From Candidatus Micrarchaeota archaeon (GTDB lineage: Archaea; B1Sed10-29; B47-G15): 64,000 nt of DNA. This document shows, one piece after another, positions 1 to 64,000 of this stretch. Made by a program: the position numbers and the translations under genes. The notes below the pieces were generated by a model, which saw only the letters and a program-made list of their open reading frames with translations, was not told the origin of the DNA and made no database searches. The DNA is taken from the NCBI GenBank assembly GCA_003660975.1, contig QMVG01000003.1, positions 1-64,000 of the forward strand, written 5' to 3'. Each line of letters begins with the position of its first letter. Within the stretch, counting starts at the first letter, position 1.

Positions 1-2
1 CT

Positions 3-791
3 GCTAAAGCAGCAGTAGTGCAAAGTTTATTTTGCCCAATAGAATATGCTGAAGTGGATTATATAGGTTCATTAAACCTTATAGTATCTGCTGTAAACCA
101 CAAAGTAAAGCGCTTTGTTTTTACCAGCTCAATGGATAGATACGGAAAGCAGGACAAGTTGCCTATGACAGAGGATATGCTCCCCAAGCCTGAAGACCCT
201 TATGGTGTTTCCAAGCTGATGGTTGAGCGGATATTGGAGATTTATTATGACCTATTTGGAATGGAATATGTTGTCCTTGTTCCACATAATATTTATGGCC
301 CAAAACAAAATCTAGCAGACCCTTACAGGAATGTAATTGCTATTTTCATGAACAGGATTTTGCAAGGCAAACCTCCCATAATATATGGAGATGGTTTGCA
401 AACCAGAGAGTTCAGTTATGTGGATGACGTAACGCCATATATTGCAAAGGCGGGTTTTGCCAGCAATGTTGTGGGTGAAACCATAAATATAGGGCCAGAT
501 GAGAACCCAGTTACCATAAAAGAGCTAGCTGATTTAGTTATCGATGCGATGGGATTTGATGGCAAGCCGATACATGCTGAAGCAAGACCTAAAGAAGTTA
601 AGCATGCTTACTGTTCTTCAGCAAAAGCAAGAAAACTGCTTGGTTATAAAACAGCAACACCATTGAGTCTTGGTCTAAAAAAGATGGCAGGTTGGGTTAA
701 AAAGATGGGACCAAGACCATTCAAGTATAGGGACAGCTTTGAGATTGAGTCAGATAAAATTCCATCTACATGGCGTAAGAAATTATTATAA
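3..791 (+). CDS. NAD-dependent nucleotide-sugar epimerase/dehydratase (extended SDR), 5'-truncated by window edge
   Basis: FTSS, PYGVSK (YxxxK), HNIYGP and IYGDGLQTREF motifs; frame is open from the window start and the GxxGxxG motif is missing. Confidence 0.9.
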   Translation, partial: AKAAVVQSLFCPIEYAEVDYIGSLNLIVSAVNHKVKRFVFTSSMDRYGKQDKLPMTEDMLPKPEDPYGVSKLMVERILEIYYDLFGMEYVVLVPHNIYGPKQNLADPYRNVIAIFMNRILQGKPPIIYGDGLQTREFSYVDDVTPYIAKAGFASNVVGETINIGPDENPVTIKELADLVIDAMGFDGKPIHAEARPKEVKHAYCSSAKARKLLGYKTATPLSLGLKKMAGWVKKMGPRPFKYRDSFEIESDKIPSTWRKKLL

Positions 792-838
792 AAATACCAA
801 TATGAAAGCTTTTTAATTCTCCTTTTTTTAATATTTGC

Positions 839-2341
839 ATGCAATCTGAAAGCAAAGTTTTATTGAAACAAAATGTGTGGGGTCAGTCCTCTGAACTACT
901 TGGATTTACTACTAATGTTATCTCTAACATAATCTTTCCTATAATATTAGGTTCATTTGCCTTTGGTTTACTATCGATAGTTCTTGGCTTTGCATACTTG
1001 GTGGCAGGTCTTATAAGCGTGGGAATAACGAATGTGGCCATGCTTTTTGTATCAAAATTTACTGTGAGAAGTCAAAAAAAGAGCGCTGCGTTTATTTCTT
1101 ATCTTTTTAGGATAATCTTGGTGCTTTCGTTTTTAGTAGCTATCATGTTTATTGTTTTTTCCGACCAGCTTGCTTTGATCTACATGCAGCCATCCATATC
1201 TACTTTGTTTAAACTGGCTGCCCTAATTATACTAGCAAGAGCTTCATTTTCTTTGCTCGCCACTATTTTTATTGCAATAGGTGATGCAAAATATCATTTT
1301 TACTCAACCCTTGTGAATTCAGCATTGCTCATTGTGCTGCCATTGTTTCTTTTTATATCTTTTGGTATGGAAGGTTTTATTACAGGCATAGGTCTTGCTT
1401 ATCTATCTGCATTAATTTTTGCAGTTATTGTTCTGAAAAATAAGAAGCTCTTAAGCTCTGAACAGCCACCAATGCCAAAAGGACCTGTACTAAAACATGC
1501 AGCAGTTATGACAGCACTCTCTTTAAAGAACTATTTCAGCAGGTTAGTCTTACTGTTGATGCTTGGTCTCTTTGCCACTTCTGCCTCAGCTGTGGCATAT
1601 TTCAAAGTATCTATGGCATGGGTTTCTATAGTGGCTACATTAATACCTGTGTCTGGTTCAGTTATTTTTGCCTCTTTTGTTAGAATGAAAGAAGATAGTT
1701 CCAAGAAATTAAAATATTATTTGTCAAGGGTGCTTCAGTATTCCCTCATTCTACTTCTACCTTCAATGTTAATTTTAACCCTTCTTGGCGGAAGACTGAT
1801 AAAATTAATATATGTCATCCTGGGTGGCTTCTTCTCTGTTTCAAGACCTGATTACTTGGGTGCAGTTATGCCTATGTCAATTATGAGTTTTTTCATATAC
1901 TTTTCCTTCATTGACAGTATATTATATCCTGTTATAGCTTCTTATAAAAAATTGTATGAATTAGCTAAGTTGAATTTGTTTGCGCTATTGTTATCATTTA
2001 TTTTTTCTCTATATCTTATTCAGAATTTTGGGCTCCTTGGTGCAGCAGTGTCGTATGTCCTCTGCGCTTTTCTTTACTTTGTTACCGCCATTTACGTTAC
2101 ATATAAGTTTGCTCTAAAAGACATAGTTAAGATTTTAGGCAGATACACAAAAAAACCCCTACTCGCCTCTATCTTTATGGTTTTAATTGTCGAGTTGTTT
2201 AGAGCAACTCTATTTGGCTTTTTGGGAACTCTGTTGCTTTTGTTTATGTCTGTATTTTCATATCTGTTGTGCCTTTATTTTTTAAGAGGCATAAAGTACT
2301 CGGATATCAAAGGATTATTAAACGGCCTGTTGGGTCGATAG
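839..2341 (+). CDS. Oligosaccharide flippase (Wzx/MOP family)
   Basis: 500 aa with ~12-14 hydrophobic segments and a C-terminal LIQNFGLLGAAVS motif; lies inside the glycan cluster. Confidence 0.85.
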   Translation: MQSESKVLLKQNVWGQSSELLGFTTNVISNIIFPIILGSFAFGLLSIVLGFAYLVAGLISVGITNVAMLFVSKFTVRSQKKSAAFISYLFRIILVLSFLVAIMFIVFSDQLALIYMQPSISTLFKLAALIILARASFSLLATIFIAIGDAKYHFYSTLVNSALLIVLPLFLFISFGMEGFITGIGLAYLSALIFAVIVLKNKKLLSSEQPPMPKGPVLKHAAVMTALSLKNYFSRLVLLLMLGLFATSASAVAYFKVSMAWVSIVATLIPVSGSVIFASFVRMKEDSSKKLKYYLSRVLQYSLILLLPSMLILTLLGGRLIKLIYVILGGFFSVSRPDYLGAVMPMSIMSFFIYFSFIDSILYPVIASYKKLYELAKLNLFALLLSFIFSLYLIQNFGLLGAAVSYVLCAFLYFVTAIYVTYKFALKDIVKILGRYTKKPLLASIFMVLIVELFRATLFGFLGTLLLLFMSVFSYLLCLYFLRGIKYSDIKGLLNGLLGR

Positions 2342-2343
2342 TT

Positions 2344-3261
2344 ATGAAATTGTCAATAGGTGTCGCATGTTTGAATGAGAGAAAGAGAATAGGAGAGTTC
2401 TTGGAAAGCATTGCAAGGCAAACAGTTAAGCCAGAGCTTATAATAGTGGATGGAGGTAGCAGTGATGGGACAATAAAAATAATAAAATCATTTCAGAGTA
2501 AATACAGAAATATAAAGCTATTTAAGGAAAAAGGAAAATATAAATCACCAGCAAATGCAAGAAACCAAGCTCTTAAATATAGCACAGGAGAACTGTTCAC
2601 ATTTATGGATATTGATGAGACTATAAGTCCGAATTATACAGAAGCAGTTATAAATGCATTTAAAAAGCATCCAGATGCTGAACAGATAATATTAAATGGT
2701 GCTCTTATAAAACCCAAAAAGGACTGGGGACTGATACGCTATGTCAGCTTTTATAGAGACAATAGAAAAAAGATAGACGCAATAATCAATAAAAAGAAAA
2801 TGGCGGGCGATGGGGCCTACAAAAAGGATTTTCTAATGAAACATTTTCCGATATTTGACGCATCATTGGGTTTTGGGGAAGACCGACTGCTTTCACACAT
2901 AAAACCCAAGACGATAAAAGAAAAAACTAAAATTTGGCGTTTTAGGACATCAAGTTTGATGGACCTTGAAGATGTAAAGCGTAGGTATCTATGGTACGGG
3001 CGTACAATACCCTTATATATCAAGAAAAGCAGAAATTTAAAGATAGGGGCGCTCTATATATTAGCTGTGTTAAGCCCTTTTTTGTTGTTTCCCTTAATCT
3101 TTCCAATATTTAGGGGCATATATTTTATGGCAAAATGGTATAAAATAAACAAGGATTGGAAATTATTGTTTACACCTTTATTGGAGGTCGTATCTTGGGT
3201 CTTTATCTCATTTGGTTTTTTTCAATATTTGGCAGGAGTCAAAAGTAAAAGGGGAAAATAG
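2344..3261 (+). CDS. Glycosyltransferase family 2
   Basis: IIVDGGSSDGT, ARN and DID motifs; start moved to the ATG at 2344, just after the flippase stop. Confidence 0.9.
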   Translation: MKLSIGVACLNERKRIGEFLESIARQTVKPELIIVDGGSSDGTIKIIKSFQSKYRNIKLFKEKGKYKSPANARNQALKYSTGELFTFMDIDETISPNYTEAVINAFKKHPDAEQIILNGALIKPKKDWGLIRYVSFYRDNRKKIDAIINKKKMAGDGAYKKDFLMKHFPIFDASLGFGEDRLLSHIKPKTIKEKTKIWRFRTSSLMDLEDVKRRYLWYGRTIPLYIKKSRNLKIGALYILAVLSPFLLFPLIFPIFRGIYFMAKWYKINKDWKLLFTPLLEVVSWVFISFGFFQYLAGVKSKRGK

Positions 3262-3270
3262 GGGAGGAAC

Positions 3271-4533
3271 ATGAAAATTGCTATTATAGGAGCAGGTTAT
3301 GTAGGGCTTGTTACAGCGCTTTGCTTTTCTGATATGGGTCATAATGTTGTCTGTGTGGATACAGATATAAAGAAAGTTAAATCATTAAAAGAGGGGAAGA
3401 CCCCCATTTATGAGAAACGCCTTGACGAATTATTGGAAAAGCACTTAAATAAAAACTTCAAAGTTACATCAGATCTGTCTGATGCTATGGCAGAGGAACC
3501 TGAAGCTATTTTCATTGCGGTTGGTACTCCATCTGATAGTGAAGGACGGTTGGACCTGTCCTATGTTAAAAAAGCAGCAATAGATATAGCGAAATATCTG
3601 GATTTTTACAGTGTTATTGTTATGAAGAGCACTGTGTTGCCTGGCAGCACTGAGTCTCTTGTTCCTATCATAGAAAAAGAAAGCAAGAGAAAGCTGGGGA
3701 GCGGTTTTGGTTTGGCCATGAATCCAGAGTTTTTAAAAGAAGGCACTGCTGTCGAAGACTTTATGAAGCCAGATAGGATTGTGATTGGATATTATGATGA
3801 AAAAAGCAGAAAGGTGCTTGAAGAGATATATACCTCCATAACTGCTCCAAAGATATTTACAGACATAAAGACTGCAGAGATGATAAAATATGCATCAAAT
3901 GTATTTCTAGCTGCTCGCGTTTCTCTAATTAATGAAATAGGCAATATATGTAAGCAGCTAGGCATTGACGTATATGAGGTTGCAGAGGCAGTTGGTTTAG
4001 ATAAGAGAATAGGACCTTATTTTCTCAGAGCAGGTGTTGGTTTTGGTGGGAGCTGCTTCCCAAAGGACATTATGGCACTTATCAATAAGAGCAAAGAGAT
4101 AGGCGAAAATGCAGATATCATGGAAGCTATTGTGAAAGTTAACGATAGGCAACCACTAAAAATCTTACAATTGGCCTTGCAGAAGTTTCCCAACCTTCAT
4201 AAGAAAAGAATTACTGTACTGGGACTTGCTTTTAAAGCAGACACAGATGACATAAGGGAAAGCAGAGCTGTGCCTTTGATAGAAGCCCTGCTCTCTATGG
4301 GGGCAGATGTCACAGTTTACGACCCATTGGCCATGCAAAATTTTAAGAAGCAATACAACTACAAGATTAAGTACGCAGAAGATTTGCACGATGCCCTGAA
4401 AAGTGCAGACATTTGTTTTATAATGACTGACTGGGCTGAGTTCAAAAAAGCAAAAGATTATGAAAATGTTTACATCTTTGACGGTAGGAATCTATTCAGA
4501 CGCCTGCATAATTATGAAGGCATCTGTTGGTGA
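3271..4533 (+). CDS. ugd: UDP-glucose/GDP-mannose 6-dehydrogenase
   Basis: GAGYVG, NPEFLKEG, GFGGSCFPKD and FKADTDDIRES motifs; GGAGG Shine-Dalgarno upstream. Confidence 0.95.
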   Translation: MKIAIIGAGYVGLVTALCFSDMGHNVVCVDTDIKKVKSLKEGKTPIYEKRLDELLEKHLNKNFKVTSDLSDAMAEEPEAIFIAVGTPSDSEGRLDLSYVKKAAIDIAKYLDFYSVIVMKSTVLPGSTESLVPIIEKESKRKLGSGFGLAMNPEFLKEGTAVEDFMKPDRIVIGYYDEKSRKVLEEIYTSITAPKIFTDIKTAEMIKYASNVFLAARVSLINEIGNICKQLGIDVYEVAEAVGLDKRIGPYFLRAGVGFGGSCFPKDIMALINKSKEIGENADIMEAIVKVNDRQPLKILQLALQKFPNLHKKRITVLGLAFKADTDDIRESRAVPLIEALLSMGADVTVYDPLAMQNFKKQYNYKIKYAEDLHDALKSADICFIMTDWAEFKKAKDYENVYIFDGRNLFRRLHNYEGICW

Positions 4534-4538
4534 GTTAA

Positions 4539-5441
4539 ATGAAATCTGAAATCCATAAAGCAGTAATAACAGCAGGGGGCTTAGGCACACGTTTTCTACC
4601 TGCTACAAAAGCGATTCCTAAAGAGATGCTTATTTTAGTTGATAAGCCAGTCATCCAGTTTGTGGTAGAGGAGGCAGCCGCAGTTGGTATAGAGGATATA
4701 GTCATAGTTACCAGTAAGCTAAAACACGCAATAGAGGACCATTTTGACTCAAATACTGAGATTGAGATGGCCTTGCAGGCTGCCAACAACGAGATATTAC
4801 TTGAGAAGCTAGAAACAGTGCCAGAAGGTGTAGATATACATTTCGTGAGACAGAGAAAGCCCAGAGGTCTAGGAGATGCCGTCTTGACAGCCAAACGTCA
4901 CATAGAAAGCGACCCATTTTTGGTATTGTTAGGAGATACAGTATCTGCGTCATCGATTTTTGAAGATGATAACTCGTACAATTGCTCGAAACCTTTGGTT
5001 GACTGGTATAATAAAAGAGGCAAACAGATAGTGGCTGTTGAAAGGGTTCCTATAGAGATGTCAATAAGGTATGGTATGATAAAAGGGAAAAAAGTAAGGT
5101 ATTCTGAAGGAGAGGTATATAAATTAGAGGATATGATAGAAAAACCAAAACCTTCTGAGAGCCCCTCTGATTTGGCACTTTGGGGCAGGTATCTGTTTGA
5201 ACCATCTATCTTTGATTACCTGGAGAATACAGAACCTGGTTATAATAATGAGATCCAACTTACAGATGCTATGAGGATGTCAGTTTATGACGGAAATGAG
5301 ATGTATGCATATGTATTAAAGAACAAGAGGTATGATATAGGGGATAAGTTGTCATACTTAAAAGCATTTGTTGACTTTGGCTTACACAACCCAGAGACTA
5401 AAAAGGGATTTAGAGCTTACCTCAAATCTTTGAAGTTGTGA
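4539..5441 (+). CDS. galU: UTP--glucose-1-phosphate uridylyltransferase
   Basis: GGLGTRFLPATKAIPKEML, RQRKPRGLGDAV and EIQLTDA motifs. Confidence 0.95.
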   Translation: MKSEIHKAVITAGGLGTRFLPATKAIPKEMLILVDKPVIQFVVEEAAAVGIEDIVIVTSKLKHAIEDHFDSNTEIEMALQAANNEILLEKLETVPEGVDIHFVRQRKPRGLGDAVLTAKRHIESDPFLVLLGDTVSASSIFEDDNSYNCSKPLVDWYNKRGKQIVAVERVPIEMSIRYGMIKGKKVRYSEGEVYKLEDMIEKPKPSESPSDLALWGRYLFEPSIFDYLENTEPGYNNEIQLTDAMRMSVYDGNEMYAYVLKNKRYDIGDKLSYLKAFVDFGLHNPETKKGFRAYLKSLKL

Positions 5442-5445
5442 TTAT

Positions 5446-6216
5446 ATGACCTCAATAAGACGCTCTGGTTTTGCGATTTTAAAAGTATTCAAAGGCAGTC
5501 CTTTTTTATATAAACTTGGAAAGAAAGTTTATCCCTTTGTTAGTAGTAATTATCCAAGGAAAAATCAAATGACCATTAAAGGTCCATTTGCAGTTTTGAG
5601 AGTAAACGCCGACTACAGTGAGGAGGGTTACTATAACATCAGAGAATTAATCAAAGATTTCAAAGTGCCTTTCATAGTTGCTTTGAAAATGGAAGATTTA
5701 GAAAAGGAGAAGAAATTTATCACATATTCAAAAAACTTGGAACGTTTAAATTGCAGCTTAGCATTGCACGGTTACCACCATTCCACAATCCTTCCCCTGT
5801 TAAACTCAAAGCAAAAACAATATGAAATAAAAAAAGCTGTGACTACCTTTAAAGCAATATTTAAGAAGACTGCGAAAGGTTTTTTTTCATCTAGAAATGC
5901 TTATGATAACGAAAGCTTGAGGATACTATCATCTTATGGTATAAAGTACTATGCAGAGAAGAATATACTATATCCTGAAAAACATTTTAATATGTGGGAT
6001 ATAGGCTTAAATAAGAAACTTTTTGATCCTATTAGCAAATCCTGGAAACTTGTCGTTGATTACATAATAAAAAACAAGGGCATTATATCAGTATGCTGGC
6101 ATATTGATAGCATGGGAGATGAGAAGATGGGTTATTACAGGGAATTTCTCAGTTACATTAAGGAAAAGAACGTGGAAATACTTTCTGAATCGAAACTTTT
6201 GAGGAGATTGAGGTGA
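5446..6216 (+). CDS. Polysaccharide deacetylase-like protein (CE4/NodB fold)
   Basis: LALHGYHH metal motif and terminal WH; cluster context. Confidence 0.7.
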   Translation: MTSIRRSGFAILKVFKGSPFLYKLGKKVYPFVSSNYPRKNQMTIKGPFAVLRVNADYSEEGYYNIRELIKDFKVPFIVALKMEDLEKEKKFITYSKNLERLNCSLALHGYHHSTILPLLNSKQKQYEIKKAVTTFKAIFKKTAKGFFSSRNAYDNESLRILSSYGIKYYAEKNILYPEKHFNMWDIGLNKKLFDPISKSWKLVVDYIIKNKGIISVCWHIDSMGDEKMGYYREFLSYIKEKNVEILSESKLLRRLR

Positions 6217-7262
6217 AAGTAAACTTTGTGATTCCTGGTTACCCTGCAAGAGTGGGCCACACAATCTCAGCAATTAGCTTGAAAGAAGCCTTAGAAAATG
6301 AAGGAATTGAAGTAAGAATATCATCAAAGATCAAAGAAGGTTTTATAAATCACGCTCACGTAAACGACCTTATAAGTAGGAGCACATTTAATTCCATTTT
6401 AGGCCCAATAAATCGATTTTCAAAGCCCAATTTTGACGTAATAACAGCTTATGGGCCAGCTGCCCCAAACCTCAGGGATATAATGATGCACATCAAATAC
6501 TACAACTCGATGAGAGCTCTATTGCAATTGTTTTACTTATTTTCAGTTCAACATTTGCCAAATATTTTGAAACCTGATTTTAGAAAGATTCCGATAATAG
6601 CAAGCTCTCACTATCTAAAAGACAAAATGATACAAGGTAGCAATGTGCTGGAAGTATCTGTTATACCTCCACCTATGAAAGCCCAAGTTAGCAAAGTTAA
6701 ACTTTCCTCTGAAAAACTGATTTTATTTATAGGCAAAGGCTACGGAGTCAGGGGAGACATGGATTTAATTAAAGCCGCATCACAAGTTATACAGGAAGAC
6801 AATGATATTAGTTTTATTATAGCAAATAAAAGTCTGGGGGAGAGGAAGAATGTTTACTTACGATTAATTAAAAAGCTTGGTATTGAGTCTTATATACATC
6901 TTTACGGAAAATTAGACCAATCAGCTATCGATAATCTGATAGCTAAGGCAGCCATCGTTGCATTTCCATATGCCTGCGCTTATGGACCAACTTCCATGCC
7001 TTTAAGTTTACTAGAGGCTATGGCAAGGGGGAAGGCAGTTATAAGTACAGATATAGGTGCTATAGGTGAAATAATACAACATGAAAAAAACGGTCTTATT
7101 GTGCCACCAGGCGATGAAAAGGCCCTTGCAGATGCTATTTTAAAAGCATTTAAAAATAAGCAGATATTGAGGCTAGGTAAAGCCGCTTTGGAAACAGTAA
7201 CCAAAAAATTTAACCCCAAATCAATTGCGAAGGCATATATAGAAATATATAACAGTATCTAA
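6213..7262 (+). CDS. Glycosyltransferase family 4
   Basis: LLEAMARGKAVISTDIGAIGEII GT-B signature. Confidence 0.9.
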   Translation: MKVNFVIPGYPARVGHTISAISLKEALENEGIEVRISSKIKEGFINHAHVNDLISRSTFNSILGPINRFSKPNFDVITAYGPAAPNLRDIMMHIKYYNSMRALLQLFYLFSVQHLPNILKPDFRKIPIIASSHYLKDKMIQGSNVLEVSVIPPPMKAQVSKVKLSSEKLILFIGKGYGVRGDMDLIKAASQVIQEDNDISFIIANKSLGERKNVYLRLIKKLGIESYIHLYGKLDQSAIDNLIAKAAIVAFPYACAYGPTSMPLSLLEAMARGKAVISTDIGAIGEIIQHEKNGLIVPPGDEKALADAILKAFKNKQILRLGKAALETVTKKFNPKSIAKAYIEIYNSI

Positions 7263-8029
7263 TATACTTTTCTACCTATTCCATAAATACTAACACCAAA
7301 CCTTTCTCTTAGAGCTTTATTACTTGGTATAATTTTATCAAGGCCAGCGCCTAATTTTTTTAAGATGAACCAGTCTGGCCACTGTCCAATGCTCCTTCCA
7401 ATAGATATCCCATCTGTTTCTATATCTACTAATCCTGCCATCTCCATTTCTTTCCTTAGTTTTTTGCTTGTGTAAAAAGTCATTGGAGGTGCATTTGTGT
7501 ATGATTTTGCTCTCTTGTACCATAAACGCATTAAAGGGTGGCCACCGTTTGGCACTGTTATACTAACCACACCTTTTCTTTTCGTTATCCGCACCATTTC
7601 CTTTATAACATTAATTCTGTCTTCTTTTTTTAACCAATGCTCCACAACCCCTTCATTAAAAACAATATCATACGTACCACTTCTTATTTTTAACCTTTCT
7701 AAATCATCTTTTAATGTTGTAAATCTCAATTTTTTATTGAATAGTTTTTCTGCCATATCTTTTAAATGCTCTGCATTTCTTAACATTTGTTCATTGTAAT
7801 CCATAGCAGTCACATCATAGCCTAATAAGGCAAAAGCAACAGATAGCTTACCAGGTCCACACCCTGCTTCTATCACTTTCCCTTTCTTTCGTCCATAGTA
7901 CTTTATTATATGTTGGATATATGGAGACTTTATAAGCCTTTCAAAAAAGCTTTTTGATACATTATCCATCATATAACTATACTTTTCTTCTATAAAGTGT
8001 TTTTTCCATAATTCACCAACTTTGCTCAT
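7259..8029 (-). CDS. Class I SAM-dependent methyltransferase
   Basis: VIEAGCGPG motif I and YDIVFNEGVVEH. Confidence 0.9.
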   Translation of the reverse strand: MSKVGELWKKHFIEEKYSYMMDNVSKSFFERLIKSPYIQHIIKYYGRKKGKVIEAGCGPGKLSVAFALLGYDVTAMDYNEQMLRNAEHLKDMAEKLFNKKLRFTTLKDDLERLKIRSGTYDIVFNEGVVEHWLKKEDRINVIKEMVRITKRKGVVSITVPNGGHPLMRLWYKRAKSYTNAPPMTFYTSKKLRKEMEMAGLVDIETDGISIGRSIGQWPDWFILKKLGAGLDKIIPSNKALRERFGVSIYGIGRKVY

Positions 8030-9129
8030 TCTACTACCTCTTCAAACACTTTTATTAGTCTCTCACCATACTTCTCCCAGGTAAATTTTTCAGCCCTTTT
8101 TCTTGCATTCCTTCCCATCTTTGCCCTTTCTTTTGGATTGTCGTATAAGTATTGAATCTTCGCTGCTATGCTTCTTGGATCCCTTATAGGAATTATAAAG
8201 CCATCTATGCTGTCTCTTGCAACAGAGCCACTGTTGAATGTGGTTATTATTGGAAGGGAAGAAGCCATAGCTTCGTAAGTAACTAAGGCACTCCCCTCTT
8301 GGATTGAAGGAAAAACGAATATATCTGCCTTTTGGTACTCTTTTTCTATAGGTGAGACATGCCCCATGAACTTTATATCTTTTCTGTTGCTATATTTTTT
8401 ATAAATCCTGTTAAAATCGTGCCTTACCTTTCCATATAGTCGCAATTCAGCATGTTTTAAATTTAACATATCCCATGCTTCCAACAAATACTGAACGCCT
8501 TTTAATACTGACACAAAACCAACATACATCGCTATAAACTTATTATGCTCCTTTTTATGTGCTGGTTTAAATCTGTTGATGTCTACACCAAAAGGAAGAA
8601 GCTTTAACTTATTTTGAGAGACACCATTTTTTATCATAGATTGATATACAAACTCTGAGGCAGGCACGATTACGTCACTTAACTCGTATTCTTTTAGAGT
8701 CCTTTTGACTGTAATGGGGTCAATGCCCCTTTTTTTAATGCCAAATCTTCTAAATTCTTCCTGGTTTAGTCTGTTATGTGTCAATACATGTGCTGAAGAA
8801 GCATTACATATCAATTTTGCCCCTTTTCTCTTTGCTTTTTTCATAGAGTAAAGTTGCATCCCATTCCAACCATAAAAAGCATCTGCTTCGTCAATATAAA
8901 GTGAAGCCATAAGGTCAAAATAGATATTTACTAGGAAATAGACAGGGGACTTATTAATTAATACAGGAATCCTTTTTACTTTTTCTTTTGGTATCTCCTC
9001 TCCTTTTACATCTCTGCAAATTACTTTTTCTAAATAGCCGTATTTTTCAAGGGCTTTAACGCCGTAGTAAGCTGTATTGCCTATGCCACCTCCTCCAACA
9101 TTGGCGTTTATAGTATATATGACCTTCAT
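8026..9129 (-). CDS. Glycosyltransferase family 4
   Basis: FGVD and FPSIQEGSALVTYEAMASSLP motifs; start at MKVIYT (9129). Confidence 0.9.
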   Translation of the reverse strand: MKVIYTINANVGGGGIGNTAYYGVKALEKYGYLEKVICRDVKGEEIPKEKVKRIPVLINKSPVYFLVNIYFDLMASLYIDEADAFYGWNGMQLYSMKKAKRKGAKLICNASSAHVLTHNRLNQEEFRRFGIKKRGIDPITVKRTLKEYELSDVIVPASEFVYQSMIKNGVSQNKLKLLPFGVDINRFKPAHKKEHNKFIAMYVGFVSVLKGVQYLLEAWDMLNLKHAELRLYGKVRHDFNRIYKKYSNRKDIKFMGHVSPIEKEYQKADIFVFPSIQEGSALVTYEAMASSLPIITTFNSGSVARDSIDGFIIPIRDPRSIAAKIQYLYDNPKERAKMGRNARKRAEKFTWEKYGERLIKVFEEVVE

Positions 9130-9130
9130 A

Positions 9131-10030
9131 TTAAACACCGAAGTAGTTCTTGAAGTGGGCTTCAACATATTTGGCTTTGTAGTTAAAATACTTCATAGGC
9201 CAAAATGATGCCCTTCTGTACTCCCTCTCCACTTTTTTTTCATTTATACTTATTTTTCTTATAGCTTTTTTACATTCGCCTGAATGTTTTAGGAGGCCCA
9301 CATCTAACATGAATCTAATCTTTCGGATGAAACCTATAAAAGTGTTTTTGTTTCTGTTTATACTCTGAACATCTAACAGGTTGGCTTTTTTGATGCTTTG
9401 TGGGTTTCCAAATCTGAAGATTGAGTCCCAGCCTTTTTTCACAAAAGATTCAGGATGCCAATCTACCACAACTGGATCGCTCATAAATGCCTGAATATAA
9501 AATAAGGCATTCTTTTTAACAGGGAATGGAAAATGTGTCATCTTTTTGAAAGAGAATGCTTTATTTTGCATTTTAGTTGAGAAGTCAAATTCTATTCCAA
9601 GCTCCTTCAGAGCTTCAAGGTGGGGAGGAGACCATGAGTAACCAGGGGCCCTAAAAGATTTCACATCCTCCTTTATTTTCATTACTTCAAATATGCCTCC
9701 TTTATTCTTACTTAACTTCCATGTTTTTATATTTACGTTATGTGTTTCCCTTTTCAAGGATTCTTCAACAGCGGTTTCATAGTCTTCTACATCAGTAAAT
9801 TCAAATATTATAGGTCTTACAGAATGAGAAGATGAATGGTATCCTATTTCATGTTCTTTAAGTAACATGGCTGTTTTTTTATCTATGTTTTTAGCTCTCA
9901 TAGCTGTTATGAAAAAAATTCCTTTTAATTCAAGCTTATTGAGTTCTTCCACTACGAATTGAAGGGTCTTATTGTTTACCTTTGGGTCAGTAAAGTCTTC
10001 AACATCAAATGTCAAGTATATCTCTTTCAT
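9131..10030 (-). CDS. Polysaccharide deacetylase family protein
   Basis: LTFDVED, HEIGYHSSSH and SFRAPGY motifs. Confidence 0.85.
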   Translation of the reverse strand: MKEIYLTFDVEDFTDPKVNNKTLQFVVEELNKLELKGIFFITAMRAKNIDKKTAMLLKEHEIGYHSSSHSVRPIIFEFTDVEDYETAVEESLKRETHNVNIKTWKLSKNKGGIFEVMKIKEDVKSFRAPGYSWSPPHLEALKELGIEFDFSTKMQNKAFSFKKMTHFPFPVKKNALFYIQAFMSDPVVVDWHPESFVKKGWDSIFRFGNPQSIKKANLLDVQSINRNKNTFIGFIRKIRFMLDVGLLKHSGECKKAIRKISINEKKVEREYRRASFWPMKYFNYKAKYVEAHFKNYFGV

Positions 10031-10893
10031 ACATGAAGCTCCTTTAACTCTTCTATACCCTTCTTAAGAGGTATCTTTGGCCGCCAACCTGTCCTCTTAA
10101 TTTTTTTTATATCTGCCCATGAGTATTTTATCTCTCCGCTTATTTCTGGGACAAACTTTATTTTATCACTTATCATTCTTGCCAAGTCAATTATTCTTGT
10201 CTTTTTGCCAGAAGCCACATTAAAAACATCTTTTTTTCCCATAACTTTTATCATAGCTTCACATACATCTTTTACATGAACGAAGTCCCTCACCTGATTG
10301 CCGTCTCCCCTCACCGTAAGTGCTTTACCCTTTTTCCATTGCTCAAGAAATATTGATACGACTCCCGCATACTGGTTATTTTTTTGACCAGGCCCATACA
10401 CATTGAAAGGTCTGACTATGGTTATATTGCTACCATAAAGACGTATATATTCTTTGGCAGATTCTTCTGCTAACATCTTTGATAAGCCATAAGGGGACAG
10501 TGGAGATAACTCATATGTTTCCTTTATTGGCAATTTTTTGCAATGTCCATATACTGCTGCAGAGCTTACGTAAAGAATCTTTGAATCTTTAAATGTTTCA
10601 AATATATTAGAACTTCCAACTGTGTTAATGTTAAAGTACTCTACTGGTTTTTCAAATGATTCTGGGACAGAGACTTTAGCAGCTAGATGGTAAACTTCCT
10701 CAACATCCTTTTTTTCTATCTCTTCTAATTTATCCCTATTTCTTATATCTATGTTTAATATTTTTATTCTGCTGTTATTTACACTCTTCCCTATTTTCCT
10801 ATCTATAATAAGAACATCCTTCCCTTTGGAAGATAACACCTCTACAAGGTGCTTACCAATAAAACCTAAGCCCCCTGTAACCACAACAGTCAT
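10027..10893 (-). CDS. NAD-dependent epimerase/dehydratase (GalE-like)
   Basis: TGGLGFIG, HLAA, SSAAVYG, YGLSK and FNVYGP motifs. Confidence 0.92.
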   Translation of the reverse strand: MTVVVTGGLGFIGKHLVEVLSSKGKDVLIIDRKIGKSVNNSRIKILNIDIRNRDKLEEIEKKDVEEVYHLAAKVSVPESFEKPVEYFNINTVGSSNIFETFKDSKILYVSSAAVYGHCKKLPIKETYELSPLSPYGLSKMLAEESAKEYIRLYGSNITIVRPFNVYGPGQKNNQYAGVVSIFLEQWKKGKALTVRGDGNQVRDFVHVKDVCEAMIKVMGKKDVFNVASGKKTRIIDLARMISDKIKFVPEISGEIKYSWADIKKIKRTGWRPKIPLKKGIEELKELHV

Positions 10894-11837
10894 TTTGCTT
10901 TCATCCTCTCTCTCAGCAACTTCATTTTAGGGTGCTTAATTTTGCCGTAGTTTATAAACAGGGTTTCCAAGCTCTTATAGACAACTGCTATTAAGTACCT
11001 ATAAAAGCCCAATTTTTTGATCCCTTTCCTATATCTAACTAAATACCAGAGAAATATCACCGGCGTTAAAAATATTATCATTATTGGCCTTATTTTGTTA
11101 GGTTTTTTACCTTTCAAATAATCATAATATATGCCACCTAATCCTCTATCTTTACTTTGTTTTATAAATCTCTTGAAGCCGTATTCTTGCAGATGAGTTA
11201 CTTTCATAGGAATAAAATGCATTTTATATCCTGCTTCTGCTGCCCTCAATTTTAAGTCAGCATCCTCCCCAGCAGCAACAGGGAAGTTTTCATTGAAACC
11301 ACCTAATTTAATGAAAACATCTTTCTTGTACACGACATTATTTGTGACACAGCCGGGTGTTTCAAAACCACCTATGTATTCCTTTTCACCTTGGCCATAT
11401 ATAACCCTGTTTTTAAAGTACTCAAATAACGCATGGTTGTTTTCTTTTATTTTTTCTTCAGATGCTTCTAAGAAACCACCCACGATAGGGATCTCTGGAT
11501 GTCTCTTAATTTCCTTTTCATATGTTGAGAGCCAATTTTTAGGAACAAGGCAATCAGCATCTGTAAATACAATATACTCATATTTGGCAGCTCTAACACC
11601 TCTATTCCTTGCTTTTGCAGGTCCGCTATTTTTTTGCGTGAAGAAGCGTATGTTTTTATATTTCCTTGATATCTCTTTTAAATACTCTGCTGTGCCATCA
11701 TTTGAACCATCATCCACAATGATGATTTCATATAAATTTTTAGGATAGTCCTGTTTTACTATAGAATCTACAGTGCGCCTTAAAGTTTTGAGACTGTTAT
11801 ATGTTGGAATAACAATTGAGAACTTTATTCTATTCAT
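10890..11837 (-). CDS. Glycosyltransferase family 2
   Basis: SIVIPTYN, VDDGSNDGT, FTDADC and GED motifs. Confidence 0.92.
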   Translation of the reverse strand: MNRIKFSIVIPTYNSLKTLRRTVDSIVKQDYPKNLYEIIIVDDGSNDGTAEYLKEISRKYKNIRFFTQKNSGPAKARNRGVRAAKYEYIVFTDADCLVPKNWLSTYEKEIKRHPEIPIVGGFLEASEEKIKENNHALFEYFKNRVIYGQGEKEYIGGFETPGCVTNNVVYKKDVFIKLGGFNENFPVAAGEDADLKLRAAEAGYKMHFIPMKVTHLQEYGFKRFIKQSKDRGLGGIYYDYLKGKKPNKIRPIMIIFLTPVIFLWYLVRYRKGIKKLGFYRYLIAVVYKSLETLFINYGKIKHPKMKLLRERMKAK

Positions 11838-11838
11838 T

Positions 11839-12951
11839 TTACTCCTTCCTGCACTTTTTTGCTACATCTTCAAAAAATTTGAAATATCTTTTCCTAACCT
11901 CCTCAACACTAAAATACTTGGCCCTTTTCTTGCCTTTCTCAATGAGCCTTCTTCTTAATTTGTCATCTGTTAATACTTTCACGATAGCTTTTCCTAGTTC
12001 ATCAGAATTTTTTGGTTTTACAACAATTGCTGCATCACCTACAACCCACGGGATTGAGCCGGAGCTTGCTGTTATGACTGGTGTCTCGCATGCCATTGCC
12101 TCTATTAAAGCAAATCCAAATTGTTCTGCCCATTTTTTGGTTCTATAACTAGGATAAAGAAAAACATCCGCTGTATTATATAACATAGGCATCTTCTCTC
12201 TTGGAACCCAATTTATTATAGTTACTCTATCTTCCACCCCTTTTTTTCTTATTTCCTCTTTTAACCTCTCTTCCAGCTCACCCTTACCAACAAAGAGATA
12301 ATGTGCATTATCCACATTTTTTAGGACTTCTCCCATGCTATTTATAATATACAAAAGACCTTTTTGAGGCACGAAACGACCAGCATAAAGGATAACTTTT
12401 TTTCCTTTAAGTTTTAGCTCCTTTCTTAGATCTCCCTTTTTTTTACTAAATTCCTTTATATCCACAGCCCCCAGAGGGTCTATATGGTGAAGACATTTTG
12501 CACCTTTCCTTTTATAAATCTCCCAGCCCTCTGGATTGCCATTTATCAGTCCCTCTATGCCTTTAATGTTCCTTTTTTCGAACCTGCTGAAAGGAAATGG
12601 CAGGTCCTTATCAAGGTTTTCCCACATAGCGATTACATGCGGAATTTTAAATTTGTTTGCTATCATCTCATTATTTGTTACAAGTAATGACCATGGCTCT
12701 GCCATAGTAAAAATAAGGTCTGGCTTTAATTCCTTAACATATTTCGATACGCAAGGTATAAAATACAGGCTCGCGTTCCCATGGAATTTATCATCACAAA
12801 AATGAAAATGAATACTATCATAATCTTTAGGTAATCTAAAGACGTTTTGCCATTTCTTTGGTGTGATGATGTGTACTTCGTGTTTTTTACTTTCAAGTAT
12901 TCTATATTGCCTACTATGCATTAATGGATAGCCAACTGCGACAATCTTCAT
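11839..12951 (-). CDS. Glycosyltransferase family 4
   Basis: GRFVPQKG and EQFGFALIEAMAC motifs. Confidence 0.92.
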   Translation of the reverse strand: MKIVAVGYPLMHSRQYRILESKKHEVHIITPKKWQNVFRLPKDYDSIHFHFCDDKFHGNASLYFIPCVSKYVKELKPDLIFTMAEPWSLLVTNNEMIANKFKIPHVIAMWENLDKDLPFPFSRFEKRNIKGIEGLINGNPEGWEIYKRKGAKCLHHIDPLGAVDIKEFSKKKGDLRKELKLKGKKVILYAGRFVPQKGLLYIINSMGEVLKNVDNAHYLFVGKGELEERLKEEIRKKGVEDRVTIINWVPREKMPMLYNTADVFLYPSYRTKKWAEQFGFALIEAMACETPVITASSGSIPWVVGDAAIVVKPKNSDELGKAIVKVLTDDKLRRRLIEKGKKRAKYFSVEEVRKRYFKFFEDVAKKCRKE

Positions 12952-13058
12952 AAAAACCCCTCCTACCTAACGATTTAAATAACGAGAATATTACTATGTT
13001 TTACTTTTATAAGTATTTGCTTTTTATAATAATTAACCTATATCTATTGGGGATTGTT

Positions 13059-14168
13059 ATGCATATTGTTATGGCAACTCATGATTTTCCACCAAAGACG
13101 GGGGGTATATCCTCCCATGTATATGATTTATCCAGAACAATGGTTAGCATGGGCCATGAGGTTACAGTTATAACCCCTGATATCTGGGCAAATAAAGGAA
13201 AGGGGAAGATAGAAGGGCTTAATACTATCAGGTTGCATAGAGCCACAGCACACTGGCCAAGCGCAATGTTGTACATAATCAGGGCAAGTAGATTAATAAA
13301 CGCCTTGAAAGTAGACATTGTTCATTATCACAACTTGCTGCCAGAGGCTTTGATAAGTAAACTGACAAAGCATAGGCCACGCATCTTCACAGCCCATGAG
13401 TCACGTTTTTTGAAGATGGCCGAAAAAAGGTATAATCACTTGCTTTTGCGATGGCTTTTACACCATTACGATTTTATTATAGCTCCAAGCCAGGAATTAA
13501 TTAACACAGCAAGTAGTTTAGGCTTTCCAAGTAAAAGAACAATGTTTATCCCGAACGGTGTTGATGATAAGAAGTTTAATCCAGAGATAGACGGCACTCG
13601 AATTAGAAGAAAGTATAAGATAGGCAATAAAAAACTTATATTAGTGCCTCGCCGATTGGTGGAAAAAAACGGTGTTGTATATCTTGTAAGAGCCATACCT
13701 GAAATAAGAAAACATTACAAAAATTTCAAAGTATTAATTGCAGGCGATGGACCAGAAAGAAGTCGAATCCAAAAAGAGGCGCTAAGGCTTAATATATTAC
13801 AACATATTATCTTTGCAGGAAATATAGATTATGAAGAAATGCCATTTTACTATGCAGCTGCAAATATTGTTGTGTTGCCTTCCCTAAAAGAAGCAACTAG
13901 TATTGCTGGTTTGGAGGCGATGGCTTGTGGCAAGCCGTTGGTGGGAACTAATGTGGGTGGTATTCCTGCCATCATTGATAACAACGAGACAGGTCTTTTA
14001 GTTCCTCCAAGAGATCCACATTCACTTGCAGAAGCAGTCATTAAGTTGCTGATTGACAATAAATTAAGTTTGTTTTTTGGCAGGAAAGGGAGACAAAAGG
14101 CAATTAAAGAATTCAGTTGGAAAGTTATAGCAAAAAGAACTCTAGAAGTCTATAAGAGGTGCATATAA
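13059..14168 (+). CDS. Glycosyltransferase family 4
   Basis: DFPPKTGG, IPNGVD and EATSIAGLEAMACGKP motifs; start at MHIVMA. Confidence 0.92.
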   Translation: MHIVMATHDFPPKTGGISSHVYDLSRTMVSMGHEVTVITPDIWANKGKGKIEGLNTIRLHRATAHWPSAMLYIIRASRLINALKVDIVHYHNLLPEALISKLTKHRPRIFTAHESRFLKMAEKRYNHLLLRWLLHHYDFIIAPSQELINTASSLGFPSKRTMFIPNGVDDKKFNPEIDGTRIRRKYKIGNKKLILVPRRLVEKNGVVYLVRAIPEIRKHYKNFKVLIAGDGPERSRIQKEALRLNILQHIIFAGNIDYEEMPFYYAAANIVVLPSLKEATSIAGLEAMACGKPLVGTNVGGIPAIIDNNETGLLVPPRDPHSLAEAVIKLLIDNKLSLFFGRKGRQKAIKEFSWKVIAKRTLEVYKRCI

Positions 14169-14169
14169 T

Positions 14170-15255
14170 ATGATATATATTGTAATCGGCACTAGACCAG
14201 AGATAATTAAAATGAGTCCAATAATACAGCTCTGCGATCGAAAACACATAGCTTATAAAGTGGTGCATACAAATCAACATTATTCGTATGAGCTGGATGA
14301 AATTTTTTTTAAGGACCTTGATTTGCCTACCCCAGATTACAATCTAAAAGTTGGTTCAGGTAGCCATGGAAAACAAATGGCTAAGATTATAGAAAAAACA
14401 GAAAAAATATTTCTAAGTGGAAAACCCGACATTGTGTTAGTGGAAGGAGATACAAATACAGTGTTTGGGGCAGCTTTTTCAGCTTCGCGTTTGCAAATCC
14501 CAGTAGGTCATGTTGAAGCAGGTTTGCGTAGTGGGGATATGACTATGCCAGAAGAGGTAAATAGAATACTAACTGATCACATCTCGTCACTGCTTTTCGC
14601 TCCAACAGAGATTTCTAAGAACAACCTGCTGCGTGAAGGCATCAGCAAAAACATCTATGTGGTAGGGAATTCAATAGTAGATGCTACGTATCGGAATATT
14701 TTGATAGCAGAAAAAAAATCTAAAATATTGGAAGAATTTGACTTTGATAAGCACAATTATATACTTTTAACAGCACATAGGGCTGAAAACGTGGATAATC
14801 CACAGAGATTATTAAACATTGTTAAATCCATTGAGCTGATATCTCAAAAGCTTGATACTCCTATGCTTTATCCAATACATCCACGAACAGTAAAACGCTT
14901 AAAAGAATTTGGTTATTACAGCAGACTTATGTCTATATCAAAACTTGTTATAACCAAGCCATTGGGATACCTAGATTTCCTGGTATTGGAAAAAAATGCG
15001 TTAGTGGTGATTACAGACTCTGGAGGTGTACAAGAAGAAAGTTGCATTCTCCAAGTGCCTTGTGTGACTATAAGAGACAACACAGAGAGACCAGAAACCC
15101 TTAATGTTGGGGCAAATATGCTTGCTGGAACAGAGCCAAAGAAAGTTTTGGAAGCAGTTCAAACTTCTGTAAATAAAAAAAGAGACTGGACAAATCCATT
15201 TGGGGATGGAAAAACCTCCAAGAGAATACTTGATATTATTATCTCTAGAGATTAA
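14170..15255 (+). CDS. wecB: UDP-N-acetylglucosamine 2-epimerase (non-hydrolysing)
   Basis: GTRPEIIK, HVEAGLRS, PEE, TDSGGVQEE and RDNTERPE motifs. Confidence 0.96.
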   Translation: MIYIVIGTRPEIIKMSPIIQLCDRKHIAYKVVHTNQHYSYELDEIFFKDLDLPTPDYNLKVGSGSHGKQMAKIIEKTEKIFLSGKPDIVLVEGDTNTVFGAAFSASRLQIPVGHVEAGLRSGDMTMPEEVNRILTDHISSLLFAPTEISKNNLLREGISKNIYVVGNSIVDATYRNILIAEKKSKILEEFDFDKHNYILLTAHRAENVDNPQRLLNIVKSIELISQKLDTPMLYPIHPRTVKRLKEFGYYSRLMSISKLVITKPLGYLDFLVLEKNALVVITDSGGVQEESCILQVPCVTIRDNTERPETLNVGANMLAGTEPKKVLEAVQTSVNKKRDWTNPFGDGKTSKRILDIIISRD

Positions 15256-15258
15256 AAT

Positions 15259-15882
15259 TTACCTACTCTTACAGATATATACTTTAACTTTTCCAAATCC
15301 TTTTTGGGATAATTGCCAGAAAATACCATATGGAATTCGTAGAGGTAAGTACTCCGAGTGCAACACTTTAAAATATTTGTTTATTATTCTATCCCATTCT
15401 TCTATTGGATAGACATGACAGTGATTAAATGGGCTATGTTCAACCAGGCCCTTTCCCACCAAGAATCTTATTCTTGCAACCCAATTAAATTCATTGGGAA
15501 CTGTACATAAAAAATATTTTGATTTTTTACGAATATCCTCTAAAAGTTTGTCTAATTTATATATATGCTCTATCACATCTGTCGCAACTATAATATCTGC
15601 TTTTTCAGGAATTCCCTTGTTCAAATCATACTGATATGCCTTTAGTTTCTTTTTTCTTATTGCGTCTATTGCTTTTTTATTTACATCAATCCCAATAACA
15701 TTGTATCCTTCTTTATCAAGAAGTTCTAAAAGAGTGCCTCTTCCACAACCAATTTCCAGAATTTTGTTACCATTAAAATACTTTTTAATAAGATTAAGGT
15801 ATCTCTTTTCAAAGCCGACATATTGTCTTAATTGACCTCCATCTTCCTTTCCAATGAACTTTACTTCAAATATCCCTCTCAT
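15259..15882 (-). CDS. Class I SAM-dependent methyltransferase
   Basis: ILEIGCGRG, DVIEHI and TVPN motifs. Confidence 0.88.
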   Translation of the reverse strand: MRGIFEVKFIGKEDGGQLRQYVGFEKRYLNLIKKYFNGNKILEIGCGRGTLLELLDKEGYNVIGIDVNKKAIDAIRKKKLKAYQYDLNKGIPEKADIIVATDVIEHIYKLDKLLEDIRKKSKYFLCTVPNEFNWVARIRFLVGKGLVEHSPFNHCHVYPIEEWDRIINKYFKVLHSEYLPLRIPYGIFWQLSQKGFGKVKVYICKSR

Positions 15883-17020
15883 TATATATCTCCTTCATTA
15901 TGTTTTTTATCTTTGTCATTTGGGTATTATAATCAAAGTGTCTTGCCCTTTCTTTTGCTCTTTTTGACAATCTTTTGTACTCTTTTTTATCTGTAATTAG
16001 TCTTTCTATACTTTTTACCCATGCATTGATATCGTTCACATTATCTACAATTATGCCAGCTCCATTAACGATGTGTGGAGTTCCTCCTTTGTTGGATACT
16101 ATACACGGAATACCATTTATCATAGCTTCAACAGCCATCCTCCCAAAAGGTTCATGCCACAGAGAGGGTATTAATAATATCTTCGTTTTCGAGTAAACAT
16201 CTTCTTTCATGTTATCAGTCCAGGGCATATAGGTCACATTCTTACGTCTTTTTAATTCCCCCACAATATGCTTTTCTGCATTTCCAACAGCCAGGAATCT
16301 CACATCTGGAAGCGCATCGGCGATTTTAATAAAGAGTTCACCGCCTTTTGGGATAGTTGGCCTTATTATTGTAACATAATCAGCCTTTCTTTTTTTGGCT
16401 AAGTACTTATCTACTCTTATAGGAGGATAAATAACCTCTGCTTTGACACCATACAACATTTCACATACCTCAGCCGTAAATTCCGAATTAGCAATTACTT
16501 TTGTTGCCGTTTTTATAGATCTTTCATTCCATTTTTTCATCAATAAATAAAATGGAAAGAACTGCACCTTGTATTTCAAGGGAGCAGATAAAAACTCTTC
16601 AATTAAACCCATTTTTTTTGGAGCTTGACTGAAGCGTAGGTTTAGATAAAAATGTTCATAACTTCTTATGAAGACTATACTGGGTATCCTATATTTATTC
16701 GCAATCTCAACAGTTGACGGTGTCAGGTCTAACTGTGTTATAATTAAGTCAAAGTCATTCTTTTTGAGATAGTTATCTAGTATTTTCCGCCAGTATAGGT
16801 TCAGAAAATAGCGTTTTGCCCAGCTGATAGATATAGATGAGATAAAATTTTCCCTAACTTTTTTTATTTTTATGTTGTCCTTTTTGTATTCTTTGTTATT
16901 TCCTGTTGTTAATGCAGTGACATCATTGTTTTTAGCTAATTCCCGAAGAATTTCCATAGCGCTGATCTCTGCTCCTCCTGACGGAGGGTCTAGCTTTCTT
17001 GCAGAAAAAAGTATTTTCAT
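15866..17020 (-). CDS. Glycosyltransferase family 4
   Basis: GGAE and PSLWHEPFGRMAVEAMING motifs; start at MKILFS. Confidence 0.9.
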   Translation of the reverse strand: MKILFSARKLDPPSGGAEISAMEILRELAKNNDVTALTTGNNKEYKKDNIKIKKVRENFISSISISWAKRYFLNLYWRKILDNYLKKNDFDLIITQLDLTPSTVEIANKYRIPSIVFIRSYEHFYLNLRFSQAPKKMGLIEEFLSAPLKYKVQFFPFYLLMKKWNERSIKTATKVIANSEFTAEVCEMLYGVKAEVIYPPIRVDKYLAKKRKADYVTIIRPTIPKGGELFIKIADALPDVRFLAVGNAEKHIVGELKRRKNVTYMPWTDNMKEDVYSKTKILLIPSLWHEPFGRMAVEAMINGIPCIVSNKGGTPHIVNGAGIIVDNVNDINAWVKSIERLITDKKEYKRLSKRAKERARHFDYNTQMTKIKNIMKEIYNERDI

Positions 17021-17033
17021 GGCTTTCAACCTT

Positions 17034-18023
17034 TTATGACCCAATACTTATAACCGCCAACACAGCAAACAAAGCTTGGAATGCTATTAATATCAAGCTT
17101 AATTGCCATTCCTTTGGTCTAAATAATTTCATTACTATGTGCGTTAAAGAGTATACTTTTCCATCATAGTGAAGTCTACCTTTTTTATCAGGTTTTCCGA
17201 AGTTCTGTGCTTTAAATTTAGACCTTGCCTTCAGGAAGAATTCTATTATCTGTGGCATTACAGCTATCACCGCGACCTTTTCAAGGCTTGAAGTTATAGC
17301 AGCAGCTGCGTAGACTGCTGCCATTGAGTAAGTTCCAACATCTCCAGGGAAAACCTTTGCAGGGTACCAGTTATAATATAAAAAGCCAATGGCTGCCCCA
17401 ATAAGAGACACAAGCAGAATAATTGGTGTCAGGTTATTTGGTGAAGTAATAACTGTCGCTGTTAATAAAGCCGTAGAGGCAATTATAACAGTGCCTGCTT
17501 CCAAACCATTGTGACCTGCCAGCATGTTGAACAGATTACTGCACGCCATGATTCCTATTGGAACTAAAACAAGGGAATACCATATTCCAAATTGAACCTC
17601 TCCCAAGAGTGGAACACCGACCTTACTTATTCCTGCACTTATTGCCACAAGAGGCAGGGACGCAAGGCCGGGAAGTAAAACCCTTGTTATTTTTCTTATT
17701 TTGAAGATGTCCGTGAAAAACGCCATAATGGAAATCATAAGAACTACCAATAAAGAAGCAAACAGTGTCTTTAAGTGTATTTCTGGGATGAACTTTATAG
17801 CAAATAATACACCTGCAGTGAAACCCCCTACTATGCCCAAACCACCAATCCTTGGAACAAGAACTTTTTTTGGATTTGCAAAATCCGGAACAAGAAAGCC
17901 CCTATCCCAATCTTTGTAAGGAAACTGCCTTACTTTTCTTATTACATACTTTGTTCCGATAACAGCTGAAATTAAGCTTACGAAAAACACCGCCACATAC
18001 AACAGCCAGGACATCTCACTCAC
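17034..18023 (-). CDS. aglH: UDP-GlcNAc:dolichyl-phosphate GlcNAc-1-phosphate transferase (AglH/Alg7, MraY-like)
   Basis: VPRIGG, NLFNMLAGHNGLEAG and YNWYPAKVFPGDVG motifs typical of the GPT/Alg7 subfamily. Confidence 0.88.
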   Translation of the reverse strand: MSEMSWLLYVAVFFVSLISAVIGTKYVIRKVRQFPYKDWDRGFLVPDFANPKKVLVPRIGGLGIVGGFTAGVLFAIKFIPEIHLKTLFASLLVVLMISIMAFFTDIFKIRKITRVLLPGLASLPLVAISAGISKVGVPLLGEVQFGIWYSLVLVPIGIMACSNLFNMLAGHNGLEAGTVIIASTALLTATVITSPNNLTPIILLVSLIGAAIGFLYYNWYPAKVFPGDVGTYSMAAVYAAAAITSSLEKVAVIAVMPQIIEFFLKARSKFKAQNFGKPDKKGRLHYDGKVYSLTHIVMKLFRPKEWQLSLILIAFQALFAVLAVISIGS

Positions 18024-20355
18024 CTAAGACATAATGTCCCTTTGTCCATTCACTATAGTTTTGGGGGTCTGGAATTCCTGTCCAGTTTACCTGGTATATT
18101 ACATTCCAGCCGTTATCAAATACTAATTTCACATGCTTAAGGTTAGGGTCCTTGAAGAATAGACGCTCTAAGAACGCATACAGAACAGGGGAATTAGGGT
18201 CAAACTGTGGATTTCTCCCACATTGCAATGCTGTTAAGAATATAGATTTTCTTCCTGCTGACGTCTCCAATGCGAAGAGTCTAGCAGGTAAGCCTTGATT
18301 GTTTAGGTTTGTCCCTGGCCACCTGACTGATTTTAACTCTTGCCACTGCTCTTTTGTGAACGTGAAGCCAACAGGCTTGCCTTTGGAATCATAACCTATA
18401 AGGCACTTTACTTTATTATCTTCTTCCTTGCATCCTATTTCTTGCATACAACCAATGTAATTTGCAGCAATGTGTTCAAGAGCCCCAAGTTTGCCTCCAG
18501 TGCTGCCACCTATTATTTCCTTATCTATTAAGATATGTGTTGTTTTCAATGGTTTCAGTAATGACAATGATTCTATCTCAGCTTTTTCAAGGGCTTCAGG
18601 ACTGCTATCGCAATATATTTGCCGTGTGTTCATATCTGCACTACATGGTGTGGTGTGTGTAAACGATGAAGCAACAGTGTAAATAACATCCTTGCGTGAT
18701 TGAATGTTATCCATGGATACATGGATTTTGTCTCCGTTGTAATAATCCATCCAATGGCCATAGTCCCACCAAGAGGTTATGACACTACCTACTGGTACTG
18801 CGGATGAATTTAAAAATCTGAATGTCTCAAACCATTCAGGAGGAACATCATAACCCATTGTTTTGGCTTGGGGTATTATAAAGACAATATAAGAAAAGGC
18901 AATGGCAATTGCAATGATAAAGTAAGACAGTTTTACAAATCTTTTTATTTCCTCTTTATTCACTTTTGTAAGTACCCTATCAATTATTTTATAACCTTCT
19001 CCTATGAAAATCGCAGCCCCAAGTGTAACAGGCGCTGAAAGGAAGAATAAAGTTATTGATTTTTCAGTTAGGAAATACATGGAAAAGAGTATAAAAGCAA
19101 CTGAAAATATGTCCCATTCATACTTAAAGTCTTTCCTTATGAAAGGCATAATAAGTATTTTAGCAATTAGGCCCACAACAGCCATAAAAGCAAACCAGAT
19201 AAGATAACCAAAACTGTTTTGCAAGTATGATAATCTACCAAGGAAGTTTCCACCAGGAATGGGGTTCTGCTCTGCAATTGTTTGAACCATTCTTATTTCA
19301 AAATCCCTTTGGGGAGGTGATGGTGTTATTCTTATCCCGATAAATGAGAAGGGATATTCTAAGGCCTGTATGCCATAGAATATGAAGCTTGACAGGATAA
19401 GTAATGCAGATATTATTGATGCAATTCTTATTATGTCTCTTTTCAGTAATTTAATCTCTATAAAGAAAGCTTTGCCTTTTAACTCTATCAGTGAAGCAAG
19501 CAGTACTGCAAAGCCCAATATTATTATTGAAACGTTTAGGTTATCAGGCCGGCCATTGAACAGATATTGTAAAGGTCCTGAAAACATTGTTATGAAAGAG
19601 GCAATTATTAACCATTTTCTATAAGCCTTTTTTTCAGAGCTCTCTTTATAATAACCAAATTCCTTTAGTATATATTGGATCACGAAATATGCCACCACAG
19701 TTCCTGATAGAAGTAGGATGCCCACCTTATAGGATTGCCATGTCATTGCTAACCAGGTCCATGACACTAGATTGAGGACAACATATCTCCAATTTCTCTT
19801 TTTTATCGTCATTATAAATAACCATAATGAGGCAAAAAGTAAGCATAGTCCTAAGGCATCGTTTTCAGCGTGGCCGTAAATTGAGTAAAATAGATTGTTG
19901 CTTGAAGCAGCTAAGAACAAAGCAGCCATCAGTCCAGTAAATCTGCCATATATCTCCTTCGTGAACAAAAAGATAAATACAATTACAAGAGAGCCTGCAA
20001 TAACGACAAGCCATGACGTTGTCTTTGCAAATAAATTATAATTGAAACCTTCAACACCATTGAAAAGTGCGACTGTTTTGTAAACTAGAGCATTTAACCC
20101 CCACCAGCCAAGCTCATTTGCTCCCTGGAGCCTACCATATGGATACCATGTGCTGTTGTCTTTATATGGAAACCAACCGCCGTTAATGATATGTTTAGTC
20201 TGCCTTGCTGCGTAAAAAGAGTCAAAGCCATATATGTCTGGGAATTTATCAGCAGTAAATGTTCTTATGCCAAAAGAAAGCAGAAATATTGATAAGACTA
20301 TTAGTATGTCTATTTTATTTCTTCTGAAGTAAGCTTTAAATGACATACTCAACAC
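18016..20355 (-). CDS. aglB: Oligosaccharyltransferase AglB/STT3
   Basis: GFDSFY, multiple TM segments, TIAEQ and the WWDYG catalytic motif; exact start uncertain. Confidence 0.95.
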   Translation of the reverse strand: MLSMSFKAYFRRNKIDILIVLSIFLLSFGIRTFTADKFPDIYGFDSFYAARQTKHIINGGWFPYKDNSTWYPYGRLQGANELGWWGLNALVYKTVALFNGVEGFNYNLFAKTTSWLVVIAGSLVIVFIFLFTKEIYGRFTGLMAALFLAASSNNLFYSIYGHAENDALGLCLLFASLWLFIMTIKKRNWRYVVLNLVSWTWLAMTWQSYKVGILLLSGTVVAYFVIQYILKEFGYYKESSEKKAYRKWLIIASFITMFSGPLQYLFNGRPDNLNVSIIILGFAVLLASLIELKGKAFFIEIKLLKRDIIRIASIISALLILSSFIFYGIQALEYPFSFIGIRITPSPPQRDFEIRMVQTIAEQNPIPGGNFLGRLSYLQNSFGYLIWFAFMAVVGLIAKILIMPFIRKDFKYEWDIFSVAFILFSMYFLTEKSITLFFLSAPVTLGAAIFIGEGYKIIDRVLTKVNKEEIKRFVKLSYFIIAIAIAFSYIVFIIPQAKTMGYDVPPEWFETFRFLNSSAVPVGSVITSWWDYGHWMDYYNGDKIHVSMDNIQSRKDVIYTVASSFTHTTPCSADMNTRQIYCDSSPEALEKAEIESLSLLKPLKTTHILIDKEIIGGSTGGKLGALEHIAANYIGCMQEIGCKEEDNKVKCLIGYDSKGKPVGFTFTKEQWQELKSVRWPGTNLNNQGLPARLFALETSAGRKSIFLTALQCGRNPQFDPNSPVLYAFLERLFFKDPNLKHVKLVFDNGWNVIYQVNWTGIPDPQNYSEWTKGHYVLGE

Positions 20356-20529
20356 AGGACTTTACAAATTATCTCTATCAAAACGTGGCTTTCTATTGGT
20401 TGAATAATATGTAAGGTAAATTATTTAAAACTAAGGTATACTATTACTTATATATAACTGTAGCTGTTGCATAAATACAAGGAAAGATATAAAAAACACT
20501 GTTGAGAAAGTATTATTCTATTAAGCAAA

Positions 20530-20548
20530 GCGTAAATATTTATTATCA
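20530..20548 (+). promoter_or_regulatory. Putative BRE/TATA promoter of tRNA-Ile
   Basis: AT-rich TAAATATTTATTA ~30 nt upstream of the tRNA 5' end. Confidence 0.4.
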
Positions 20549-20573
20549 TTTGCTGTTATATATTCTCTGTCTT

Positions 20574-20683
20574 GGGCCCGTAGCTCAGCCAGGTCAGAGC
20601 GACGGTCTTATATGGCACGTTCTGACTCAGTCGGTTCTGTCTGAGAGAACCGTAGGTCGCTGGTTCGAATCCGGCCGGGCCCA
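20574..20683 (+). tRNA. tRNA-Ile(UAU) with a 35-nt intron at 37/38 (20613-20647)
   Basis: Acceptor GGGCCCG/CGGGCCC-A; D stem GCTC/GAGC; anticodon stem ACGGT/ACCGT; spliced loop CU-UAU-AA; T arm GCTGG-TTCGAAT-CCGGC; complete bulge-helix-bulge (CUUA pairs with UGAG, GGCA with UGUC). Confidence 0.93.
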
Positions 20684-20701
20684 TTAAACCCCGTGTTGCG
20701 T

Positions 20702-21361
20702 ATGAAAAGAAAAAAGCAGAAGAGAAACAGTAAAATAAAGACGCTGAAAACATGGAACAGAGATGTTGCTATTGTTACATTTGTTGCTGTTTTTATGCTT
20801 CTTTCATTAACAGCTTTCGTAGGTATTCTGGTGTCTGGCATTTCAGATAATATAAGCAGGCTCAACAACAGAATCGCTGAGCTTGAAGAAGCATCTCATG
20901 CAGTGCAAATACCTGAGGACCAGAGCTGCTCTCTCGTTTGCTCTATAAACAGGAACATCACAGTGGACGTTCAGGCAAGCACTCAACCGCTTTGTATAGG
21001 TGATAAAGTGAAAATACTTGCCTTTTACAGCCCCACCTGCCCTTTCTCAGAATCACAAAGGCCTGTGCTGGAATCTCTGAAAGAAGAGTATGGAGATTCA
21101 CTTAATATCACATATATCTGCAAGTACATCCACCAGGGGGATGACCAAGAGTGCAGTAAGCAGGCTGATAAGTTCGATTATGGTTACTCAGATGGGATTG
21201 CTTTGCAGAAGAAATACGGGGTTGAAAGGGACGGAACTCCAGTATTAATTTTTGACTGTGGCATAAAAAGGTTAGGCAGTTTGGCCCAGAGGTATGGGGC
21301 AGAGATGGAAAAAGAAGACCTTAAAAAGATAATTGATGAACTTCTCAAACTAAACTCATAA
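20702..21361 (+). CDS. Membrane-anchored thioredoxin/glutaredoxin-fold protein (CPFS)
   Basis: N-terminal TM, FYSPTCPFS, cis-Pro motif GTPVLIF. Confidence 0.7.
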   Translation: MKRKKQKRNSKIKTLKTWNRDVAIVTFVAVFMLLSLTAFVGILVSGISDNISRLNNRIAELEEASHAVQIPEDQSCSLVCSINRNITVDVQASTQPLCIGDKVKILAFYSPTCPFSESQRPVLESLKEEYGDSLNITYICKYIHQGDDQECSKQADKFDYGYSDGIALQKKYGVERDGTPVLIFDCGIKRLGSLAQRYGAEMEKEDLKKIIDELLKLNS

Positions 21362-21997
21362 GAGCCGGATTAATACTGCTATGTGGTCCTTATCAAAAGG
21401 CCTTAGATCTACTTTCTCCAATATTTCCACACCTGATGCCCTTATTTTTTCCAACTCTCTTTTAAATATTATCTTACTGTCTTCAGCCACATCTATGCTT
21501 CTTGCTTTTATCATTATCAGGCCATAGCCCCCTCTTTTTAAAAACTGTTTTACATTTTTGATAAATATCTCCGCTTGGTTTTTTTGAGACACATCTTGAT
21601 ACAAAAAATCAACACTATCAACTATATTTGCATATCTTTCAGGGTAATTGGCGTCCTCTAATATAGGAATGAGGTTTTTTCTCTCTTCACATAAAAAAAG
21701 CAGTTTTTCAAATGGTTTGCTGGCTATCTCAACACAATAAATAACACCGTTGACAGCAATATCGCTTATATGCGAAACAGTGGTTCCTTGCGCAGCTCCT
21801 AAGTAAAGTATGCTTGAGTTTTCGTTTATTGGAATTGTTTTTAGGCCTTTTAATATGGCAGCGGCCAGTTTTGACCTGAATGGGTCCCATTCCCTGAATT
21901 CTTCACTATCTATTTTTACTAATTTCTCGCCGTAGACGCTCTTTCCAGGTATTAAATTTTTAGTGTACAGTTTTTTTCCTTTTCTTATAATTCTCAT
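21356..21997 (-). CDS. flpA: Fibrillarin-like rRNA/tRNA 2'-O-methyltransferase
   Basis: VYGE, WDPFRSKLAAAI, LYLGAAQGTTVSHISD and IKARSID motifs. Confidence 0.97.
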   Translation of the reverse strand: MRIIRKGKKLYTKNLIPGKSVYGEKLVKIDSEEFREWDPFRSKLAAAILKGLKTIPINENSSILYLGAAQGTTVSHISDIAVNGVIYCVEIASKPFEKLLFLCEERKNLIPILEDANYPERYANIVDSVDFLYQDVSQKNQAEIFIKNVKQFLKRGGYGLIMIKARSIDVAEDSKIIFKRELEKIRASGVEILEKVDLRPFDKDHIAVLIRLL

Positions 21998-22676
21998 AGG
22001 CGAGCACCGCCAAAATTAACACAGCTAAACTCCATATAAACAGCAAAGCTGCATCATCTTTTTTATTTTTTAGGACAAATTTTTGGCTTATTATTTTTTC
22101 AACAATTTGCCTGCTTTTGCAATAGTCCATTACATTTGAATCTGATACATTTATATCAAAAAACCAATGCGTAGTCCTGTTCTCTACCCAGGCCCCGTAG
22201 CTATAATATATTGGTCTTACGTAAGCTGAATGGTTTAGAGGGATTTTTATGGCATAATATCCTTTCGGCATTTCGGCTGTGAACTCAAAGCGCTGTCTCA
22301 CCTTTCTTATGCTTTCAGGCTGCAATCTTTGGCATATGCTGTCAACAAAGCCAACGCTTCCCACAAGTAATGAGTTAGCCTCAAGCTTTGATATCCCTTT
22401 GATCCTGCCGTTAAAGCTGATAAGGAGGGCACTGCTGTTTTCATATATGCTGTAATTATCTATTACCAACATACCTGCTCTTCTGCTGACTACATCAAAG
22501 CTGTCGTTTACAGAGTTTAGCCAGTTGTCCATAATGTCTTGCCAGTCGTGCTGGTAAACTTCAGTATAATGAGCATAATCTTCTCCATTTGGCTTTATCT
22601 CGTATATGGCAGTGGTCCTTATGTCGTAAGCCATGGTCACGGATAAAAGCAAAACAACTAAAATAAATCTTTTCAT
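21960..22676 (-). CDS. Hypothetical secreted protein with C-terminal membrane anchor
   Basis: Signal peptide MKRFILVVLLLSVTMA; C-terminal TM followed by a basic tail. Confidence 0.7.
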   Translation of the reverse strand: MKRFILVVLLLSVTMAYDIRTTAIYEIKPNGEDYAHYTEVYQHDWQDIMDNWLNSVNDSFDVVSRRAGMLVIDNYSIYENSSALLISFNGRIKGISKLEANSLLVGSVGFVDSICQRLQPESIRKVRQRFEFTAEMPKGYYAIKIPLNHSAYVRPIYYSYGAWVENRTTHWFFDINVSDSNVMDYCKSRQIVEKIISQKFVLKNKKDDAALLFIWSLAVLILAVLAYENYKKRKKTVH

Positions 22677-23287
22677 AGTTTTCTCACCACATCGCATATC
22701 TCCTTGAAATCCCAAACAACCGCATCTGCTTTTTTGTCTTCTCTTCTGAAGGATATGCTTTTTATACCTGCCCTGACAGCTGCTTCTATGTCATATGCTT
22801 GATCTCCCACATAGACGCAGTTTTCTTTTTTAACGCTCAATTGCCTGCATAACAGAAGAAGTCCGTCTGGCTCTGGCTTTTGTTTTTTTACCATGTCCCC
22901 TCCAATTATAAGAGAAAAAAAGCAATCAATTCCCTTTAATTGTGCAATCTTTTTAGCAGTATGGCTTGACGTGTTAGTTACAATCCCCAATTTGTAATCA
23001 TTGGACAATCTCCCCAAGATTTCCACTTCGTTTGTAAAAAGCCCTATTTTGTCCAAATGCCTTTCAAAAGCCGAGTGGCATTCTTTTATAAAATCACCCA
23101 TATGCTCCTGCTCAACAAATCTCAAAGACCATTCAAACATGCTCTTTCCCCAGCAGATATCTTGGAATTCAGAGTAGCTTAATGCCTTACCTGTAAACCT
23201 TTCAACTGTTTCCCTTATTGTGAGATACCAGGCATCTTTGCTGTCTATAAGGGTGCCATCCATGTCAAATGCAATCGCTCTTATCAT
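22673..23287 (-). CDS. HAD-superfamily hydrolase (phosphoglycolate phosphatase-like)
   Basis: FDMDGTL, KPEPD and YVGDQAYD motifs. Confidence 0.9.
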   Translation of the reverse strand: MIRAIAFDMDGTLIDSKDAWYLTIRETVERFTGKALSYSEFQDICWGKSMFEWSLRFVEQEHMGDFIKECHSAFERHLDKIGLFTNEVEILGRLSNDYKLGIVTNTSSHTAKKIAQLKGIDCFFSLIIGGDMVKKQKPEPDGLLLLCRQLSVKKENCVYVGDQAYDIEAAVRAGIKSISFRREDKKADAVVWDFKEICDVVRKL

Positions 23288-23309
23288 ATAAGCACCGTCA
23301 GAAAAAGGT

Positions 23310-24038
23310 TTATGTGCCCTTTATTTTCGCTATTTCCTCTTCCAGCTCTTTCCTTAGCTTATCACCAATAAACTCTCCTTTGAAGTAGTCTATTCTGGCA
23401 ACCATACTTATCTTACTGGCAATTTTTCTGGCAATTTTTCCCCTGAGCTTTTTAGGTGCAGTTCTCAGTTCAGGAAAGGCAAATATATATCCATGCTTGG
23501 GCGATTTTGTTTTTTTCCTTATATGAGCAAAAAGGGCCTTTTCAGCTCCAAGAACCTGTATTGTTGAAGAAGGATACTCAGCTAATTTTTTCAGAGAACC
23601 AGCAGCGCTTATTAATCTAGCACCTAACATTGCGCCTGCCACTGCTGTTATATTGGGGGCCTCTTCTTCCATGACTTTTTCGAGGTATTGCTCCAGTACC
23701 CTCCTTTCGTCTCTTAGCTCTTTTACTATACTTGCAAAGCGCTTAATCCTGTTGAGATCCTCTTCTGTAAGCTTAGCCCCAAGAGATGTAGTGGGTCTGT
23801 CTTTTTCCAAGACGGTTTCTATATATGCATCTAAATCCTTTGCCTTCTGAGACAATTCTGGGTAATATATAGCATACCAGTGTCTTAGTTTTTCAAAGAG
23901 AAGGTTGCTGCTCTTATCAAGCTCGTCTATAGCCTTTACCACATAAACAATCAGCTTGTCTCTCTTTATTAATTCTTTTTTTATCTTTTCTCTAACAGCC
24001 TGCAATGCTTTTTTTCTTTTTTCTTCCAAGTTGTTCAT
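23310..24038 (-). CDS. nop5: Box C/D RNP protein Nop5 (Nop56/58), short form
   Basis: WYAIYYPEL, APN, PSSTIQVLGAEKALF, PKHG and RGKIAR motifs. Confidence 0.95.
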   Translation of the reverse strand: MNNLEEKRKKALQAVREKIKKELIKRDKLIVYVVKAIDELDKSSNLLFEKLRHWYAIYYPELSQKAKDLDAYIETVLEKDRPTTSLGAKLTEEDLNRIKRFASIVKELRDERRVLEQYLEKVMEEEAPNITAVAGAMLGARLISAAGSLKKLAEYPSSTIQVLGAEKALFAHIRKKTKSPKHGYIFAFPELRTAPKKLRGKIARKIASKISMVARIDYFKGEFIGDKLRKELEEEIAKIKGT

Positions 24039-24128
24039 GATTATGTTTTATGCATACTCTAATTAAAAAGGATACCATAAGTTTTTTAATTTCATTTCTC
24101 TTAAATTCAATGTCTCAAATTCTGCAAG

Positions 24129-26963
24129 GTGTTGGTTATTGCTGAGCAGTATGATTATATCTCAGTTGAGAAGAAGTGGCAAGAGGAATGGGCAGCTGCT
24201 GGCATAGGTGAAGCAGAGCCAGACCTAAAAAAGGATAAATTCTTTTTGATATTTGCATACCCAAATCCTACTGGCTACTTGCATACTGGCCACATGAGGG
24301 GTTTTTCTTACGCGGATATAATAGCAAGATATAACAGAATGAAGGGCTATAATGTCTTATTTCCATTCGGAGTCCATGCAACTGGAAATGGTGCAATGGG
24401 CGTTTCTATAAAAATAAAAAGAGATCCTGACTGGATTGAGTATCTCAAAAAGGGCGGAGCTTCTAGTGATGATATAAAAAGAATGGCTGATGACCCCATT
24501 TATGTGGTTGAGTATTTTAAGAAAAATTTCACCCAACAGTTCAAAGCTTTTGGTTTTTTGATGGATTGGCGCAGAACGCTCACCACAATTGATGATGGCT
24601 ACAAAAGGTTCATACAGTGGCAGTTTATGAAATTGAACGAAAAGAAACTGCTTGTTCAAAAGCCATACTACACCACATTCTGTGTGAGGTGTGGGCCCGT
24701 TGCTGTTGACCCTGCTGAGATGGAAATTTCAAAAGGAGGCAATGCCGAAAAGCTGGAGTTTACACTTTTAAAGTTTAAGTTTGGTGATGCTTACCTAATC
24801 GCTGCAACACTGAGGCCAGAGACAGTATATGGTCAAACCAATCTCTGGGTAGACCCAGATGAAACTTACGTTAAGGCAAAGGTGGATAGCGAAATCTGGA
24901 TAGTTAGTAGACAATGTGCAGAGAAACTGAAATATCAAAAGGACAAGGTAGAAATTATTGCTGAAGTGAAAGGAAATGAGCTTGTAGGTAAAAAGTGCGT
25001 AGCTCCTATGATTCACAGGGAAATTCCTATTTTGCCTTCTCACTTTTGCGATCCCAATATAGGAACAGGCATAGTAACCTCTGTGCCTTCTGATGCTCCT
25101 TACGACTATATTGCATTAGAGGATTTGAAGAGGAATAAGGAAGAGCAGAAGAGGTATAATTTAAAGCCAGAAGACGTTAACTTGGAGGTTATAAAGATAA
25201 TAAGTTCTCCAAGATTTGGTGATTTCGCTGCCAAAAAAGCCTGCGAAGAGTTTAATATAAAATCACAATTTGATAAGGAAAAATTAGAAGAGGCAACTCA
25301 AGAGGTTTACAAGGATGGATTTCATTCTGGCAGGTTAAACGAGAACTGCGGGAAGTATGCAGGCATGCCTGTTTCTGTTGCAAAGGACAAAGTTAAGGAA
25401 GAGTTAATTGAAATGGGAGAAGCAGACATCATGTATGACCTTTCTGAGGAGGTGATATGCAGGTGTGGTGCTCCAGTAATTATAAAGAGAGTCGATGACC
25501 AGTGGTTCATAAGGTATTCTGACGCTGAGCTTACAGAAAGAAGCAAGGAACATGTTGAGAACATGAACATCTATCCAGAGGATTACAAAAAGAACCTACC
25601 AGCTGTTCTGGATTGGTTCCAGGACAGGGCCTGCACAAGAATGGGAAATCTCTTGGGCACTCCTTTCCCATTTGATGAGAGGTGGATAATAGAGCCAATA
25701 GCAGACTCAACATTGTATCCGATGTATTACACCATCTCGAAATATGTTAATCAAGGCCTTGTAAAAGCAGAAGAAATGGATGAGGGGTGGTTTGATTACG
25801 TATTTTTGGGAAGAGGCAGGCCGAGGAATGAAATCCATAAAAGGATAAGGGAAGAGTATGAATATTGGTATCCACTAGATATAAATGTCGGGGGCAAGGA
25901 ACACCAAACAGTTCATTTTCCTGTTTTTGTAATGAACCACGTAGCTATCTTAAAAGAACAACACTGGCCTAGAGGGATTTTCGTTAACTGGTGGGTAACT
26001 GGAAAAGGAGGGAAGCTAAGCAAATCAAAGGGAGGCGTTGAAGCAATCCCTGATGCTGCTGAAAGGTATTCAGTTGACGCTATGAGGTTATATTACAGCC
26101 ATGTTGCTTCTCCTTTTGTTGATATGGCATGGGACCCAGAAGCAATAATCCCATATAGAAACCAGATAAAAAGATTCTACAGCCTTGTTAAAAATTTCAT
26201 TGAAAGAGCTAAGGACAGTGAGAAGAGAAAAGACATAGATAGGTGGTTGCTGTCTCGCCTAAACAGACGGCTTTTAGAGGCCAATGAAGCTATGAGCGTT
26301 TATGACCTTAAGAGGGCCGTAGATAATCTTTTCTTTGCACTAATTTCAGATGTTAACTGGTATATGAGGAGAGGAGGGAAAAACAAGGATGTTGCAATGT
26401 CCTTCACAGAATCGTGGTTAAAGGCTTTGACACCTTTTATTCCTCATGTTTGCGAGGAGTTGTGGCAGGAGCTTGGAAATAAATCTTTCATCTCTATGGA
26501 AAAGTGGCCAGAAGCAAACAAAGAACTGGTAGATGAGGAGGCAGAACTTTTAGAAGACATCTTACAGTCATTGATAGATGACATTAGCAATATTGAGAAG
26601 CTTACGAATAGGAAGGCCTCTAAGGTTCATATTTTCGTAGCCCCAGACTGGAAGAGAGAAGCATATAAGAAGGCCTCAGCTGTGAAAAACCCGAAACAGC
26701 TGATATCTGAACTTATGAAAGATGAGGAGATAAAAAAACACGGTAAGGAGGCAGTTCAGTTTGCAAACTGGTTGGCAAGACACGCCAATAATTTGAGTAC
26801 TATGGTGCTTTCCCAGGATAGAGAGATCCAATTTTTGCAAGAAGCAAAAGAGTACCTCTCATCTCTGTTTAACGCCGAGTTTTTCATACGCCCTGCAGAA
26901 GGCTCTGGAAATCAGAAAGCAAAGTCAGCAGTGCCTATGAAGCCTGCTGTGTATATTGAATAA
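24129..26963 (+). CDS. leuS: Leucine--tRNA ligase (archaeal type)
   Basis: AYPNPTGYLHTGH, ATLRPET, GTGIVTSVPSDAPYD, KLSKSKG and terminal PMKPAVYIE. Confidence 0.96.
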   Translation: MLVIAEQYDYISVEKKWQEEWAAAGIGEAEPDLKKDKFFLIFAYPNPTGYLHTGHMRGFSYADIIARYNRMKGYNVLFPFGVHATGNGAMGVSIKIKRDPDWIEYLKKGGASSDDIKRMADDPIYVVEYFKKNFTQQFKAFGFLMDWRRTLTTIDDGYKRFIQWQFMKLNEKKLLVQKPYYTTFCVRCGPVAVDPAEMEISKGGNAEKLEFTLLKFKFGDAYLIAATLRPETVYGQTNLWVDPDETYVKAKVDSEIWIVSRQCAEKLKYQKDKVEIIAEVKGNELVGKKCVAPMIHREIPILPSHFCDPNIGTGIVTSVPSDAPYDYIALEDLKRNKEEQKRYNLKPEDVNLEVIKIISSPRFGDFAAKKACEEFNIKSQFDKEKLEEATQEVYKDGFHSGRLNENCGKYAGMPVSVAKDKVKEELIEMGEADIMYDLSEEVICRCGAPVIIKRVDDQWFIRYSDAELTERSKEHVENMNIYPEDYKKNLPAVLDWFQDRACTRMGNLLGTPFPFDERWIIEPIADSTLYPMYYTISKYVNQGLVKAEEMDEGWFDYVFLGRGRPRNEIHKRIREEYEYWYPLDINVGGKEHQTVHFPVFVMNHVAILKEQHWPRGIFVNWWVTGKGGKLSKSKGGVEAIPDAAERYSVDAMRLYYSHVASPFVDMAWDPEAIIPYRNQIKRFYSLVKNFIERAKDSEKRKDIDRWLLSRLNRRLLEANEAMSVYDLKRAVDNLFFALISDVNWYMRRGGKNKDVAMSFTESWLKALTPFIPHVCEELWQELGNKSFISMEKWPEANKELVDEEAELLEDILQSLIDDISNIEKLTNRKASKVHIFVAPDWKREAYKKASAVKNPKQLISELMKDEEIKKHGKEAVQFANWLARHANNLSTMVLSQDREIQFLQEAKEYLSSLFNAEFFIRPAEGSGNQKAKSAVPMKPAVYIE

Positions 26964-26996
26964 TAAATAAGAGAAAAAGAAGAAAGTTGTTTTTTC

Positions 26997-27935
26997 TTAT
27001 CCTGCTACGCCTGTTATAGTGAGCGTTCCGCTGTATGAACCGGTTGCTGTTCCAGTTGGCACTCTTACCTTCCATGCTATTGTTTTCGTAGGTCCTGTGT
27101 AGAAATTGCTGTCAGTGTCTGCTCTGTCTCTTAAGTTGAAGTCAGCCCAAGACCAAGCACTGCTTTCTAGCTGTCTTGGGCTTGAATCTGGGTCTGCAGA
27201 TTTGCTGCCTACTTTGGTGGGACCTCCGTAAACGCTTTTGTTGAATGTTATGTTCGTGCTGTCTATTGTGCCTGAGCCGGTAAGGTCTGTTCCAGAAATC
27301 TGGACATCTACTTGCCTATTTCCAACATTTATTATCTTAGTGAAGTTGGCAACGCTTGAGTTCTGCCCAGCTGCTATAGAGCCAAAGTCAAGGTCATTTC
27401 CTGGGTTGTTGCCTCCTCCAGGATATGTGCCGTTTATCTCTATGGTGACCAATGAAGGACTTGTTGCTGACTGGGTTGGACTATCATCGTGAGCTCCTGA
27501 GCTGTCACTTGTATAAGGATAACAATACCACGTTCCATAATCCGCATAGTAATCTACAAGGAATCGGCATCTTACATTAGCTGTGTTTGAACCTCCCTGT
27601 GTTTTTGTGCACGCAGGGGATGGAGTGTAATGGGTATCCTCATCAGCACCAGCAGTTCTTCCAGATAAGCTGAAGTTGGCTGAAGCAGTTGATATGTCGC
27701 TATAACCATTTGCATCGTAAACATCAAATGTACATACAACGAGATGGTTGTATTCGTGAGCAGAAAGTGATGAGAAGTTGCTTATTTGCACATTTGAAAT
27801 GGATGGAGCCACATTACCAACATTTAGGCTCATAGATGCAGTGTCAGCATAGTATGTGTTCACAAAAGCCAGGAACATTACAAATAAACTTAGTATAATG
27901 ACCTGTAGCACACCTATAAACGCCCCCGATCTCAT
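26997..27935 (-). CDS. Secreted beta-sandwich surface protein, WxL-like/pilin-like small subunit
   Basis: Signal peptide and no C-terminal anchor; LDFGSI..., IINVGN and WKVRVPTGTATGSYSGTLTITG C-terminus; paralogous to the C-terminus of 29241-33047. Confidence 0.65.
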   Translation of the reverse strand: MRSGAFIGVLQVIILSLFVMFLAFVNTYYADTASMSLNVGNVAPSISNVQISNFSSLSAHEYNHLVVCTFDVYDANGYSDISTASANFSLSGRTAGADEDTHYTPSPACTKTQGGSNTANVRCRFLVDYYADYGTWYCYPYTSDSSGAHDDSPTQSATSPSLVTIEINGTYPGGGNNPGNDLDFGSIAAGQNSSVANFTKIINVGNRQVDVQISGTDLTGSGTIDSTNITFNKSVYGGPTKVGSKSADPDSSPRQLESSAWSWADFNLRDRADTDSNFYTGPTKTIAWKVRVPTGTATGSYSGTLTITGVAG

Positions 27936-27947
27936 TAATCTACCCCC

Positions 27948-29198
27948 TCATTTCCTCAGTTTAGACAATATTATTATCAGTCCTATGATTATCACTACAA
28001 TAAAGCCCATCATATATAAATTACTTTCTATTTCCTTTCTTTTTATCTTACTACCTGGGAGTAGTATTTCTTTGGTTAGCCACCCTGTGTCTTTTACATT
28101 TTCATTTACATAGGAATCTGAAGCCGAATAGCTTATCTTTGCTTTTATTACATATGGACCATCATATTCAGGAGTGTAGTAAATGGTGAAATTCTTTGTG
28201 TAACCTACATCCACTTCTATATATTCTGTTTCCCCATGATAAACCAGTTTATTTCCAATATCTTTCTCATATATGTCTGTGCTCATTTTGGCTTTTAGCG
28301 CCTTCTTTCCCGTATTTCTAAAAGAAGCAGTGATTTTGATTGGATATCCTGCTTTCGAGTAATCAACATCAAATTTATCGACCTGGCCAAGCAGCGTCCA
28401 GAAGCCAGGACTCAAAACCTCTACTACAACACTTACGTTATACACAGGTTCATTTGCTTCAGTCAAGTCTTTTCTCTCCTTAAATACCTCTATATCTAAA
28501 CTGTAATTGTCTGGCTTTATGTCGGTCCCAAGATTGACCTTTTTTATGCCTTCTGCTATCTCGTTAGGTTCAAGCTCACCAACATCTATGTTATAAGAGC
28601 GGAACACTCTGGATGAGGGAATACCCGTAAGTTTGCTTATCTTTCTTAAGTTAAGAACTATCACAGGATTCAACTTGACATTTCCACTATTGTATATCTT
28701 ATAGTTTACAGCCATAGGCAAGCCGTATTCTGTGCTTCTGGCACCTACTGCATAGACTTTTATAGACTTTGACTCATTGCCAACTACTGTTATATTCATC
28801 TTTACACTTGCTCCCACAAAAATTTTCATTCCAAGACCTTCATACTTTTTCGTTTCACTTGTGGCAATAATCAGGGCAGTAACGAGACCGTCATACGAAT
28901 GAGAAGGAGTGCTTTTTGGCGGCTGTATCCAGATTTTCACGATTTTCCTGCTGTATGAAGGTATGTCAAAAAGCGTTTCATTTGCAGTACAAAAATCCCT
29001 TATGTCCCCAGTTATGCTAACATTCACTGTGACTGTGAAATTATTGTTGTTGAGCACAGTGATCTCTCTGAAGGTTCTCCCACCTTTGAGAGCGTTATCA
29101 ATCGCGATTTCTCCAGGAGAAACCCCTATTGTGATGGCTTTTCCCGTGCTTACAACAAACAATAACATCAGTACCAAGATTGTAATATTTTTATTCAT
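27948..29198 (-). CDS. Secreted multi-Ig protein with C-terminal TM, WxL-interacting (DUF916-like)/PapD-chaperone-like
   Basis: Signal peptide; IGVSPGEI...ITVLN start; YNSGNV and FRNTGK Ig-type motifs; C-terminal TM + KLRK; AGGAGG-like SD upstream. Confidence 0.6.
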   Translation of the reverse strand: MNKNITILVLMLLFVVSTGKAITIGVSPGEIAIDNALKGGRTFREITVLNNNNFTVTVNVSITGDIRDFCTANETLFDIPSYSRKIVKIWIQPPKSTPSHSYDGLVTALIIATSETKKYEGLGMKIFVGASVKMNITVVGNESKSIKVYAVGARSTEYGLPMAVNYKIYNSGNVKLNPVIVLNLRKISKLTGIPSSRVFRSYNIDVGELEPNEIAEGIKKVNLGTDIKPDNYSLDIEVFKERKDLTEANEPVYNVSVVVEVLSPGFWTLLGQVDKFDVDYSKAGYPIKITASFRNTGKKALKAKMSTDIYEKDIGNKLVYHGETEYIEVDVGYTKNFTIYYTPEYDGPYVIKAKISYSASDSYVNENVKDTGWLTKEILLPGSKIKRKEIESNLYMMGFIVVIIIGLIIILSKLRK

Positions 29199-29240
29199 AC
29201 ACTCCCTCCTTTAAATTTTCTGCAGCGATGTTTTTAATCA

Positions 29241-32200
29241 TTACCCAGCCAACCCCTTTATTTCAAGCGTGCCAGCGTATCTTCTTGGGCTTTGTCCATA
29301 TGGCACGACCATTTTGAAAGCAATCGTGGCATTTGCTTCAAAGAATTTGTTCATAGTACTGGCATTTCTGAAGTATAGGTTCAAAGAAGACCATGTGTAC
29401 TCTGCTCTCGTCAACTGCCTGGGTGAATTACTTGGGTCAGCAGTTGTGCTGCCTTTTTTAGTCACTCCCCCATAATAACTTTTGTTGTATGTGATATTTT
29501 GTACACCTATAATGAACGTGCCTCCAGTCAGGTTCTTCAAGTGTGTGCCGTTTATTTTTACATCAATTTTGGTGTTTCCTATATTGATTATGTGAATATA
29601 TTCAGGACTGCTGGTGTTACTGCCAGCAGCTGTTGTTGGGAATGACAGAGCGCTCTCGTTTATCTGCACAGCAGTTATGGATGGAATTGTTACAGTGTCA
29701 CCTTCTGTATTGTTTATTTTATTATACTGGTTAGCTATGGAGACATTGCACTTCCACGTGCCTGCCTTTGCATAGTATTGGATTCTAAACAAGCAGGCAA
29801 AGTCATAAGTGCCATCACCATTGCTTATATTCCATGTGCATGAGTCATTGGAGTAATGAAGGTTGTCATCATCTGCTATCTTTGAGCTCTTGTAGGAAAT
29901 TGTGAAGTTTGCTTTTGCTTTTTTCAAAGAATATCCTTGAGGGTCAACAGTGAAGTTGCAGGTAATCCTGTGATTGTATTCGTGGGCAGTTATGTCAATG
30001 TCTCCATCATCCGATTGTCCCCAGTCAACTACTTTTACATTGCTGACTAAGGGCGCAGGTGTTGGAGGGTTTCTGACAGTTATCGTGTCTGTAACAGAGA
30101 GCAGTTGTGATGTGCCATTGCTGCAGCTAACATTGTAAGCATATGTGCCTGGTTGGTTGAATTCCTTGAAGAAAGTATAGTTGCCGTAGAAAGGACCTCC
30201 AGCACAAAAGGGTTCTTTGTTAACAGTGTCCATCTGTGCAGAGCCGTTAAACCACATAGGATACCAGTCAACAAACTGCTTTAAAACACCCTGAGAAGGA
30301 CCTCCAGTGGCAGTGTCATTGAAGGATATGTTGCACACAAAGCCATCGTATCTGAACACATTCACTAAGCCATGAGTAGGACCAAGAGGCATCCCCATAT
30401 CATCCATTAGTTGTTCCCAGCCAACACTCACTATCTCAGTGACCTTTGATTTCTCAGCAGAGCGGTTGTCTATGTTATCAGAATATATTTGTTCCACAAA
30501 GCTCTGCACCTCAACTACTGGGTCAGTAGGATCGAAAGGCCACATATACCATAAATACTCCTGCTCTTTTGTTGGAGTGCTTGCCCTGAAAGGACCTCCT
30601 GTTCCAGAGCTTCCCAGCTTGCTTATGTTGAATGTTTTCACAGAGGACTGATACCATGGTCCCCATTGCTGTGCATGTGCTCCTTCGTCATAGCCGCCAA
30701 CAGATATCTCCCTGTGGAACAGTGGTGAGTGCCATGACAGTTCGTCATAGGAGTGGTCAAATTGCGGAGAGTACTTTGCATTCATCTCGCTTACGTAAAC
30801 TGATTTTGCCATTGCCTCAAAACCATTTGGATCAGAGCTTGACCAGGATGTTGAGTTTTCAAGCACAGGGTTTCCAGAGATCGGGAAGAAATTATACACA
30901 ACTATAAACGCATCTTGGTAGCCTATCTGGCCAACAGCGACCACCTGGCCGTTATATCCTGGTGTTGGAGATGTGAAGTTCTCATAAAAGTCAATGTCGT
31001 AAAGCTCTGTAGGTCCTGTGCACCCAGAGACTCCGTAAAAGCTCACATTCAAATCCCTGTGGAGAGCAGAGGGTCCATTGTTGGAAATAAAAGCAAATCT
31101 TGTAATGTATCCATTATACGCAGACGGTTGATTTTCATGGAAGCCACCAACAAAAAAGTGACTATTGTTGTCTGTGTCAATAGCTCTTGCGTGCGTTTCA
31201 TTCCATCTAATGCCTATGCTCTTAGTATTATAGACAAAGGTCACATTTGAAACCAAATTCAATATGCTACCACTGCTGCTTATGTTGTATAGCAAGACGA
31301 AGCCCTTCTGAGAACATGTTGGGTCATCTGTGCTTAGGTCACAGCCACAGTCACCTGTTAAAGCTATTGAGGGCAGTGCTGTTGAGGATATGCGCGTTAC
31401 CTTGACATCCCATGGATGCGCAAAGTTCGTGACGCCTGATCCCCCATAACTCCAGTTTGCCTTATACTCCACTGTCAATGTTCCGCTGCCCAGCTTATTG
31501 GAGCCAGTTGTGTAATTAAATACTCTCACGAAAGCCTTGCTTCTTCCTGCAGTGCTGTAGTTCCCTACTACAACTATTTCCATCCTTCCGTCGCCGTCTA
31601 TGTCTCCTGCCCACACCATTTGCGCAGCTGTGCTGTTACTGCCATATCTCCATCTGGCATAGCTTTCCTTTTGAAGGTAATCTCCAGGAGGAGAGTTCGT
31701 TGGCGTGAAGTTCCATATGCTCAGATATGCCTCATTGTTGCTCGTATTCTCACCTACCACCATTATCTCTGTTACTGTGTCATTGTCAAGGTCAGTTGCA
31801 TAAACACCATAGAATTTCATGTCCTGCCTGCTATCATTGTCAACCATGCTCAATGAGAGCTTTGGTTTTATTGAATCACCCGCGCACATAAATACGTTAT
31901 CATGCTTATGATACGATGCCTGTATTTTCACGTAAAAAGGAGCAGCAGCAGTGCTGGCAGGAACTGTTCCCGTGTCATTGATATCAGAAACAACAAGCCC
32001 TGCTGTGTCTGTTGCCCCTCCGCCTGCCCACGCTGAAAAGGTAGCAGTGGAGAACCAGATATGGCTCCTGTTTTGGCCGAAGCTTAGGGAATCTGTTGAT
32101 ATCTCCTGCCAATCTCCATTGCATTTGAAGTTTTCACTGTCAAAGTCAGGACATCTAAAAAGTTGACTAACATAACTGCTTTTCCTCATTGTTATGTTAG

Positions 32201-33047
32201 CATAGCCAAAATTATTCAGGTTTTCGACAAGTATAACTGGCGTGACAATCCTTAGACCATTCACTCTTTCGTTATAATCTCCAATAATAACTGATGCTTG
32301 CTCTCCTTTTCTTATGTTTTTTATCATGATGTTTACGTCTTTGTCATCCAACATAGCGTCAAAAGTATCAGGACTGCTGTTTGTGGTTATAACAGTTCCA
32401 ATATCTCTATTATATTTGTCCTTAAAAGCAATGTTATAAGCAAAAGGCCCCTCGCGTTTTATTATAAGCCAACTTTCATTTTCCCTCTCCTTAACAATAA
32501 AGCTGGTCTCTGCAATTGCTTTTCTCGTGTAGAAAAAGACCTGATAAAAACCTGGCTCATCTGTGGAGTATGCAAGGGAGAAGTCCCTAATTACGAACTC
32601 CTCAGTACTCTTGTCTGGCTTCACTATTTGAATAAGACCCTCTCTTTCGTTTGACTTTAATGTTATCTGTTCTCCGAGCTCATACACCTCTTTGTCAGCA
32701 GAGATGCAAAGCTTTTGCTCTGTTTCAGTGCCTGTATTGTTTTCATATCCTTCACTTGTATTGAAATCATTGCTTGCATTATTTTGGACAAGTTCTTGGC
32801 TCGAAGATACATTAGCATCCAAGGTATTGTTTACAGTCTGGTTAAAAGAAAGGGCAGGGAGGAACAGCATGGCAAGCAGAAGCAGAGAGAGGAATATGCC
32901 TGCTTTTCCTCCCTTCTTTGATGCTGAGACAGGGCCAGCGGATTGGATGACAGAAAGTGAAGGCCCTATCTCCTTTCTGAGCATAAGGGAAAAGGTATGA
33001 AAATCGAAAATACTCTCAACTAAGCCTGTGAAAATTGAAACTTTCAT
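29241..33047 (-). CDS. Large secreted adhesin-like protein: FG-GAP-like beta-propeller region plus C-terminal copy of the small-subunit domain
   Basis: Hydrophobic signal segment; DLDNDTVTEIMVVG and GDIDGDGRMEIVVVG repeats; last ~275 aa paralogous to 26997-27935; start codon uncertain. Confidence 0.7.
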   Translation of the reverse strand: MKVSIFTGLVESIFDFHTFSLMLRKEIGPSLSVIQSAGPVSASKKGGKAGIFLSLLLLAMLFLPALSFNQTVNNTLDANVSSSQELVQNNASNDFNTSEGYENNTGTETEQKLCISADKEVYELGEQITLKSNEREGLIQIVKPDKSTEEFVIRDFSLAYSTDEPGFYQVFFYTRKAIAETSFIVKERENESWLIIKREGPFAYNIAFKDKYNRDIGTVITTNSSPDTFDAMLDDKDVNIMIKNIRKGEQASVIIGDYNERVNGLRIVTPVILVENLNNFGYANITMRKSSYVSQLFRCPDFDSENFKCNGDWQEISTDSLSFGQNRSHIWFSTATFSAWAGGGATDTAGLVVSDINDTGTVPASTAAAPFYVKIQASYHKHDNVFMCAGDSIKPKLSLSMVDNDSRQDMKFYGVYATDLDNDTVTEIMVVGENTSNNEAYLSIWNFTPTNSPPGDYLQKESYARWRYGSNSTAAQMVWAGDIDGDGRMEIVVVGNYSTAGRSKAFVRVFNYTTGSNKLGSGTLTVEYKANWSYGGSGVTNFAHPWDVKVTRISSTALPSIALTGDCGCDLSTDDPTCSQKGFVLLYNISSSGSILNLVSNVTFVYNTKSIGIRWNETHARAIDTDNNSHFFVGGFHENQPSAYNGYITRFAFISNNGPSALHRDLNVSFYGVSGCTGPTELYDIDFYENFTSPTPGYNGQVVAVGQIGYQDAFIVVYNFFPISGNPVLENSTSWSSSDPNGFEAMAKSVYVSEMNAKYSPQFDHSYDELSWHSPLFHREISVGGYDEGAHAQQWGPWYQSSVKTFNISKLGSSGTGGPFRASTPTKEQEYLWYMWPFDPTDPVVEVQSFVEQIYSDNIDNRSAEKSKVTEIVSVGWEQLMDDMGMPLGPTHGLVNVFRYDGFVCNISFNDTATGGPSQGVLKQFVDWYPMWFNGSAQMDTVNKEPFCAGGPFYGNYTFFKEFNQPGTYAYNVSCSNGTSQLLSVTDTITVRNPPTPAPLVSNVKVVDWGQSDDGDIDITAHEYNHRITCNFTVDPQGYSLKKAKANFTISYKSSKIADDDNLHYSNDSCTWNISNGDGTYDFACLFRIQYYAKAGTWKCNVSIANQYNKINNTEGDTVTIPSITAVQINESALSFPTTAAGSNTSSPEYIHIINIGNTKIDVKINGTHLKNLTGGTFIIGVQNITYNKSYYGGVTKKGSTTADPSNSPRQLTRAEYTWSSLNLYFRNASTMNKFFEANATIAFKMVVPYGQSPRRYAGTLEIKGLAG

Positions 33048-33146
33048 CCAATCCGCTTCTAATAAGTGCTTTAGAAATAAATAGCTATCGCCTATTGCGT
33101 TGTTTTTGCAATATCTCGTTTATTATCATTAAGTAGCATAAAAAAA

Positions 33147-33221
33147 CGGGCCCGGTGGGATTCGAACCCACGATCTGCGGCTTAGAAGGCCGCCGCATTA
33201 TCCAGGCTATGCTACGGACCC
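33147..33221 (-). tRNA. tRNA-Arg(UCU)
   Basis: GGGTCCGTAGCATAGCCTGGATAATGCG-GCGGC-CT-TCT-AA-GCCGC-AGATC-GTGGG-TTCGAAT-CCCAC-CGGGCCC-G cloverleaf. Confidence 0.96.
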
Positions 33222-34943
33222 TTACATTCTATCTGGAGCTTCAATCCCAAGCAAACTAAGCGCATTTTTTACAACATTTATGAATGCTTTTACAAGAGCA
33301 ACCCTGCTTGCTTTCAGCTTTTCATCAGCTGCTTTAAGCACAGGACAGCTCTCATAAAACATTGAATATGTGTGAACCAAGTCAAGCAGGTACTGGGCTA
33401 TCAGCTGTGGCTTGTATTCTGCAGCTTTCTTGACTACATTAGGATATTCTGCTATTTTCATTATTAACTCTTTCTCTTCCCTGCTTGACAGTAATGCAGG
33501 ATTTCCAGCAGTTTTGCTTTCACCTAATTTTTTTAAGATGCTATTGGCCCTTGCATATGCATACTGGACATAAGGTCCTGTGTCTCCTTCAAACCTGATT
33601 GCATCTTCCTTGTTGAAGTATATGTCTCTTCTCATGTCTGTTTTTAGCATAGCAAATTTAATGGCCCCAAGAGCAATTTTCCTTGCAGTTTCTTCTATAA
33701 ACCTTTCATCCGCATCTGGATTTCTCTTTGCAGTTTCATAGCGAGCCAGCTCTACCACTTCATTTACTAAGTCATCAAGCCACACAACAATGCCTTTTCT
33801 CGAACTCATCTTGCCTTCTGGCAAATAAACCATTCCATACCAGAGATGAATGCATTTATCCACGATAGGATAATCAAGAAGCTCCAGTATTTTGAACAAC
33901 TGCTGAAAATACAGTTTGTGGTCTGCTGCGACCACGTAAAGAGAGATGTCTGGATTGAACTTTTCTAGTTTCTCATAGGCAAGGGCTATATCATTTGTTA
34001 TGTATATGCTTGTGCCGTCTGCCCTCAAGACCACCTTATCTGGAAGACCATATCTCTCTAATGGTGCTATTACGGCTCCGCTTTCGTCCTTTTTGAATAC
34101 TCCCTTTCTGAGAGCTTCCATGACTATCTCTTTTCCCCTTTCGTACATCTCTTCCTCATAAAAATAAACGTCAAACTCCGTGCCCAGCATTTTATATGTT
34201 TCCTCTCTTCCCTTTTCTGCCCATGATATTATCTTTTTCCATAGCTCCATTACATCGGGGTCTCCTGCCTCCCATTTCTGCAGCATTTTTTGTGCTTCTT
34301 CATTTAGTGATGGGTCCTCTTCTGCCTTCTTCGTGAACATTATGTAATATTTTCCAACAAAGTGGTCTGCTTTCATGCCACTGCTTTCTGGAGTGGCTCC
34401 ATGCCCCCATTTTAAATAACCTAGCATTGCCTTGCATATTGCTATTCCTCTGTTGTTTATGAGATTTGCTTTTACAACCTTATAGCCATTTGCCTCCAAG
34501 ATTCTGGCTATTGCCATGCCAAGAACATTGTTCCTTAGGTGGCCAACGTGCTGAGGTTTATTTGGGTTCGGCTGTGAGTATTCAAGCAAGACCTTTAATC
34601 CATTGCCACTGTCATTCTGCCCATAGCTTTCATCTTTAGCCTCTTTTAACACCTGTTCAGCAAAGTCCTCCCAATCCAGGTAAAAGTTTATGTAAGGGCC
34701 TGCTGTTTTGACTTCTTTGATAAGGCCAGATTTTTTTATTTTCCCTGCAATTTCCTCAGCTACTTCTTTTGGATTCCTCTTTTTTTGTTTTGCTATTTCA
34801 AAAGCTATGGTGCAAGACAAATCTCCCAGAGACGGGTTAGGAGGAGTGGATATATGTTCCTCTTCAATCCTCATACCACTTGCTGCTTCAACAGCTTTCT
34901 TAACATCATCAACGAATCTGTCAAAGGCGTACATTACCATCAC
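33222..34943 (-). CDS. argS: Arginine--tRNA ligase
   Basis: QPNPNKPQHVGHLRN, KMSSRKG, FEGDTGPYVQYAYAR and terminal APDRM. Confidence 0.97.
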   Translation of the reverse strand: MMVMYAFDRFVDDVKKAVEAASGMRIEEEHISTPPNPSLGDLSCTIAFEIAKQKKRNPKEVAEEIAGKIKKSGLIKEVKTAGPYINFYLDWEDFAEQVLKEAKDESYGQNDSGNGLKVLLEYSQPNPNKPQHVGHLRNNVLGMAIARILEANGYKVVKANLINNRGIAICKAMLGYLKWGHGATPESSGMKADHFVGKYYIMFTKKAEEDPSLNEEAQKMLQKWEAGDPDVMELWKKIISWAEKGREETYKMLGTEFDVYFYEEEMYERGKEIVMEALRKGVFKKDESGAVIAPLERYGLPDKVVLRADGTSIYITNDIALAYEKLEKFNPDISLYVVAADHKLYFQQLFKILELLDYPIVDKCIHLWYGMVYLPEGKMSSRKGIVVWLDDLVNEVVELARYETAKRNPDADERFIEETARKIALGAIKFAMLKTDMRRDIYFNKEDAIRFEGDTGPYVQYAYARANSILKKLGESKTAGNPALLSSREEKELIMKIAEYPNVVKKAAEYKPQLIAQYLLDLVHTYSMFYESCPVLKAADEKLKASRVALVKAFINVVKNALSLLGIEAPDRM

Positions 34944-34979
34944 TTAAATTGTAAACCAAGAAAAATAAAAAGAGTGAGG

Positions 34980-35324
34980 CTATTCTACTTTTATGCGCCT
35001 GCCTCTCTTTCCCCTACGCTTCAATGCTCTGCTGTGTTCCTCATTTATCTTTAATATAGGCCCAAAAAACCTATTTATCTTCCTGTTTATAATCCAGGAC
35101 ATTACGATAGACAGGATCAGATAGGACGTAAAGATGAAGATTAAGATGCCTCCCAATATTGAGGCAAACAAGAGTATAATCTTGTAAATTAAGTCTCCTG
35201 GGGATATGACAACCCATATGAAGTTTATTACTCCCAGTGTGAGTATTAGCGCAAAGAAAACAACAACAGCACCTTCTTTCCCAAGCAGTTTTATAATCAA
35301 CTTAATTTTGTTAATTACTTCCAT
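34980..35324 (-). CDS. Hypothetical membrane protein
   Basis: Two hydrophobic segments and a basic tail; co-oriented with its neighbours. Confidence 0.6.
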   Translation of the reverse strand: MEVINKIKLIIKLLGKEGAVVVFFALILTLGVINFIWVVISPGDLIYKIILLFASILGGILIFIFTSYLILSIVMSWIINRKINRFFGPILKINEEHSRALKRRGKRGRRIKVE

Positions 35325-35336
35325 ATTCTAAGCAAC

Positions 35337-36659
35337 TCAATTCTCTTTTATTAACTTTTCTACAACAGCTTTTAGCTCACTTAACATTTTTTCAGCACTT
35401 TCCTTACTGTCAAATTCCCCCTTTATCCTTATTGTGTCCTCTGTATTGCTTGGCCTAATGGCAAACCACCCTCCTTTTCCGCTGACCCTAACACCATCTA
35501 TTGTTATTGGATTCCAATCGTTATAGATTTGCTTGAGCTTCACTACAACCATCTCTTTCTTTTCCTCAGGGCAGTGTATATTTGCTTTTATTGGATACCA
35601 ACTGGGCAGTTCGCTTACTAGCTTACTCAAACTGCCTTTCATAGCCACTATTTCAGCCATTCTCAAAGCAGCATATATGCCGTCGTCATAGCCAAAATAG
35701 TCATCGTGAAAGAAGTAATGACCAGAAGCCTCGGCAGCAAAAACAGCGTTGTAATCAAAAAGTATTCTCCTTATGTTTGTGTGTCCTGTTGGACTTATCA
35801 TAGCCACTCCTCCACTACTCTCAATGGTTTTTCTTATAAGTTCAGATGCCATTATGTCAAATACTACCTTTCCTTTCTGCTTCGCAAGCACATCTTTTAT
35901 GAAGAGCATGCTGCTTTGAGTGCCTGACAAAATCCTTCCTTTATCATCCACAAAGACCACTCTATCTGCATCTCCATCAGTAGCTACGCCGATGTCTGCA
36001 TTTTCTCTTATTACTGTTTCTTTGAGCTCGCTTAGCCTTTCTTCTATGTCTGGATTTGGGTCTCCCTTTGGAAAGTTTCCGTCTGGCTCTCCGTTTAGCA
36101 CTATGACATCATTTCCCAATCTCTTTAGTATTGGCTCAAGAGCAAGAGCTCCAACACCATTCATTGCATCAATCACAATTTTCAAGCCTTCAAATTCAAA
36201 TTTACTGCTTAGATAATCTATGTAATCAGGGAGCACCTCTTTTTTCTCTATTTTCCCAGCTCCAATCCTAAAAGCATTTTCCTTAATTATTCTTTCTATC
36301 TTTTTTAGCTCTTCTCCACCCAGTGTCCTCAAGCCCCTACACAGCTTCACCCCATTATATTCCTTTGGGTTGTGGGAGGCTGTTATCATAGCAGCAGCTA
36401 TCTTATTGTAGAAAGCTGCTGAGAAGTATAATACAGGAGTGGGGACAAGACCTATGTCTATGGCATCACAACCAGTGTCGTTTAGGCCTTTTATGAAAGC
36501 GTTTTTTAATAATGGTGATGAGAGGCGCCCGTCCATGCCCACAAAGGCAGTATCTGCGTTTAGATATGTTGCATATGCTCTGCCAATGTCCTCCACAAGC
36601 TTCTCTGTAAGCTCTTTTCCGTACACGCCCCGTACGTCATATGCTCTGAATACTGACAT
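35337..36659 (-). CDS. Phosphomannomutase/phosphoglucomutase
   Basis: FRAYDVRG, TASHNP, DGDADR, EASGH and RPSNTE motifs; true start MSVFRAYD at 36659. Confidence 0.94.
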   Translation of the reverse strand: MSVFRAYDVRGVYGKELTEKLVEDIGRAYATYLNADTAFVGMDGRLSSPLLKNAFIKGLNDTGCDAIDIGLVPTPVLYFSAAFYNKIAAAMITASHNPKEYNGVKLCRGLRTLGGEELKKIERIIKENAFRIGAGKIEKKEVLPDYIDYLSSKFEFEGLKIVIDAMNGVGALALEPILKRLGNDVIVLNGEPDGNFPKGDPNPDIEERLSELKETVIRENADIGVATDGDADRVVFVDDKGRILSGTQSSMLFIKDVLAKQKGKVVFDIMASELIRKTIESSGGVAMISPTGHTNIRRILFDYNAVFAAEASGHYFFHDDYFGYDDGIYAALRMAEIVAMKGSLSKLVSELPSWYPIKANIHCPEEKKEMVVVKLKQIYNDWNPITIDGVRVSGKGGWFAIRPSNTEDTIRIKGEFDSKESAEKMLSELKAVVEKLIKEN

Positions 36660-36736
36660 GGTGAAATTTAGAGATAGAAGAATATTTAAAACACAGCGTT
36701 GTAATAATATCAATGAATTTCGTAGGCAATTCTGAC

Positions 36737-38992
36737 ATGAAATTGAAGGTTTTAGAAGATGATACGCACATCTTTGTAGGCAGAAAGAAAAGCATACATG
36801 AAAAATATGGTATTGAAGGCAGCTTGCTGTTTGGCAAATCCTTAGAGAAAGAGAAGTTTGGAAAGCTGGTTCATTTGGATGCAATATCTCCTCACGTTAT
36901 ATTTATTTGTGGTGCGAGAGGTTCAGGCAAATCATATGATTTAGGAGTTATTGCAGAAGAGATAATTACAAAGAACCCGAACCTTGCAGCTGTTGTGATA
37001 GACCCTGTGGGTATCTTCTGGTCTATGAAGCACCCTAACAAAGAGGAAAGAGAGGTCAAAGACCTCTTGGAATGGGGACTTGAGCCAAAAGGTCTGGAAA
37101 GCACAAAGGTTTTTATCCCCTATGGTTTGAAGGAAAGCATCCCGAAGGACACATACGATGCTTTGTTTTCTATAAAACCATCTGAACTGACTGTTGACGA
37201 CTGGTGTCTGACCTTTGGCCTTGAAAGGTTCTCGCCAACCAGTCTGCTCCTTGAGAAGGCAATTGAGAAAGCCAAGGCAAAGAAAAGAAATTTTTCCATA
37301 GATGACTTGATAAGAGTTATTGAGAAGGACAAGGAGCTTATCAGCAGAGAGAAGGGATATAGTATAAGCACAAGAAGGGCTTTGCTATCAAGGCTGGAGG
37401 CTGCAAAATCCTGGGGCATTCTCTCAGAAGAAGGCACGAGCTTGTCCGAGATATGTATGGAGGGTATTGTTAGCGTTATAGATATCTCATTTTTGGAAGA
37501 GAATGTATCTTCTTTGGTCATAGGCATGCTCGCCAGGAAAATATTAAATGCAAGGAAAAAGGTTACGAGGCAGGCTTCTATGAAGAAATACGCTATGTCT
37601 GATATAGATGAGCTTTTGGATGTTGAGATTCCGCCAACATGGCTGTTCATAGATGAAGCCCATACACTCATTCCTTCAGGAGGCCTGAAGACAGCAGCCA
37701 CTGACTCTTTAATAGAATATGTTAAGCAGGGAAGAAGACCTGGCTGCTCGCTGGTCTTTGCAACGCAGCAGCCCTCAGCGATAGATACAAAAGTGCTCTC
37801 CCAACTGGATATTCTTATAACTCACAAGCTTGTTTTTGAAGAAGACATAAAAGCAGTTATGAAAAGAGTGCCAACAGTGGTCCCAGATGAGTACAGGAAG
37901 GCATCATTCATAAGGAGCTTGCCAATAGGCGTTGCTCTGCTTGCTGACAGGAGCGAGCAGAGTTCGAGGGCGTTTACAGTTAAGGTGAGACCTAGGTTTT
38001 CTCAGCATGAAGGCAGGGAAACTACAAGCATAGAGTTGGACGAGAACTTTGATGAGGAAACAATAAGGAAGATGATAGTTGAGCTAATATACAAAAAACT
38101 ACAATCAGAAGGTCGCATGCCTCTGCGGAAGCTAGAAACACTGGCCGACACTTTGAAGAGGAGATATAAAGTTAAGATAGAAACAGACGAGATAATACAT
38201 TATTTGGTGGAGAATAAAAACTGCGAGGTTAGAGAGGGAGCGCTGTGGCTAGGAGGTAAAATGCCTTCTTACGAAGAAGAGGCTTTAGAGGAAAAAAGCT
38301 CAACCGAGCTCAGCCAGAAAGCGCTACCTGTTTTGATAAGTGAAGAAAAAGCAAAGCAAATTGCAGAAAAGCGCAAAAAAGAGAAATTGCTTGGATTGTT
38401 TGGAAAAGAGGAAAAGGTCAAGAGCATTGAACTTGTTTACTCCCCTGTCTATATGCTTTCGTATTCAAGAAAATCAGAGCGCGGTTCTATTCCATCGCGC
38501 TGCTTTGTTAGTCCTGATTATGAACTTCTCTTCTTTGGCAAGAAAGGCCTTCAAAAGACAAAGTCAATAAACATGCTTTTGGACCTTTCTGATAAGAAAT
38601 TTAGGGTCTTTAAGGAACTTAGGGCTGCTTGGTTGACCAGAAAGCAGGTTCAAGAAAAGACACTACTCACTGCGCAGGCTGCTGCCAAATACCTCAGAGA
38701 ACTTGTTGGTGCTGGCCTTGTGGAGAGAAAGGGAGAAAAGTACAGGGCAAAGAATCTGGACGTGCCCAATGATATACTGTCTGCAAGTTTCAGCCTTGAA
38801 AATGTGGACCTGGTCAAGCCAAGAAACGCCAAAGTAGAGGAAATCAAATGCAATGAGAAGAGAATCCAGTCTATACCTAAACTTTTTGGCCCTGCTATAA
38901 TTGATAGTGTTGATATCGTACTTCTTCCAAAGTGGCGGGTTACATACGAATCTGCAGGGAAATCCAGGATAGAGGAGTTCTTTGCTTTATAA
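36737..38992 (+). CDS. HerA/FtsK-like (DUF87) ATPase with C-terminal winged-helix region
   Basis: Walker A GARGSGKS, Walker B FIDEAH, QGR and ATQQP motifs; C-terminal wHTH-like KYLRELVGAGLVER. Confidence 0.85.
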   Translation: MKLKVLEDDTHIFVGRKKSIHEKYGIEGSLLFGKSLEKEKFGKLVHLDAISPHVIFICGARGSGKSYDLGVIAEEIITKNPNLAAVVIDPVGIFWSMKHPNKEEREVKDLLEWGLEPKGLESTKVFIPYGLKESIPKDTYDALFSIKPSELTVDDWCLTFGLERFSPTSLLLEKAIEKAKAKKRNFSIDDLIRVIEKDKELISREKGYSISTRRALLSRLEAAKSWGILSEEGTSLSEICMEGIVSVIDISFLEENVSSLVIGMLARKILNARKKVTRQASMKKYAMSDIDELLDVEIPPTWLFIDEAHTLIPSGGLKTAATDSLIEYVKQGRRPGCSLVFATQQPSAIDTKVLSQLDILITHKLVFEEDIKAVMKRVPTVVPDEYRKASFIRSLPIGVALLADRSEQSSRAFTVKVRPRFSQHEGRETTSIELDENFDEETIRKMIVELIYKKLQSEGRMPLRKLETLADTLKRRYKVKIETDEIIHYLVENKNCEVREGALWLGGKMPSYEEEALEEKSSTELSQKALPVLISEEKAKQIAEKRKKEKLLGLFGKEEKVKSIELVYSPVYMLSYSRKSERGSIPSRCFVSPDYELLFFGKKGLQKTKSINMLLDLSDKKFRVFKELRAAWLTRKQVQEKTLLTAQAAAKYLRELVGAGLVERKGEKYRAKNLDVPNDILSASFSLENVDLVKPRNAKVEEIKCNEKRIQSIPKLFGPAIIDSVDIVLLPKWRVTYESAGKSRIEEFFAL

Positions 38993-39053
38993 CCTTTTTT
39001 TAGTGGTAACAAAAAATGTTTTAATATGTTAAACAGAAAAAGATACGGATACT

Positions 39054-42000
39054 ATGAAACGCTATGCTCCATTTTTGATTTTCCTATTCTTCTTTATCTC
39101 AATTGCTCACTCATATATTATTGTAGAGGCAAATTCCTCCAATGCGAGTTATAATGGCATTATAGGTCTTAATATTACAGTTTATAACAGCAGTGGTTCG
39201 GCTGTGGCCAACGTCAGTTTAAACCTCAGTGTTATGGGCAGCCCTTCTTGGGCTAGCTGCTCTGTTGACTCAAATACATCTGAAAACGGAAAAGCCAATG
39301 CTTCCTGCTCTTTTAACAACGCAATTAACGGCACATATAATTTCAGTGTTCATTCAGCAAGCTATGGAGACAATAATAGCGTCCAATTCAGAATTCTTCA
39401 GCACGATGAGAAACCTATTTTTAGTGTAAATAGTTCCATAGCTTATTCGGAGAAAAACAGTGTCACTAAATTTGAACTATATGTTATAAATAAAAATAAC
39501 TACCAAACTGAGTTTAATTTTTCCCATAGCAATATATCTGATTTTAATTGTTCTTTCAATAACAGTTTAATGTCCCTACCCCCTATATCTACTCTTTATA
39601 CCAATATCTTCTCCTGCTCTGTAAACAATAGCGTGGCCGCAGGCAGTTATAACATCACTATATGGGTGAATGCAAGCAATAACAAAAGCATCTCGTCTGA
39701 ATTAAATCTTACATTGCACGTGAGACCAAGGCATAACTTCACACTGTCAAATCTAAGTAATACAAGAGGCAGCATTGAAGCTGGTAAGAGTTTCAGCTTT
39801 ACCTTCCTGCTAAATAACACAGGAGAAACTGCAGTTAACTATTCTATAAACCCAACTGCAAATAATTCGTGGGCGTGTGGTGTGAATGCCTCTAACGTTG
39901 TAGACCTCCAAGTAAACAAAACTGTGAATATAAGCGTTAGTTTCAGGACAAGTGTCACAGCACCATACAACGAAACTGGTGTTTGCACTGTAACTGTCAC
40001 AGATAGTTATGGGCTGGAAAAAAACATAAGCTTCAATTTAAGCGCTGATAAGCATTACAATTTATCTCTTCACCTACCAAGGTCACCAGTAGACAACTTC
40101 GATGACGGAAATCTGAGTTTTCTGCTTAATGTTTCAAACGACGGCAACAGTGGTTTGAGCTTCAATATTTCAGTAGATAGCAGCTCAGCAAATTGGAATA
40201 TCTCGTGGAACATAAGCTCTACCAATGATTCCACAAAACAACACATAAAGAACCTGTCATATTTTATACAAAACTTCTCGCTCACAACAATTAACATCTC
40301 CGTGGTGAAGCCACAGGACGCCAAATGCGGGGACAGCACAACGCTTTGGGTGGAGCTTAGCTCTGCCCATACAGATAAAATCGTAAGGAGCATACGCGTT
40401 GAGTATCCATGTCTAAAAGCTGTCCCCGCTATCACATATAATCACAGCTCAAAGTTGCTTTCCATTATAATTCCAAATGTTACAAAAGGAGGTGAAACAC
40501 TCAACAGGACCGAGGCAGTTATAAACTTAACAATAAGTGATTCTGATGGCAACAGCATCTTTAGTGTAAGTAATATGACAGTTGACAAGACATACAACAA
40601 AAGTCTAAGCAATACGGCTGCAAGCAGTTTTAGGTTGCATCTGCACCTAAAGAAGAACGGCAGTTCGGACATTGTAAATGACATATACGCCAACTTTGCA
40701 ATATATGACAGCATTGATTTATACGTAAGGCCAACATATAGTCCAGTGGAACGAGGGGATACTATAAGCTTTACAGTCGAGAGCAAATTGGAAGATAAAT
40801 GGCTAAATCCGTCAATCAGTTGCACACGTGAGGGGTCTAAAAACTGTGGAATATGGCTTGAAAACTGCCGCTGGCTTGAGAATTCAGGCACATCAAGGAC
40901 ATACAGATGTGATATAAAAGACAATGCTCTGCTTGGCAGCTTTGATGTAAGCTTTTCTGTGGAAGCGTCTTCGTGTGCTGATAGCACAAACATAACTTGC
41001 ACATATGATCCAAAGCTCTCAGCATCAGATGACTGCACAGTCAATATTAGGGAATCTGAAGACAATAATCAGAACAGTCAAGACCAACAAGAGAATCAGT
41101 CAGAATCCTCTCAGGAGGAGCAGGCCTCAGCTCCAAAGCTGAGTATAAAAAATTTGAAGCAAGGAGAGGTCTTCAAGAACACCAAAGTGCTTTCAGGAGG
41201 TTTTGTGATATTGGTGGAAAACGATGGAGGAGCTGGGCAGCTATCTGCATCTATTAATGAGCTTGGAGCCGTGAAGCACTTCTATCTTGATATTGACTAC
41301 AACCAAAGCATTGAAGCGAACTCCACAGCGAGATTGGTTATGAAGATAAAACCAATTGAGAATACAAAGCCAGGGGTTTACAATATAATGCTCAAAGTCA
41401 ATGACTTGATGCGAACATTTAAAGTTCCAGTGATGCCACCAGAGGACAATAAAAATTGGCATAGGTTCTTTGAAGTAGCAAAAAATGGCAGCACTATCAT
41501 TACATTGCGCGTGAAAAACACAAGGAATGGGCCAAACAATTTTACTGTTACTGAGAGAATACCAAAAGAGGCAGCTAGGACAGCAGACGGGGTATTTGTA
41601 ATAAGCCCAAGTGATTATGTAGTAATAGAAAAGGATCCAGTTATAAAGTGGATAGTGAAAGATGTAGCTCCTGGCAGGGAATTTGACATAGTATATATGA
41701 TTGGTAGGAATGTGACGAACATTAATTTCCCGAAGCCAGAAATAGGAGAGTCATATATATACAGCGTGGGAAGGCAGGCCCATATCGTAGCAGCTGGAAT
41801 AAGCCGCAACCCACAGGCCCTCTTGGTGCTTTTTGGTGTTTTAATATCTGCTTCAATATGGTTCTTTATGTATAAGAAGGGCCTGCTCGAGCCAAAAGCA
41901 TATTATATACCGCGCGCTCCGAAAAAGCAGAAGAGAAGAGCCGGAGCAGAAGATTTTGTTATGCAATATTCTCTAGATGCCAACAAGGAAAGGCATTCTG

Positions 42001-42242
42001 TATACGGTCCAGTATTGGCTGAATACTCTCTTTTCCCTGAGAGGCAAAGCCCACCAAAAGAGAAAGTAGCCGCAGAAAAAAAGCCTGAAAAGAAGAAGGT
42101 TAAGGAAAAACAGGGGCATTCTCGCAGACCTGCTCTGCTAAAGCTTCCTAAGATAAAAGCCCTTAATGCCTTTCCTATCATAAAAAAGAAAAGAGATAAG
42201 AAGAAAAGCAAGAAAAAAACGAAAAAGAAATCAAGGCGTTAG
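39054..42242 (+). CDS. Large membrane-anchored surface glycoprotein with tandem Ig-like domains
   Basis: Signal peptide; very dense NxS/T sequons; NNTG and NDGN Ig-type motifs; TM near aa 925-945; Lys-rich tail. Confidence 0.75.
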   Translation: MKRYAPFLIFLFFFISIAHSYIIVEANSSNASYNGIIGLNITVYNSSGSAVANVSLNLSVMGSPSWASCSVDSNTSENGKANASCSFNNAINGTYNFSVHSASYGDNNSVQFRILQHDEKPIFSVNSSIAYSEKNSVTKFELYVINKNNYQTEFNFSHSNISDFNCSFNNSLMSLPPISTLYTNIFSCSVNNSVAAGSYNITIWVNASNNKSISSELNLTLHVRPRHNFTLSNLSNTRGSIEAGKSFSFTFLLNNTGETAVNYSINPTANNSWACGVNASNVVDLQVNKTVNISVSFRTSVTAPYNETGVCTVTVTDSYGLEKNISFNLSADKHYNLSLHLPRSPVDNFDDGNLSFLLNVSNDGNSGLSFNISVDSSSANWNISWNISSTNDSTKQHIKNLSYFIQNFSLTTINISVVKPQDAKCGDSTTLWVELSSAHTDKIVRSIRVEYPCLKAVPAITYNHSSKLLSIIIPNVTKGGETLNRTEAVINLTISDSDGNSIFSVSNMTVDKTYNKSLSNTAASSFRLHLHLKKNGSSDIVNDIYANFAIYDSIDLYVRPTYSPVERGDTISFTVESKLEDKWLNPSISCTREGSKNCGIWLENCRWLENSGTSRTYRCDIKDNALLGSFDVSFSVEASSCADSTNITCTYDPKLSASDDCTVNIRESEDNNQNSQDQQENQSESSQEEQASAPKLSIKNLKQGEVFKNTKVLSGGFVILVENDGGAGQLSASINELGAVKHFYLDIDYNQSIEANSTARLVMKIKPIENTKPGVYNIMLKVNDLMRTFKVPVMPPEDNKNWHRFFEVAKNGSTIITLRVKNTRNGPNNFTVTERIPKEAARTADGVFVISPSDYVVIEKDPVIKWIVKDVAPGREFDIVYMIGRNVTNINFPKPEIGESYIYSVGRQAHIVAAGISRNPQALLVLFGVLISASIWFFMYKKGLLEPKAYYIPRAPKKQKRRAGAEDFVMQYSLDANKERHSVYGPVLAEYSLFPERQSPPKEKVAAEKKPEKKKVKEKQGHSRRPALLKLPKIKALNAFPIIKKKRDKKKSKKKTKKKSRR

Positions 42243-43532
42243 CCTTTCCATGTCTCTTGGCAGTAAAGTGGCCTCTTTCACATTACCCAATTCCAAGAGT
42301 TGCATAATGAACCTGGCCGAGCCCATACCAAAACCAGAATGTGGGGGAGCACCATATTTGAAGAAGCTGAGATAATGTCTAAGGCCTTCTGGGTTTAGAC
42401 CTTTTTCCTTTACCTGCTTTAGTAGTGTATTATACCTGTGTTCCCTTTGGGAACCTGTTGAAATCTCAACACCTTTGTAGATTAGGTCATAGCTTTTTGT
42501 TAACTCTCCTTCTTTTTTCATGTGGTAAAAAGGCCTTACTGCAAATGGAAAATCAGTAAGAAAGACGAAATCGCTGTTGTAACGTTTTTTGATGTAATCT
42601 CCCAAAGCTTTCTCTCCCTCAGGGTCCAACTCATAAAACTCATCTATGTTCTCTATGGACACTCCTTTTACTTTTTCAATTGCTTCTTTCATCGTAATAC
42701 GAGGAAAGGGCATTTTAGGGCTTTTTATTTCTATTCCCATTTTCTCCTTTACTTCATCGCCAAGTTCCTCTATTACGTGCTCAATGGACTGCTTTATGGC
42801 CCTTTCATGGAATTTCATGAGCTCTTCGTAATCAGTCCACGACATCTCAACATCAATGCTTATGAATTCAGTAGTATGCCTCGCTGTTTTTGAAGGATCT
42901 GCTCTAAACATCGGGGCTATTTCAAATACTTTATCAAAACCAGCGCACATTGCCATCTGTTTGTAAAACTGCGGAGATTGGGATAGGTATGCTTTCCTCT
43001 TGAAGTATTTTACCTCAAATAGCTCTGCCCTGCTCTCACTTGGCGAGTCCATAAACCTTGATGAGTGGATTTCTAAGAGGCCTTCTTTGCTGAAATATTC
43101 CCTCAACCCTTTTTCAAAACTGTGCATTACCTTAAATATCAGCATATTTCGTGGATTTCTGAGGTCTATCCACCTGTAATCTAATCTTTTTGCCAGTGAA
43201 GTGTTCACTTTTCCTGAAAAATCAATTGGTAGGGGGACATCTGCTAGTGAAATGATGTCAATTTTTTCAGGGATTATCTCAAAGCCCCTTTCGGCGACAT
43301 TGCTTTTTTTCACGCTTCCTTCTACATATATCACAGACTCAGGGCTTAAGTTCTTTATTTTCTCAAAATTTGGGTTGTCTTTCTTTACTGTTATCTGAAC
43401 TAAACCCTCCCTGTCCCTTAATTTTATGAAAGCCAGCTTTCCTATGATTCTTATATTCTGTGCCCAGCCACCTATAGCTACTTTCCTTCCGTCAAAGTTG
43501 CTGTTTATTTCAGAGCTCATGTACCTTTTCAT
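42231..43532 (-). CDS. aspS: Aspartate--tRNA ligase (archaeal, possibly non-discriminating)
   Basis: FIKLRD, RLDYRWIDLR, YLSQSPQFYKQ, RHTTEF, GAPPHSG and PRD motifs. Confidence 0.95.
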   Translation of the reverse strand: MKRYMSSEINSNFDGRKVAIGGWAQNIRIIGKLAFIKLRDREGLVQITVKKDNPNFEKIKNLSPESVIYVEGSVKKSNVAERGFEIIPEKIDIISLADVPLPIDFSGKVNTSLAKRLDYRWIDLRNPRNMLIFKVMHSFEKGLREYFSKEGLLEIHSSRFMDSPSESRAELFEVKYFKRKAYLSQSPQFYKQMAMCAGFDKVFEIAPMFRADPSKTARHTTEFISIDVEMSWTDYEELMKFHERAIKQSIEHVIEELGDEVKEKMGIEIKSPKMPFPRITMKEAIEKVKGVSIENIDEFYELDPEGEKALGDYIKKRYNSDFVFLTDFPFAVRPFYHMKKEGELTKSYDLIYKGVEISTGSQREHRYNTLLKQVKEKGLNPEGLRHYLSFFKYGAPPHSGFGMGSARFIMQLLELGNVKEATLLPRDMERLTP

Positions 43533-43536
43533 TGCT

Positions 43537-44034
43537 TCACCCTACGTATTTTATCTCGGCATCTACGCCACATAACTGTTTCAATACCTGCTTTATGCTT
43601 TCCTCCTTTAATAAAATCTTCTTTCTGTCTGCCTCAGGTATTAATATCCTTTGTTTTTCACCTTCTTTGCTGTATATAGTTGTAAACCCCATTATGCGGG
43701 CAGGGGACACCAAATCATTCACGATCTCCTTTATGCTGCCCTTTTTTACGATTCTAACCCTTTTGCCAAGCTTCTCGCTTAGGATTCTAACGACTCGCCC
43801 ACCCTTTCCTATAAGTGTAGAAACATTGGATTTTGTTATTATAACGATAAAATCAGGCAATTCAATACTTCTTTCAAAACTTGGATCTCCCAAAACGTTC
43901 TTTTCATATAATTCGTATAAAAGCCTAGCTATCTTTATATCCAGTTGGCTTATTTCGCCATTGTCCAGTTTTTTCTGGCACGTTTCGCATAGTGCGTCAC
44001 TCTGGGCGCATTTTTCACATATCGGCATCCTCAT
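43537..44034 (-). CDS. Archaeal NusA-like KH-domain protein with N-terminal Zn-binding motif
   Basis: PICEKC...LCETC and KH motif LIGKGG. Confidence 0.8.
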   Translation of the reverse strand: MRMPICEKCAQSDALCETCQKKLDNGEISQLDIKIARLLYELYEKNVLGDPSFERSIELPDFIVIITKSNVSTLIGKGGRVVRILSEKLGKRVRIVKKGSIKEIVNDLVSPARIMGFTTIYSKEGEKQRILIPEADRKKILLKEESIKQVLKQLCGVDAEIKYVG

Positions 44035-44074
44035 CGCTCATCACCCAAATAAAAAGGGGAGGGTGATAAGGGGT

Positions 44075-44389
44075 TTACTTGCTGAGGACGATGTCTATTG
44101 CGCTTACTTTGCTTGTTGTTCCATCAGCGTTTTTGAGTTCCTCTGTTTGTATGCTTATGTTCTTTACCTTCACCTCGTTGATGAATTTGTTTTTTATAAT
44201 CTCTGCTACGTCCACTGCTCTTGATATCGTCTTGCCTCTAGCTTTGATGTTCACCTCTTTTGCTCCTTTGTTGAACTGGGTCACTACTGCGAGGACGTAG
44301 CTCATGACACCCTTCTTTCCCACAAATACAGTGTTTGCTGCGTCTCCACTTTCTTCTTTGGTTTCAACATTTTTCTCTTCTTCTGCCAT
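44075..44389 (-). CDS. albA: DNA/RNA-binding protein Alba
   Basis: [30 protein letters not shown] and VSAIDIVL motifs. Confidence 0.97.
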
Positions 44390-44451
44390 TCACATCACCT
44401 TTCTGAGTTTATTTCCCCTTATCTTGGGTTATATAATTTGTGTAATAGCCT

Positions 44452-45327
44452 TTATTTATCTTTTCTTCTTTTTCTGTACTCCTCTACAATTTTTTCGAGC
44501 CAGTTGCTGTCTTTGCTCTCGTACCTCTCAATGGGAATATATAATACAAAAGATTCGTTTTCGTATAGTATGTCTATAAGTTGCACATTTTTATTTTCCT
44601 TTTTCAAACGCTCATAAAAGCTTCTGTCGTTTGTTTTGTCCTTCATTTCCTCCTTTCTGCATATTCTTAAATCTCCTTTGTAGAGGTGTTCAGCAATTAA
44701 ATTTAATTTTTGCAATAATCTTCTATTTTCTGCTACAAGCGGGCTTAGCAAAGGCATGGCTCTCTTTTTTCCTCTCTCTGAAAGCAGGCCTTCTATCTCC
44801 TCATCCTTTTTTCTAAGAAGCTCCCTTAGCCGCCTTATTTCCTGCCTCAATTTCCTGTCATCTCTGCTCTGCTTTTTTATTATCACTGCTTTTCTTTCCC
44901 TCTTTTCAGCGCCTATAAAGCTTTCTAAAACCTTCTTTTCGAAGTTATTGGGATATCTTTTTTTGAGATTCATTAACTTTGCTTTAAAATGCTTGTATGC
45001 TTTCAGCGCAGATGCAAGGGCGTCTCTCTCATGCACATTCGTAACAGGATAGCCTTTCACTAGCTCTATCTTCTCCTGTCTTGACAGTGATTCTGGCGGA
45101 CTGTAAACCTTGCATGAGAACAAGGCCGATAGCTTTTTCAAGGTCGAGGGCAACTGTTTTTTATCTGTCGCTAAGATTAGCATCCTCCCTTTTCTTTCTA
45201 TTCTGGCAGCCATCTCGTTTATAGAAATATTTTTGCCTGATTCTAGAGCTAACAGCTTGCCATCTAAGTCAAGATAGGCAATTGCAACAGTGCTGCCAGG
45301 GTCAACCCCCACTATTAACAGTTTCAT
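44452..45327 (-). CDS. DUF460-family protein (RNase H-like fold + coiled coil)
   Basis: IVGVDPGSTVAIA, ATD and HERDALASA motifs. Confidence 0.8.
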   Translation of the reverse strand: MKLLIVGVDPGSTVAIAYLDLDGKLLALESGKNISINEMAARIERKGRMLILATDKKQLPSTLKKLSALFSCKVYSPPESLSRQEKIELVKGYPVTNVHERDALASALKAYKHFKAKLMNLKKRYPNNFEKKVLESFIGAEKRERKAVIIKKQSRDDRKLRQEIRRLRELLRKKDEEIEGLLSERGKKRAMPLLSPLVAENRRLLQKLNLIAEHLYKGDLRICRKEEMKDKTNDRSFYERLKKENKNVQLIDILYENESFVLYIPIERYESKDSNWLEKIVEEYRKRRKDK

Positions 45328-45371
45328 GCAGCCTCCAAAATATTTTATATGCAGAGATGGTTAAATTAGTG

Positions 45372-47111
45372 ATGGACTTTAAGACCTTGGCTTTTGCTTT
45401 CAGTTCTTTGGAAAAAACAACAAAGAGACTGGAAATGACTAAGATACTTGCAGAGCTTTTTGCAAAAGCAAGCGCTGATGAGATAGCCAAGATTCTCTAC
45501 CTGCTTCAGGGCAGGGTTGCTCCTCCTTTTGAGGAAAAAGAGCTGGGGCTCGGAGAGCGCCTTGTTGAGCAAGCCATCTCTCTTGCCACAGGCTATCATG
45601 CGAGTGAAATAAGGGAACTTTACACCGAGCTAGGTGACTTGGGATTAGCAGTGGAGAAGCTTGTTGGGAAAAAAAAGCAGCAGACGCTTTTCGCGAAGAA
45701 GTTGACTGTCTTGGACGTGTTCTCAGCTTTTAAGAAGATAGCTGAAGCTTCTGGACCAAAATCACAGCAATTGAAAATAAAGCTTTTAGCAGAGCTTATA
45801 CATAATTCAGAACCCATTGAAGCAAGATATATTGTGAGAATCCCTCTCAACAAGTTGAGGCTGGGCATAGGAGACCCAACAGTGCTTGATGCTCTGTCTG
45901 TTATGAAAAAAGGAGATAAACAGCTGAGAGAGTCACTTGAAAGAGCCTACAATGTGACTTCTAATATAGGTTTTGTAGCAGAAAAGTTTTTCAGAGAAGG
46001 CATAAAGGGGATTAACACAATCAAGATAGAGATAGGCAGGCCTATAAGGCCAGCCCTTGCCGAGAGATTGCCCAACGCAGAGGAGATTATAAAGAAAATA
46101 GGCAGGTGCGCTGTGGAGGCCAAGTATGATGGCTTTAGGATGCAGATCCATAAAAAAGGCAAAGAGGTTAAGCTATTTTCCAGGGCAGCAACGGACATGA
46201 CGTATATGTTTCCAGAAATTGTAGATGCTATCAGGTTGCAGAAATGCGAGAGCTTTATAATAGATTCAGAATGTTTGGGTTATGACCCTAAAAATAGGAG
46301 ATATCACTCCTTCCAAGAGACTATGCAGAGAAGAAGAAAGTACGGGATCTCTGATAAGGCCAAGGAAATCCCTTTACACCTTTTTGTTTTTGACATACTG
46401 TATCTAAACGGAGATGAAATGATAAACAAAGCTTATGAGCAAAGGAGAAAAGCATTGGAAAAGAATATAGATGAAAACGAGACAGTACATCTAAGTGATA
46501 TGATAATAGCTGAAACCCCAGAAGAACTGTTGGATTATTTCAATGCTTGTGTTAATGCTGGCTTAGAAGGCGTGATAGCCAAGGACCTAAAGGCACCGTA
46601 CACCGTGGGAGCAAGAAAATTTGCCTGGATAAAATTAAAGAAGAGTTATGAAACCGCACTCAGTGATACCATAGATGCCGTTATTGTTGGTTATGACATC
46701 GGAAAAGGCAAGAGAAAAGAGCTTGGTTTAGGCACTATTTTAGTAGCTGTCTACGATGAGCAGGAGGATGTATTCAAGACCTTAGCAAAAGTAGGGACTG
46801 GATTTAGCGAAGAGGACATAAAACGCTTCAAACAGAAACTAGATGAGATAAAAATCCCCCACAAAAGCCCCAGATTAATTTCAAAGGTTGAGGCAGATGT
46901 CTGGGTTGAGCCAAAATATGTCGTGGAAATAAGCGGTGATGAAATAACAAAGTCGTCTATGCATACCTGTGGCATAAGTGGGGGGGAAACATATGCTTTG
47001 AGGTTCCCTCGCATCGTTCGTTCTGAATTTAGAGACAAAAGGCCAGAAGAAGCCACTACAGTAACTGAAATAATAAAAATGGCAAAAATGCAAAAAAGAA
47101 AGTCAGGTTAA
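45372..47111 (+). CDS. lig: ATP-dependent DNA ligase
   Basis: EAKYDGFRMQIH, FDIL, EGVIAK, WIKLK and LRFPR motifs; start at MDFK chosen. Confidence 0.96.
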   Translation: MDFKTLAFAFSSLEKTTKRLEMTKILAELFAKASADEIAKILYLLQGRVAPPFEEKELGLGERLVEQAISLATGYHASEIRELYTELGDLGLAVEKLVGKKKQQTLFAKKLTVLDVFSAFKKIAEASGPKSQQLKIKLLAELIHNSEPIEARYIVRIPLNKLRLGIGDPTVLDALSVMKKGDKQLRESLERAYNVTSNIGFVAEKFFREGIKGINTIKIEIGRPIRPALAERLPNAEEIIKKIGRCAVEAKYDGFRMQIHKKGKEVKLFSRAATDMTYMFPEIVDAIRLQKCESFIIDSECLGYDPKNRRYHSFQETMQRRRKYGISDKAKEIPLHLFVFDILYLNGDEMINKAYEQRRKALEKNIDENETVHLSDMIIAETPEELLDYFNACVNAGLEGVIAKDLKAPYTVGARKFAWIKLKKSYETALSDTIDAVIVGYDIGKGKRKELGLGTILVAVYDEQEDVFKTLAKVGTGFSEEDIKRFKQKLDEIKIPHKSPRLISKVEADVWVEPKYVVEISGDEITKSSMHTCGISGGETYALRFPRIVRSEFRDKRPEEATTVTEIIKMAKMQKRKSG

Positions 47112-47983
47112 GCTCCTGAGACATATCTTAGCGTTGCAAAGGCAATGCTCCTGGTGCAGCCTGGGTCATAGTCAAAGTATATTACCTTTCCACCAAAAGC
47201 TGTCGCCTTTTCAACTATTCCAGGCACATACTGCTCGTCACCGTTTTCATCAACACCTGAGAGCATCGCTATTGTTTCAGCCCCTATGTCTGTCCTTGGG
47301 ACAACATCAATTGCTTCAATCTCGGTGCAGTCTGTCTTGCTCAGGTTGAGATTGTATTGTTCAGCAACATCATGCAGTACTGGATGCACTGACCAGAAGC
47401 TAAGCTCTGGGCTTTCTATTGTCAGCGTCTTTACACACTGCGTTGTCATGCCAACTGGGTTCATTCTCACTGGAGCGTGGTCTCCAAGTGCTGCTGAGCT
47501 CCAGCCACATATAAGTGGGTCTTTGGAGTCCTTAGTAGCAGCGTCTCCTATGATAATTACATTGCCTCCCCCGCTTATGTAATTTCCTATGGCATCTCTC
47601 ACAGCGTATGACAGGTTTTGCTGCCCAACAACTATTACTGCGTCAAACTCTGACAAAAGCTTCTCCCTGGGGTATTCAAGTATCTTTTCGTTTATTGGTC
47701 GCTAGTAAATATTATACTTAGGGCCATCTGAATTTAATATTGTTTTTAAGCGCGCCCCATTTATCTTAGTGTTAATGCCGTCCAGTGAACCAATGACTCC
47801 TATAACAACACTGCCTCCTCTGCTGCATAGTATCTCATCAAGCACAGGCACATTGCAGAAAACAGTGGTTGTTTTGCCTATTAACACTATGCCTATCAGG
47901 ACAAGGATTACAAGAGGTATTATGCCCTCCATATACCTTTTCCATCCAGACTCATCTGGAAGATAATATGGTAATTCTGCCAT
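47108..47983 (-). pseudogene. Membrane-anchored class I GATase-like-fold protein interrupted by an in-frame TAG at 47702-47704 (pseudogene, read-through or sequence error)
   Basis: ORFs 47702-47983 and 47108-47656 are in the same frame, joined by TAG plus 15 sense codons; the joined product aligns by eye with paralog 48004-48840. Confidence 0.75.
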
Positions 47984-48003
47984 CTAACTCCTCCCCTCCA
48001 TGC

Positions 48004-48840
48004 TTAAACATTAGCCAAATATCTTATTGCTTCTACAAGCAATGTTTTGTAATGCCTTGGGTGAAATGCAAAGTATATATACTTTGTCAGTGTTCCAGAG
48101 CCCTCAACAACTACAGGCACTGTTGCCTTTTGTGTTGGGTCACTTGCTAACGGCCTTTCCAGTTGCACAAGCGTTGTTCCAGTCGGTATGATATCAACAT
48201 ATTCAATTGAGCCACTCTGAGAACTGAACTCAAGAGGCCAGTTCAGCTTGTTTAACATCGGATGGCTCTGGGCATATGGTGTTTGCAGGCTTGCCTCGTC
48301 CCAATTAACTACGCTTACATCACAGCTTCCAGCAGCGCTTGCACAACTGACTGGCACGAATGTTAATATCTTCCACCCATTTGCATACGGGTCATTTTCC
48401 ACCTTCGTAGCCGCCTGTTTTATTATTATCACAGGTTTGCTTGATGCGAACTCATTTATTTGGTCATAATTCCACCTGTTGAGTGTTTTGGTAGCTCCAT
48501 TGTTCCCTTCTGTAATAATCATCAAGCTGTATTTTGCAAATGGGTTGTCTTCTCCCATTCCCCTGGCATTAAATAAATCTTCAGCTGTGAAAGTCATGTA
48601 GTTTACATTTGCCACTTTTCTTACATCACTGTCTATAATCTCCATCAGGTCAACATCATTGCCTATAACAGCTACGTTAACTGTTTTTCCTCCAAGCAAT
48701 TCCCCTATGATTGGCACGCTGCCTAACCAACCGAACTTCCACGCCAGCACGAACAATATCAATATCAGCAAGAGAAGTGGAATGGTTACTTCAAATCTCT
48801 TCTTCCAACTTTCCTCCTCAGGATAATAATATTCTGTCAT
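48004..48840 (-). CDS. Membrane-anchored protein, class I GATase-like/flavodoxin-type fold (paralog family)
   Basis: YYPEEESWKKRFEVTIPL + TM; VAVIG; YSLMII; terminal YIYFAFHP; paralogous to both neighbours. Confidence 0.7.
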   Translation of the reverse strand: MTEYYYPEEESWKKRFEVTIPLLLLILILFVLAWKFGWLGSVPIIGELLGGKTVNVAVIGNDVDLMEIIDSDVRKVANVNYMTFTAEDLFNARGMGEDNPFAKYSLMIITEGNNGATKTLNRWNYDQINEFASSKPVIIIKQAATKVENDPYANGWKILTFVPVSCASAAGSCDVSVVNWDEASLQTPYAQSHPMLNKLNWPLEFSSQSGSIEYVDIIPTGTTLVQLERPLASDPTQKATVPVVVEGSGTLTKYIYFAFHPRHYKTLLVEAIRYLANV

Positions 48841-48918
48841 ATCACCACCATATTCTTCAATTCAACATATCTTTATAAACTTTCTTATATTTAAATTACT
48901 ACTGTGCAGTTACAACAT

Positions 48919-50409
48919 TTATTCCAGCATAAACTTTATCAGGTTGTTTATCAACCTTAGCCCATATCCTCGCTTTATGATTTCTTCAGGAGCAAATGCG
49001 TAATAGACTATAAGACCTCTTTTGTTTATGCTGATGCTTGGGTTGGAAACAATTATCGCCGGCCATATCTGCTTGCCATTTTCATCAGGAATTTTTCTGG
49101 ATGCTTTCAGATACATAATTGTGTTGCTCCTTGGGATGCTTGCAAATCTCGCTGTCGTAACCAAGCTCACATTCGCATGACCAAAGTACTTACTGTAATC
49201 AACAGCACTTTCATAGCCTTTTGTCAGCGGGTGGTTTGCGTCTACTGCTTGAAGCTGCAGTGCCAGGCCCTCATTTGGATTATACGTTGAGATATAATCA
49301 AAGCCCAGAACGAGCTGTGAAAAATCTATGCCAGGAACAATGTCTCCAAGTTCTGTTTTTGAAGGCCCTCTTCTCCAGTAATTAAACTGATACGTGCAAT
49401 ATCTCCCTGCATTGTCCTTAAACCACGCAGGTCCTAATCTGTATCCTGAAGCGTTGTGTATTAAATCAGTTTTTCCCTCTTTGCCAACTAATTTGTTTTC
49501 CAGCTCCTCTATGCAGGCAATTATACGTGAATCACCACTAACATGGAAGTTGTTCTCATCTTCTTCTCCACCGCAGAGTGTAAAGCCCTTTTCTTCTAGC
49601 TCATCTATCAGCTTCTGCCTTTCCTTTATGTACATCCATACTACTTCTCCAAAACTGTGGTTGCATAAGCCTGATCCCAATTCCTCTGGTTTATTTGGAG
49701 AATAGCTCTGCCATGAGGAGCATACAGGCTCTGATGAAAAGCCCTTGGCATCCTCGCACGTTTTCTTCCATTCGCTTTTAGTAGCATTATCGATGTTTTC
49801 AATGTCTAAGATATCATCACATTTGCCCTGCATGCACAAAATCTTTGCCATGGTTGCCTCTTTTTCTTCTGATGCCTTGCTTGGCCTAATAGAAGCGCAT
49901 ATCATTGCTGCCTCTGAGCTTCTAGTGCTAGCAGGCAAGTAATCAAAGCGTACCTTTTCACAAATGTAATCTTCATCCCCAAGCTCAGTGCCTGCATCTC
50001 CTATCCACACAAGCCTGCCGCCCTTTTGGACATATTGGTGGAGAGCATTTAAGGTTATTGTTGGGATTTTCTTTGCTTTCTCAACAATTACGACTTCATA
50101 TTGCTCCAATACAGAAGGATCTCTTACCAAGCTTATATCCATTTTAACAGGGAAAATATGGCTTTCTTCGGCAATATACTTACTTAACAATGCTGGATCT
50201 CCCATTCCGTGGTCGCCGTATAGTATGGCTATGCTGGGAGGCCCTGTTATCGCGTAATAAACCGAACAAAAGTTTGGAATATCACTACACGACATAAAGC
50301 CAAACCTGACCAATACGAAAAGCAGTATGAAGATAAGCACTATCAAGGCAAGAACCTGGGGCAGATTTTTGAAATAGGGGGAATCAAGCATAGCATCACA
50401 TTTCAACAT
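48919..50409 (-). CDS. Membrane-anchored paralog with Cys-rich insertion
   Basis: N-terminal TM; YVQKGGRLVWIGDAG; HPL; IVYYAFAP; many Cys in the central region. Confidence 0.7.
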   Translation of the reverse strand: MLKCDAMLDSPYFKNLPQVLALIVLIFILLFVLVRFGFMSCSDIPNFCSVYYAITGPPSIAILYGDHGMGDPALLSKYIAEESHIFPVKMDISLVRDPSVLEQYEVVIVEKAKKIPTITLNALHQYVQKGGRLVWIGDAGTELGDEDYICEKVRFDYLPASTRSSEAAMICASIRPSKASEEKEATMAKILCMQGKCDDILDIENIDNATKSEWKKTCEDAKGFSSEPVCSSWQSYSPNKPEELGSGLCNHSFGEVVWMYIKERQKLIDELEEKGFTLCGGEEDENNFHVSGDSRIIACIEELENKLVGKEGKTDLIHNASGYRLGPAWFKDNAGRYCTYQFNYWRRGPSKTELGDIVPGIDFSQLVLGFDYISTYNPNEGLALQLQAVDANHPLTKGYESAVDYSKYFGHANVSLVTTARFASIPRSNTIMYLKASRKIPDENGKQIWPAIIVSNPSISINKRGLIVYYAFAPEEIIKRGYGLRLINNLIKFMLE

Positions 50410-50482
50410 TAATTTTATTATTGCATAAATATAACAGTTATTGATTTATATCTCTTACTCTTAAATAAAAAGCGGTGGTAAA

Positions 50483-50650
50483 ATGAAAGGCATAAAGACA
50501 ACACCTGTCTCAGGGCCTATGTCCAGTGCAGGCATTATGAGGTTTTTTGATGTTAGTGGAGGAGGTCCAAAGATTTCCCCGACAGTTGTTTTCGGTGCAT
50601 CTCTTGCTTTCGTAATTATCGTGGGAGTGCTGAGCTTGTTGGTAAGGTGA
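50483..50650 (+). CDS. secG: Preprotein translocase subunit Sec61beta (55 aa, absent from the ORF track)
   Basis: MKGIKTTPVSGPMSSAGIMRFFDVSGGGPKISPTVV + single TM; SSAG-x-RFF and PKISP are Sec61beta hallmarks. Confidence 0.9.
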   Translation: MKGIKTTPVSGPMSSAGIMRFFDVSGGGPKISPTVVFGASLAFVIIVGVLSLLVR

Positions 50651-50654
50651 TTTA

Positions 50655-50966
50655 ATGATAATGCCTTTGAGAAAGGAAATTGAGGAGAGACTTAGCAATT
50701 ATGTGATAGAGCAGATAAGAAAAGAAGCAAAGCCCACAAAAGTTGCAGAAGCACTGGCTGTTGTTAAGTATTTTAAGAACATGAGCCTGAGCACAGAGGA
50801 GATTGCACAGATAATCAACATAGTTGAACCATATAGGGAAGTCAAGGCAAAGGCAAGCGATTATGATTATGACGAGATGAAAAAGCACCCAGACCTACTT
50901 ATAACCAGGACACCAACACAGGTATTCGTGAGATATGTGGGAGGCAGGACATTAAAGAGGGAATAG
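50655..50966 (+). CDS. Hypothetical protein
   Basis: Operon-like spacing between sec61beta and the Mth938-like gene; AGGTGA SD upstream. Confidence 0.65.
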   Translation: MIMPLRKEIEERLSNYVIEQIRKEAKPTKVAEALAVVKYFKNMSLSTEEIAQIINIVEPYREVKAKASDYDYDEMKKHPDLLITRTPTQVFVRYVGGRTLKRE

Positions 50967-50970
50967 TGTT

Positions 50971-51333
50971 TTGATGTTTGGCTGGACCACTTTCGGCAAG
51001 GTGAAGTTTGGAGACGAGGTTTACAGTGAAGACATAATCGTGCATACTGATCTATCTGTTTCTCCACGAGATAAGAGCATTGCTAAAAGCAAATACGGGG
51101 ATTCCCACATAGTTGGCAGAGAGGAATTAGAAAAAATTCTTGACGATGACACAGAAGCTATAGTGATTGGTTCAGGGCAATTTGGAGTCCTGAAGCTAAA
51201 TGAAGAGGCAGTCAATTTTTTGAGAAGCAAAAATATTGACTTCTATGTAATGGAAACACCAGAAGCCATAAAAAAATACAACCACATTTTCAAAGAAAAG
51301 AAAACAATGGCCTTAATTCATGTTACTTGCTGA
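50971..51333 (+). CDS. Mth938-like (DUF498) protein
   Basis: IVIGSGQFG, TPEAIKKYN and terminal HVTC. Confidence 0.88.
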   Translation: MMFGWTTFGKVKFGDEVYSEDIIVHTDLSVSPRDKSIAKSKYGDSHIVGREELEKILDDDTEAIVIGSGQFGVLKLNEEAVNFLRSKNIDFYVMETPEAIKKYNHIFKEKKTMALIHVTC

Positions 51334-51390
51334 TTAATAAAATGCTATTTCTAGACTCTTAAGACGAGACCTATAATCCTCAACTATGGG

Positions 51391-51407
51391 TGGGCCCGGA
51401 GGGATTT
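51391..51407 (-). repeat. 17-bp exact copy of the tRNA-Val 3' end (att-like)
   Basis: TGGGCCCGGAGGGATTT at 51391-51407 is identical to 51572-51588. Confidence 0.85.
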
Positions 51408-51476
51408 AAGCCTTTTCTATTATCGCTACGCTAAAGGCTTAAGCGAAATAAAGCCCCAAGGTTATGGTCTTCGTCC

Positions 51477-51571
51477 TAAGCTTTTTTCTGTGATAATTGT
51501 GGAAAAAGCTTAAGCAAAAAAGCAAAAATAAGCTTTTTTCTGTGAAAACTATGGAAAAGCTTAAGCAAAAA
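51477..51571. repeat. Two tandem ~43-bp palindromic units (possible tRNA terminator hairpins or MITE-like ends)
   Basis: TAAGCTTTTTTCTGTGA...GGAAAA(A)GCTTAAGCAAAAA at 51477-51520 and 51529-51571. Confidence 0.8.
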
Positions 51572-51644
51572 TGGGCCCGGAGGGATTTGAACCCTCGATC
51601 TTCGCCACGTCAAGGCGATGTCATAGCCACTAGACCACGGGCCC
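51572..51644 (-). tRNA. tRNA-Val(GAC)
   Basis: GGGCCCGTGGTCTAGTGGCTATGACA-TCGCC-TT-GAC-GT-GGCGA-AGATC-GAGGG-TTCAAAT-CCCTC-CGGGCCC-A. Confidence 0.96.
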
Positions 51645-51695
51645 TTTAGTGATACTGTTTTTAACATTGACGTTTATAATCTTAATGGTGTTCTT

Positions 51696-52955
51696 ATGAA
51701 GATTGCGATTATCTCAGACCAGCATTTGGGATATGCTTGGGGGACTGAAAGAGAAAACGACAGCTTTGACCAGTTTGATGAGGCCCTGTCAGAGGCTCTT
51801 TCTTTTTCTGACCTTATCATAATGCCAGGAGATATTTTTGACTCGCGTATACCAAAGCAGGAAGTGCTTGATAAGGCTTTTGCCATCTTTCAAAAAGCGA
51901 GAGAATCAAAGCCCTCTGAAGCAAAACTTGTTTCCACAGTTAACAAGGAGGTAGTCAATGATGACGCCTTGAAAGGCATTCCAATTATTGCCATCCACGG
52001 CACTCATGAAAAAAGAAGCCAAGGCACTGTGAACCCAGTTCAATTATTGGAGAGAGCAGGCTATCTCATACACTTAGATGGTCAGGCAGTTGTTTTTCAG
52101 AAAGAAGGTAAAAAAGTGGCGATTCACGGCATGAGCGGAGTGCCCGAGCAATACGCCAAGAAAACGATTGAAGAGCACAACTACAGGCCAATAAATGGAG
52201 CTGTAAACATATTCGTATTTCATCAGTCGCTAAAAGAATTTATCCCTTCTGGAGATATTGAGGTTTTGTCAGTAGAGGACCTTCCAAAGGGATTTGACTT
52301 ATATATTGACGGCCATATTCATGCGCCTTATTATGATGAAAGCAGGAGATTGCTGATAGCTGGTAGCACTATTGTTACCCAGCAGAAAGGCGAGGAAGTG
52401 AAAGCAAAAGGATATTATGTTCTTGACAGTGCTGATATGAGCTTGACTTTTAGAAAGATAAAACACCAGAGACCCTTTATATACAAGGAACTTTTCTTTG
52501 AGGATGCAGCGCCATCAGAAGTAGTATCAAAAGCTGAAAAAGAGATTGAGTCAATACTTAAATCTGAATTTGAAAAGAAGCCTTTGATTAGGATAAAGCT
52601 TTCAGGCACATTGCAGAGAGCTTCGTCAAGCAATCGCCTGGATTTGAGATGCCTTATAGAGAAATTCAGGGATTTAGCTCTACTTAGTTTCATTAACGAT
52701 ATGGAAAGCGAGGATTTGGCGAGCATAGTCAAAGACCTCCATAAGAAGCATATGGGAAAGCGCAGTGTTGAGGAGATGGGACTTGAAATAATAAACGAGC
52801 AGTTGGCTTCAACAAAATACAAGGGACCAGCTGTCTCAAAGATACTGGATTTGCTTGCTGAGGGAAGAACTGACGAGATAATGGCTTTATTAGACAGGGA
52901 ATTTGAGAGGAGATACGCAAAAAAGAAAGAGCTTTTAGGTTATGATAATAAATGA
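51696..52955 (+). CDS. mre11: DNA double-strand break repair nuclease Mre11
   Basis: SDQHLG, GDIFD, IHGTHE, FHQ and GHIH phosphoesterase motifs; C-terminal RIKLSG. Confidence 0.9.
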   Translation: MKIAIISDQHLGYAWGTERENDSFDQFDEALSEALSFSDLIIMPGDIFDSRIPKQEVLDKAFAIFQKARESKPSEAKLVSTVNKEVVNDDALKGIPIIAIHGTHEKRSQGTVNPVQLLERAGYLIHLDGQAVVFQKEGKKVAIHGMSGVPEQYAKKTIEEHNYRPINGAVNIFVFHQSLKEFIPSGDIEVLSVEDLPKGFDLYIDGHIHAPYYDESRRLLIAGSTIVTQQKGEEVKAKGYYVLDSADMSLTFRKIKHQRPFIYKELFFEDAAPSEVVSKAEKEIESILKSEFEKKPLIRIKLSGTLQRASSSNRLDLRCLIEKFRDLALLSFINDMESEDLASIVKDLHKKHMGKRSVEEMGLEIINEQLASTKYKGPAVSKILDLLAEGRTDEIMALLDREFERRYAKKKELLGYDNK

Positions 52956-53432
52956 TTCAGACCTCACAGTGCTCGTGTTTTTGCAGTGGGAATATGAGAT
53001 TGACTTACCACTGTCACAACCTTCATAGTAATCAACACTAACCCTTAATTCGCCCTCAAAATTGAAGGCAGGCATAGTAAAATCAATGGATGTATAAGGT
53101 TTTACCTTATACGCTATTTTTTCTATCTTGCAGTTCTGTGCCCAGACTACTGCCCAGTCGCTTATTATCCTACCGTCCTTTACAGGTCTCCCTTCTATCA
53201 CATACGGTCTGCAACCATCAAGAAAAACAGCATTACTTAGGTTGTTTGTAAATGTAATTGTTATGCTTTCATTTGTTTCATACCAATTTTTGTCAACAGA
53301 TACAAAGACACCCTCACCAACCATTTTTGCCCTGTAAGGCTTTATCTTAAAGAAGCCACCGACTATCAACAAAGCATAAAAGAAAGAGACAAGTATCAAT
53401 CCTAATACTATTATCACCCATCCCTTCATCAT
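52935..53432 (-). CDS. Hypothetical membrane-anchored Ig-like protein
   Basis: N-terminal TM; VDKNWYETNESITITFTN; paired Cys. Confidence 0.65.
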   Translation of the reverse strand: MMKGWVIIVLGLILVSFFYALLIVGGFFKIKPYRAKMVGEGVFVSVDKNWYETNESITITFTNNLSNAVFLDGCRPYVIEGRPVKDGRIISDWAVVWAQNCKIEKIAYKVKPYTSIDFTMPAFNFEGELRVSVDYYEGCDSGKSISYSHCKNTSTVRSESFIIIT

Positions 53433-53465
53433 TATCTTCTATTCATGTGAAATATAAAAAACTAA

Positions 53466-54842
53466 TTAATGTTTTCTCAAAAACTCTGCGTATTGGTTCA
53501 TCACGCTTATTGTTTTAACGACCTCTGTTGGGGTTTTATAACATGGTATTCCCATCTTTTGCAAGGTTCTAGTTGTTACCTTTGTGTATTCACCACCCAG
53601 AGTGCACACTAATAGCGGCTTTTTCTTTTTCTTGTTAAACTCGCCAAGCACCCCAATTATGTCTGCATCTAAGCTTACAGCTTGCATGAGTGCTATGCAG
53701 AGGACAACATCTACATCATCAGATTTCTCTGCATACTCTAGTGCATACGAATATCTTTTGCTATCTGCATCTCCAACAATGTCAAGAGGATTGTTTATGG
53801 CAGCATAATGAGGCAGCTTTGAGGCCAGAGCAACAGCGTTCTTCTTCTCTATCTTGCTGAGTTCCAGGCCATTTCTTATCACAGCATCTGTAGCCATTAC
53901 TCCGAGACCTCCACCATTCGTAATTATCAAAACCCTATTGCCCTTTGGCAGAGGTTGTTCAACAAATGCCTTTGCAAAATTTATTGCTTCTGTTATCGTA
54001 TTTGCTCTTATGATTCCAGATTGCTTGAAGGCAGCTTCGTAAACTCTGTCTTCTCCCCCAAGCGAAGCGGTGTGAGACACAACCGCTTTGAGACCCTCCT
54101 TTGTTCTGCCTGCTTTTATGGCTATTATCACCTTTTTCTTTGAGACACGCTTTGCTATCTCCATTAACCTTCTGCCGTTTTTTGTGCCTTCTATATACAT
54201 GACAATTACCTTCGTATCTGGGTCGTTCTCTAGGTATTCAAGGATATCTGCTTCATTTACATCTACCGCATTGCCATAAGAAACAAATTTAGAGAAGCCC
54301 AGCCCCTCATAAGCCATCCAATCAAGGACAGCCCCACCTATCGCTCCTGATTGGGTTATAAATGCTATGTTGCCTTTCTCTGGTCTTCTTAGTTTGTATC
54401 TCGGAAGAAACAGGGTATCAATGCCAGAGGAACTGTCATAAATGCCAATACAGTTGGGGCCCATGATATAAATTTTATACTTCTTTGCTATGCTTAACAA
54501 TCTGTTTTCAAGCCTTTTCTCTCCTATCTCCCCAAAACCAGATGATATCACCACCACTGCTTTAACGCCTTTTCTACCACAGTCCTTCAGCACCTCTGGT
54601 ACGAGGTTGGCAGGCACTGTTATTATAGCAAGGTCTATGCGGTATGGTATCTCCTGCACATTTCTGTAAACCTTATGGCCTAAGATTTCATCTGCATTTG
54701 GATTTACAGGAAAAACATCCCCTTTGAAGGACTCAATCATATTCCTAAAAACAGTATGTCCTATCTTATTGCTCTCCCTATTTACGCCGATCACAGCAAC
54801 TCTCTTAGGTTTAAAGAAAAACCTCATTTTTTCGCTTTTCAT
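53466..54842 (-). CDS. acdA: Acetate--CoA ligase (ADP-forming) alpha subunit
   Basis: CoA-binding N-terminus; GPNCIG, TQSG, SHTASL (phospho-His), TNGGG and NPLD motifs. Confidence 0.93.
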   Translation of the reverse strand: MKSEKMRFFFKPKRVAVIGVNRESNKIGHTVFRNMIESFKGDVFPVNPNADEILGHKVYRNVQEIPYRIDLAIITVPANLVPEVLKDCGRKGVKAVVVISSGFGEIGEKRLENRLLSIAKKYKIYIMGPNCIGIYDSSSGIDTLFLPRYKLRRPEKGNIAFITQSGAIGGAVLDWMAYEGLGFSKFVSYGNAVDVNEADILEYLENDPDTKVIVMYIEGTKNGRRLMEIAKRVSKKKVIIAIKAGRTKEGLKAVVSHTASLGGEDRVYEAAFKQSGIIRANTITEAINFAKAFVEQPLPKGNRVLIITNGGGLGVMATDAVIRNGLELSKIEKKNAVALASKLPHYAAINNPLDIVGDADSKRYSYALEYAEKSDDVDVVLCIALMQAVSLDADIIGVLGEFNKKKKKPLLVCTLGGEYTKVTTRTLQKMGIPCYKTPTEVVKTISVMNQYAEFLRKH

Positions 54843-54883
54843 CTACTCACTAGATGAGTTAAAACAGCTTTGCATAATAAAGA

Positions 54884-55057
54884 TTACGGTTCAATTGTCC
54901 CAGTCCAGGGGGACCTGAATTTGCTTTTTTCCTTAACAATCTTGTACATCATGACTTGGTCTATGTTGTCATTACCTTCGTTTTCATAATTCTCTATGTC
55001 TACCCTAATTAATGCTTTTAGAAAGTCAAGTAGTCTGCTGCCCTCTTTGCTGCCCAT
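54884..55057 (-). CDS. Small hypothetical protein (57 aa, absent from the ORF track)
   Basis: MGSKEGSRLLDFLKALIRVDIENYENEGNDNIDQVMMYKIVKEKSKFRSPWTGTIEP; TTTTAAATAA TATA-like element ~30 nt upstream. Confidence 0.5.
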   Translation of the reverse strand: MGSKEGSRLLDFLKALIRVDIENYENEGNDNIDQVMMYKIVKEKSKFRSPWTGTIEP

Positions 55058-55101
55058 CTAATAATATTTTTCTCTGCCAAATTATTTAAAACTGCGCCTG
55101 C

Positions 55102-55740
55102 TCATTCCCTTACAATCCTAACATCAGCACAATAGCAAGCATTTTCATTACATATAACTGGATTCAGGTCCATCTCTGCAATTTTCTCTTTTTCCATCAT
55201 TTTTGATACTTTGATTATGGTTTCAACAAGCTGCCTCTTATTCACTGGAGGAAGCCCTCTTATTCCATCCATCACCTTTTTCCCTCTGATTTCATTGACC
55301 ATTTCCTCTGCATCCATTCGGCTCACAGGGCAGATTCTTATTGAAATGTCCTCAATTATTTCTGTAAATATTCCTCCCAAACCAAAGAGCACAAAAGGCC
55401 CAAATTGCGGGTCCTTTTTTCCTCCTACAATGAATTCAATGCCCTTTAATTTTTCCTGAACCAGCACTGCCTCAAATTTTATCCTGTGTTTCTTGGCTAC
55501 TTTTTGGAGAGCATAAAAAGCTTGCTCTAAATCATCATCATCTTTTATATCCGTGATTACAGCACCTACATCTGTCTTGTGAACTAGCTTATCACTTAAG
55601 AGCTTCATCACCAGAGGATACCTTATCTGCTTAGCAGCATTTAGCGCTTGCTTTAGGTTTTTGACCACTATCTGTTTGGGGGTGTTTAGCCTGTATTTTT
55701 TTACGAGCCTCTCTGAACTGCCAAAATCAAGAATCTTCAT
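55102..55740 (-). CDS. acdB: Acetate--CoA ligase (ADP-forming) beta subunit, ATP-grasp
   Basis: YPLVMK, HKTDVGAV, DPQFGP, GLGGIFTE and EMDLNP motifs. Confidence 0.93.
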   Translation of the reverse strand: MKILDFGSSERLVKKYRLNTPKQIVVKNLKQALNAAKQIRYPLVMKLLSDKLVHKTDVGAVITDIKDDDDLEQAFYALQKVAKKHRIKFEAVLVQEKLKGIEFIVGGKKDPQFGPFVLFGLGGIFTEIIEDISIRICPVSRMDAEEMVNEIRGKKVMDGIRGLPPVNKRQLVETIIKVSKMMEKEKIAEMDLNPVICNENACYCADVRIVRE

Positions 55741-55855
55741 TACTTCCTTTTAAAGCAGCAAATCTATATAAAGCTAATCTGAGCATATATTTGAGTCCTT
55801 TTCTTATGGAAAGCCATAAAAAGTTACAGGGCTTTATCCAAGCAAAGGTGATACT

Positions 55856-57133
55856 TTGGAGATTCAGTTTTTAGGGGCCTGCCGTGAAGTGGGCAGATCG
55901 GCCTTTTTGGTCCAAGGCAAGAAGAAAAACATTGTTTTGGATTATGGAAATAAGATAAACCCTGAAGAAAACCTTTTCCCTCTGCCAGTTAGAAAGCACA
56001 TAGATTTGGCTATTCTTTCTCATGCTCACTTGGACCATTCAGGCGCTTTCCCTCTTTTATTCAAGCGCTCAGAATTTGATGTCTATATGACACCTCCAAC
56101 GCTTCCTGTTTCAGAGTTGCTAATACGCGATTCAATCAAAGTGAGCAAGTTAAGAGGTTTTGAAGAGCTTTTCAATGAAGTGCATTTAAAACGCTTTTTA
56201 AACAATGTTAAGACCTTGCCATACGACAGAGAAAAAAGCTTGGGGGCAGGCATTTCACTTGAGTTTGGCGATGCTGGGCACATAATAGGAGCTGCCATAT
56301 CAAGCATACATTTTGATGATGTCCACCTCCTTTACACAGGGGACTTTAAGCTGAAGGAAACGCATATGCACAAGGTTGCTAGGTCTAATTTCAAGAACAT
56401 TGATGTATTGATAATTGAAAGCACATACGCTGGTGAAAAGCACCCCGATAGACACAAGCTTGAAGAGGAATTTGTGGCAGATTGTCAACGCATATGTGAT
56501 GAAGGGGGAAATGTTTTGCTTCCAGCCTTTGCTGTTGGCAGGAGTCAGGAATTGGCAGCTGTGTTAAGTGACCATAACTTTGATTATCCTGTGTATATGG
56601 ATGGGATGAGCAATAGCGTTTCAGAAATTATGTTGGAATTTCCAGACTATGTGAGAGATTATGATGATTTATACAGGGCCTTAAAAACCGTTGAATGGAT
56701 TACTACTGAGAGGCAGAGAAGATTGGCATTGAAAGAGCCAAGTGTTATAATCTCTCCTGCAGGCATGCTCCAGGGCGGTCATGTTCTTTGGTATCTTTTA
56801 AAGCTGAGAGACAGACCTGGTTCAGCAGTTTTCATAACTGGCTATCAAGTAGAGGGAACACCAGGAAGAATGCTTTTGGACACTAAGAGAATAAATATTG
56901 ATGGTTATGAAATAGACATGTCTCATCTGGAAATAAAGAAGTTTGACTTTTCCGCTCATGCAGATGATGATGACCTGCGCAGCTTCATAAAAAAGGTTGA
57001 CCCCAAGCTTATTTTCGCTGTTCACGGTGATGAGGAGAAAACAGAGAAGCTACAGCAGTGGGCAAGGGATGAAGGTTACTATGCTTTTGCTCCGAGAATA
57101 GGGGATGACTTCGTAATAAATAAATACTTATAA
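55856..57133 (+). CDS. Metallo-beta-lactamase beta-CASP ribonuclease (aCPSF2-like)
   Basis: GACREVGRS, SHAHLDHSG, AGHIIG, ESTY, FAVGRSQE, FSAH and VHG motifs. Confidence 0.92.
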   Translation: MEIQFLGACREVGRSAFLVQGKKKNIVLDYGNKINPEENLFPLPVRKHIDLAILSHAHLDHSGAFPLLFKRSEFDVYMTPPTLPVSELLIRDSIKVSKLRGFEELFNEVHLKRFLNNVKTLPYDREKSLGAGISLEFGDAGHIIGAAISSIHFDDVHLLYTGDFKLKETHMHKVARSNFKNIDVLIIESTYAGEKHPDRHKLEEEFVADCQRICDEGGNVLLPAFAVGRSQELAAVLSDHNFDYPVYMDGMSNSVSEIMLEFPDYVRDYDDLYRALKTVEWITTERQRRLALKEPSVIISPAGMLQGGHVLWYLLKLRDRPGSAVFITGYQVEGTPGRMLLDTKRINIDGYEIDMSHLEIKKFDFSAHADDDDLRSFIKKVDPKLIFAVHGDEEKTEKLQQWARDEGYYAFAPRIGDDFVINKYL

Positions 57134-57148
57134 ACTTCTTCTAAAAAT

Positions 57149-57853
57149 GTGATTGCGATGGCAGATAAAGAAAAAAAATTTTGCCCGAGATGTGGGGCAA
57201 CTAATAGGCCTTTTTACAATGGCCTGTGTGTGGATTGCTATAAAGAACTGCATAGCACTGAATTGGTGAGCTTTCCATCTAAAGTAGTGGTCGAGCGTTG
57301 CCCCCACTGTGGTAAGTATTTTTATAAGGGCAAGTGCTTGCCCTCAACATACAACAGTTTGCAGAAGGTTATAGCCTCAAAAGTGAAGAGCAAGCTTTAC
57401 AAGACGAAAATAGACGTTGATGCTGCTTACAATTCTGTTGTCATAACCGTGTCTGGTTTTATTGATGCAGAGGAGCAGATTCCGTTTAAAATAGAGAAAG
57501 AGCTTCCCTTGAAAATAAAAGGCAAGGTCTGTGATACTTGTTCTAAACTTCACGGCAATTACCATGAAGTGAAGATACAAGCGAGAAGAAAGAAAGGCAG
57601 CAACAGAAAGGATTATGAAAAGCTCTTGGCAGACATCAGGCACAGCACGAGAAAACTCCGCGCTTTGGACGACAGAGCAGCTGCTTTTTGGGAAAAGAAA
57701 ACAAGGGAAGGAACCGACTTTTTCTATGTTCACAAGCAGTCAGGAGAGGAAATCGTTAAAGCAATTGAGAAGAAGTATAACTTGAAGGCAAAGCACAGCA
57801 CAAGAATAGGGAGAAAGGGAAGAAGAAAGCACACATATAGCATACGCGTTTAG
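57149..57853 (+). CDS. NMD3-family ribosome biogenesis protein
   Basis: FCPRCG...LCVDC, CPHCG and CDTCSK...YHEVKIQAR; terminal TYSIRV. Confidence 0.88.
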   Translation: MIAMADKEKKFCPRCGATNRPFYNGLCVDCYKELHSTELVSFPSKVVVERCPHCGKYFYKGKCLPSTYNSLQKVIASKVKSKLYKTKIDVDAAYNSVVITVSGFIDAEEQIPFKIEKELPLKIKGKVCDTCSKLHGNYHEVKIQARRKKGSNRKDYEKLLADIRHSTRKLRALDDRAAAFWEKKTREGTDFFYVHKQSGEEIVKAIEKKYNLKAKHSTRIGRKGRRKHTYSIRV

Positions 57854-58104
57854 CTTTTCTTTATCTTTTTTATGTCTTTTCTATAGCTTTTGGAAACCTC
57901 TAAACCCCTTTGCCATTCATCCATTATTGTTCTTGCTTTGTCCGATATATTTTTCCTTTCCTCTGGCAATATCTCCGAAAGCCTTCCTATAATCCTTTCT
58001 ATCTCTGCTTTTGAAAGACCTTCTTTTTCCAATTCTTGCTTAAAGCTTCCAATCTTTTTGTCTCTGAATTCCTCGTAGTATCTCTGAAGCCTTCTCCTTG
58101 CCAT
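57850..58104 (-). CDS. Hypothetical basic protein
   Basis: Fills the gap between genes with charged helical composition; start uncertain (58104 or 58143). Confidence 0.5.
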   Translation of the reverse strand: MARRRLQRYYEEFRDKKIGSFKQELEKEGLSKAEIERIIGRLSEILPEERKNISDKARTIMDEWQRGLEVSKSYRKDIKKIKKS

Positions 58105-58156
58105 GACTTTCTTAAGTTGATTAAGCTTTTTAAGTTTTTGCAATCATAATATAGGC

Positions 58157-58423
58157 ATGGCAATAGTGGGTCAGATTCCTCATTTTTGGCACGACAAAGA
58201 AGGCAAGGCACATAGGAATATGCTTCAAATAGAGGTAGAGGAACCACAGCTGAAAGGTGGCTTTCCGAGAGATGGCAGTGTTACGATAAGATTGCAAGAC
58301 GAGCAGGCTCAAAAGGCGTTCAAAATGACTGCTCAGGAGGCCTTGCAATTAGGACAGGAATTGCTTGATATAGCCAAGGAACTGCTTTCAAAAAAGAGAG
58401 AGCTGTGGAGAAAGAGGCGATGA
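58157..58423 (+). CDS. Hypothetical protein
   Basis: 88 aa ORF 1 nt upstream of the agmatinase gene. Confidence 0.65.
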   Translation: MAIVGQIPHFWHDKEGKAHRNMLQIEVEEPQLKGGFPRDGSVTIRLQDEQAQKAFKMTAQEALQLGQELLDIAKELLSKKRELWRKRR

Positions 58424-58424
58424 A

Positions 58425-59216
58425 ATGCTTATTAAAAACACTCTTCTGTCTGAAAACATATACTCAATAGAAGAGGCAGAGGTAATTATTCTAGGTGTGC
58501 CGTTTGACTCCACAGTATCAGAATATCCTGGAACAAGGTTTGCGCCACTTAGGATAAGAGAGGATTTCAATATATCTGTTAACCAATATTTAGCAGAGAT
58601 GGGTAGTATCTCTGACGTAAAATTGTATGACGCAGGAAATCTTTTGGTCAGTCACGGTAATCCAAAGAAGACATTGAATGACTTGCAGTCAGACTTTAGG
58701 TCCATCTATAAACAAAACCCAGAAGCTAAGTATATTGTGATTGGAGGAGAGCATAGCATAAGCTTCCCGGTATTTGAGGTGATTAACAGTTTTGGAGATT
58801 TGGATTACCTTTGTTATGATGCCCACTGGGACCTCCTAGACGAAGCTTACGGGATAAAGGAAAGCCACGAATGCGTTAACAGAAGGATATTCGAGCTTGT
58901 GGGTGGAGACAGAATGAGGATAAAAGGCGTTAGGGAAGAGAGCAGGGAAGAGAAGGACTTTTCATCTCGAATAACAGGTAAGCTTCTTGGCAACAATCCC
59001 ATATATCTCTCAATTGATTTGGATATTTTGGATAATGTGCCCGTAAGCTGCCCAGTACCCGGTGGAATGTCTTTTGAGGAGCTATGGCGCGAAATTTCAA
59101 AAATAGAGAAGATAAAAGCAGTTGACATTGTTGAATACAATCCATTGTTGGGATACTCTCCTATCCCTGCCGAGCTGTTGAAGAGACTTATCTTGCTTCT
59201 TGCAAAATCACATTAG
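58425..59216 (+). CDS. speB: Agmatinase/arginase-family ureohydrolase
   Basis: GVPFDST...PGTRFAP, GGEHS, DAHWD, SIDLD and DIVEYNP motifs. Confidence 0.85.
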   Translation: MLIKNTLLSENIYSIEEAEVIILGVPFDSTVSEYPGTRFAPLRIREDFNISVNQYLAEMGSISDVKLYDAGNLLVSHGNPKKTLNDLQSDFRSIYKQNPEAKYIVIGGEHSISFPVFEVINSFGDLDYLCYDAHWDLLDEAYGIKESHECVNRRIFELVGGDRMRIKGVREESREEKDFSSRITGKLLGNNPIYLSIDLDILDNVPVSCPVPGGMSFEELWREISKIEKIKAVDIVEYNPLLGYSPIPAELLKRLILLLAKSH

Positions 59217-60143
59217 AACACGAGTGGTCATAAACATGATGTAAATTAAGATAAGGAGCAATGCAGATTTTTTCCTCAATTTCTCATGCAGGCCAAATAG
59301 GACAGCCACAAGGCCTGTTATCACAAACAAAACAGGAAGGTCAAAGCTTAGCGTTAGGTTTTCCACCTTGAATCCAGCTACGACTGCACCAAGGCCTAAC
59401 ACTAATGTTGGATTTAATATGTTGCTTCCTATTAGTGTGCCAACGCTTAGCCTATTTATCCTTCTCAATATCGCGGTTATGCTGACAGTTAACTCAGGCA
59501 AGGCAGTTCCTAGGCCTATAAGTAGCCCTATTATCACCTCATCCAACTTCAATGCATTTGATATTCTTATGCCGCTTTCAACAACAAGGTTAGCCCCATA
59601 GATAAGGAGAAGCACCCCAATAAAACCAATGATAATGTCCCTTATATCTTCTTTCCTTAACCTTATGAATAGGTCGTGCTTTTCTATGCCTTTTAATATG
59701 TGCTGAGCATATGTAAAGTACATGCCAATTAATACAAAACCTTCTAGAGGGCTTATGAAATTGTCAACAGCAAATACATAGAGCATTGCAATCACAGCCA
59801 GCATTGTCCCACAATCCCTGTACCAATCCCTCTCTTTTAGTGCTAACACACCAAAGAGACCTGCAATGCCAAGTGTCAAGGTCAAGTTTACGATATTACT
59901 TCCAATAGCATTTCCTATGGCAATGCCAGAGGCCTCTATGCCCAGCATGTTGTGGAAACCGGCATTCAAACTTGTTGCTATTTCAGGAAGACTTGTGCCT
60001 ATTGAAACAACAGTAAGACCTATCAGCAATTCGCTCATGCCTGCTCTCTCTGCAAAGCGTTTAACAGCCTTTACTATTGTGTCGCTTCCGAAGATGAGCA
60101 TGCCAAGGCCAACCAAAAACACCACTATATCAATTGGGTTCAT
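59208..60143 (-). CDS. Ca2+/Na+ (cation) antiporter, YrbG/NCX family
   Basis: alpha repeats GTSLPE...GNAIGSN and GTALPE...GTLIGSN; start at MNPIDI. Confidence 0.93.
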   Translation of the reverse strand: MNPIDIVVFLVGLGMLIFGSDTIVKAVKRFAERAGMSELLIGLTVVSIGTSLPEIATSLNAGFHNMLGIEASGIAIGNAIGSNIVNLTLTLGIAGLFGVLALKERDWYRDCGTMLAVIAMLYVFAVDNFISPLEGFVLIGMYFTYAQHILKGIEKHDLFIRLRKEDIRDIIIGFIGVLLLIYGANLVVESGIRISNALKLDEVIIGLLIGLGTALPELTVSITAILRRINRLSVGTLIGSNILNPTLVLGLGAVVAGFKVENLTLSFDLPVLFVITGLVAVLFGLHEKLRKKSALLLILIYIMFMTTRVLM

Positions 60144-60218
60144 AAAAAAAGCTAAGCAGTTGGTGTTTAAAAAGATGTGCCAGAGAAATTTAAATAAATC
60201 TTTTATTATTATATTATC

Positions 60219-60641
60219 ATGGATTGGAATCAATTTGATAAAGGAGTCTTTTTGGTAAACTTATTGGGCATCATATATGACCCCAAAACTAAAAAGATTT
60301 TAATTGGCAAGAGGGAAAATGACCCCTACATCAAAGAGCTATCTTGGTGTTTTCCAGGAGGCAGGCCTGGCTATGTTGATGACCTGGAATTTTACCTCAA
60401 AGAGCAGATTAAAATCAAAACAGGACTAGAGGTTGAGCCTAAAAAAATTGTCTTTGCTAAAACATATCCGGAAAAAAGAGAATTCCTCTCAATATACTAC
60501 TATTGCGAAGTTTTGGGTGGTGAGGAGAAGGCCGGTGATAAATTTGTTGAAATAAAATGGGTAAGACCTACAGAGGTTGTTAATTATTTTACTACCTCCT
60601 TACACCAAAAGGTTCTAGATTTCTTAAGGACACTAGAGTGA
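60219..60641 (+). CDS. NUDIX-fold protein with degenerate Nudix box
   Basis: ILIGKR; WCFPGG...KTGL; the canonical REUXEE is replaced by KEQIKIK. Confidence 0.8.
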   Translation: MDWNQFDKGVFLVNLLGIIYDPKTKKILIGKRENDPYIKELSWCFPGGRPGYVDDLEFYLKEQIKIKTGLEVEPKKIVFAKTYPEKREFLSIYYYCEVLGGEEKAGDKFVEIKWVRPTEVVNYFTTSLHQKVLDFLRTLE

Positions 60642-60726
60642 CGGAGGATTGCGTAAATTAACAGATATTGCTGATTTTTAGCAAAGTTTTTAAACATTTA
60701 CCTGCTTTAATAAGAAGGGGATTTTT

Positions 60727-61494
60727 ATGAAAGGTGATAGAGTTTCATCAGGAATATTCGGCTTGGATGATCTAGTGGCGGGAGGCTTCCCCAAAAATAG
60801 TATAATTCTTTTGGCAGGAGGTCCAGGCACAGGTAAAACCACATTTTCTCTACAATACCTATATAAAGGCATAGTTGACTATGGAGAAAATGCTATCTAT
60901 GTCAGTTCAGAAGAAGATTTTAATGAGATAAACACATCTATGTCTGCTTTTGGGATGGACTTTGAGAAAGTATCCAATGAAAAAAAATTTTCAATGATAA
61001 CATTTGAAGGGAGCACTGAGATTAAAGAACTCATCTCACGGATAAAAAACTCAGCAAAGCAAATAAAGGCCAACAGGTTAGTTATTGACTCTTTTTCATC
61101 TTTGGAGCTATTTGCTTCAACATATAAATCAGTCATAAATGAGTTGCCTCTATCAGCTTTGAGGTTGCCTTCATCTGTTATGGTGCCAACAGAGGCAATA
61201 GTTAGAAAGATGTTGTACAAATTGATATCCAGTTTGAAACAATTAGGATTAACAACAATCTTAACATCTGAGTTTGATGGCAGCACAAAATATTCGAGAT
61301 ATGGGGTTGCAGAATTTTTAGTCGATGGTTTGATAGTCTTACATTACTCATCTATCGGACAAAAAAAGTTTGGCAACATTGAGATTAAGAAGCTTAGGAA
61401 GACCAAACACACGCACGGTATTTTTGATTATGACCTCACCGAAAAAGGCTTTGAGATATTTGTAGAGCATGGACCTTCAATCATAATGAAGTGA
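60727..61494 (+). CDS. KaiC-like/RAD55 RecA-superfamily ATPase (single domain)
   Basis: SSGIFGLD, GGPGTGKT, SEE, RLVIDS, EFLVDGLI and KLRKTKH motifs. Confidence 0.92.
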   Translation: MKGDRVSSGIFGLDDLVAGGFPKNSIILLAGGPGTGKTTFSLQYLYKGIVDYGENAIYVSSEEDFNEINTSMSAFGMDFEKVSNEKKFSMITFEGSTEIKELISRIKNSAKQIKANRLVIDSFSSLELFASTYKSVINELPLSALRLPSSVMVPTEAIVRKMLYKLISSLKQLGLTTILTSEFDGSTKYSRYGVAEFLVDGLIVLHYSSIGQKKFGNIEIKKLRKTKHTHGIFDYDLTEKGFEIFVEHGPSIIMK

Positions 61495-61498
61495 TAAA

Positions 61499-62143
61499 AT
61501 GCCATTTATGTCCGGCGCATACGGTCTTTTTGGTAAATGGCTAATTTCAGGTCAACTTAAGATCAGCGAAGGCGATATTTCTTTGCTTGGGCAAAGAGTG
61601 GCAATGCTTCCAACTTCTTTTTTTGTTGAGATGGAAAAGACAGTACAGAAATCAAATAGTCCAACTCTCCGAGACGATGTTTATCTTTGGGCATGGAAAA
61701 TTGCTTATTTGTACATTAAAAAATTTGTGGAGGAATATGGTCTGAAGACCTTTGAAGAAAGGTATAAATGGGGAATGGATATTGCTTCTTTAGCTGGCTT
61801 TGGGGATTATAAAACTATTGATTATCATGATAAAGAATATAGTTATTTTTACATTATAAACAATCCAATCGCGGAGGCTTTTTACCCTTCTAAAAAAGCA
61901 GTAGACACTTTCCTTAGGGGCATAAATGCAGGTGGTGGTACTGCCTGTCATATGCAGATAGTCAATTGTTTGGAGACCGACTGCCAAGCAATAAATGGCC
62001 AAAAATGTGTTTTTATAACAGGCACAGAAAGAGCACATGAAAAGTTCGGAGTTTCTGATTTGTACGCTGAACAGTTGGATCTTGATTATGTACTTCCGCA
62101 ACAAAAAGAATTCCTAAGAAAGGTAGGATTACCGAAGGTGTAG
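61499..62143 (+). CDS. V4R (4-vinyl reductase) domain protein
   Basis: GQRVAMLP, AGFG and RGINAG...ETDCQAINGQKCVF V4R signature. Confidence 0.8.
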   Translation: MPFMSGAYGLFGKWLISGQLKISEGDISLLGQRVAMLPTSFFVEMEKTVQKSNSPTLRDDVYLWAWKIAYLYIKKFVEEYGLKTFEERYKWGMDIASLAGFGDYKTIDYHDKEYSYFYIINNPIAEAFYPSKKAVDTFLRGINAGGGTACHMQIVNCLETDCQAINGQKCVFITGTERAHEKFGVSDLYAEQLDLDYVLPQQKEFLRKVGLPKV

Positions 62144-62146
62144 TAA

Positions 62147-62980
62147 ATGAACAAAGCAGATGATAAAGACCTTATACAAAAATCGTTTAAAAAGGTAGAA
62201 GAACTTCAAATAAAAAACCATGACAGCCAAGTGCCTTTGTTTCTAGAGTATTTTAGAAATAGGCGAGTTGATTCCGGTACACTCTCTTTTCTTGAAACTG
62301 TTCTAATGGACCTCGAAAGGATCTTTTGGACCATTGATGATACGCTGGATCTACAGTATGATAATAGTAAAGAATTATATTTATACAATGAAATAGTCAA
62401 ATTTGTTAGCTTTGTTTTGTTAATGGATAAAATTTTAACCAAGCAATTTGCCGATAAGAGAGATTTGTTATCTTCTTTGATAGGAAAAAAGATACTTGCA
62501 GAGCGGATTCTCGATGCCATAAAAATTACATTAAAACCGTTAGTTAATATTCCATATAACGAGGCACTCTTATCAAGGAGGTTTAAAAAATTGAATTCTG
62601 ACCATGAACTGATAAAATTCATAAAAGAAAACCAATTAAACAAAGCGCAAAATTTAAAGGTTTATGCAGCAGTGTCAGAAGCCATATGTAAGAAGAATGT
62701 AAAGTTAGACTTGTTTCTTTATGCTAGAGCCATCCAACTTATACGCAATGACATTGAAGATGTTGGGGAAGATAGAAGGCACGATAACAACAACATTGTT
62801 CTTTTATTAAGGCGAAGGTTTAGAAGTAGAAACAAAATAAACAGCCTTCTAATAACTACTGCTAAAGAGATGTATAGATATATCGAAGGCAATTGCGATG
62901 AAAACACCTCTTTTTTGAAAGAATTCGCCAAGGCTGAGATTCAAAAAATAAGAAACTTACTTAATACTCAGCACAGATAG
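62147..62980 (+). CDS. Putative class I isoprenoid synthase/terpene synthase-fold protein
   Basis: All-alpha composition with IDDTLD (DDxxD) and QLIRNDIEDVGED...N (second metal-binding motif). Confidence 0.6.
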   Translation: MNKADDKDLIQKSFKKVEELQIKNHDSQVPLFLEYFRNRRVDSGTLSFLETVLMDLERIFWTIDDTLDLQYDNSKELYLYNEIVKFVSFVLLMDKILTKQFADKRDLLSSLIGKKILAERILDAIKITLKPLVNIPYNEALLSRRFKKLNSDHELIKFIKENQLNKAQNLKVYAAVSEAICKKNVKLDLFLYARAIQLIRNDIEDVGEDRRHDNNNIVLLLRRRFRSRNKINSLLITTAKEMYRYIEGNCDENTSFLKEFAKAEIQKIRNLLNTQHR

Positions 62981-63361
62981 TGGGTTCCATCCAAAGAGCA
63001 TGGCAATTATGATAAAAGCGCTTAGCCAGAGTAATGCAAGGCCTACCCTTTCATTTACTATTACCCAGTATTGCCTTGTTTTTGACATGTCATCTATGAG
63101 ATGGCCTAAATAGCCAACGCTAAAAGCAGTGAATATTAAGTGTTTGGGTTTTACTAGGAATAGCAAAAAAGGGATTAAAAATGAGTGGAGCAATGGGTTT
63201 CTGTGCCCAAGTTTCAGGAACTGGTCAATGTCAGGAGTCAATGCCCCTATTAATGAGAAGAGCATAAAAGGTGGAATCTTTTCTAAGGGTATGCTGAAAA
63301 GGATTATGAAAAGAATGGAGAGCAGTACTGATGTCACTATATGCAGGAAATACCTGGACAT
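62957..63361 (-). CDS. Membrane-bound metal-dependent hydrolase (YdjM-like)
   Basis: H...PDID...HRNPLLHS...GHLIDD motifs; start at MSRYFLH. Confidence 0.8.
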   Translation of the reverse strand: MSRYFLHIVTSVLLSILFIILFSIPLEKIPPFMLFSLIGALTPDIDQFLKLGHRNPLLHSFLIPFLLFLVKPKHLIFTAFSVGYLGHLIDDMSKTRQYWVIVNERVGLALLWLSAFIIIAMLFGWNPLSVLSIK

Positions 63362-63482
63362 CGGAGTCTTCCTGTCTTCTTTCTCGCCCACAGTTAATTT
63401 ACTGCAGTAATGTTTAAAAATGCTTTCTACAAAAAATGAAAGATTTTTATAATGTGGCTTTCTAATAAAAGAGAGGAGGCAT

Positions 63483-64000
63483 ATGGGAAGAAAAGCACAG
63501 TATCTTGTGAGACGGGAAAGAGAGCGAAGGAATATAGGAAATGAAGAAAAAAATTCCACCAGGATAGAAACTGAGATTCTTGTAAAAGGAGGCCCTGAAG
63601 CTCTTTTGAGATATAAGGGTTTGGATCCCAAAGAGATACCCAGAGAGGTTATGAGCTCATTAGAGGAAAGTAGGAAGGAAAGAAGCAGCAGAGGTCTGAG
63701 AACACTTGAGCTATTCATTCAAAGCCTTCCACCAAAAGAGAGGTCGAAGATATTACTAAGAGCGATTGAGGAGAGAAGAAAAAGGATGCCACCGCTTAAA
63801 GAAGGGGATAAAGAAAAAAAGATAAAAATAAGAAAAAAGACAGGAAAGAAATCCTTTATTGGAGGGGGGATCACACATAAAAGAGCTGAACTGGGGGAGC
63901 TTGAAACAGAGCTGAAATTTACCCATGCTTTGCTGGAAAATGTAGCAGAATATCAGGCAGGGGGCAAGCCATTGTCTGTTCTAGTGAGGACTCTAAATAG
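63483..64000 (+). CDS. Hypothetical charged protein, 3'-truncated by window edge
   Basis: GAGGAGG SD then ATG at 63483; frame appears open to the window end. Confidence 0.65.
   Translation, partial: MGRKAQYLVRRERERRNIGNEEKNSTRIETEILVKGGPEALLRYKGLDPKEIPREVMSSLEESRKERSSRGLRTLELFIQSLPPKERSKILLRAIEERRKRMPPLKEGDKEKKIKIRKKTGKKSFIGGGITHKRAELGELETELKFTHALLENVAEYQAGGKPLSVLVRTLN

Follow-up and report, generated by a model that had tools for sequence, protein, structure and literature searches.

How the isoleucine codon AUA is read, and what the intron of the tRNA that reads it might record, are the questions raised by a tRNA gene of a Candidatus Micrarchaeota archaeon. The usual archaeal reader of AUA is tRNA-Ile2(CAU) together with TiaS and its agmatidine modification. 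The gene studied here carries the anticodon UAU instead, and this anticodon is followed by an intron. The original prediction regarded the tRNA as rare and limited to few lineages, and proposed that a G facing U34 in the helix formed with the intron preserves the trace of an ancestral C34. Here, we refer to the whole stretch of DNA analysed, 64,000 nucleotides in length, as the window; it corresponds to positions 1-64000 of contig C3 in an assembly of 1.33 Mb, 130 contigs, 43.5% GC and 89.66% completeness.

The gene at 20574-20683 (+) matches the Rfam tRNA model RF00005 with 59.8 bits (cut-off 29; E 2e-10), and the Rfam alignment prints a 36-nt insert within the anticodon loop. With introns allowed, ARAGORN called a tRNA-Ile(tat) with a 35-nt intron at the same positions; without the intron option, the gene was missed and only two intron-less tRNAs were called in the window. 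Direct reading gave a complete bulge-helix-bulge (BHB) motif, in which two 3-nt bulges lie around a 4-bp helix (Table 1). Cuts after the second base of each bulge take out 20613-20647 and leave the loop CT-TAT-AA. Thus, the anatomy that had been read from the letters at the outset, i.e., a complete BHB at 37/38, the loop CU-UAU-AA, the acceptor GGGCCCG and A73, was recovered in full by Rfam, ARAGORN and direct reading, and U34 at 20609 does face a G, pairing with G20643 as a G.U wobble. CCA is not encoded in the gene. Based on 20 homologues, 15 of 23 predicted consensus pairs of the cloverleaf have compensatory changes, and RNAalifold folded the full homologue alignment into an ordinary cloverleaf; this comparison shows that the predicted mature tRNA fold is what is conserved overall.

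Table 1. Features of the tRNA-Ile(UAU) gene and its splice motif, in window coordinates
Feature	Position	Strand	Basis
5' exon, tRNA positions 1-37 (acceptor GGGCCCG, D arm, anticodon stem, C32 U33 U34 A35 U36 A37)	20574-20612	+	Rfam, ARAGORN, direct reading
D loop 3' part, D stem 3' strand and G26 (GGTCAGAGCG), with which the intron element is predicted to pair in the alternative fold	20592-20601	+	
Anticodon TAT (UAU), U34 = 20609	20609-20611	+	ARAGORN, direct reading; invariant in 56/56 distinct intron-bearing homologues
Intron of 35 nt at the canonical site 37/38, delimited by a strict hBHBh' motif	20613-20647	+	ARAGORN, direct reading
BHB: anticodon stem ACGGT/ACCGT			
BHB: 4-bp helix, CTTA with TGAG	20607-20610 with 20642-20645	+	
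BHB: 5' bulge TAT	20611-20613	+	
BHB: outer helix, GGCA with TGTC	20614-20617 with 20638-20641	+	
Conserved element of the intron, CGTTCTGAC, with complementarity to the D arm (3' side)	20618-20626	+	Fold prediction, homologue comparison
G wobble-pairing with U34 in the 4-bp central BHB helix	20643	+	Direct reading
BHB: 3' bulge AGA	20646-20648	+	
3' exon, positions 38-73 (A38, anticodon stem, variable loop, T arm, acceptor, discriminator A)	20648-20683	+	Rfam, direct reading

Contigs of two sequencing runs (X1 and X2) span 20433-21000 with zero differences, arguing that T at 20609 is the assembled base; this agreement is at the level of contigs, in which rare variants are invisible, and the runs may be source samples of the assembly rather than independent ones. 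In two apparent splice joints in the run contigs, other letters separated the two sides, and the loop was CAU; both were assigned to tRNAs of other organisms rather than to spliced forms. We also considered a guide RNA within the intron. For a box C/D guide of the tRNA-Trp type, a C box (RUGAUGA) and a D box (CUGA) would be expected on either side of the guide; by direct reading, 20613-20647 has no C box, and an Rfam search of 20540-20720 at E<=10 returned, besides the tRNA, just three chance-level matches. Reading the intron as a box C/D or H/ACA RNA was rejected on the lack of a C box, the shortness of the intron and the lack of an Rfam match.

The genome encodes what splicing of this precursor would need, namely a one-unit endonuclease and RtcB. 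A single tRNA_int_endo match (PF01974, 111.5 bits) is located at C3:70324-70584, on the same contig as the tRNA-Ile(UAU) gene, in an ORF of 172 aa that spans C3:70093-70611 and has the N-terminal (PF02778) and the catalytic domains. RtcB (PF01139) matched with 546.8 bits at C1:98138-99433 and with 593.5 bits on contig C114. Three small contigs, C96, C108 and C109, have GC contents of 54.5-64.8%, with C109 at 64.8%, and the tRNAs of C108 and C109 encode CCA in the bacterial style; we regard the three contigs as probable contaminants.

ATA is the commonest Ile codon of the genome: in 894 ORFs (ATG-started, at least 150 aa, contigs of more than 53% GC left out), it accounts for 12594 of 24795 Ile codons (50.8%), or 40.6 per 1000 codons. 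The long ORFs of the window gave the same picture (945 of 1669 Ile codons), in agreement with the original prediction that ATA codons are common here. In the genome, the TiaS domain PF08489 had no match at E<=1, and tblastn with four outgroup TiaS proteins gave a best E of only 0.098. Because the genome is 89.66% complete, the absence of TiaS or of tRNA-Ile2 from it alone is no proof, and the argument rests on the phylum set of 31 genomes, 11 of them at least 90% complete, of which none (0/31) has TiaS by PF08489. As a control, the same domain was detected in 5 of 10 outgroups and in 4 of 4 archaeal control genomes. The five TiaS-positive outgroups all have genomes of at least 1.4 Mb; the genome sizes of the relatives are 0.3-1.2 Mb.

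ARAGORN called 54 tRNAs in the assembly, of which four have CAU: two on the probable contaminant C109, the initiator (acceptor AGCGGGG) and one with the Met-type acceptor GCCGGCG. No Ile2-type CAU tRNA was present among the ARAGORN calls for this genome, at 89.66% completeness. A loose pattern search for CAU tRNAs gave mostly chance matches, and GAGCG-type matches alone were taken further. In the seven in-phylum CAU loci inspected, the acceptor is always of the Met type and never GGGCCC. Three of the TiaS-positive outgroups (G032, G036 and G037) have two elongator-type CAU tRNAs each, one with the acceptor GGGCCC(G/A) and without an intron, and the other with an intron at 37/38 and the acceptor GCCGGGG, the kind seen in the seven in-phylum loci. 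We take the GGGCCC-type CAU tRNAs to be tRNA-Ile2 based in part on their presence in these three TiaS-bearing genomes versus their absence from the seven in-phylum loci.

Once spliced, the tRNA-Ile(UAU) shares 84% identity with the GGGCCC-type CAU tRNA found in G036, whereas its identity to the tRNA-Ile(GAU) and the elongator CAU tRNA of the same genome as the window is 73% and 72%, respectively. It seems to descend from an Ile2-type tRNA. Its Ile identity is suggested by the acceptor GGGCCCG, the discriminator A and this overall similarity. Altogether, the gene content supports that the UAU tRNA takes the place of tRNA-Ile2(CAU) and that the lineage reads AUA without agmatidine. TiaS-independent reading of AUA, as proposed in the original prediction, is therefore borne out as far as gene content can tell: TiaS is missing from all 31 phylum genomes, and the searches with PF08489, tblastn and ARAGORN found neither tiaS nor a second, Ile2-type CAU tRNA in this genome at its 89.66% completeness.

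The gene is widespread among the relatives. A DNA search of 40 related genomes returned 30 loci, 28 of which (L001-L028, in 28 genomes) are the intron-bearing gene with a CTTATA loop. ARAGORN called 18 of these 28 as Ile(tat), mis-called three as Ser and missed seven because additional introns interrupt their T loop or D loop. Overall, a tRNA-Ile(UAU) gene is present in 26 of the 31 phylum genomes and in three outgroups, two identified by the DNA search (G038 and G040) and one by pattern search (G034); five phylum genomes (62-90% complete) gave no UAU gene, also when a second pattern search was included. A pattern combining the D arm with CTTATA, applied to one genome per species, returned at least 120 stretches. 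Among the 80 titles listed, 27 are archaeal, comprising Woese-, Pace-, Aenigmat-, Micr-, Nano- and Iainarchaeota and a few labelled otherwise, and the non-archaeal ones are mostly Patescibacteria, Planctomycetota and Streptomyces. The homologous introns in relatives are 23-112 nt long. At least three archaeal UAU genes in Micrarchaeota-titled records (L080, L094 and L107) have no intron, arguing that the intron is dispensable in some lineages.

The description of this tRNA as rare and known from few lineages is thus outdated, both by its occurrence across the phylum set and by the precedent described in 2011 for ARMAN Micrarchaeota (PMC3239211). By its distribution, the gene is the predicted normal AUA reader of its lineage, and typical rather than rare. 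We are highly confident that the gene, present in a single copy, is the working tRNA-Ile(UAU) of a DPANN archaeon with a small genome, and that it is the standard AUA reader of that lineage. In the model that we favor, the gene would be transcribed with its 35-nt intron; the single-unit, 172-aa endonuclease, for which both the gene and a strict BHB target are present, would cut the precursor; RtcB, which is also encoded, would join the halves; CCA would be added post-transcriptionally; and IleRS would charge the tRNA, enabling it to read the AUA codons that make up such a large share of the Ile codons. tRNA-Ile(UAU) would thereby substitute for both tRNA-Ile2(CAU) and TiaS with its agmatidine, which are missing from the lineage.

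Outside the splice motif, the homologous introns vary in length and sequence, except for a block near the 5' end. Each of the 25 in-phylum genes parsed has a six-base block, CGYTCT or a near match, that starts at intron base 5, 6 or 7 and is complementary at no fewer than five of six positions to the invariant AGAGCG formed by the 3' strand of the D stem and G26. The next three intron bases pair with the three upstream D-loop bases in 23, 22 and 19 of the 25 genes, respectively. We shuffled these three-base extensions among the sequences, a procedure that ignores relatedness, and 0.1% of 5000 trials attained the observed total. At the position next to A21, 11 of the 25 genes have a C:G pair, eight have U:A and four have U:G, and two have a mismatch. 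The C:G and U:A states are both present in each of the families f2, f9 and f10, which suggests at least three independent double changes.

Because MAFFT places the element out of register when it starts at base 5 or 7 rather than 6, pairs were counted in one register, in 16 of the 25 in-phylum sequences. In these 16 sequences, 86.9% of the cells were paired versus 21-48% with the partner slid, and changes on both sides occurred in one pair only. In a shuffle control on the same sequences, the observed paired percentage was attained in 59 of 500 shuffles and the observed covariation score in 50; this control is not decisive because most columns never vary.

The minimum-energy fold predicted for the precursor, at -50.4 kcal/mol (z = -3.3), has 20592-20601 base-paired with 20618-20627 and the anticodon in a small loop at the apex; position 20627 adds to the element a tenth pair, G.U with 20592. 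The best fold constrained to keep the cloverleaf and the BHB has -42.5 kcal/mol. The minimum-energy fold therefore differs from the cloverleaf with BHB, and the ground state predicted by thermodynamics is not the splicing-competent one. Of 20 full-length homologues, 15 likewise have at least six intron/D-arm pairs in their minimum-energy fold. According to these predictions, the element and the first intron bases would form a long hairpin between the 5' exon and the intron, and its apical loop would contain both the anticodon and the 5' splice site. Because the element adjoins the outer BHB helix and its partner adjoins the anticodon stem, this hairpin and the spliceable fold would exclude each other.

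The complementarity was not a feature of the other introns analysed in this genome. The introns of its Tyr, Glu and Leu tRNAs have no such complementarity to their own D arms, and among the other three introns of the genome, CGYTCT occurs only in the Trp precursor, whose D arm lacks AGAGCG. Outside the phylum, the element is present in some genes, e.g., one titled Iainarchaeum; introns of Woese- and Pacearchaeota are without it and have a small hairpin with a GNNA loop instead. We found no description of intron/D-arm pairing of this kind in the literature searched. Rather than being a passive spacer, the intron carries a conserved element that is predicted to compete with the D stem and the splice motif. 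We tentatively put forward, while leaning somewhat against it, that the hairpin is a selected folding switch, which would either slow splicing or offer U34 to a modifying enzyme before the tRNA is released; the other option is that the conserved block is kept for a different reason. If functional, the element would offer an uncommon example of an archaeal tRNA intron that controls the folding or the modification of its own tRNA.

U34 mutants of Haloferax isoleucine tRNAs carry cnm5U, bind AUA, AUG and AUU, and cause slower growth (PMC3895270), which argues that a plain UAU tRNA has a fidelity cost. Since the trait covers the sampled phylum set and AUA is the commonest Ile codon of this genome, the question of how AUG is avoided is acute rather than marginal. 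Misreading of AUG may be avoided by modification of U34 or by co-adaptation of the ribosome and IleRS. In the bacterium Mycoplasma mobile, U34 of tRNA-Ile(UAU) is reported to be unmodified (as cited in PMC3895270). In yeast, Pus1 introduces pseudouridine at positions 34 and 36 of tRNA-Ile(UAU), and only on the intron-containing precursor (PMC4090602).

By analogy with eukaryotes, retention of the intron could reflect a modification of U34, and perhaps of U36, that takes place before splicing, e.g., to pseudouridine, and that limits reading to AUA. The yeast Pus1 example (PMC4090602) and the misreading of AUG by an unprotected U34 in haloarchaea (PMC3895270) speak for this idea, as do the 56 archaeal-type UAU genes parsed with an intron at 37/38, the 3' end of which pairs with positions 32-35, and the lack of introns in the Ile2(CAU)-like outgroup genes. 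Against it, the UAU genes of L080, L094 and L107 do without an intron, and an intron-dependent step can therefore not be universal among archaeal UAU genes. Moreover, no modification enzyme was tied to the intron: our search, made for Elp3, gave an Elp3-like fragment of 44 aa where contig C63 ends, along with a weak radical-SAM match, neither of which bears firmly on U34 modification. We consider this explanation of the intron unlikely.

The base opposite U34 bears on the second claim of the original prediction, namely that G20643 is left over from a time when position 34 was C, with the switch from C to U being recent enough to have marked the intron. U34 does face G20643, and a C in its place would give a Watson-Crick pair; also, the 84% identity to the Ile2(CAU)-type tRNA of TiaS-positive archaea makes a C34 ancestor plausible at some depth. 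However, U34 is invariant in 56 distinct intron-bearing homologues; with the standard motif (4-bp helix, 3-nt bulges) assumed throughout, 33 of these homologues have A opposite U34, 20 have G, two have U and one has C. Inside the phylum (25 genes), the partner is G in 13, A in 10, U in one and C in one, and both bases occur within the window's own order, with G in L001-L004 and A in L005-L007. The partner of U33 shows the same A/G variation, and G.U is a standard pair in this helix. The GGGCCC-acceptor CAU genes inspected in three outgroup genomes have no intron (3/3), and there is accordingly no sign that the intron ever faced a C; in addition, none of the seven in-phylum CAU genes inspected has the Ile-type acceptor. 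Finally, the lack of TiaS across the phylum set (0/31) indicates that the U34 switch is at least as old as the phylum, which makes it far too old for a neutral G to have persisted as its trace.

The comparison of homologues thus indicates that G20643 is an ordinary wobble partner, subject to the usual A/G drift opposite a helix U, and we regard its reading as a relic of C34 as very improbable. The broader claim that a change from C34 to U34 allowed TiaS to be bypassed fares better: replacement of an Ile2(CAU) ancestor by a U34 tRNA, making TiaS dispensable, is plausible as a deep event, whereas the part of the claim that placed a mark of C34 in the intron helix is not supported. Editing of U34 to C in the RNA, with a working anticodon derived from CAU, was raised as a formal possibility by the G partner and by nothing else, and deserves hardly any credence, since a C34 would need TiaS, which is absent, to read AUA, and since U34 is conserved and faces an A in most homologues. 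Nor is there reason to think, despite the presence of the probable contaminants C96, C108 and C109 (54.5-64.8% GC) with bacterial-style tRNAs in the assembly, that the gene is a dead copy or stems from a contaminating contig, a reading to which we give practically no weight: it lies on the 117-kb contig C3 together with the splicing endonuclease gene, it is the sole candidate reader of the commonest Ile codon, and its stems are all intact and conserved with compensatory changes.

We conclude that the locus is best explained as the regular AUA reader of its lineage, and as such it can be compared with tRNA-Ile(UAU) elsewhere. In the bacterium Mycoplasma mobile, UAU likewise occurs where the enzyme that modifies C34 is lacking; that tRNA differs in having no intron and a U34 reported to be unmodified (PMC3575796, PMC3895270). 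The eukaryotic tRNA-Ile(UAU) shares with the gene studied here an anticodon UAU that reads AUA and an intron at 37/38 that pairs with the anticodon region, and it has Pus1-dependent pseudouridine at positions 34 and 36 (PMC4090602); the likeness is one of shared anatomy alone, and, unlike in eukaryotes, the splice sites here are set by an archaeal BHB and some archaeal homologues are intron-less.

Among archaea, tRNA-Ile3(UAU) of Nanoarchaeum equitans and of Candidatus Korarchaeum cryptofilum also replaces tRNA-Ile2(CAU) (PMC8450103, PMC6000648), and that of Korarchaeum has an intron, as here. Both organisms belong to other phyla, and Nanoarchaeum and Korarchaeum are the only archaea named for the trait in these complete-genome surveys, which treat it as limited to two genomes, in contrast to its presence in 26 of the 31 phylum-set genomes here. 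The closest known system is that of the ARMAN lineages: ARMAN-2, -4 and -5 have tRNA-Ile(UAU) and lack both tRNA-Ile(CAU) and TiaS (Fujishima et al. 2011, PMC3239211). ARMAN-2 (Candidatus Micrarchaeum acidiphilum), which also belongs to the DPANN Micrarchaeota, has the same combination of UAU, a 37/38 intron with a strict hBHBh' motif, no tRNA-Ile(CAU) and no TiaS, and its pre-tRNA-Ile(UAU) was cut in vitro (PMC3239211). The two systems differ in the length of the intron (35 nt here and 25 nt in ARMAN-2), in the endonuclease (a single-unit protein of 172 aa here and the three-unit epsilon2 in ARMAN-2) and in the complementarity between intron and D arm seen here, which goes unmentioned in the passages of PMC3239211 on the ARMAN-2 tRNA. 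The genome analysed here adds one more to the published picture, in which DPANN archaea read AUA by a UAU tRNA and have dropped TiaS, and extends this picture in that the trait covers the sampled phylum set and that AUA is the commonest Ile codon of the genome.

A second form of the intron was found outside the phylum of the window when we scanned one genome per species for a tRNA-Ile-like D arm combined with CTTATA, the anticodon-loop signature of the UAU gene. A small hairpin is common to the tRNA-Ile(UAU) introns of L057, L081, L085, L096, L104, and L152; its loop reads GTTA, GCTA, or GTGA, and its stem shows compensating changes. The records of these six loci are titled Woesearchaeota or Nanoarchaeota, except that one is titled "bacterium" and one has no listed title. 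The hairpin is a conserved intron feature, and it is unlike that of the window's phylum. Five further loci (L080, L094, and L107, from records titled Micrarchaeota, together with L132 and L136) have an archaeal-type anticodon stem and UAU with no intron; therefore, the intron was lost or never gained in some lineages. Among the matches listed, the same D arm and CTTATA loop were frequent in several bacterial groups, including Streptomyces (L049, L053, and L062, one of them plasmid-borne), Gemmataceae/Gemmatales (L050, L056, and L069), and Patescibacteria, which contributed many loci and in one case (L066) two gene copies 68 nt apart.

The neighbors of the tRNA-Ile gene and two features elsewhere in its genome are listed below. 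No Pfam family matched the 222-aa ORF. By eye, the intron of the tRNA-Thr(CGU) gene contains ATGATGA and CTGA, which resemble boxes C and D; this may be a methylation guide carried by the intron. Elp3 is an enzyme that modifies U34.

Genes next to the tRNA-Ile gene and other features of the same genome
Feature	Location	Strand	Remark
779-aa membrane protein, STT3/AglB oligosaccharyltransferase domains	window 18016-20355	-	directly upstream of tRNA-Ile gene, opposite strand
222-aa ORF	window 20693-21361	+	directly downstream of tRNA-Ile gene
Fibrillarin gene	window 21356-21997	-	285 bits; neighbor of tRNA-Ile gene
tRNA-Thr(CGU) gene, 37/38 intron	contig C4, 52944-53060	+	outside window
44-aa match to Elp3 C-terminal end	contig C63, 3607-3732	-	truncated by contig end

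Three small contigs of the assembly outside the window (C96, C108, and C109) have a GC content of 54.5-64.8% compared with 43.5% for the assembly. On C109, six tRNA genes, all encoding CCA, lie in a tight array, and two of the six are CAU. The three contigs probably represent bacterial DNA that contaminates the bin; a tally of CAU tRNAs in this genome would be misled by them.

Several relatives have a second or third intron at a non-canonical site in tRNA-Ile(UAU), located in the T loop (L005, L010, L012, L018, L022, and L023), the D loop (L027), or the 5' strand of the anticodon stem (L028). ARAGORN overlooked seven of these extra-intron genes and mis-called L028 as Ser. The genome of the window has tRNA introns only at 37/38 and a single-unit endonuclease.

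Follow-up and report, generated by a model that had tools for sequence, protein, structure and literature searches.

A three-gene archaeal locus encoding a KaiC-like ATPase, a V4R protein and a candidate class I-fold prenyltransferase as a possible module for isoprenoid lipid chemistry

The trans-isoprenyl diphosphate synthases (trans-IPPS) that elongate prenyl chains carry a second DDxxD motif together with basic IPP-binding motifs (GGKRxR-like and RRG-like), while the NSE/DTE motif of terpene cyclases reads (N/D)Dxx(S/T)xxxE. KaiC-like ATPases were reportedly proposed as archaeal signal-transduction hubs by Makarova, Galperin and Koonin in 2017 (mBio). According to a review, the MoeN5 enzyme of moenomycin biosynthesis resembles the trans-prenyl synthases, but its acceptor for GPP is the prenyl chain of a phosphoglycolipid and not IPP (PMC7839719). 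A preprint presents single-alpha-domain archaeal terpene synthases that have no Pfam domain and carry DDXXD at residue 67 and, at residue 221, a motif like NSE (10.1101/2024.01.29.577750). For the sensor DmpR, the zinc ligands are Cys151, Glu172, Cys177 and Cys185 (PMC7264223).

The locus was analysed in a window of 64,000 nucleotides from a Candidatus Micrarchaeota archaeon. The ORF list revealed three + strand reading frames at 60727-61494, 61499-62143 and 62147-62980, with intergenic gaps of 4 nt between the KaiC-like and V4R genes and 3 nt between the V4R and third genes; these are exactly the co-orientation and the spacing claimed in an earlier sequence-only reading of this DNA. The leader of 85 nt upstream (60642..60726, + strand) is AT-rich and contains a stretch resembling TTTTTAAA and, directly 5' of the ATG, the purine run GGGG. 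From a reading of the letters only, it may serve as promoter and ribosome-binding region of archaeal type. Terminator-like sites numbered zero in a promoter/terminator scan, the sigma-70 promoter model of which is inapplicable to archaea. The three genes may form one operon and act as a module for isoprenoid (membrane-lipid) chemistry, a reading with about an even chance of being right. No polyprenyl synthase, UbiA or GGR was found within ~8 kb of the triad in the window.

The first gene (60727..61494, + strand) encodes a single-domain KaiC-like ATPase of the RecA superfamily with 255 aa, and the match to Pfam PF06745 (2.7e-57, 194.2 bits against a cut-off of 26.6) upholds the identity that the gene had been given. 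The double-domain circadian clock KaiC was rejected; the protein has one domain, and the reference has two in tandem (~500 aa). The circadian KaiC equivalogs of NCBIfam were rejected as well (NF006799, 153 bits against a cut-off of 408; TIGR02655, 122 against 546), as were ArlH and RadA, under whose NCBIfam cut-offs the protein fell. The Walker A P-loop GGPGTGKT occupies residues 31-38 (60817..60840, + strand). In the alignment of 11 triad-type KaiCs, its G31, G34 and K37 were invariant and G36 was conserved in at least 90%, the Walker B residue D121 was invariant and the catalytic Glu E62 was conserved in at least 90%. With these ATPase motifs kept, the protein is predicted to be catalytically intact. 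The tree placed the protein and its L014 orthologue in a separate clade with support of 100/98, and the KaiC subfamilies followed the V4R type of their partners. Like the hub-type KaiC-like ATPases, the window protein is a KaiC homologue of one domain whose partner is an input domain that binds small molecules. In the literature searched, no mention was found that links KaiC-like ATPases to prenyltransferases or lipid genes.

The second gene (61499..62143, + strand) encodes a stand-alone V4R sensor-domain protein of 214 aa, identified by profile search, Atlas clusters and an AlphaFold2 model with Foldseek. The protein itself matched no Pfam family at E 0.1 or better, PF02830 included, and weak Pfam V4R matches were present in 6/14 members of its family (best 0.0011). 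The family profile A2 reached a paralogue in the same genome (G000:C8 18900-19451) at 2.8e-14, and this paralogue is a Pfam V4R protein (2.3e-10, 40.8 bits against a cut-off of 31); V4R was also carried by all 30 nearest Atlas clusters. The model (pLDDT 86.8) gave 30 Foldseek matches at E 0.001 or better. Those with the sensor domains of MopR, DmpR and PoxR ranged from E 2e-8 to 1e-6 with TM 0.64-0.70, including MopR 5kbi (E 2e-8, TM 0.68), DmpR 6iy8 (E 4.3e-8) and PoxR 5frz (1.6e-7), and weaker ones were obtained with the MJ1460 V4R protein 2osd (E 4.6e-5) and with Bet3/TRAPPC3 (E 1e-4 to 1e-3). The claim that the second gene is a V4R gene therefore stands, through the V4R paralogue found by profile and the MopR-like fold, the lack of a Pfam match of its own notwithstanding.

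As modelled, the second protein corresponds to the full XylR/DmpR/MopR-type sensor domain. H151, E159, C162 and C170 (61949..62008, + strand; pattern E-x2-C-x7-C) form a candidate metal site that was invariant in the alignment of 14 family members and probably corresponds to the zinc site of DmpR. The likeness to XylR, DmpR, MopR and PoxR extends over the whole sensor domain, of the kind that takes up small hydrophobic ligands in DmpR, MopR and PoxR, and includes the E...C-x7-C pattern. In both systems a sensor for hydrophobic ligands works with a P-loop ATPase. The ATPase of the XylR-type regulators is an AAA+ sigma-54 activator, whereas the partner in the window is of KaiC/RecA type. Unlike those regulators, the window system is archaeal, has no DNA-binding domain and keeps sensor and ATPase on separate proteins, though the two are fused in P0040 and four other archaeal proteins.

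The third gene (62147..62980, + strand) encodes a protein of 277 aa, for which a class I isoprenoid-synthase (prenyltransferase) fold was predicted from AlphaFold2, VIA-align, Foldseek and ESM Atlas. The AlphaFold2 model is all-helical with 13 helices (pLDDT 93.9, pTM 0.90). In an unbiased VIA-align comparison with 48,161 chains, the best 50 matches all had the isoprenoid-synthase fold. The closest structure was MoeN5 5b02 (Z 17.7, rmsd 3.2, 232 residues of the 264-residue chain), followed by a second MoeN5 chain at Z 17.4. Trans-prenyltransferases gave Z 12-15.2 in this comparison, and Z 12-16 over 225-250 residues when the second comparison below is included; among the same best 50 matches UbiA gave 10.9, squalene synthase 10.5 and terpene cyclases 10.0 or less. 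The ranking was unchanged when VIA-align was applied to the 1000 best chains of Foldseek, where the 11 top entries were all MoeN5 (Z 16.5-17.8). Approximately the top 50 of Foldseek were likewise isoprenoid synthases, with a best E of 0.023 and no match at E 0.001 or better, and the ESM Atlas neighbours agreed on the fold (Atlas model TM 0.51-0.57). The isoprenoid-synthase fold expected for the third reading frame was thus recovered by the best 50 VIA-align and the approximately top 50 Foldseek matches. The label "terpene-synthase-fold" holds for the fold but needs a correction: in the model the protein is structurally nearer to prenyltransferases than to terpene cyclases.

The first Asp-rich motif, DDTLD (D64/D65/D68, residues 64-68; 62336..62350, + strand), lies at the C-terminal end of the helix 43-67. 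The second acidic-motif region, QLIRNDIEDVGED (residues 197-209; 62735-62773, + strand), contains NDIEDVGED (201-209; 62747..62773, + strand), for which the alignments gave the family pattern xDxxDxxxD. In the model, both acidic motifs are at helix ends. D64 was conserved in 16/17 family members, D65 in 17/17 and D68 in 16/17; D202 was found in 18/18, D205 in 13/18 with Glu in 3 more, and D209 in 17/18, while position 201 was Glu in 13, Lys in 2 and Asn, Gly or Cys in 1 each (n=18). When members of 13-18% identity were included (22 sequences), D202 was invariant and D64, D65, D68 and D209 were kept in at least 90%; R166, R194 and E139 were also retained down to 13% identity. The long-form paralogues of 400 aa retain DDYVD and DIKDIHTD. 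Judged from these alignments, the conservation of the Asp motifs exceeds chance by far, and both motifs are where the sequence-only reading had placed them, conserved at best in every sequence compared (D202 18/18, D65 17/17).

Sequence searches gave no family for this protein. Nothing was above cut-off in Pfam or NCBIfam, and no Pfam or NCBIfam family recurred among the 19 members of its family. Of the terpene cyclase families PF19086 and PF03936, only PF19086 (Terpene_syn_C_2) gave a match, which was sub-threshold (0.0077, 16.4 bits against 23.7) at residues 21-53, off the motifs; this match was seen in 1/19 members with none recurring and was therefore treated as chance. Trans-isoprenyl diphosphate synthase PF00348 was rejected, no match being found in the protein or in any of the 19 members. 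Comparison of the family by hhalign with polyprenyl synthase, UbiA and SQS/PSY gave probabilities of at most 2.7%, with unrelated controls at 0.0-1.9%. In the PDB, profiles A1 and A3 found nothing relevant, and profile A5 found only pentalenene synthases at a non-significant E of 2.3, in an alignment that set NDIEDVGED over NDIASLEKE of pentalenene synthase. As a second correction to the earlier reading, the protein cannot be assigned by sequence to any curated terpene-synthase or polyprenyl-synthase family.

The protein was compared with each known enzyme group in turn. MoeN5 (5b00, 5b02 and others) was the best structural match, with Z 16.5-17.8 and rmsd 3.2-3.6 over ~232 aligned residues, and is similar in size (~260 aa). 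Identity in the structural alignment was 9-10%, and MoeN5 did not come up in the PDB, by sequence or by profile, at E up to 10; its host is an actinomycete and its gene belongs to an antibiotic cluster, whereas the third gene is archaeal and linked to KaiC and V4R. The trans-IPPS (PF00348: GGPP, FPP, hexaprenyl and octaprenyl synthases) have the same fold, and hhalign put DDTLD on the first Asp-rich motif (FARM) of the polyprenyl synthases, an alignment that is not significant (probability 2.7%, E 0.017). A true PF00348 enzyme takes the place of the third protein beside KaiC and V4R in the kin locus L028. Unlike the trans-IPPS, the third protein has xDxxDxxxD and not DDxxD as its second motif, and its family alignment showed no conserved basic motif of GGKRxR or RRG type, with no conserved basic cluster either around residues 20-30 or downstream of the first motif. 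Set beside class I terpene cyclases, it has a DDxxD motif and, ~137 residues away, a candidate NSE/DTE-like motif; the family pattern (E/K/N)DxxDxxxD has the NSE/DTE spacing but Asp for Ser/Thr and Glu. Unlike the cyclases, the family has no conserved C-terminal RY pair. By their description, the archaeal terpene synthases of the preprint resemble the third protein in having no Pfam domain, a DDXXD motif and an NSE-like motif (10.1101/2024.01.29.577750).

The family is rare, with 23 representatives among 1.84 billion sequences and a presence in 9/401 genomes. A match in G136 (E 6e-4) was left out because it was a local match of 66 residues inside a protein of 675 aa. The family went undetected in the other 30 genomes of the phylum of the window (1/31), which marks it as accessory and not core lipid machinery. 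Going by the modelled fold and the motifs, the chances are about equal that the third protein is or is not the founder of a rare and new prenyltransferase family that depends on Mg2+ and has the class I fold.

Genes for KaiC and V4R proteins also accompany the third gene elsewhere, a linkage whose absence would have refuted the sequence-only reading; with the fold and the conserved motifs, that reading came through all three of its own refuting conditions. The triad of KaiC, an A2-type V4R (E 1e-43 to 1e-107) and the enzyme was present in 10/12 loci of the third-protein family, namely the window, L014, L015 and L090-L096. These loci span at least 5 archaeal families, with shuffled gene order and both co-directional and convergent arrangements. 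The claimed pairing of KaiC with V4R found support in five fusions and in adjacency. P0040 (461 aa) is a collinear KaiC-V4R fusion, of which residues 3-250 match the whole window KaiC (30% identity, 3e-28) and residues 253-455 the whole window V4R protein (43% identity, 2e-55); in the four further fusions both Pfam domains were above cut-off. In the phylum of the window, KaiC directly adjoins V4R in 11/17 loci and lies within one gene of it in 12/17, the corresponding adjacency among the top V4R loci of other archaea being 1/30; as related genomes are not independent, such locus counts overstate the support. What each gene encodes, the folds, the conservation of the motifs and of the linkage, and the fusions are shown by the present analysis.

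The paralogous KaiC-V4R pairs were found next to prenyl-chain genes of several kinds. Such pairs adjoin UbiA in the kin loci L009, L011 and L027, a Pfam polyprenyl synthase in L028 (4.3e-22), GGR-like (geranylgeranyl reductase) genes in L009, L010 and L069, and IPK in L012. A polyprenyl synthase directly adjoins the triad locus L093, and in the triad loci L094 and L095 one lies at a distance of 4-4.5 kb; L017, with KaiC and a long-form paralogue and no V4R, also has an adjacent polyprenyl synthase. In the genome of the window, the only UbiA found with the queries used adjoins the second V4R gene, and the same contig encodes two polyprenyl synthases, GGGPS, IPK and an IDI-like NUDIX protein. 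In 6/10 extra V4R loci of the phylum, the HMM search found no isoprenoid gene nearby, so the KaiC-V4R pairs are not restricted to lipid genes.

In the preferred explanation, in which we place roughly half of our confidence, a KaiC-V4R sensor/ATPase pair is dedicated to isoprenoid-lipid metabolism and works with a prenyltransferase of a new family. The parts that we infer are catalysis, substrate, ligand, the direction of control and, for this organism, the contact between KaiC and V4R. With its two conserved acidic motifs, the third protein would bind an allylic prenyl diphosphate. The organism makes such diphosphates, its genome having matches to two polyprenyl synthases, IPK, an IDI-like NUDIX protein, GGGP synthase, UbiA and CarS. 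The prenyl group would then be transferred to an acceptor other than IPP, since the basic IPP-binding motifs of chain-elongating synthases were not seen, and the non-IPP acceptor of MoeN5 fits with this absence (PMC7839719). The V4R protein may bind the hydrophobic substrate or product of this chemistry. It would act together with the KaiC-like ATPase as a sensor-ATPase pair, since other archaea have the two fused in a single chain. Whether V4R is occupied by its ligand would set the ATPase activity or the phosphorylation of KaiC, and the KaiC state would in turn adjust the enzyme or the lipid pathway. A bolder version, held tentatively and thought rather unlikely, makes KaiC-V4R a lipid-sensing switch of small-genome archaea that would both read and control how isoprenoid membrane-lipid synthesis stands, and the third gene the first archaeal head-to-middle prenyltransferase of MoeN5 type, which would prenylate an ether-lipid or polyprenyl-carrier chain into a branched or extended lipid whose level is monitored by V4R-KaiC.

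The kin neighbourhoods, where KaiC-V4R pairs lie inside core clusters for lipid biosynthesis, suit a diffusible signal no better than they suit homeostatic control or the handling of substrates. In a substrate-handling machine, V4R would be a carrier or chaperone for a hydrophobic prenyl or lipid intermediate, passed on to the enzyme in the triad and to UbiA, polyprenyl synthase or reductase at the paralogous loci, and KaiC would power loading, release or membrane extraction. The adjacency of V4R to different prenyl-chain enzyme families (UbiA, polyprenyl synthase, GGR-like and the new enzyme) agrees with such a machine, which the KaiC-V4R fusions suit as well as they suit a switch, and the V4R fold is common to Bet3/TRAPPC3, including the palmitate-bound 6aq3. 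The structurally closest V4R proteins MopR, DmpR and PoxR, however, are ligand sensors regulating an ATPase (PMC7264223), many KaiC-V4R pairs of the phylum have no lipid enzyme nearby, and the contact between V4R and the enzyme is hypothetical; we consider this machine unlikely, though worth keeping in view. The sequence-only reading had proposed a quorum-sensing-like cassette, with the enzyme making a diffusible prenyl-derived signal, V4R as receptor and KaiC as transducer. The tight conservation of the triad speaks for it, as does the patchy occurrence of the family (9/401 genomes, 1/31 in the phylum) that is expected of an accessory signalling trait, and an enzyme making a messenger for V4R has been proposed for V4R-asparaginase systems in a 2026 preprint (10.64898/2026.10.19.760177). 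The triad loci, however, have no conserved export or uptake gene or transcription-factor output, and the paralogous KaiC-V4R pairs sit in housekeeping lipid clusters, which indicates metabolism and not communication and makes the cassette improbable.

It is more doubtful still that the third protein is a non-catalytic regulatory partner of the same fold, comparable to the small subunits of heteromeric prenyl synthases, or an Mg-dependent enzyme acting on a non-isoprenoid diphosphate. The protein belongs to no isoprenoid family at the sequence level, and the VIA-align matches include non-catalytic or regulatory proteins of this fold, namely 3qkc (small subunit of GPP synthase, Z 10.7), 5xn6 (OsGRP complex, Z 12.1) and 9kp1 (heptaprenyl synthase heterodimer, Z 12.1). 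Against this, both acidic motifs and two Arg are kept down to 13% identity, a signature of catalytic members that is usually lost in non-catalytic subunits, and the best structural matches are catalytic enzymes. Shared fold and motifs are nonetheless no proof of activity or substrate. An anti-virus or conflict system, in which the V4R sensor and the NTPase answer an enzyme-made messenger, would account for the rare, patchy distribution and the fast divergence of the third gene, and V4R-NTPase conflict systems have been proposed (10.64898/2026.10.19.760177). PADLOC, however, matched neither the V4R protein nor the enzyme and picked up KaiC only weakly, through its P-loop (mad8, 6.6e-8); no nuclease, TIR, HEPN or pore-forming effector was found among the named neighbours, which are housekeeping or lipid genes. 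Such a system is very improbable.

The literature searched contained no description of a KaiC-V4R-prenyltransferase module. The third protein defines an enzyme family wholly missed by sequence-based annotation, and given the unusual head-to-middle prenyl chemistry of its nearest structural relative, it may make an unfamiliar lipid or terpenoid. To our knowledge, the regulation of archaeal isoprenoid membrane-lipid synthesis is largely unknown, as are the inputs and outputs of most archaeal KaiC-like ATPases. The module offers a concrete link between the two, made up of a hydrophobic-ligand sensor, an ATPase that is fused to this sensor elsewhere and prenyl-chain enzymes that are repeatedly found alongside. 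The hosts are small-genome archaea, for which the capacity to build or remodel their own membranes is debated, and in them the three-gene unit hints at an undescribed control of archaeal membrane-lipid chemistry.

The KaiC-like ATPase gene (gene 1; 60727-61494, +, 255 aa), the V4R protein gene (gene 2; 61499-62143, +, 214 aa) and the enzyme gene (gene 3; 62147-62980, +, 277 aa) form a triad with gaps of 4 and 3 nt, preceded by an AT-rich leader of 85 nt. The co-orientation and spacing described in the sequence-only reading match the ORF listing, and its motif coordinates were correct, DDTLD being residues 64-68 of gene 3 and QLIRNDIEDVGED residues 197-209. The window is the initial 64 kb of a 117-kb contig from a genome of 1.33 Mb (130 contigs, 89.7% complete), and the 31 species genomes of its phylum in the collection are all small (0.3-1.3 Mb).

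The family of gene 3 was analysed by sequence methods, which assigned it to no known family. The word-indexed search returned only 2 proteins and the full HMMER scan only 23 among 1.84 billion representatives; the family is present in 1 of the 31 phylum genomes and in 9 of 401 archaeal relatives. The Pfam scan of 19 members gave no recurring family, profile searches against the PDB gave nothing significant, and hhalign against polyprenyl synthase, UbiA and SQS/PSY alignments was likewise not significant. In weak, non-significant alignments the FARM of polyprenyl synthases lined up with the first motif, and the pentalenene synthase NDxxSxxxE with the second. Conservation of the Asp motifs, expected from the sequence-only reading, was borne out: both acidic motifs, together with E139, R166 and R194, are conserved down to 13% identity, and both motifs are also kept in long-form paralogues of about 400 aa. 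Such paralogues are extended N-terminally by about 120 aa and are found at locus L015 (1886-3061, -), convergent with a complete triad, and at locus L017 (5537-6739, +).

The fold of gene 3 was settled by structure. The AlphaFold2 model (pLDDT 93.9, pTM 0.90, 13 helices) was compared exhaustively with 48,161 chains using VIA-align, and the best 50 rows were all of the isoprenoid-synthase fold, the class that had been proposed from the motifs. The best match was MoeN5 (Z 17.7, rmsd 3.2, 232 residues aligned), followed by trans-prenyl diphosphate synthases (Z 12-15), a UbiA homologue (10.9), squalene synthase (10.5) and terpene cyclases (10.0 or less). A repeat comparison with the best 1000 chains of Foldseek gave the same ranking order; the Foldseek list itself held only isoprenoid synthases, yet at E values of 0.023 or worse. 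The ESM Atlas model agrees with this fold. Chain-elongating synthases carry basic IPP-binding motifs, and these motifs were not visible in the gene 3 alignment. MoeN5 is described as a head-to-middle enzyme that prenylates a phosphoglycolipid chain and not IPP (PMC7839719). Because the IPP motifs are not visible and MoeN5 is the best match, gene 3 is read as a putative Mg-dependent prenyltransferase, which would use a non-IPP acceptor.

Gene 2 has no Pfam match of its own, and therefore its earlier label as a V4R protein needed proof. Sixteen relatives were found, of which one bears the name 'predicted hydrocarbon binding protein' in its source, and 6 of 14 family members gave weak V4R matches. 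The family profile retrieved a paralogue in the same genome (2.8e-14) that exceeds the Pfam V4R cut-off, and V4R was present in all 30 of the nearest Atlas clusters. The AlphaFold2 model (pLDDT 86.8, pTM 0.82) matched MopR, DmpR and PoxR over the full phenol-sensor domain (Foldseek E 2e-8 to 1e-6, TM 0.64-0.70), then the archaeal V4R protein MJ1460 and then Bet3/TRAPPC3 proteins. These results together support the label. Residues H151, E159, C162 and C170 are invariant in the family and resemble the zinc site of DmpR, given as Cys/Glu/Cys/Cys (PMC7264223).

Gene 1 is a single-domain KaiC-like ATPase (PF06745, 2.7e-57) that falls under every NCBIfam equivalog cut-off, including those of circadian KaiC, ArlH and RadA. 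In 11 KaiCs of this type the Walker A and B motifs are conserved along with the catalytic Glu, and the tree of 33 KaiCs revealed a separate KaiC clade for each V4R type. The linkage to KaiC and V4R genes in other genomes, on which the sequence-only reading depended, was found in 10 of the 12 gene 3 family loci inspected (the window, L014, L015 and L090-L096), drawn from five or more families of archaea. KaiC-V4R-enzyme is the order at five of them (the window, L014, L015, L090, and L091/L092, a single genus counted once), and L093-L096 depart from it in gene order or orientation. At L017, which lacks V4R, the long-form paralogue comes directly after KaiC and adjoins a polyprenyl synthase. Locus L016 is truncated at the 5' end.

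KaiC and V4R also occur as one protein. The 461-aa protein P0040 is a collinear fusion of a whole KaiC and a whole V4R, matching the two genes of the window, and four further archaeal fusions (L072-L075; 399-476 aa, one archaeal family) have both Pfam domains above cut-off. The Walker A of P0040 reads GTPGTYKS, with Tyr in place of the expected Gly, so its ATPase may be inactive. Of 17 loci in the phylum, 11 place KaiC directly next to V4R and 12 place it within one gene; the corresponding figure for the V4R loci that scored highest in other archaea is 1 of 30. In a second V4R subfamily, whose members are about 260 aa long (L060-L062, L064-L066, L069), KaiC is always directly upstream, and these KaiCs group in a separate clade. 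Several of its loci, and L068, contain a short CheY-like receiver gene (about 120 aa, start MKKILVVEDE...) and extra KaiC copies, which suggests larger KaiC signalling clusters. At L026, in a further genome, V4R and then KaiC are followed by a predicted membrane protein of 211 aa (7568-8203) that carries an IDDAFDE motif, matches no Pfam family and may be another Asp-motif enzyme in the prenyltransferase position.

Paralogous KaiC-V4R pairs with a short V4R adjoin prenyl-chain enzymes: UbiA (L009, L011, L027), a Pfam polyprenyl synthase (L028), GGR-like flavoproteins (L009, L010, L069) and isopentenyl phosphate kinase (L012). For the triad itself, a polyprenyl synthase is adjacent in L093 and 4-4.5 kb distant in L094 and L095; around the window's triad no prenyl-chain enzyme gene was found within about 8 kb. 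Contig 8 of the window's genome carries a lipid-gene island at about 13000-30600, of which locus L011 covers 13500-25000. Besides two KaiC-like genes and a V4R-UbiA pair, the island comprises GGGP synthase (13035-13727), IPK, an IDI-like NUDIX gene and a tandem pair of polyprenyl synthases (28326-30567). The sole UbiA gene found in this genome with the queries used directly adjoins the second V4R gene; CarS is on contig 1. The isoprenoid reading is limited by the absence around the window's triad, by the HMM scan of 10 additional phylum V4R loci, 6 of which showed no isoprenoid gene, and by the fact that related genomes are not independent samples. Two of those loci, and L013, have a short V4R gene paired with a radical-SAM-like gene (about 335 aa, N-terminus MREAMFYKK...C..C) instead of KaiC, none being nearby (L063, 1694-3274; L067, 2729-4454; L013, 2543-4689).

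The remainder of the window contains housekeeping genes and a protein-glycosylation cluster (1-20355), in which glycosyltransferases are numerous and are accompanied by sugar-nucleotide enzymes, a phosphosugar transferase of the GT4 family and, at 18019-20355 (-), an AglB/STT3 oligosaccharyltransferase; such a pathway requires a polyprenyl-phosphate carrier. On the strand of the KaiC gene, and 85 nt upstream of it, a NUDIX protein of 140 aa is encoded (60219-60641, +; Pfam 1.3e-6). Both IPP isomerase and prenyl-diphosphate hydrolases belong to the NUDIX enzymes; L095 likewise has an IDI-like NUDIX gene near its triad, and the other loci seen do not conserve this link. A convergent 253-aa membrane-protein ORF (62957-63718, -) overlaps the 3' end of gene 3 by 24 nt and gave only a weak YdjM match (6e-4, below cut-off). 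Two very large ORFs, of 1268 aa (29244-33047, -) and 1062 aa (39054-42239, +), match no Pfam family at 1e-5; the latter adjoins a HerA-like ATPase gene (36713-38989).

Each part of the triad is of a known kind: the ATPase is KaiC-like, the sensor is V4R and the fold of the enzyme is class I isoprenoid. Several readings of the triad were weighed. That the triad is a carrier or channelling machine is unlikely. The cassette of the sequence-only reading, in which V4R senses a diffusible prenyl-derived product of the enzyme and relays it to the ATPase, is improbable, although the fold, motifs and linkage on which it was built all held. That gene 3 acts non-catalytically or outside isoprenoid chemistry is given little credence, and a conflict system, for which PADLOC was negative, very little indeed.

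The gene 3 family is uncatalogued, with the proviso that it may fall within the predicted set of a 2024-26 preprint on terpene synthases of archaea that have a single domain and lack Pfam domains (10.1101/2024.01.29.577750). No description of the triad, or of a wider KaiC-V4R link to lipid genes, came up in the body of papers searched. Gene identities, the fold, the conservation of the motifs, the linkage and the fusions are shown by these results, and from them catalysis, the substrate, the V4R ligand, contact of KaiC with V4R in this organism and the direction of control are inferred. The best-supported reading, to which we give an even chance, is that a KaiC-V4R sensor/ATPase pair is dedicated to isoprenoid-lipid chemistry and is coupled to a new prenyltransferase family. 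The two proteins of the pair would then be in contact in the organism, V4R would bind a ligand of this chemistry, and control would run from the pair to the enzyme or the lipid pathway.
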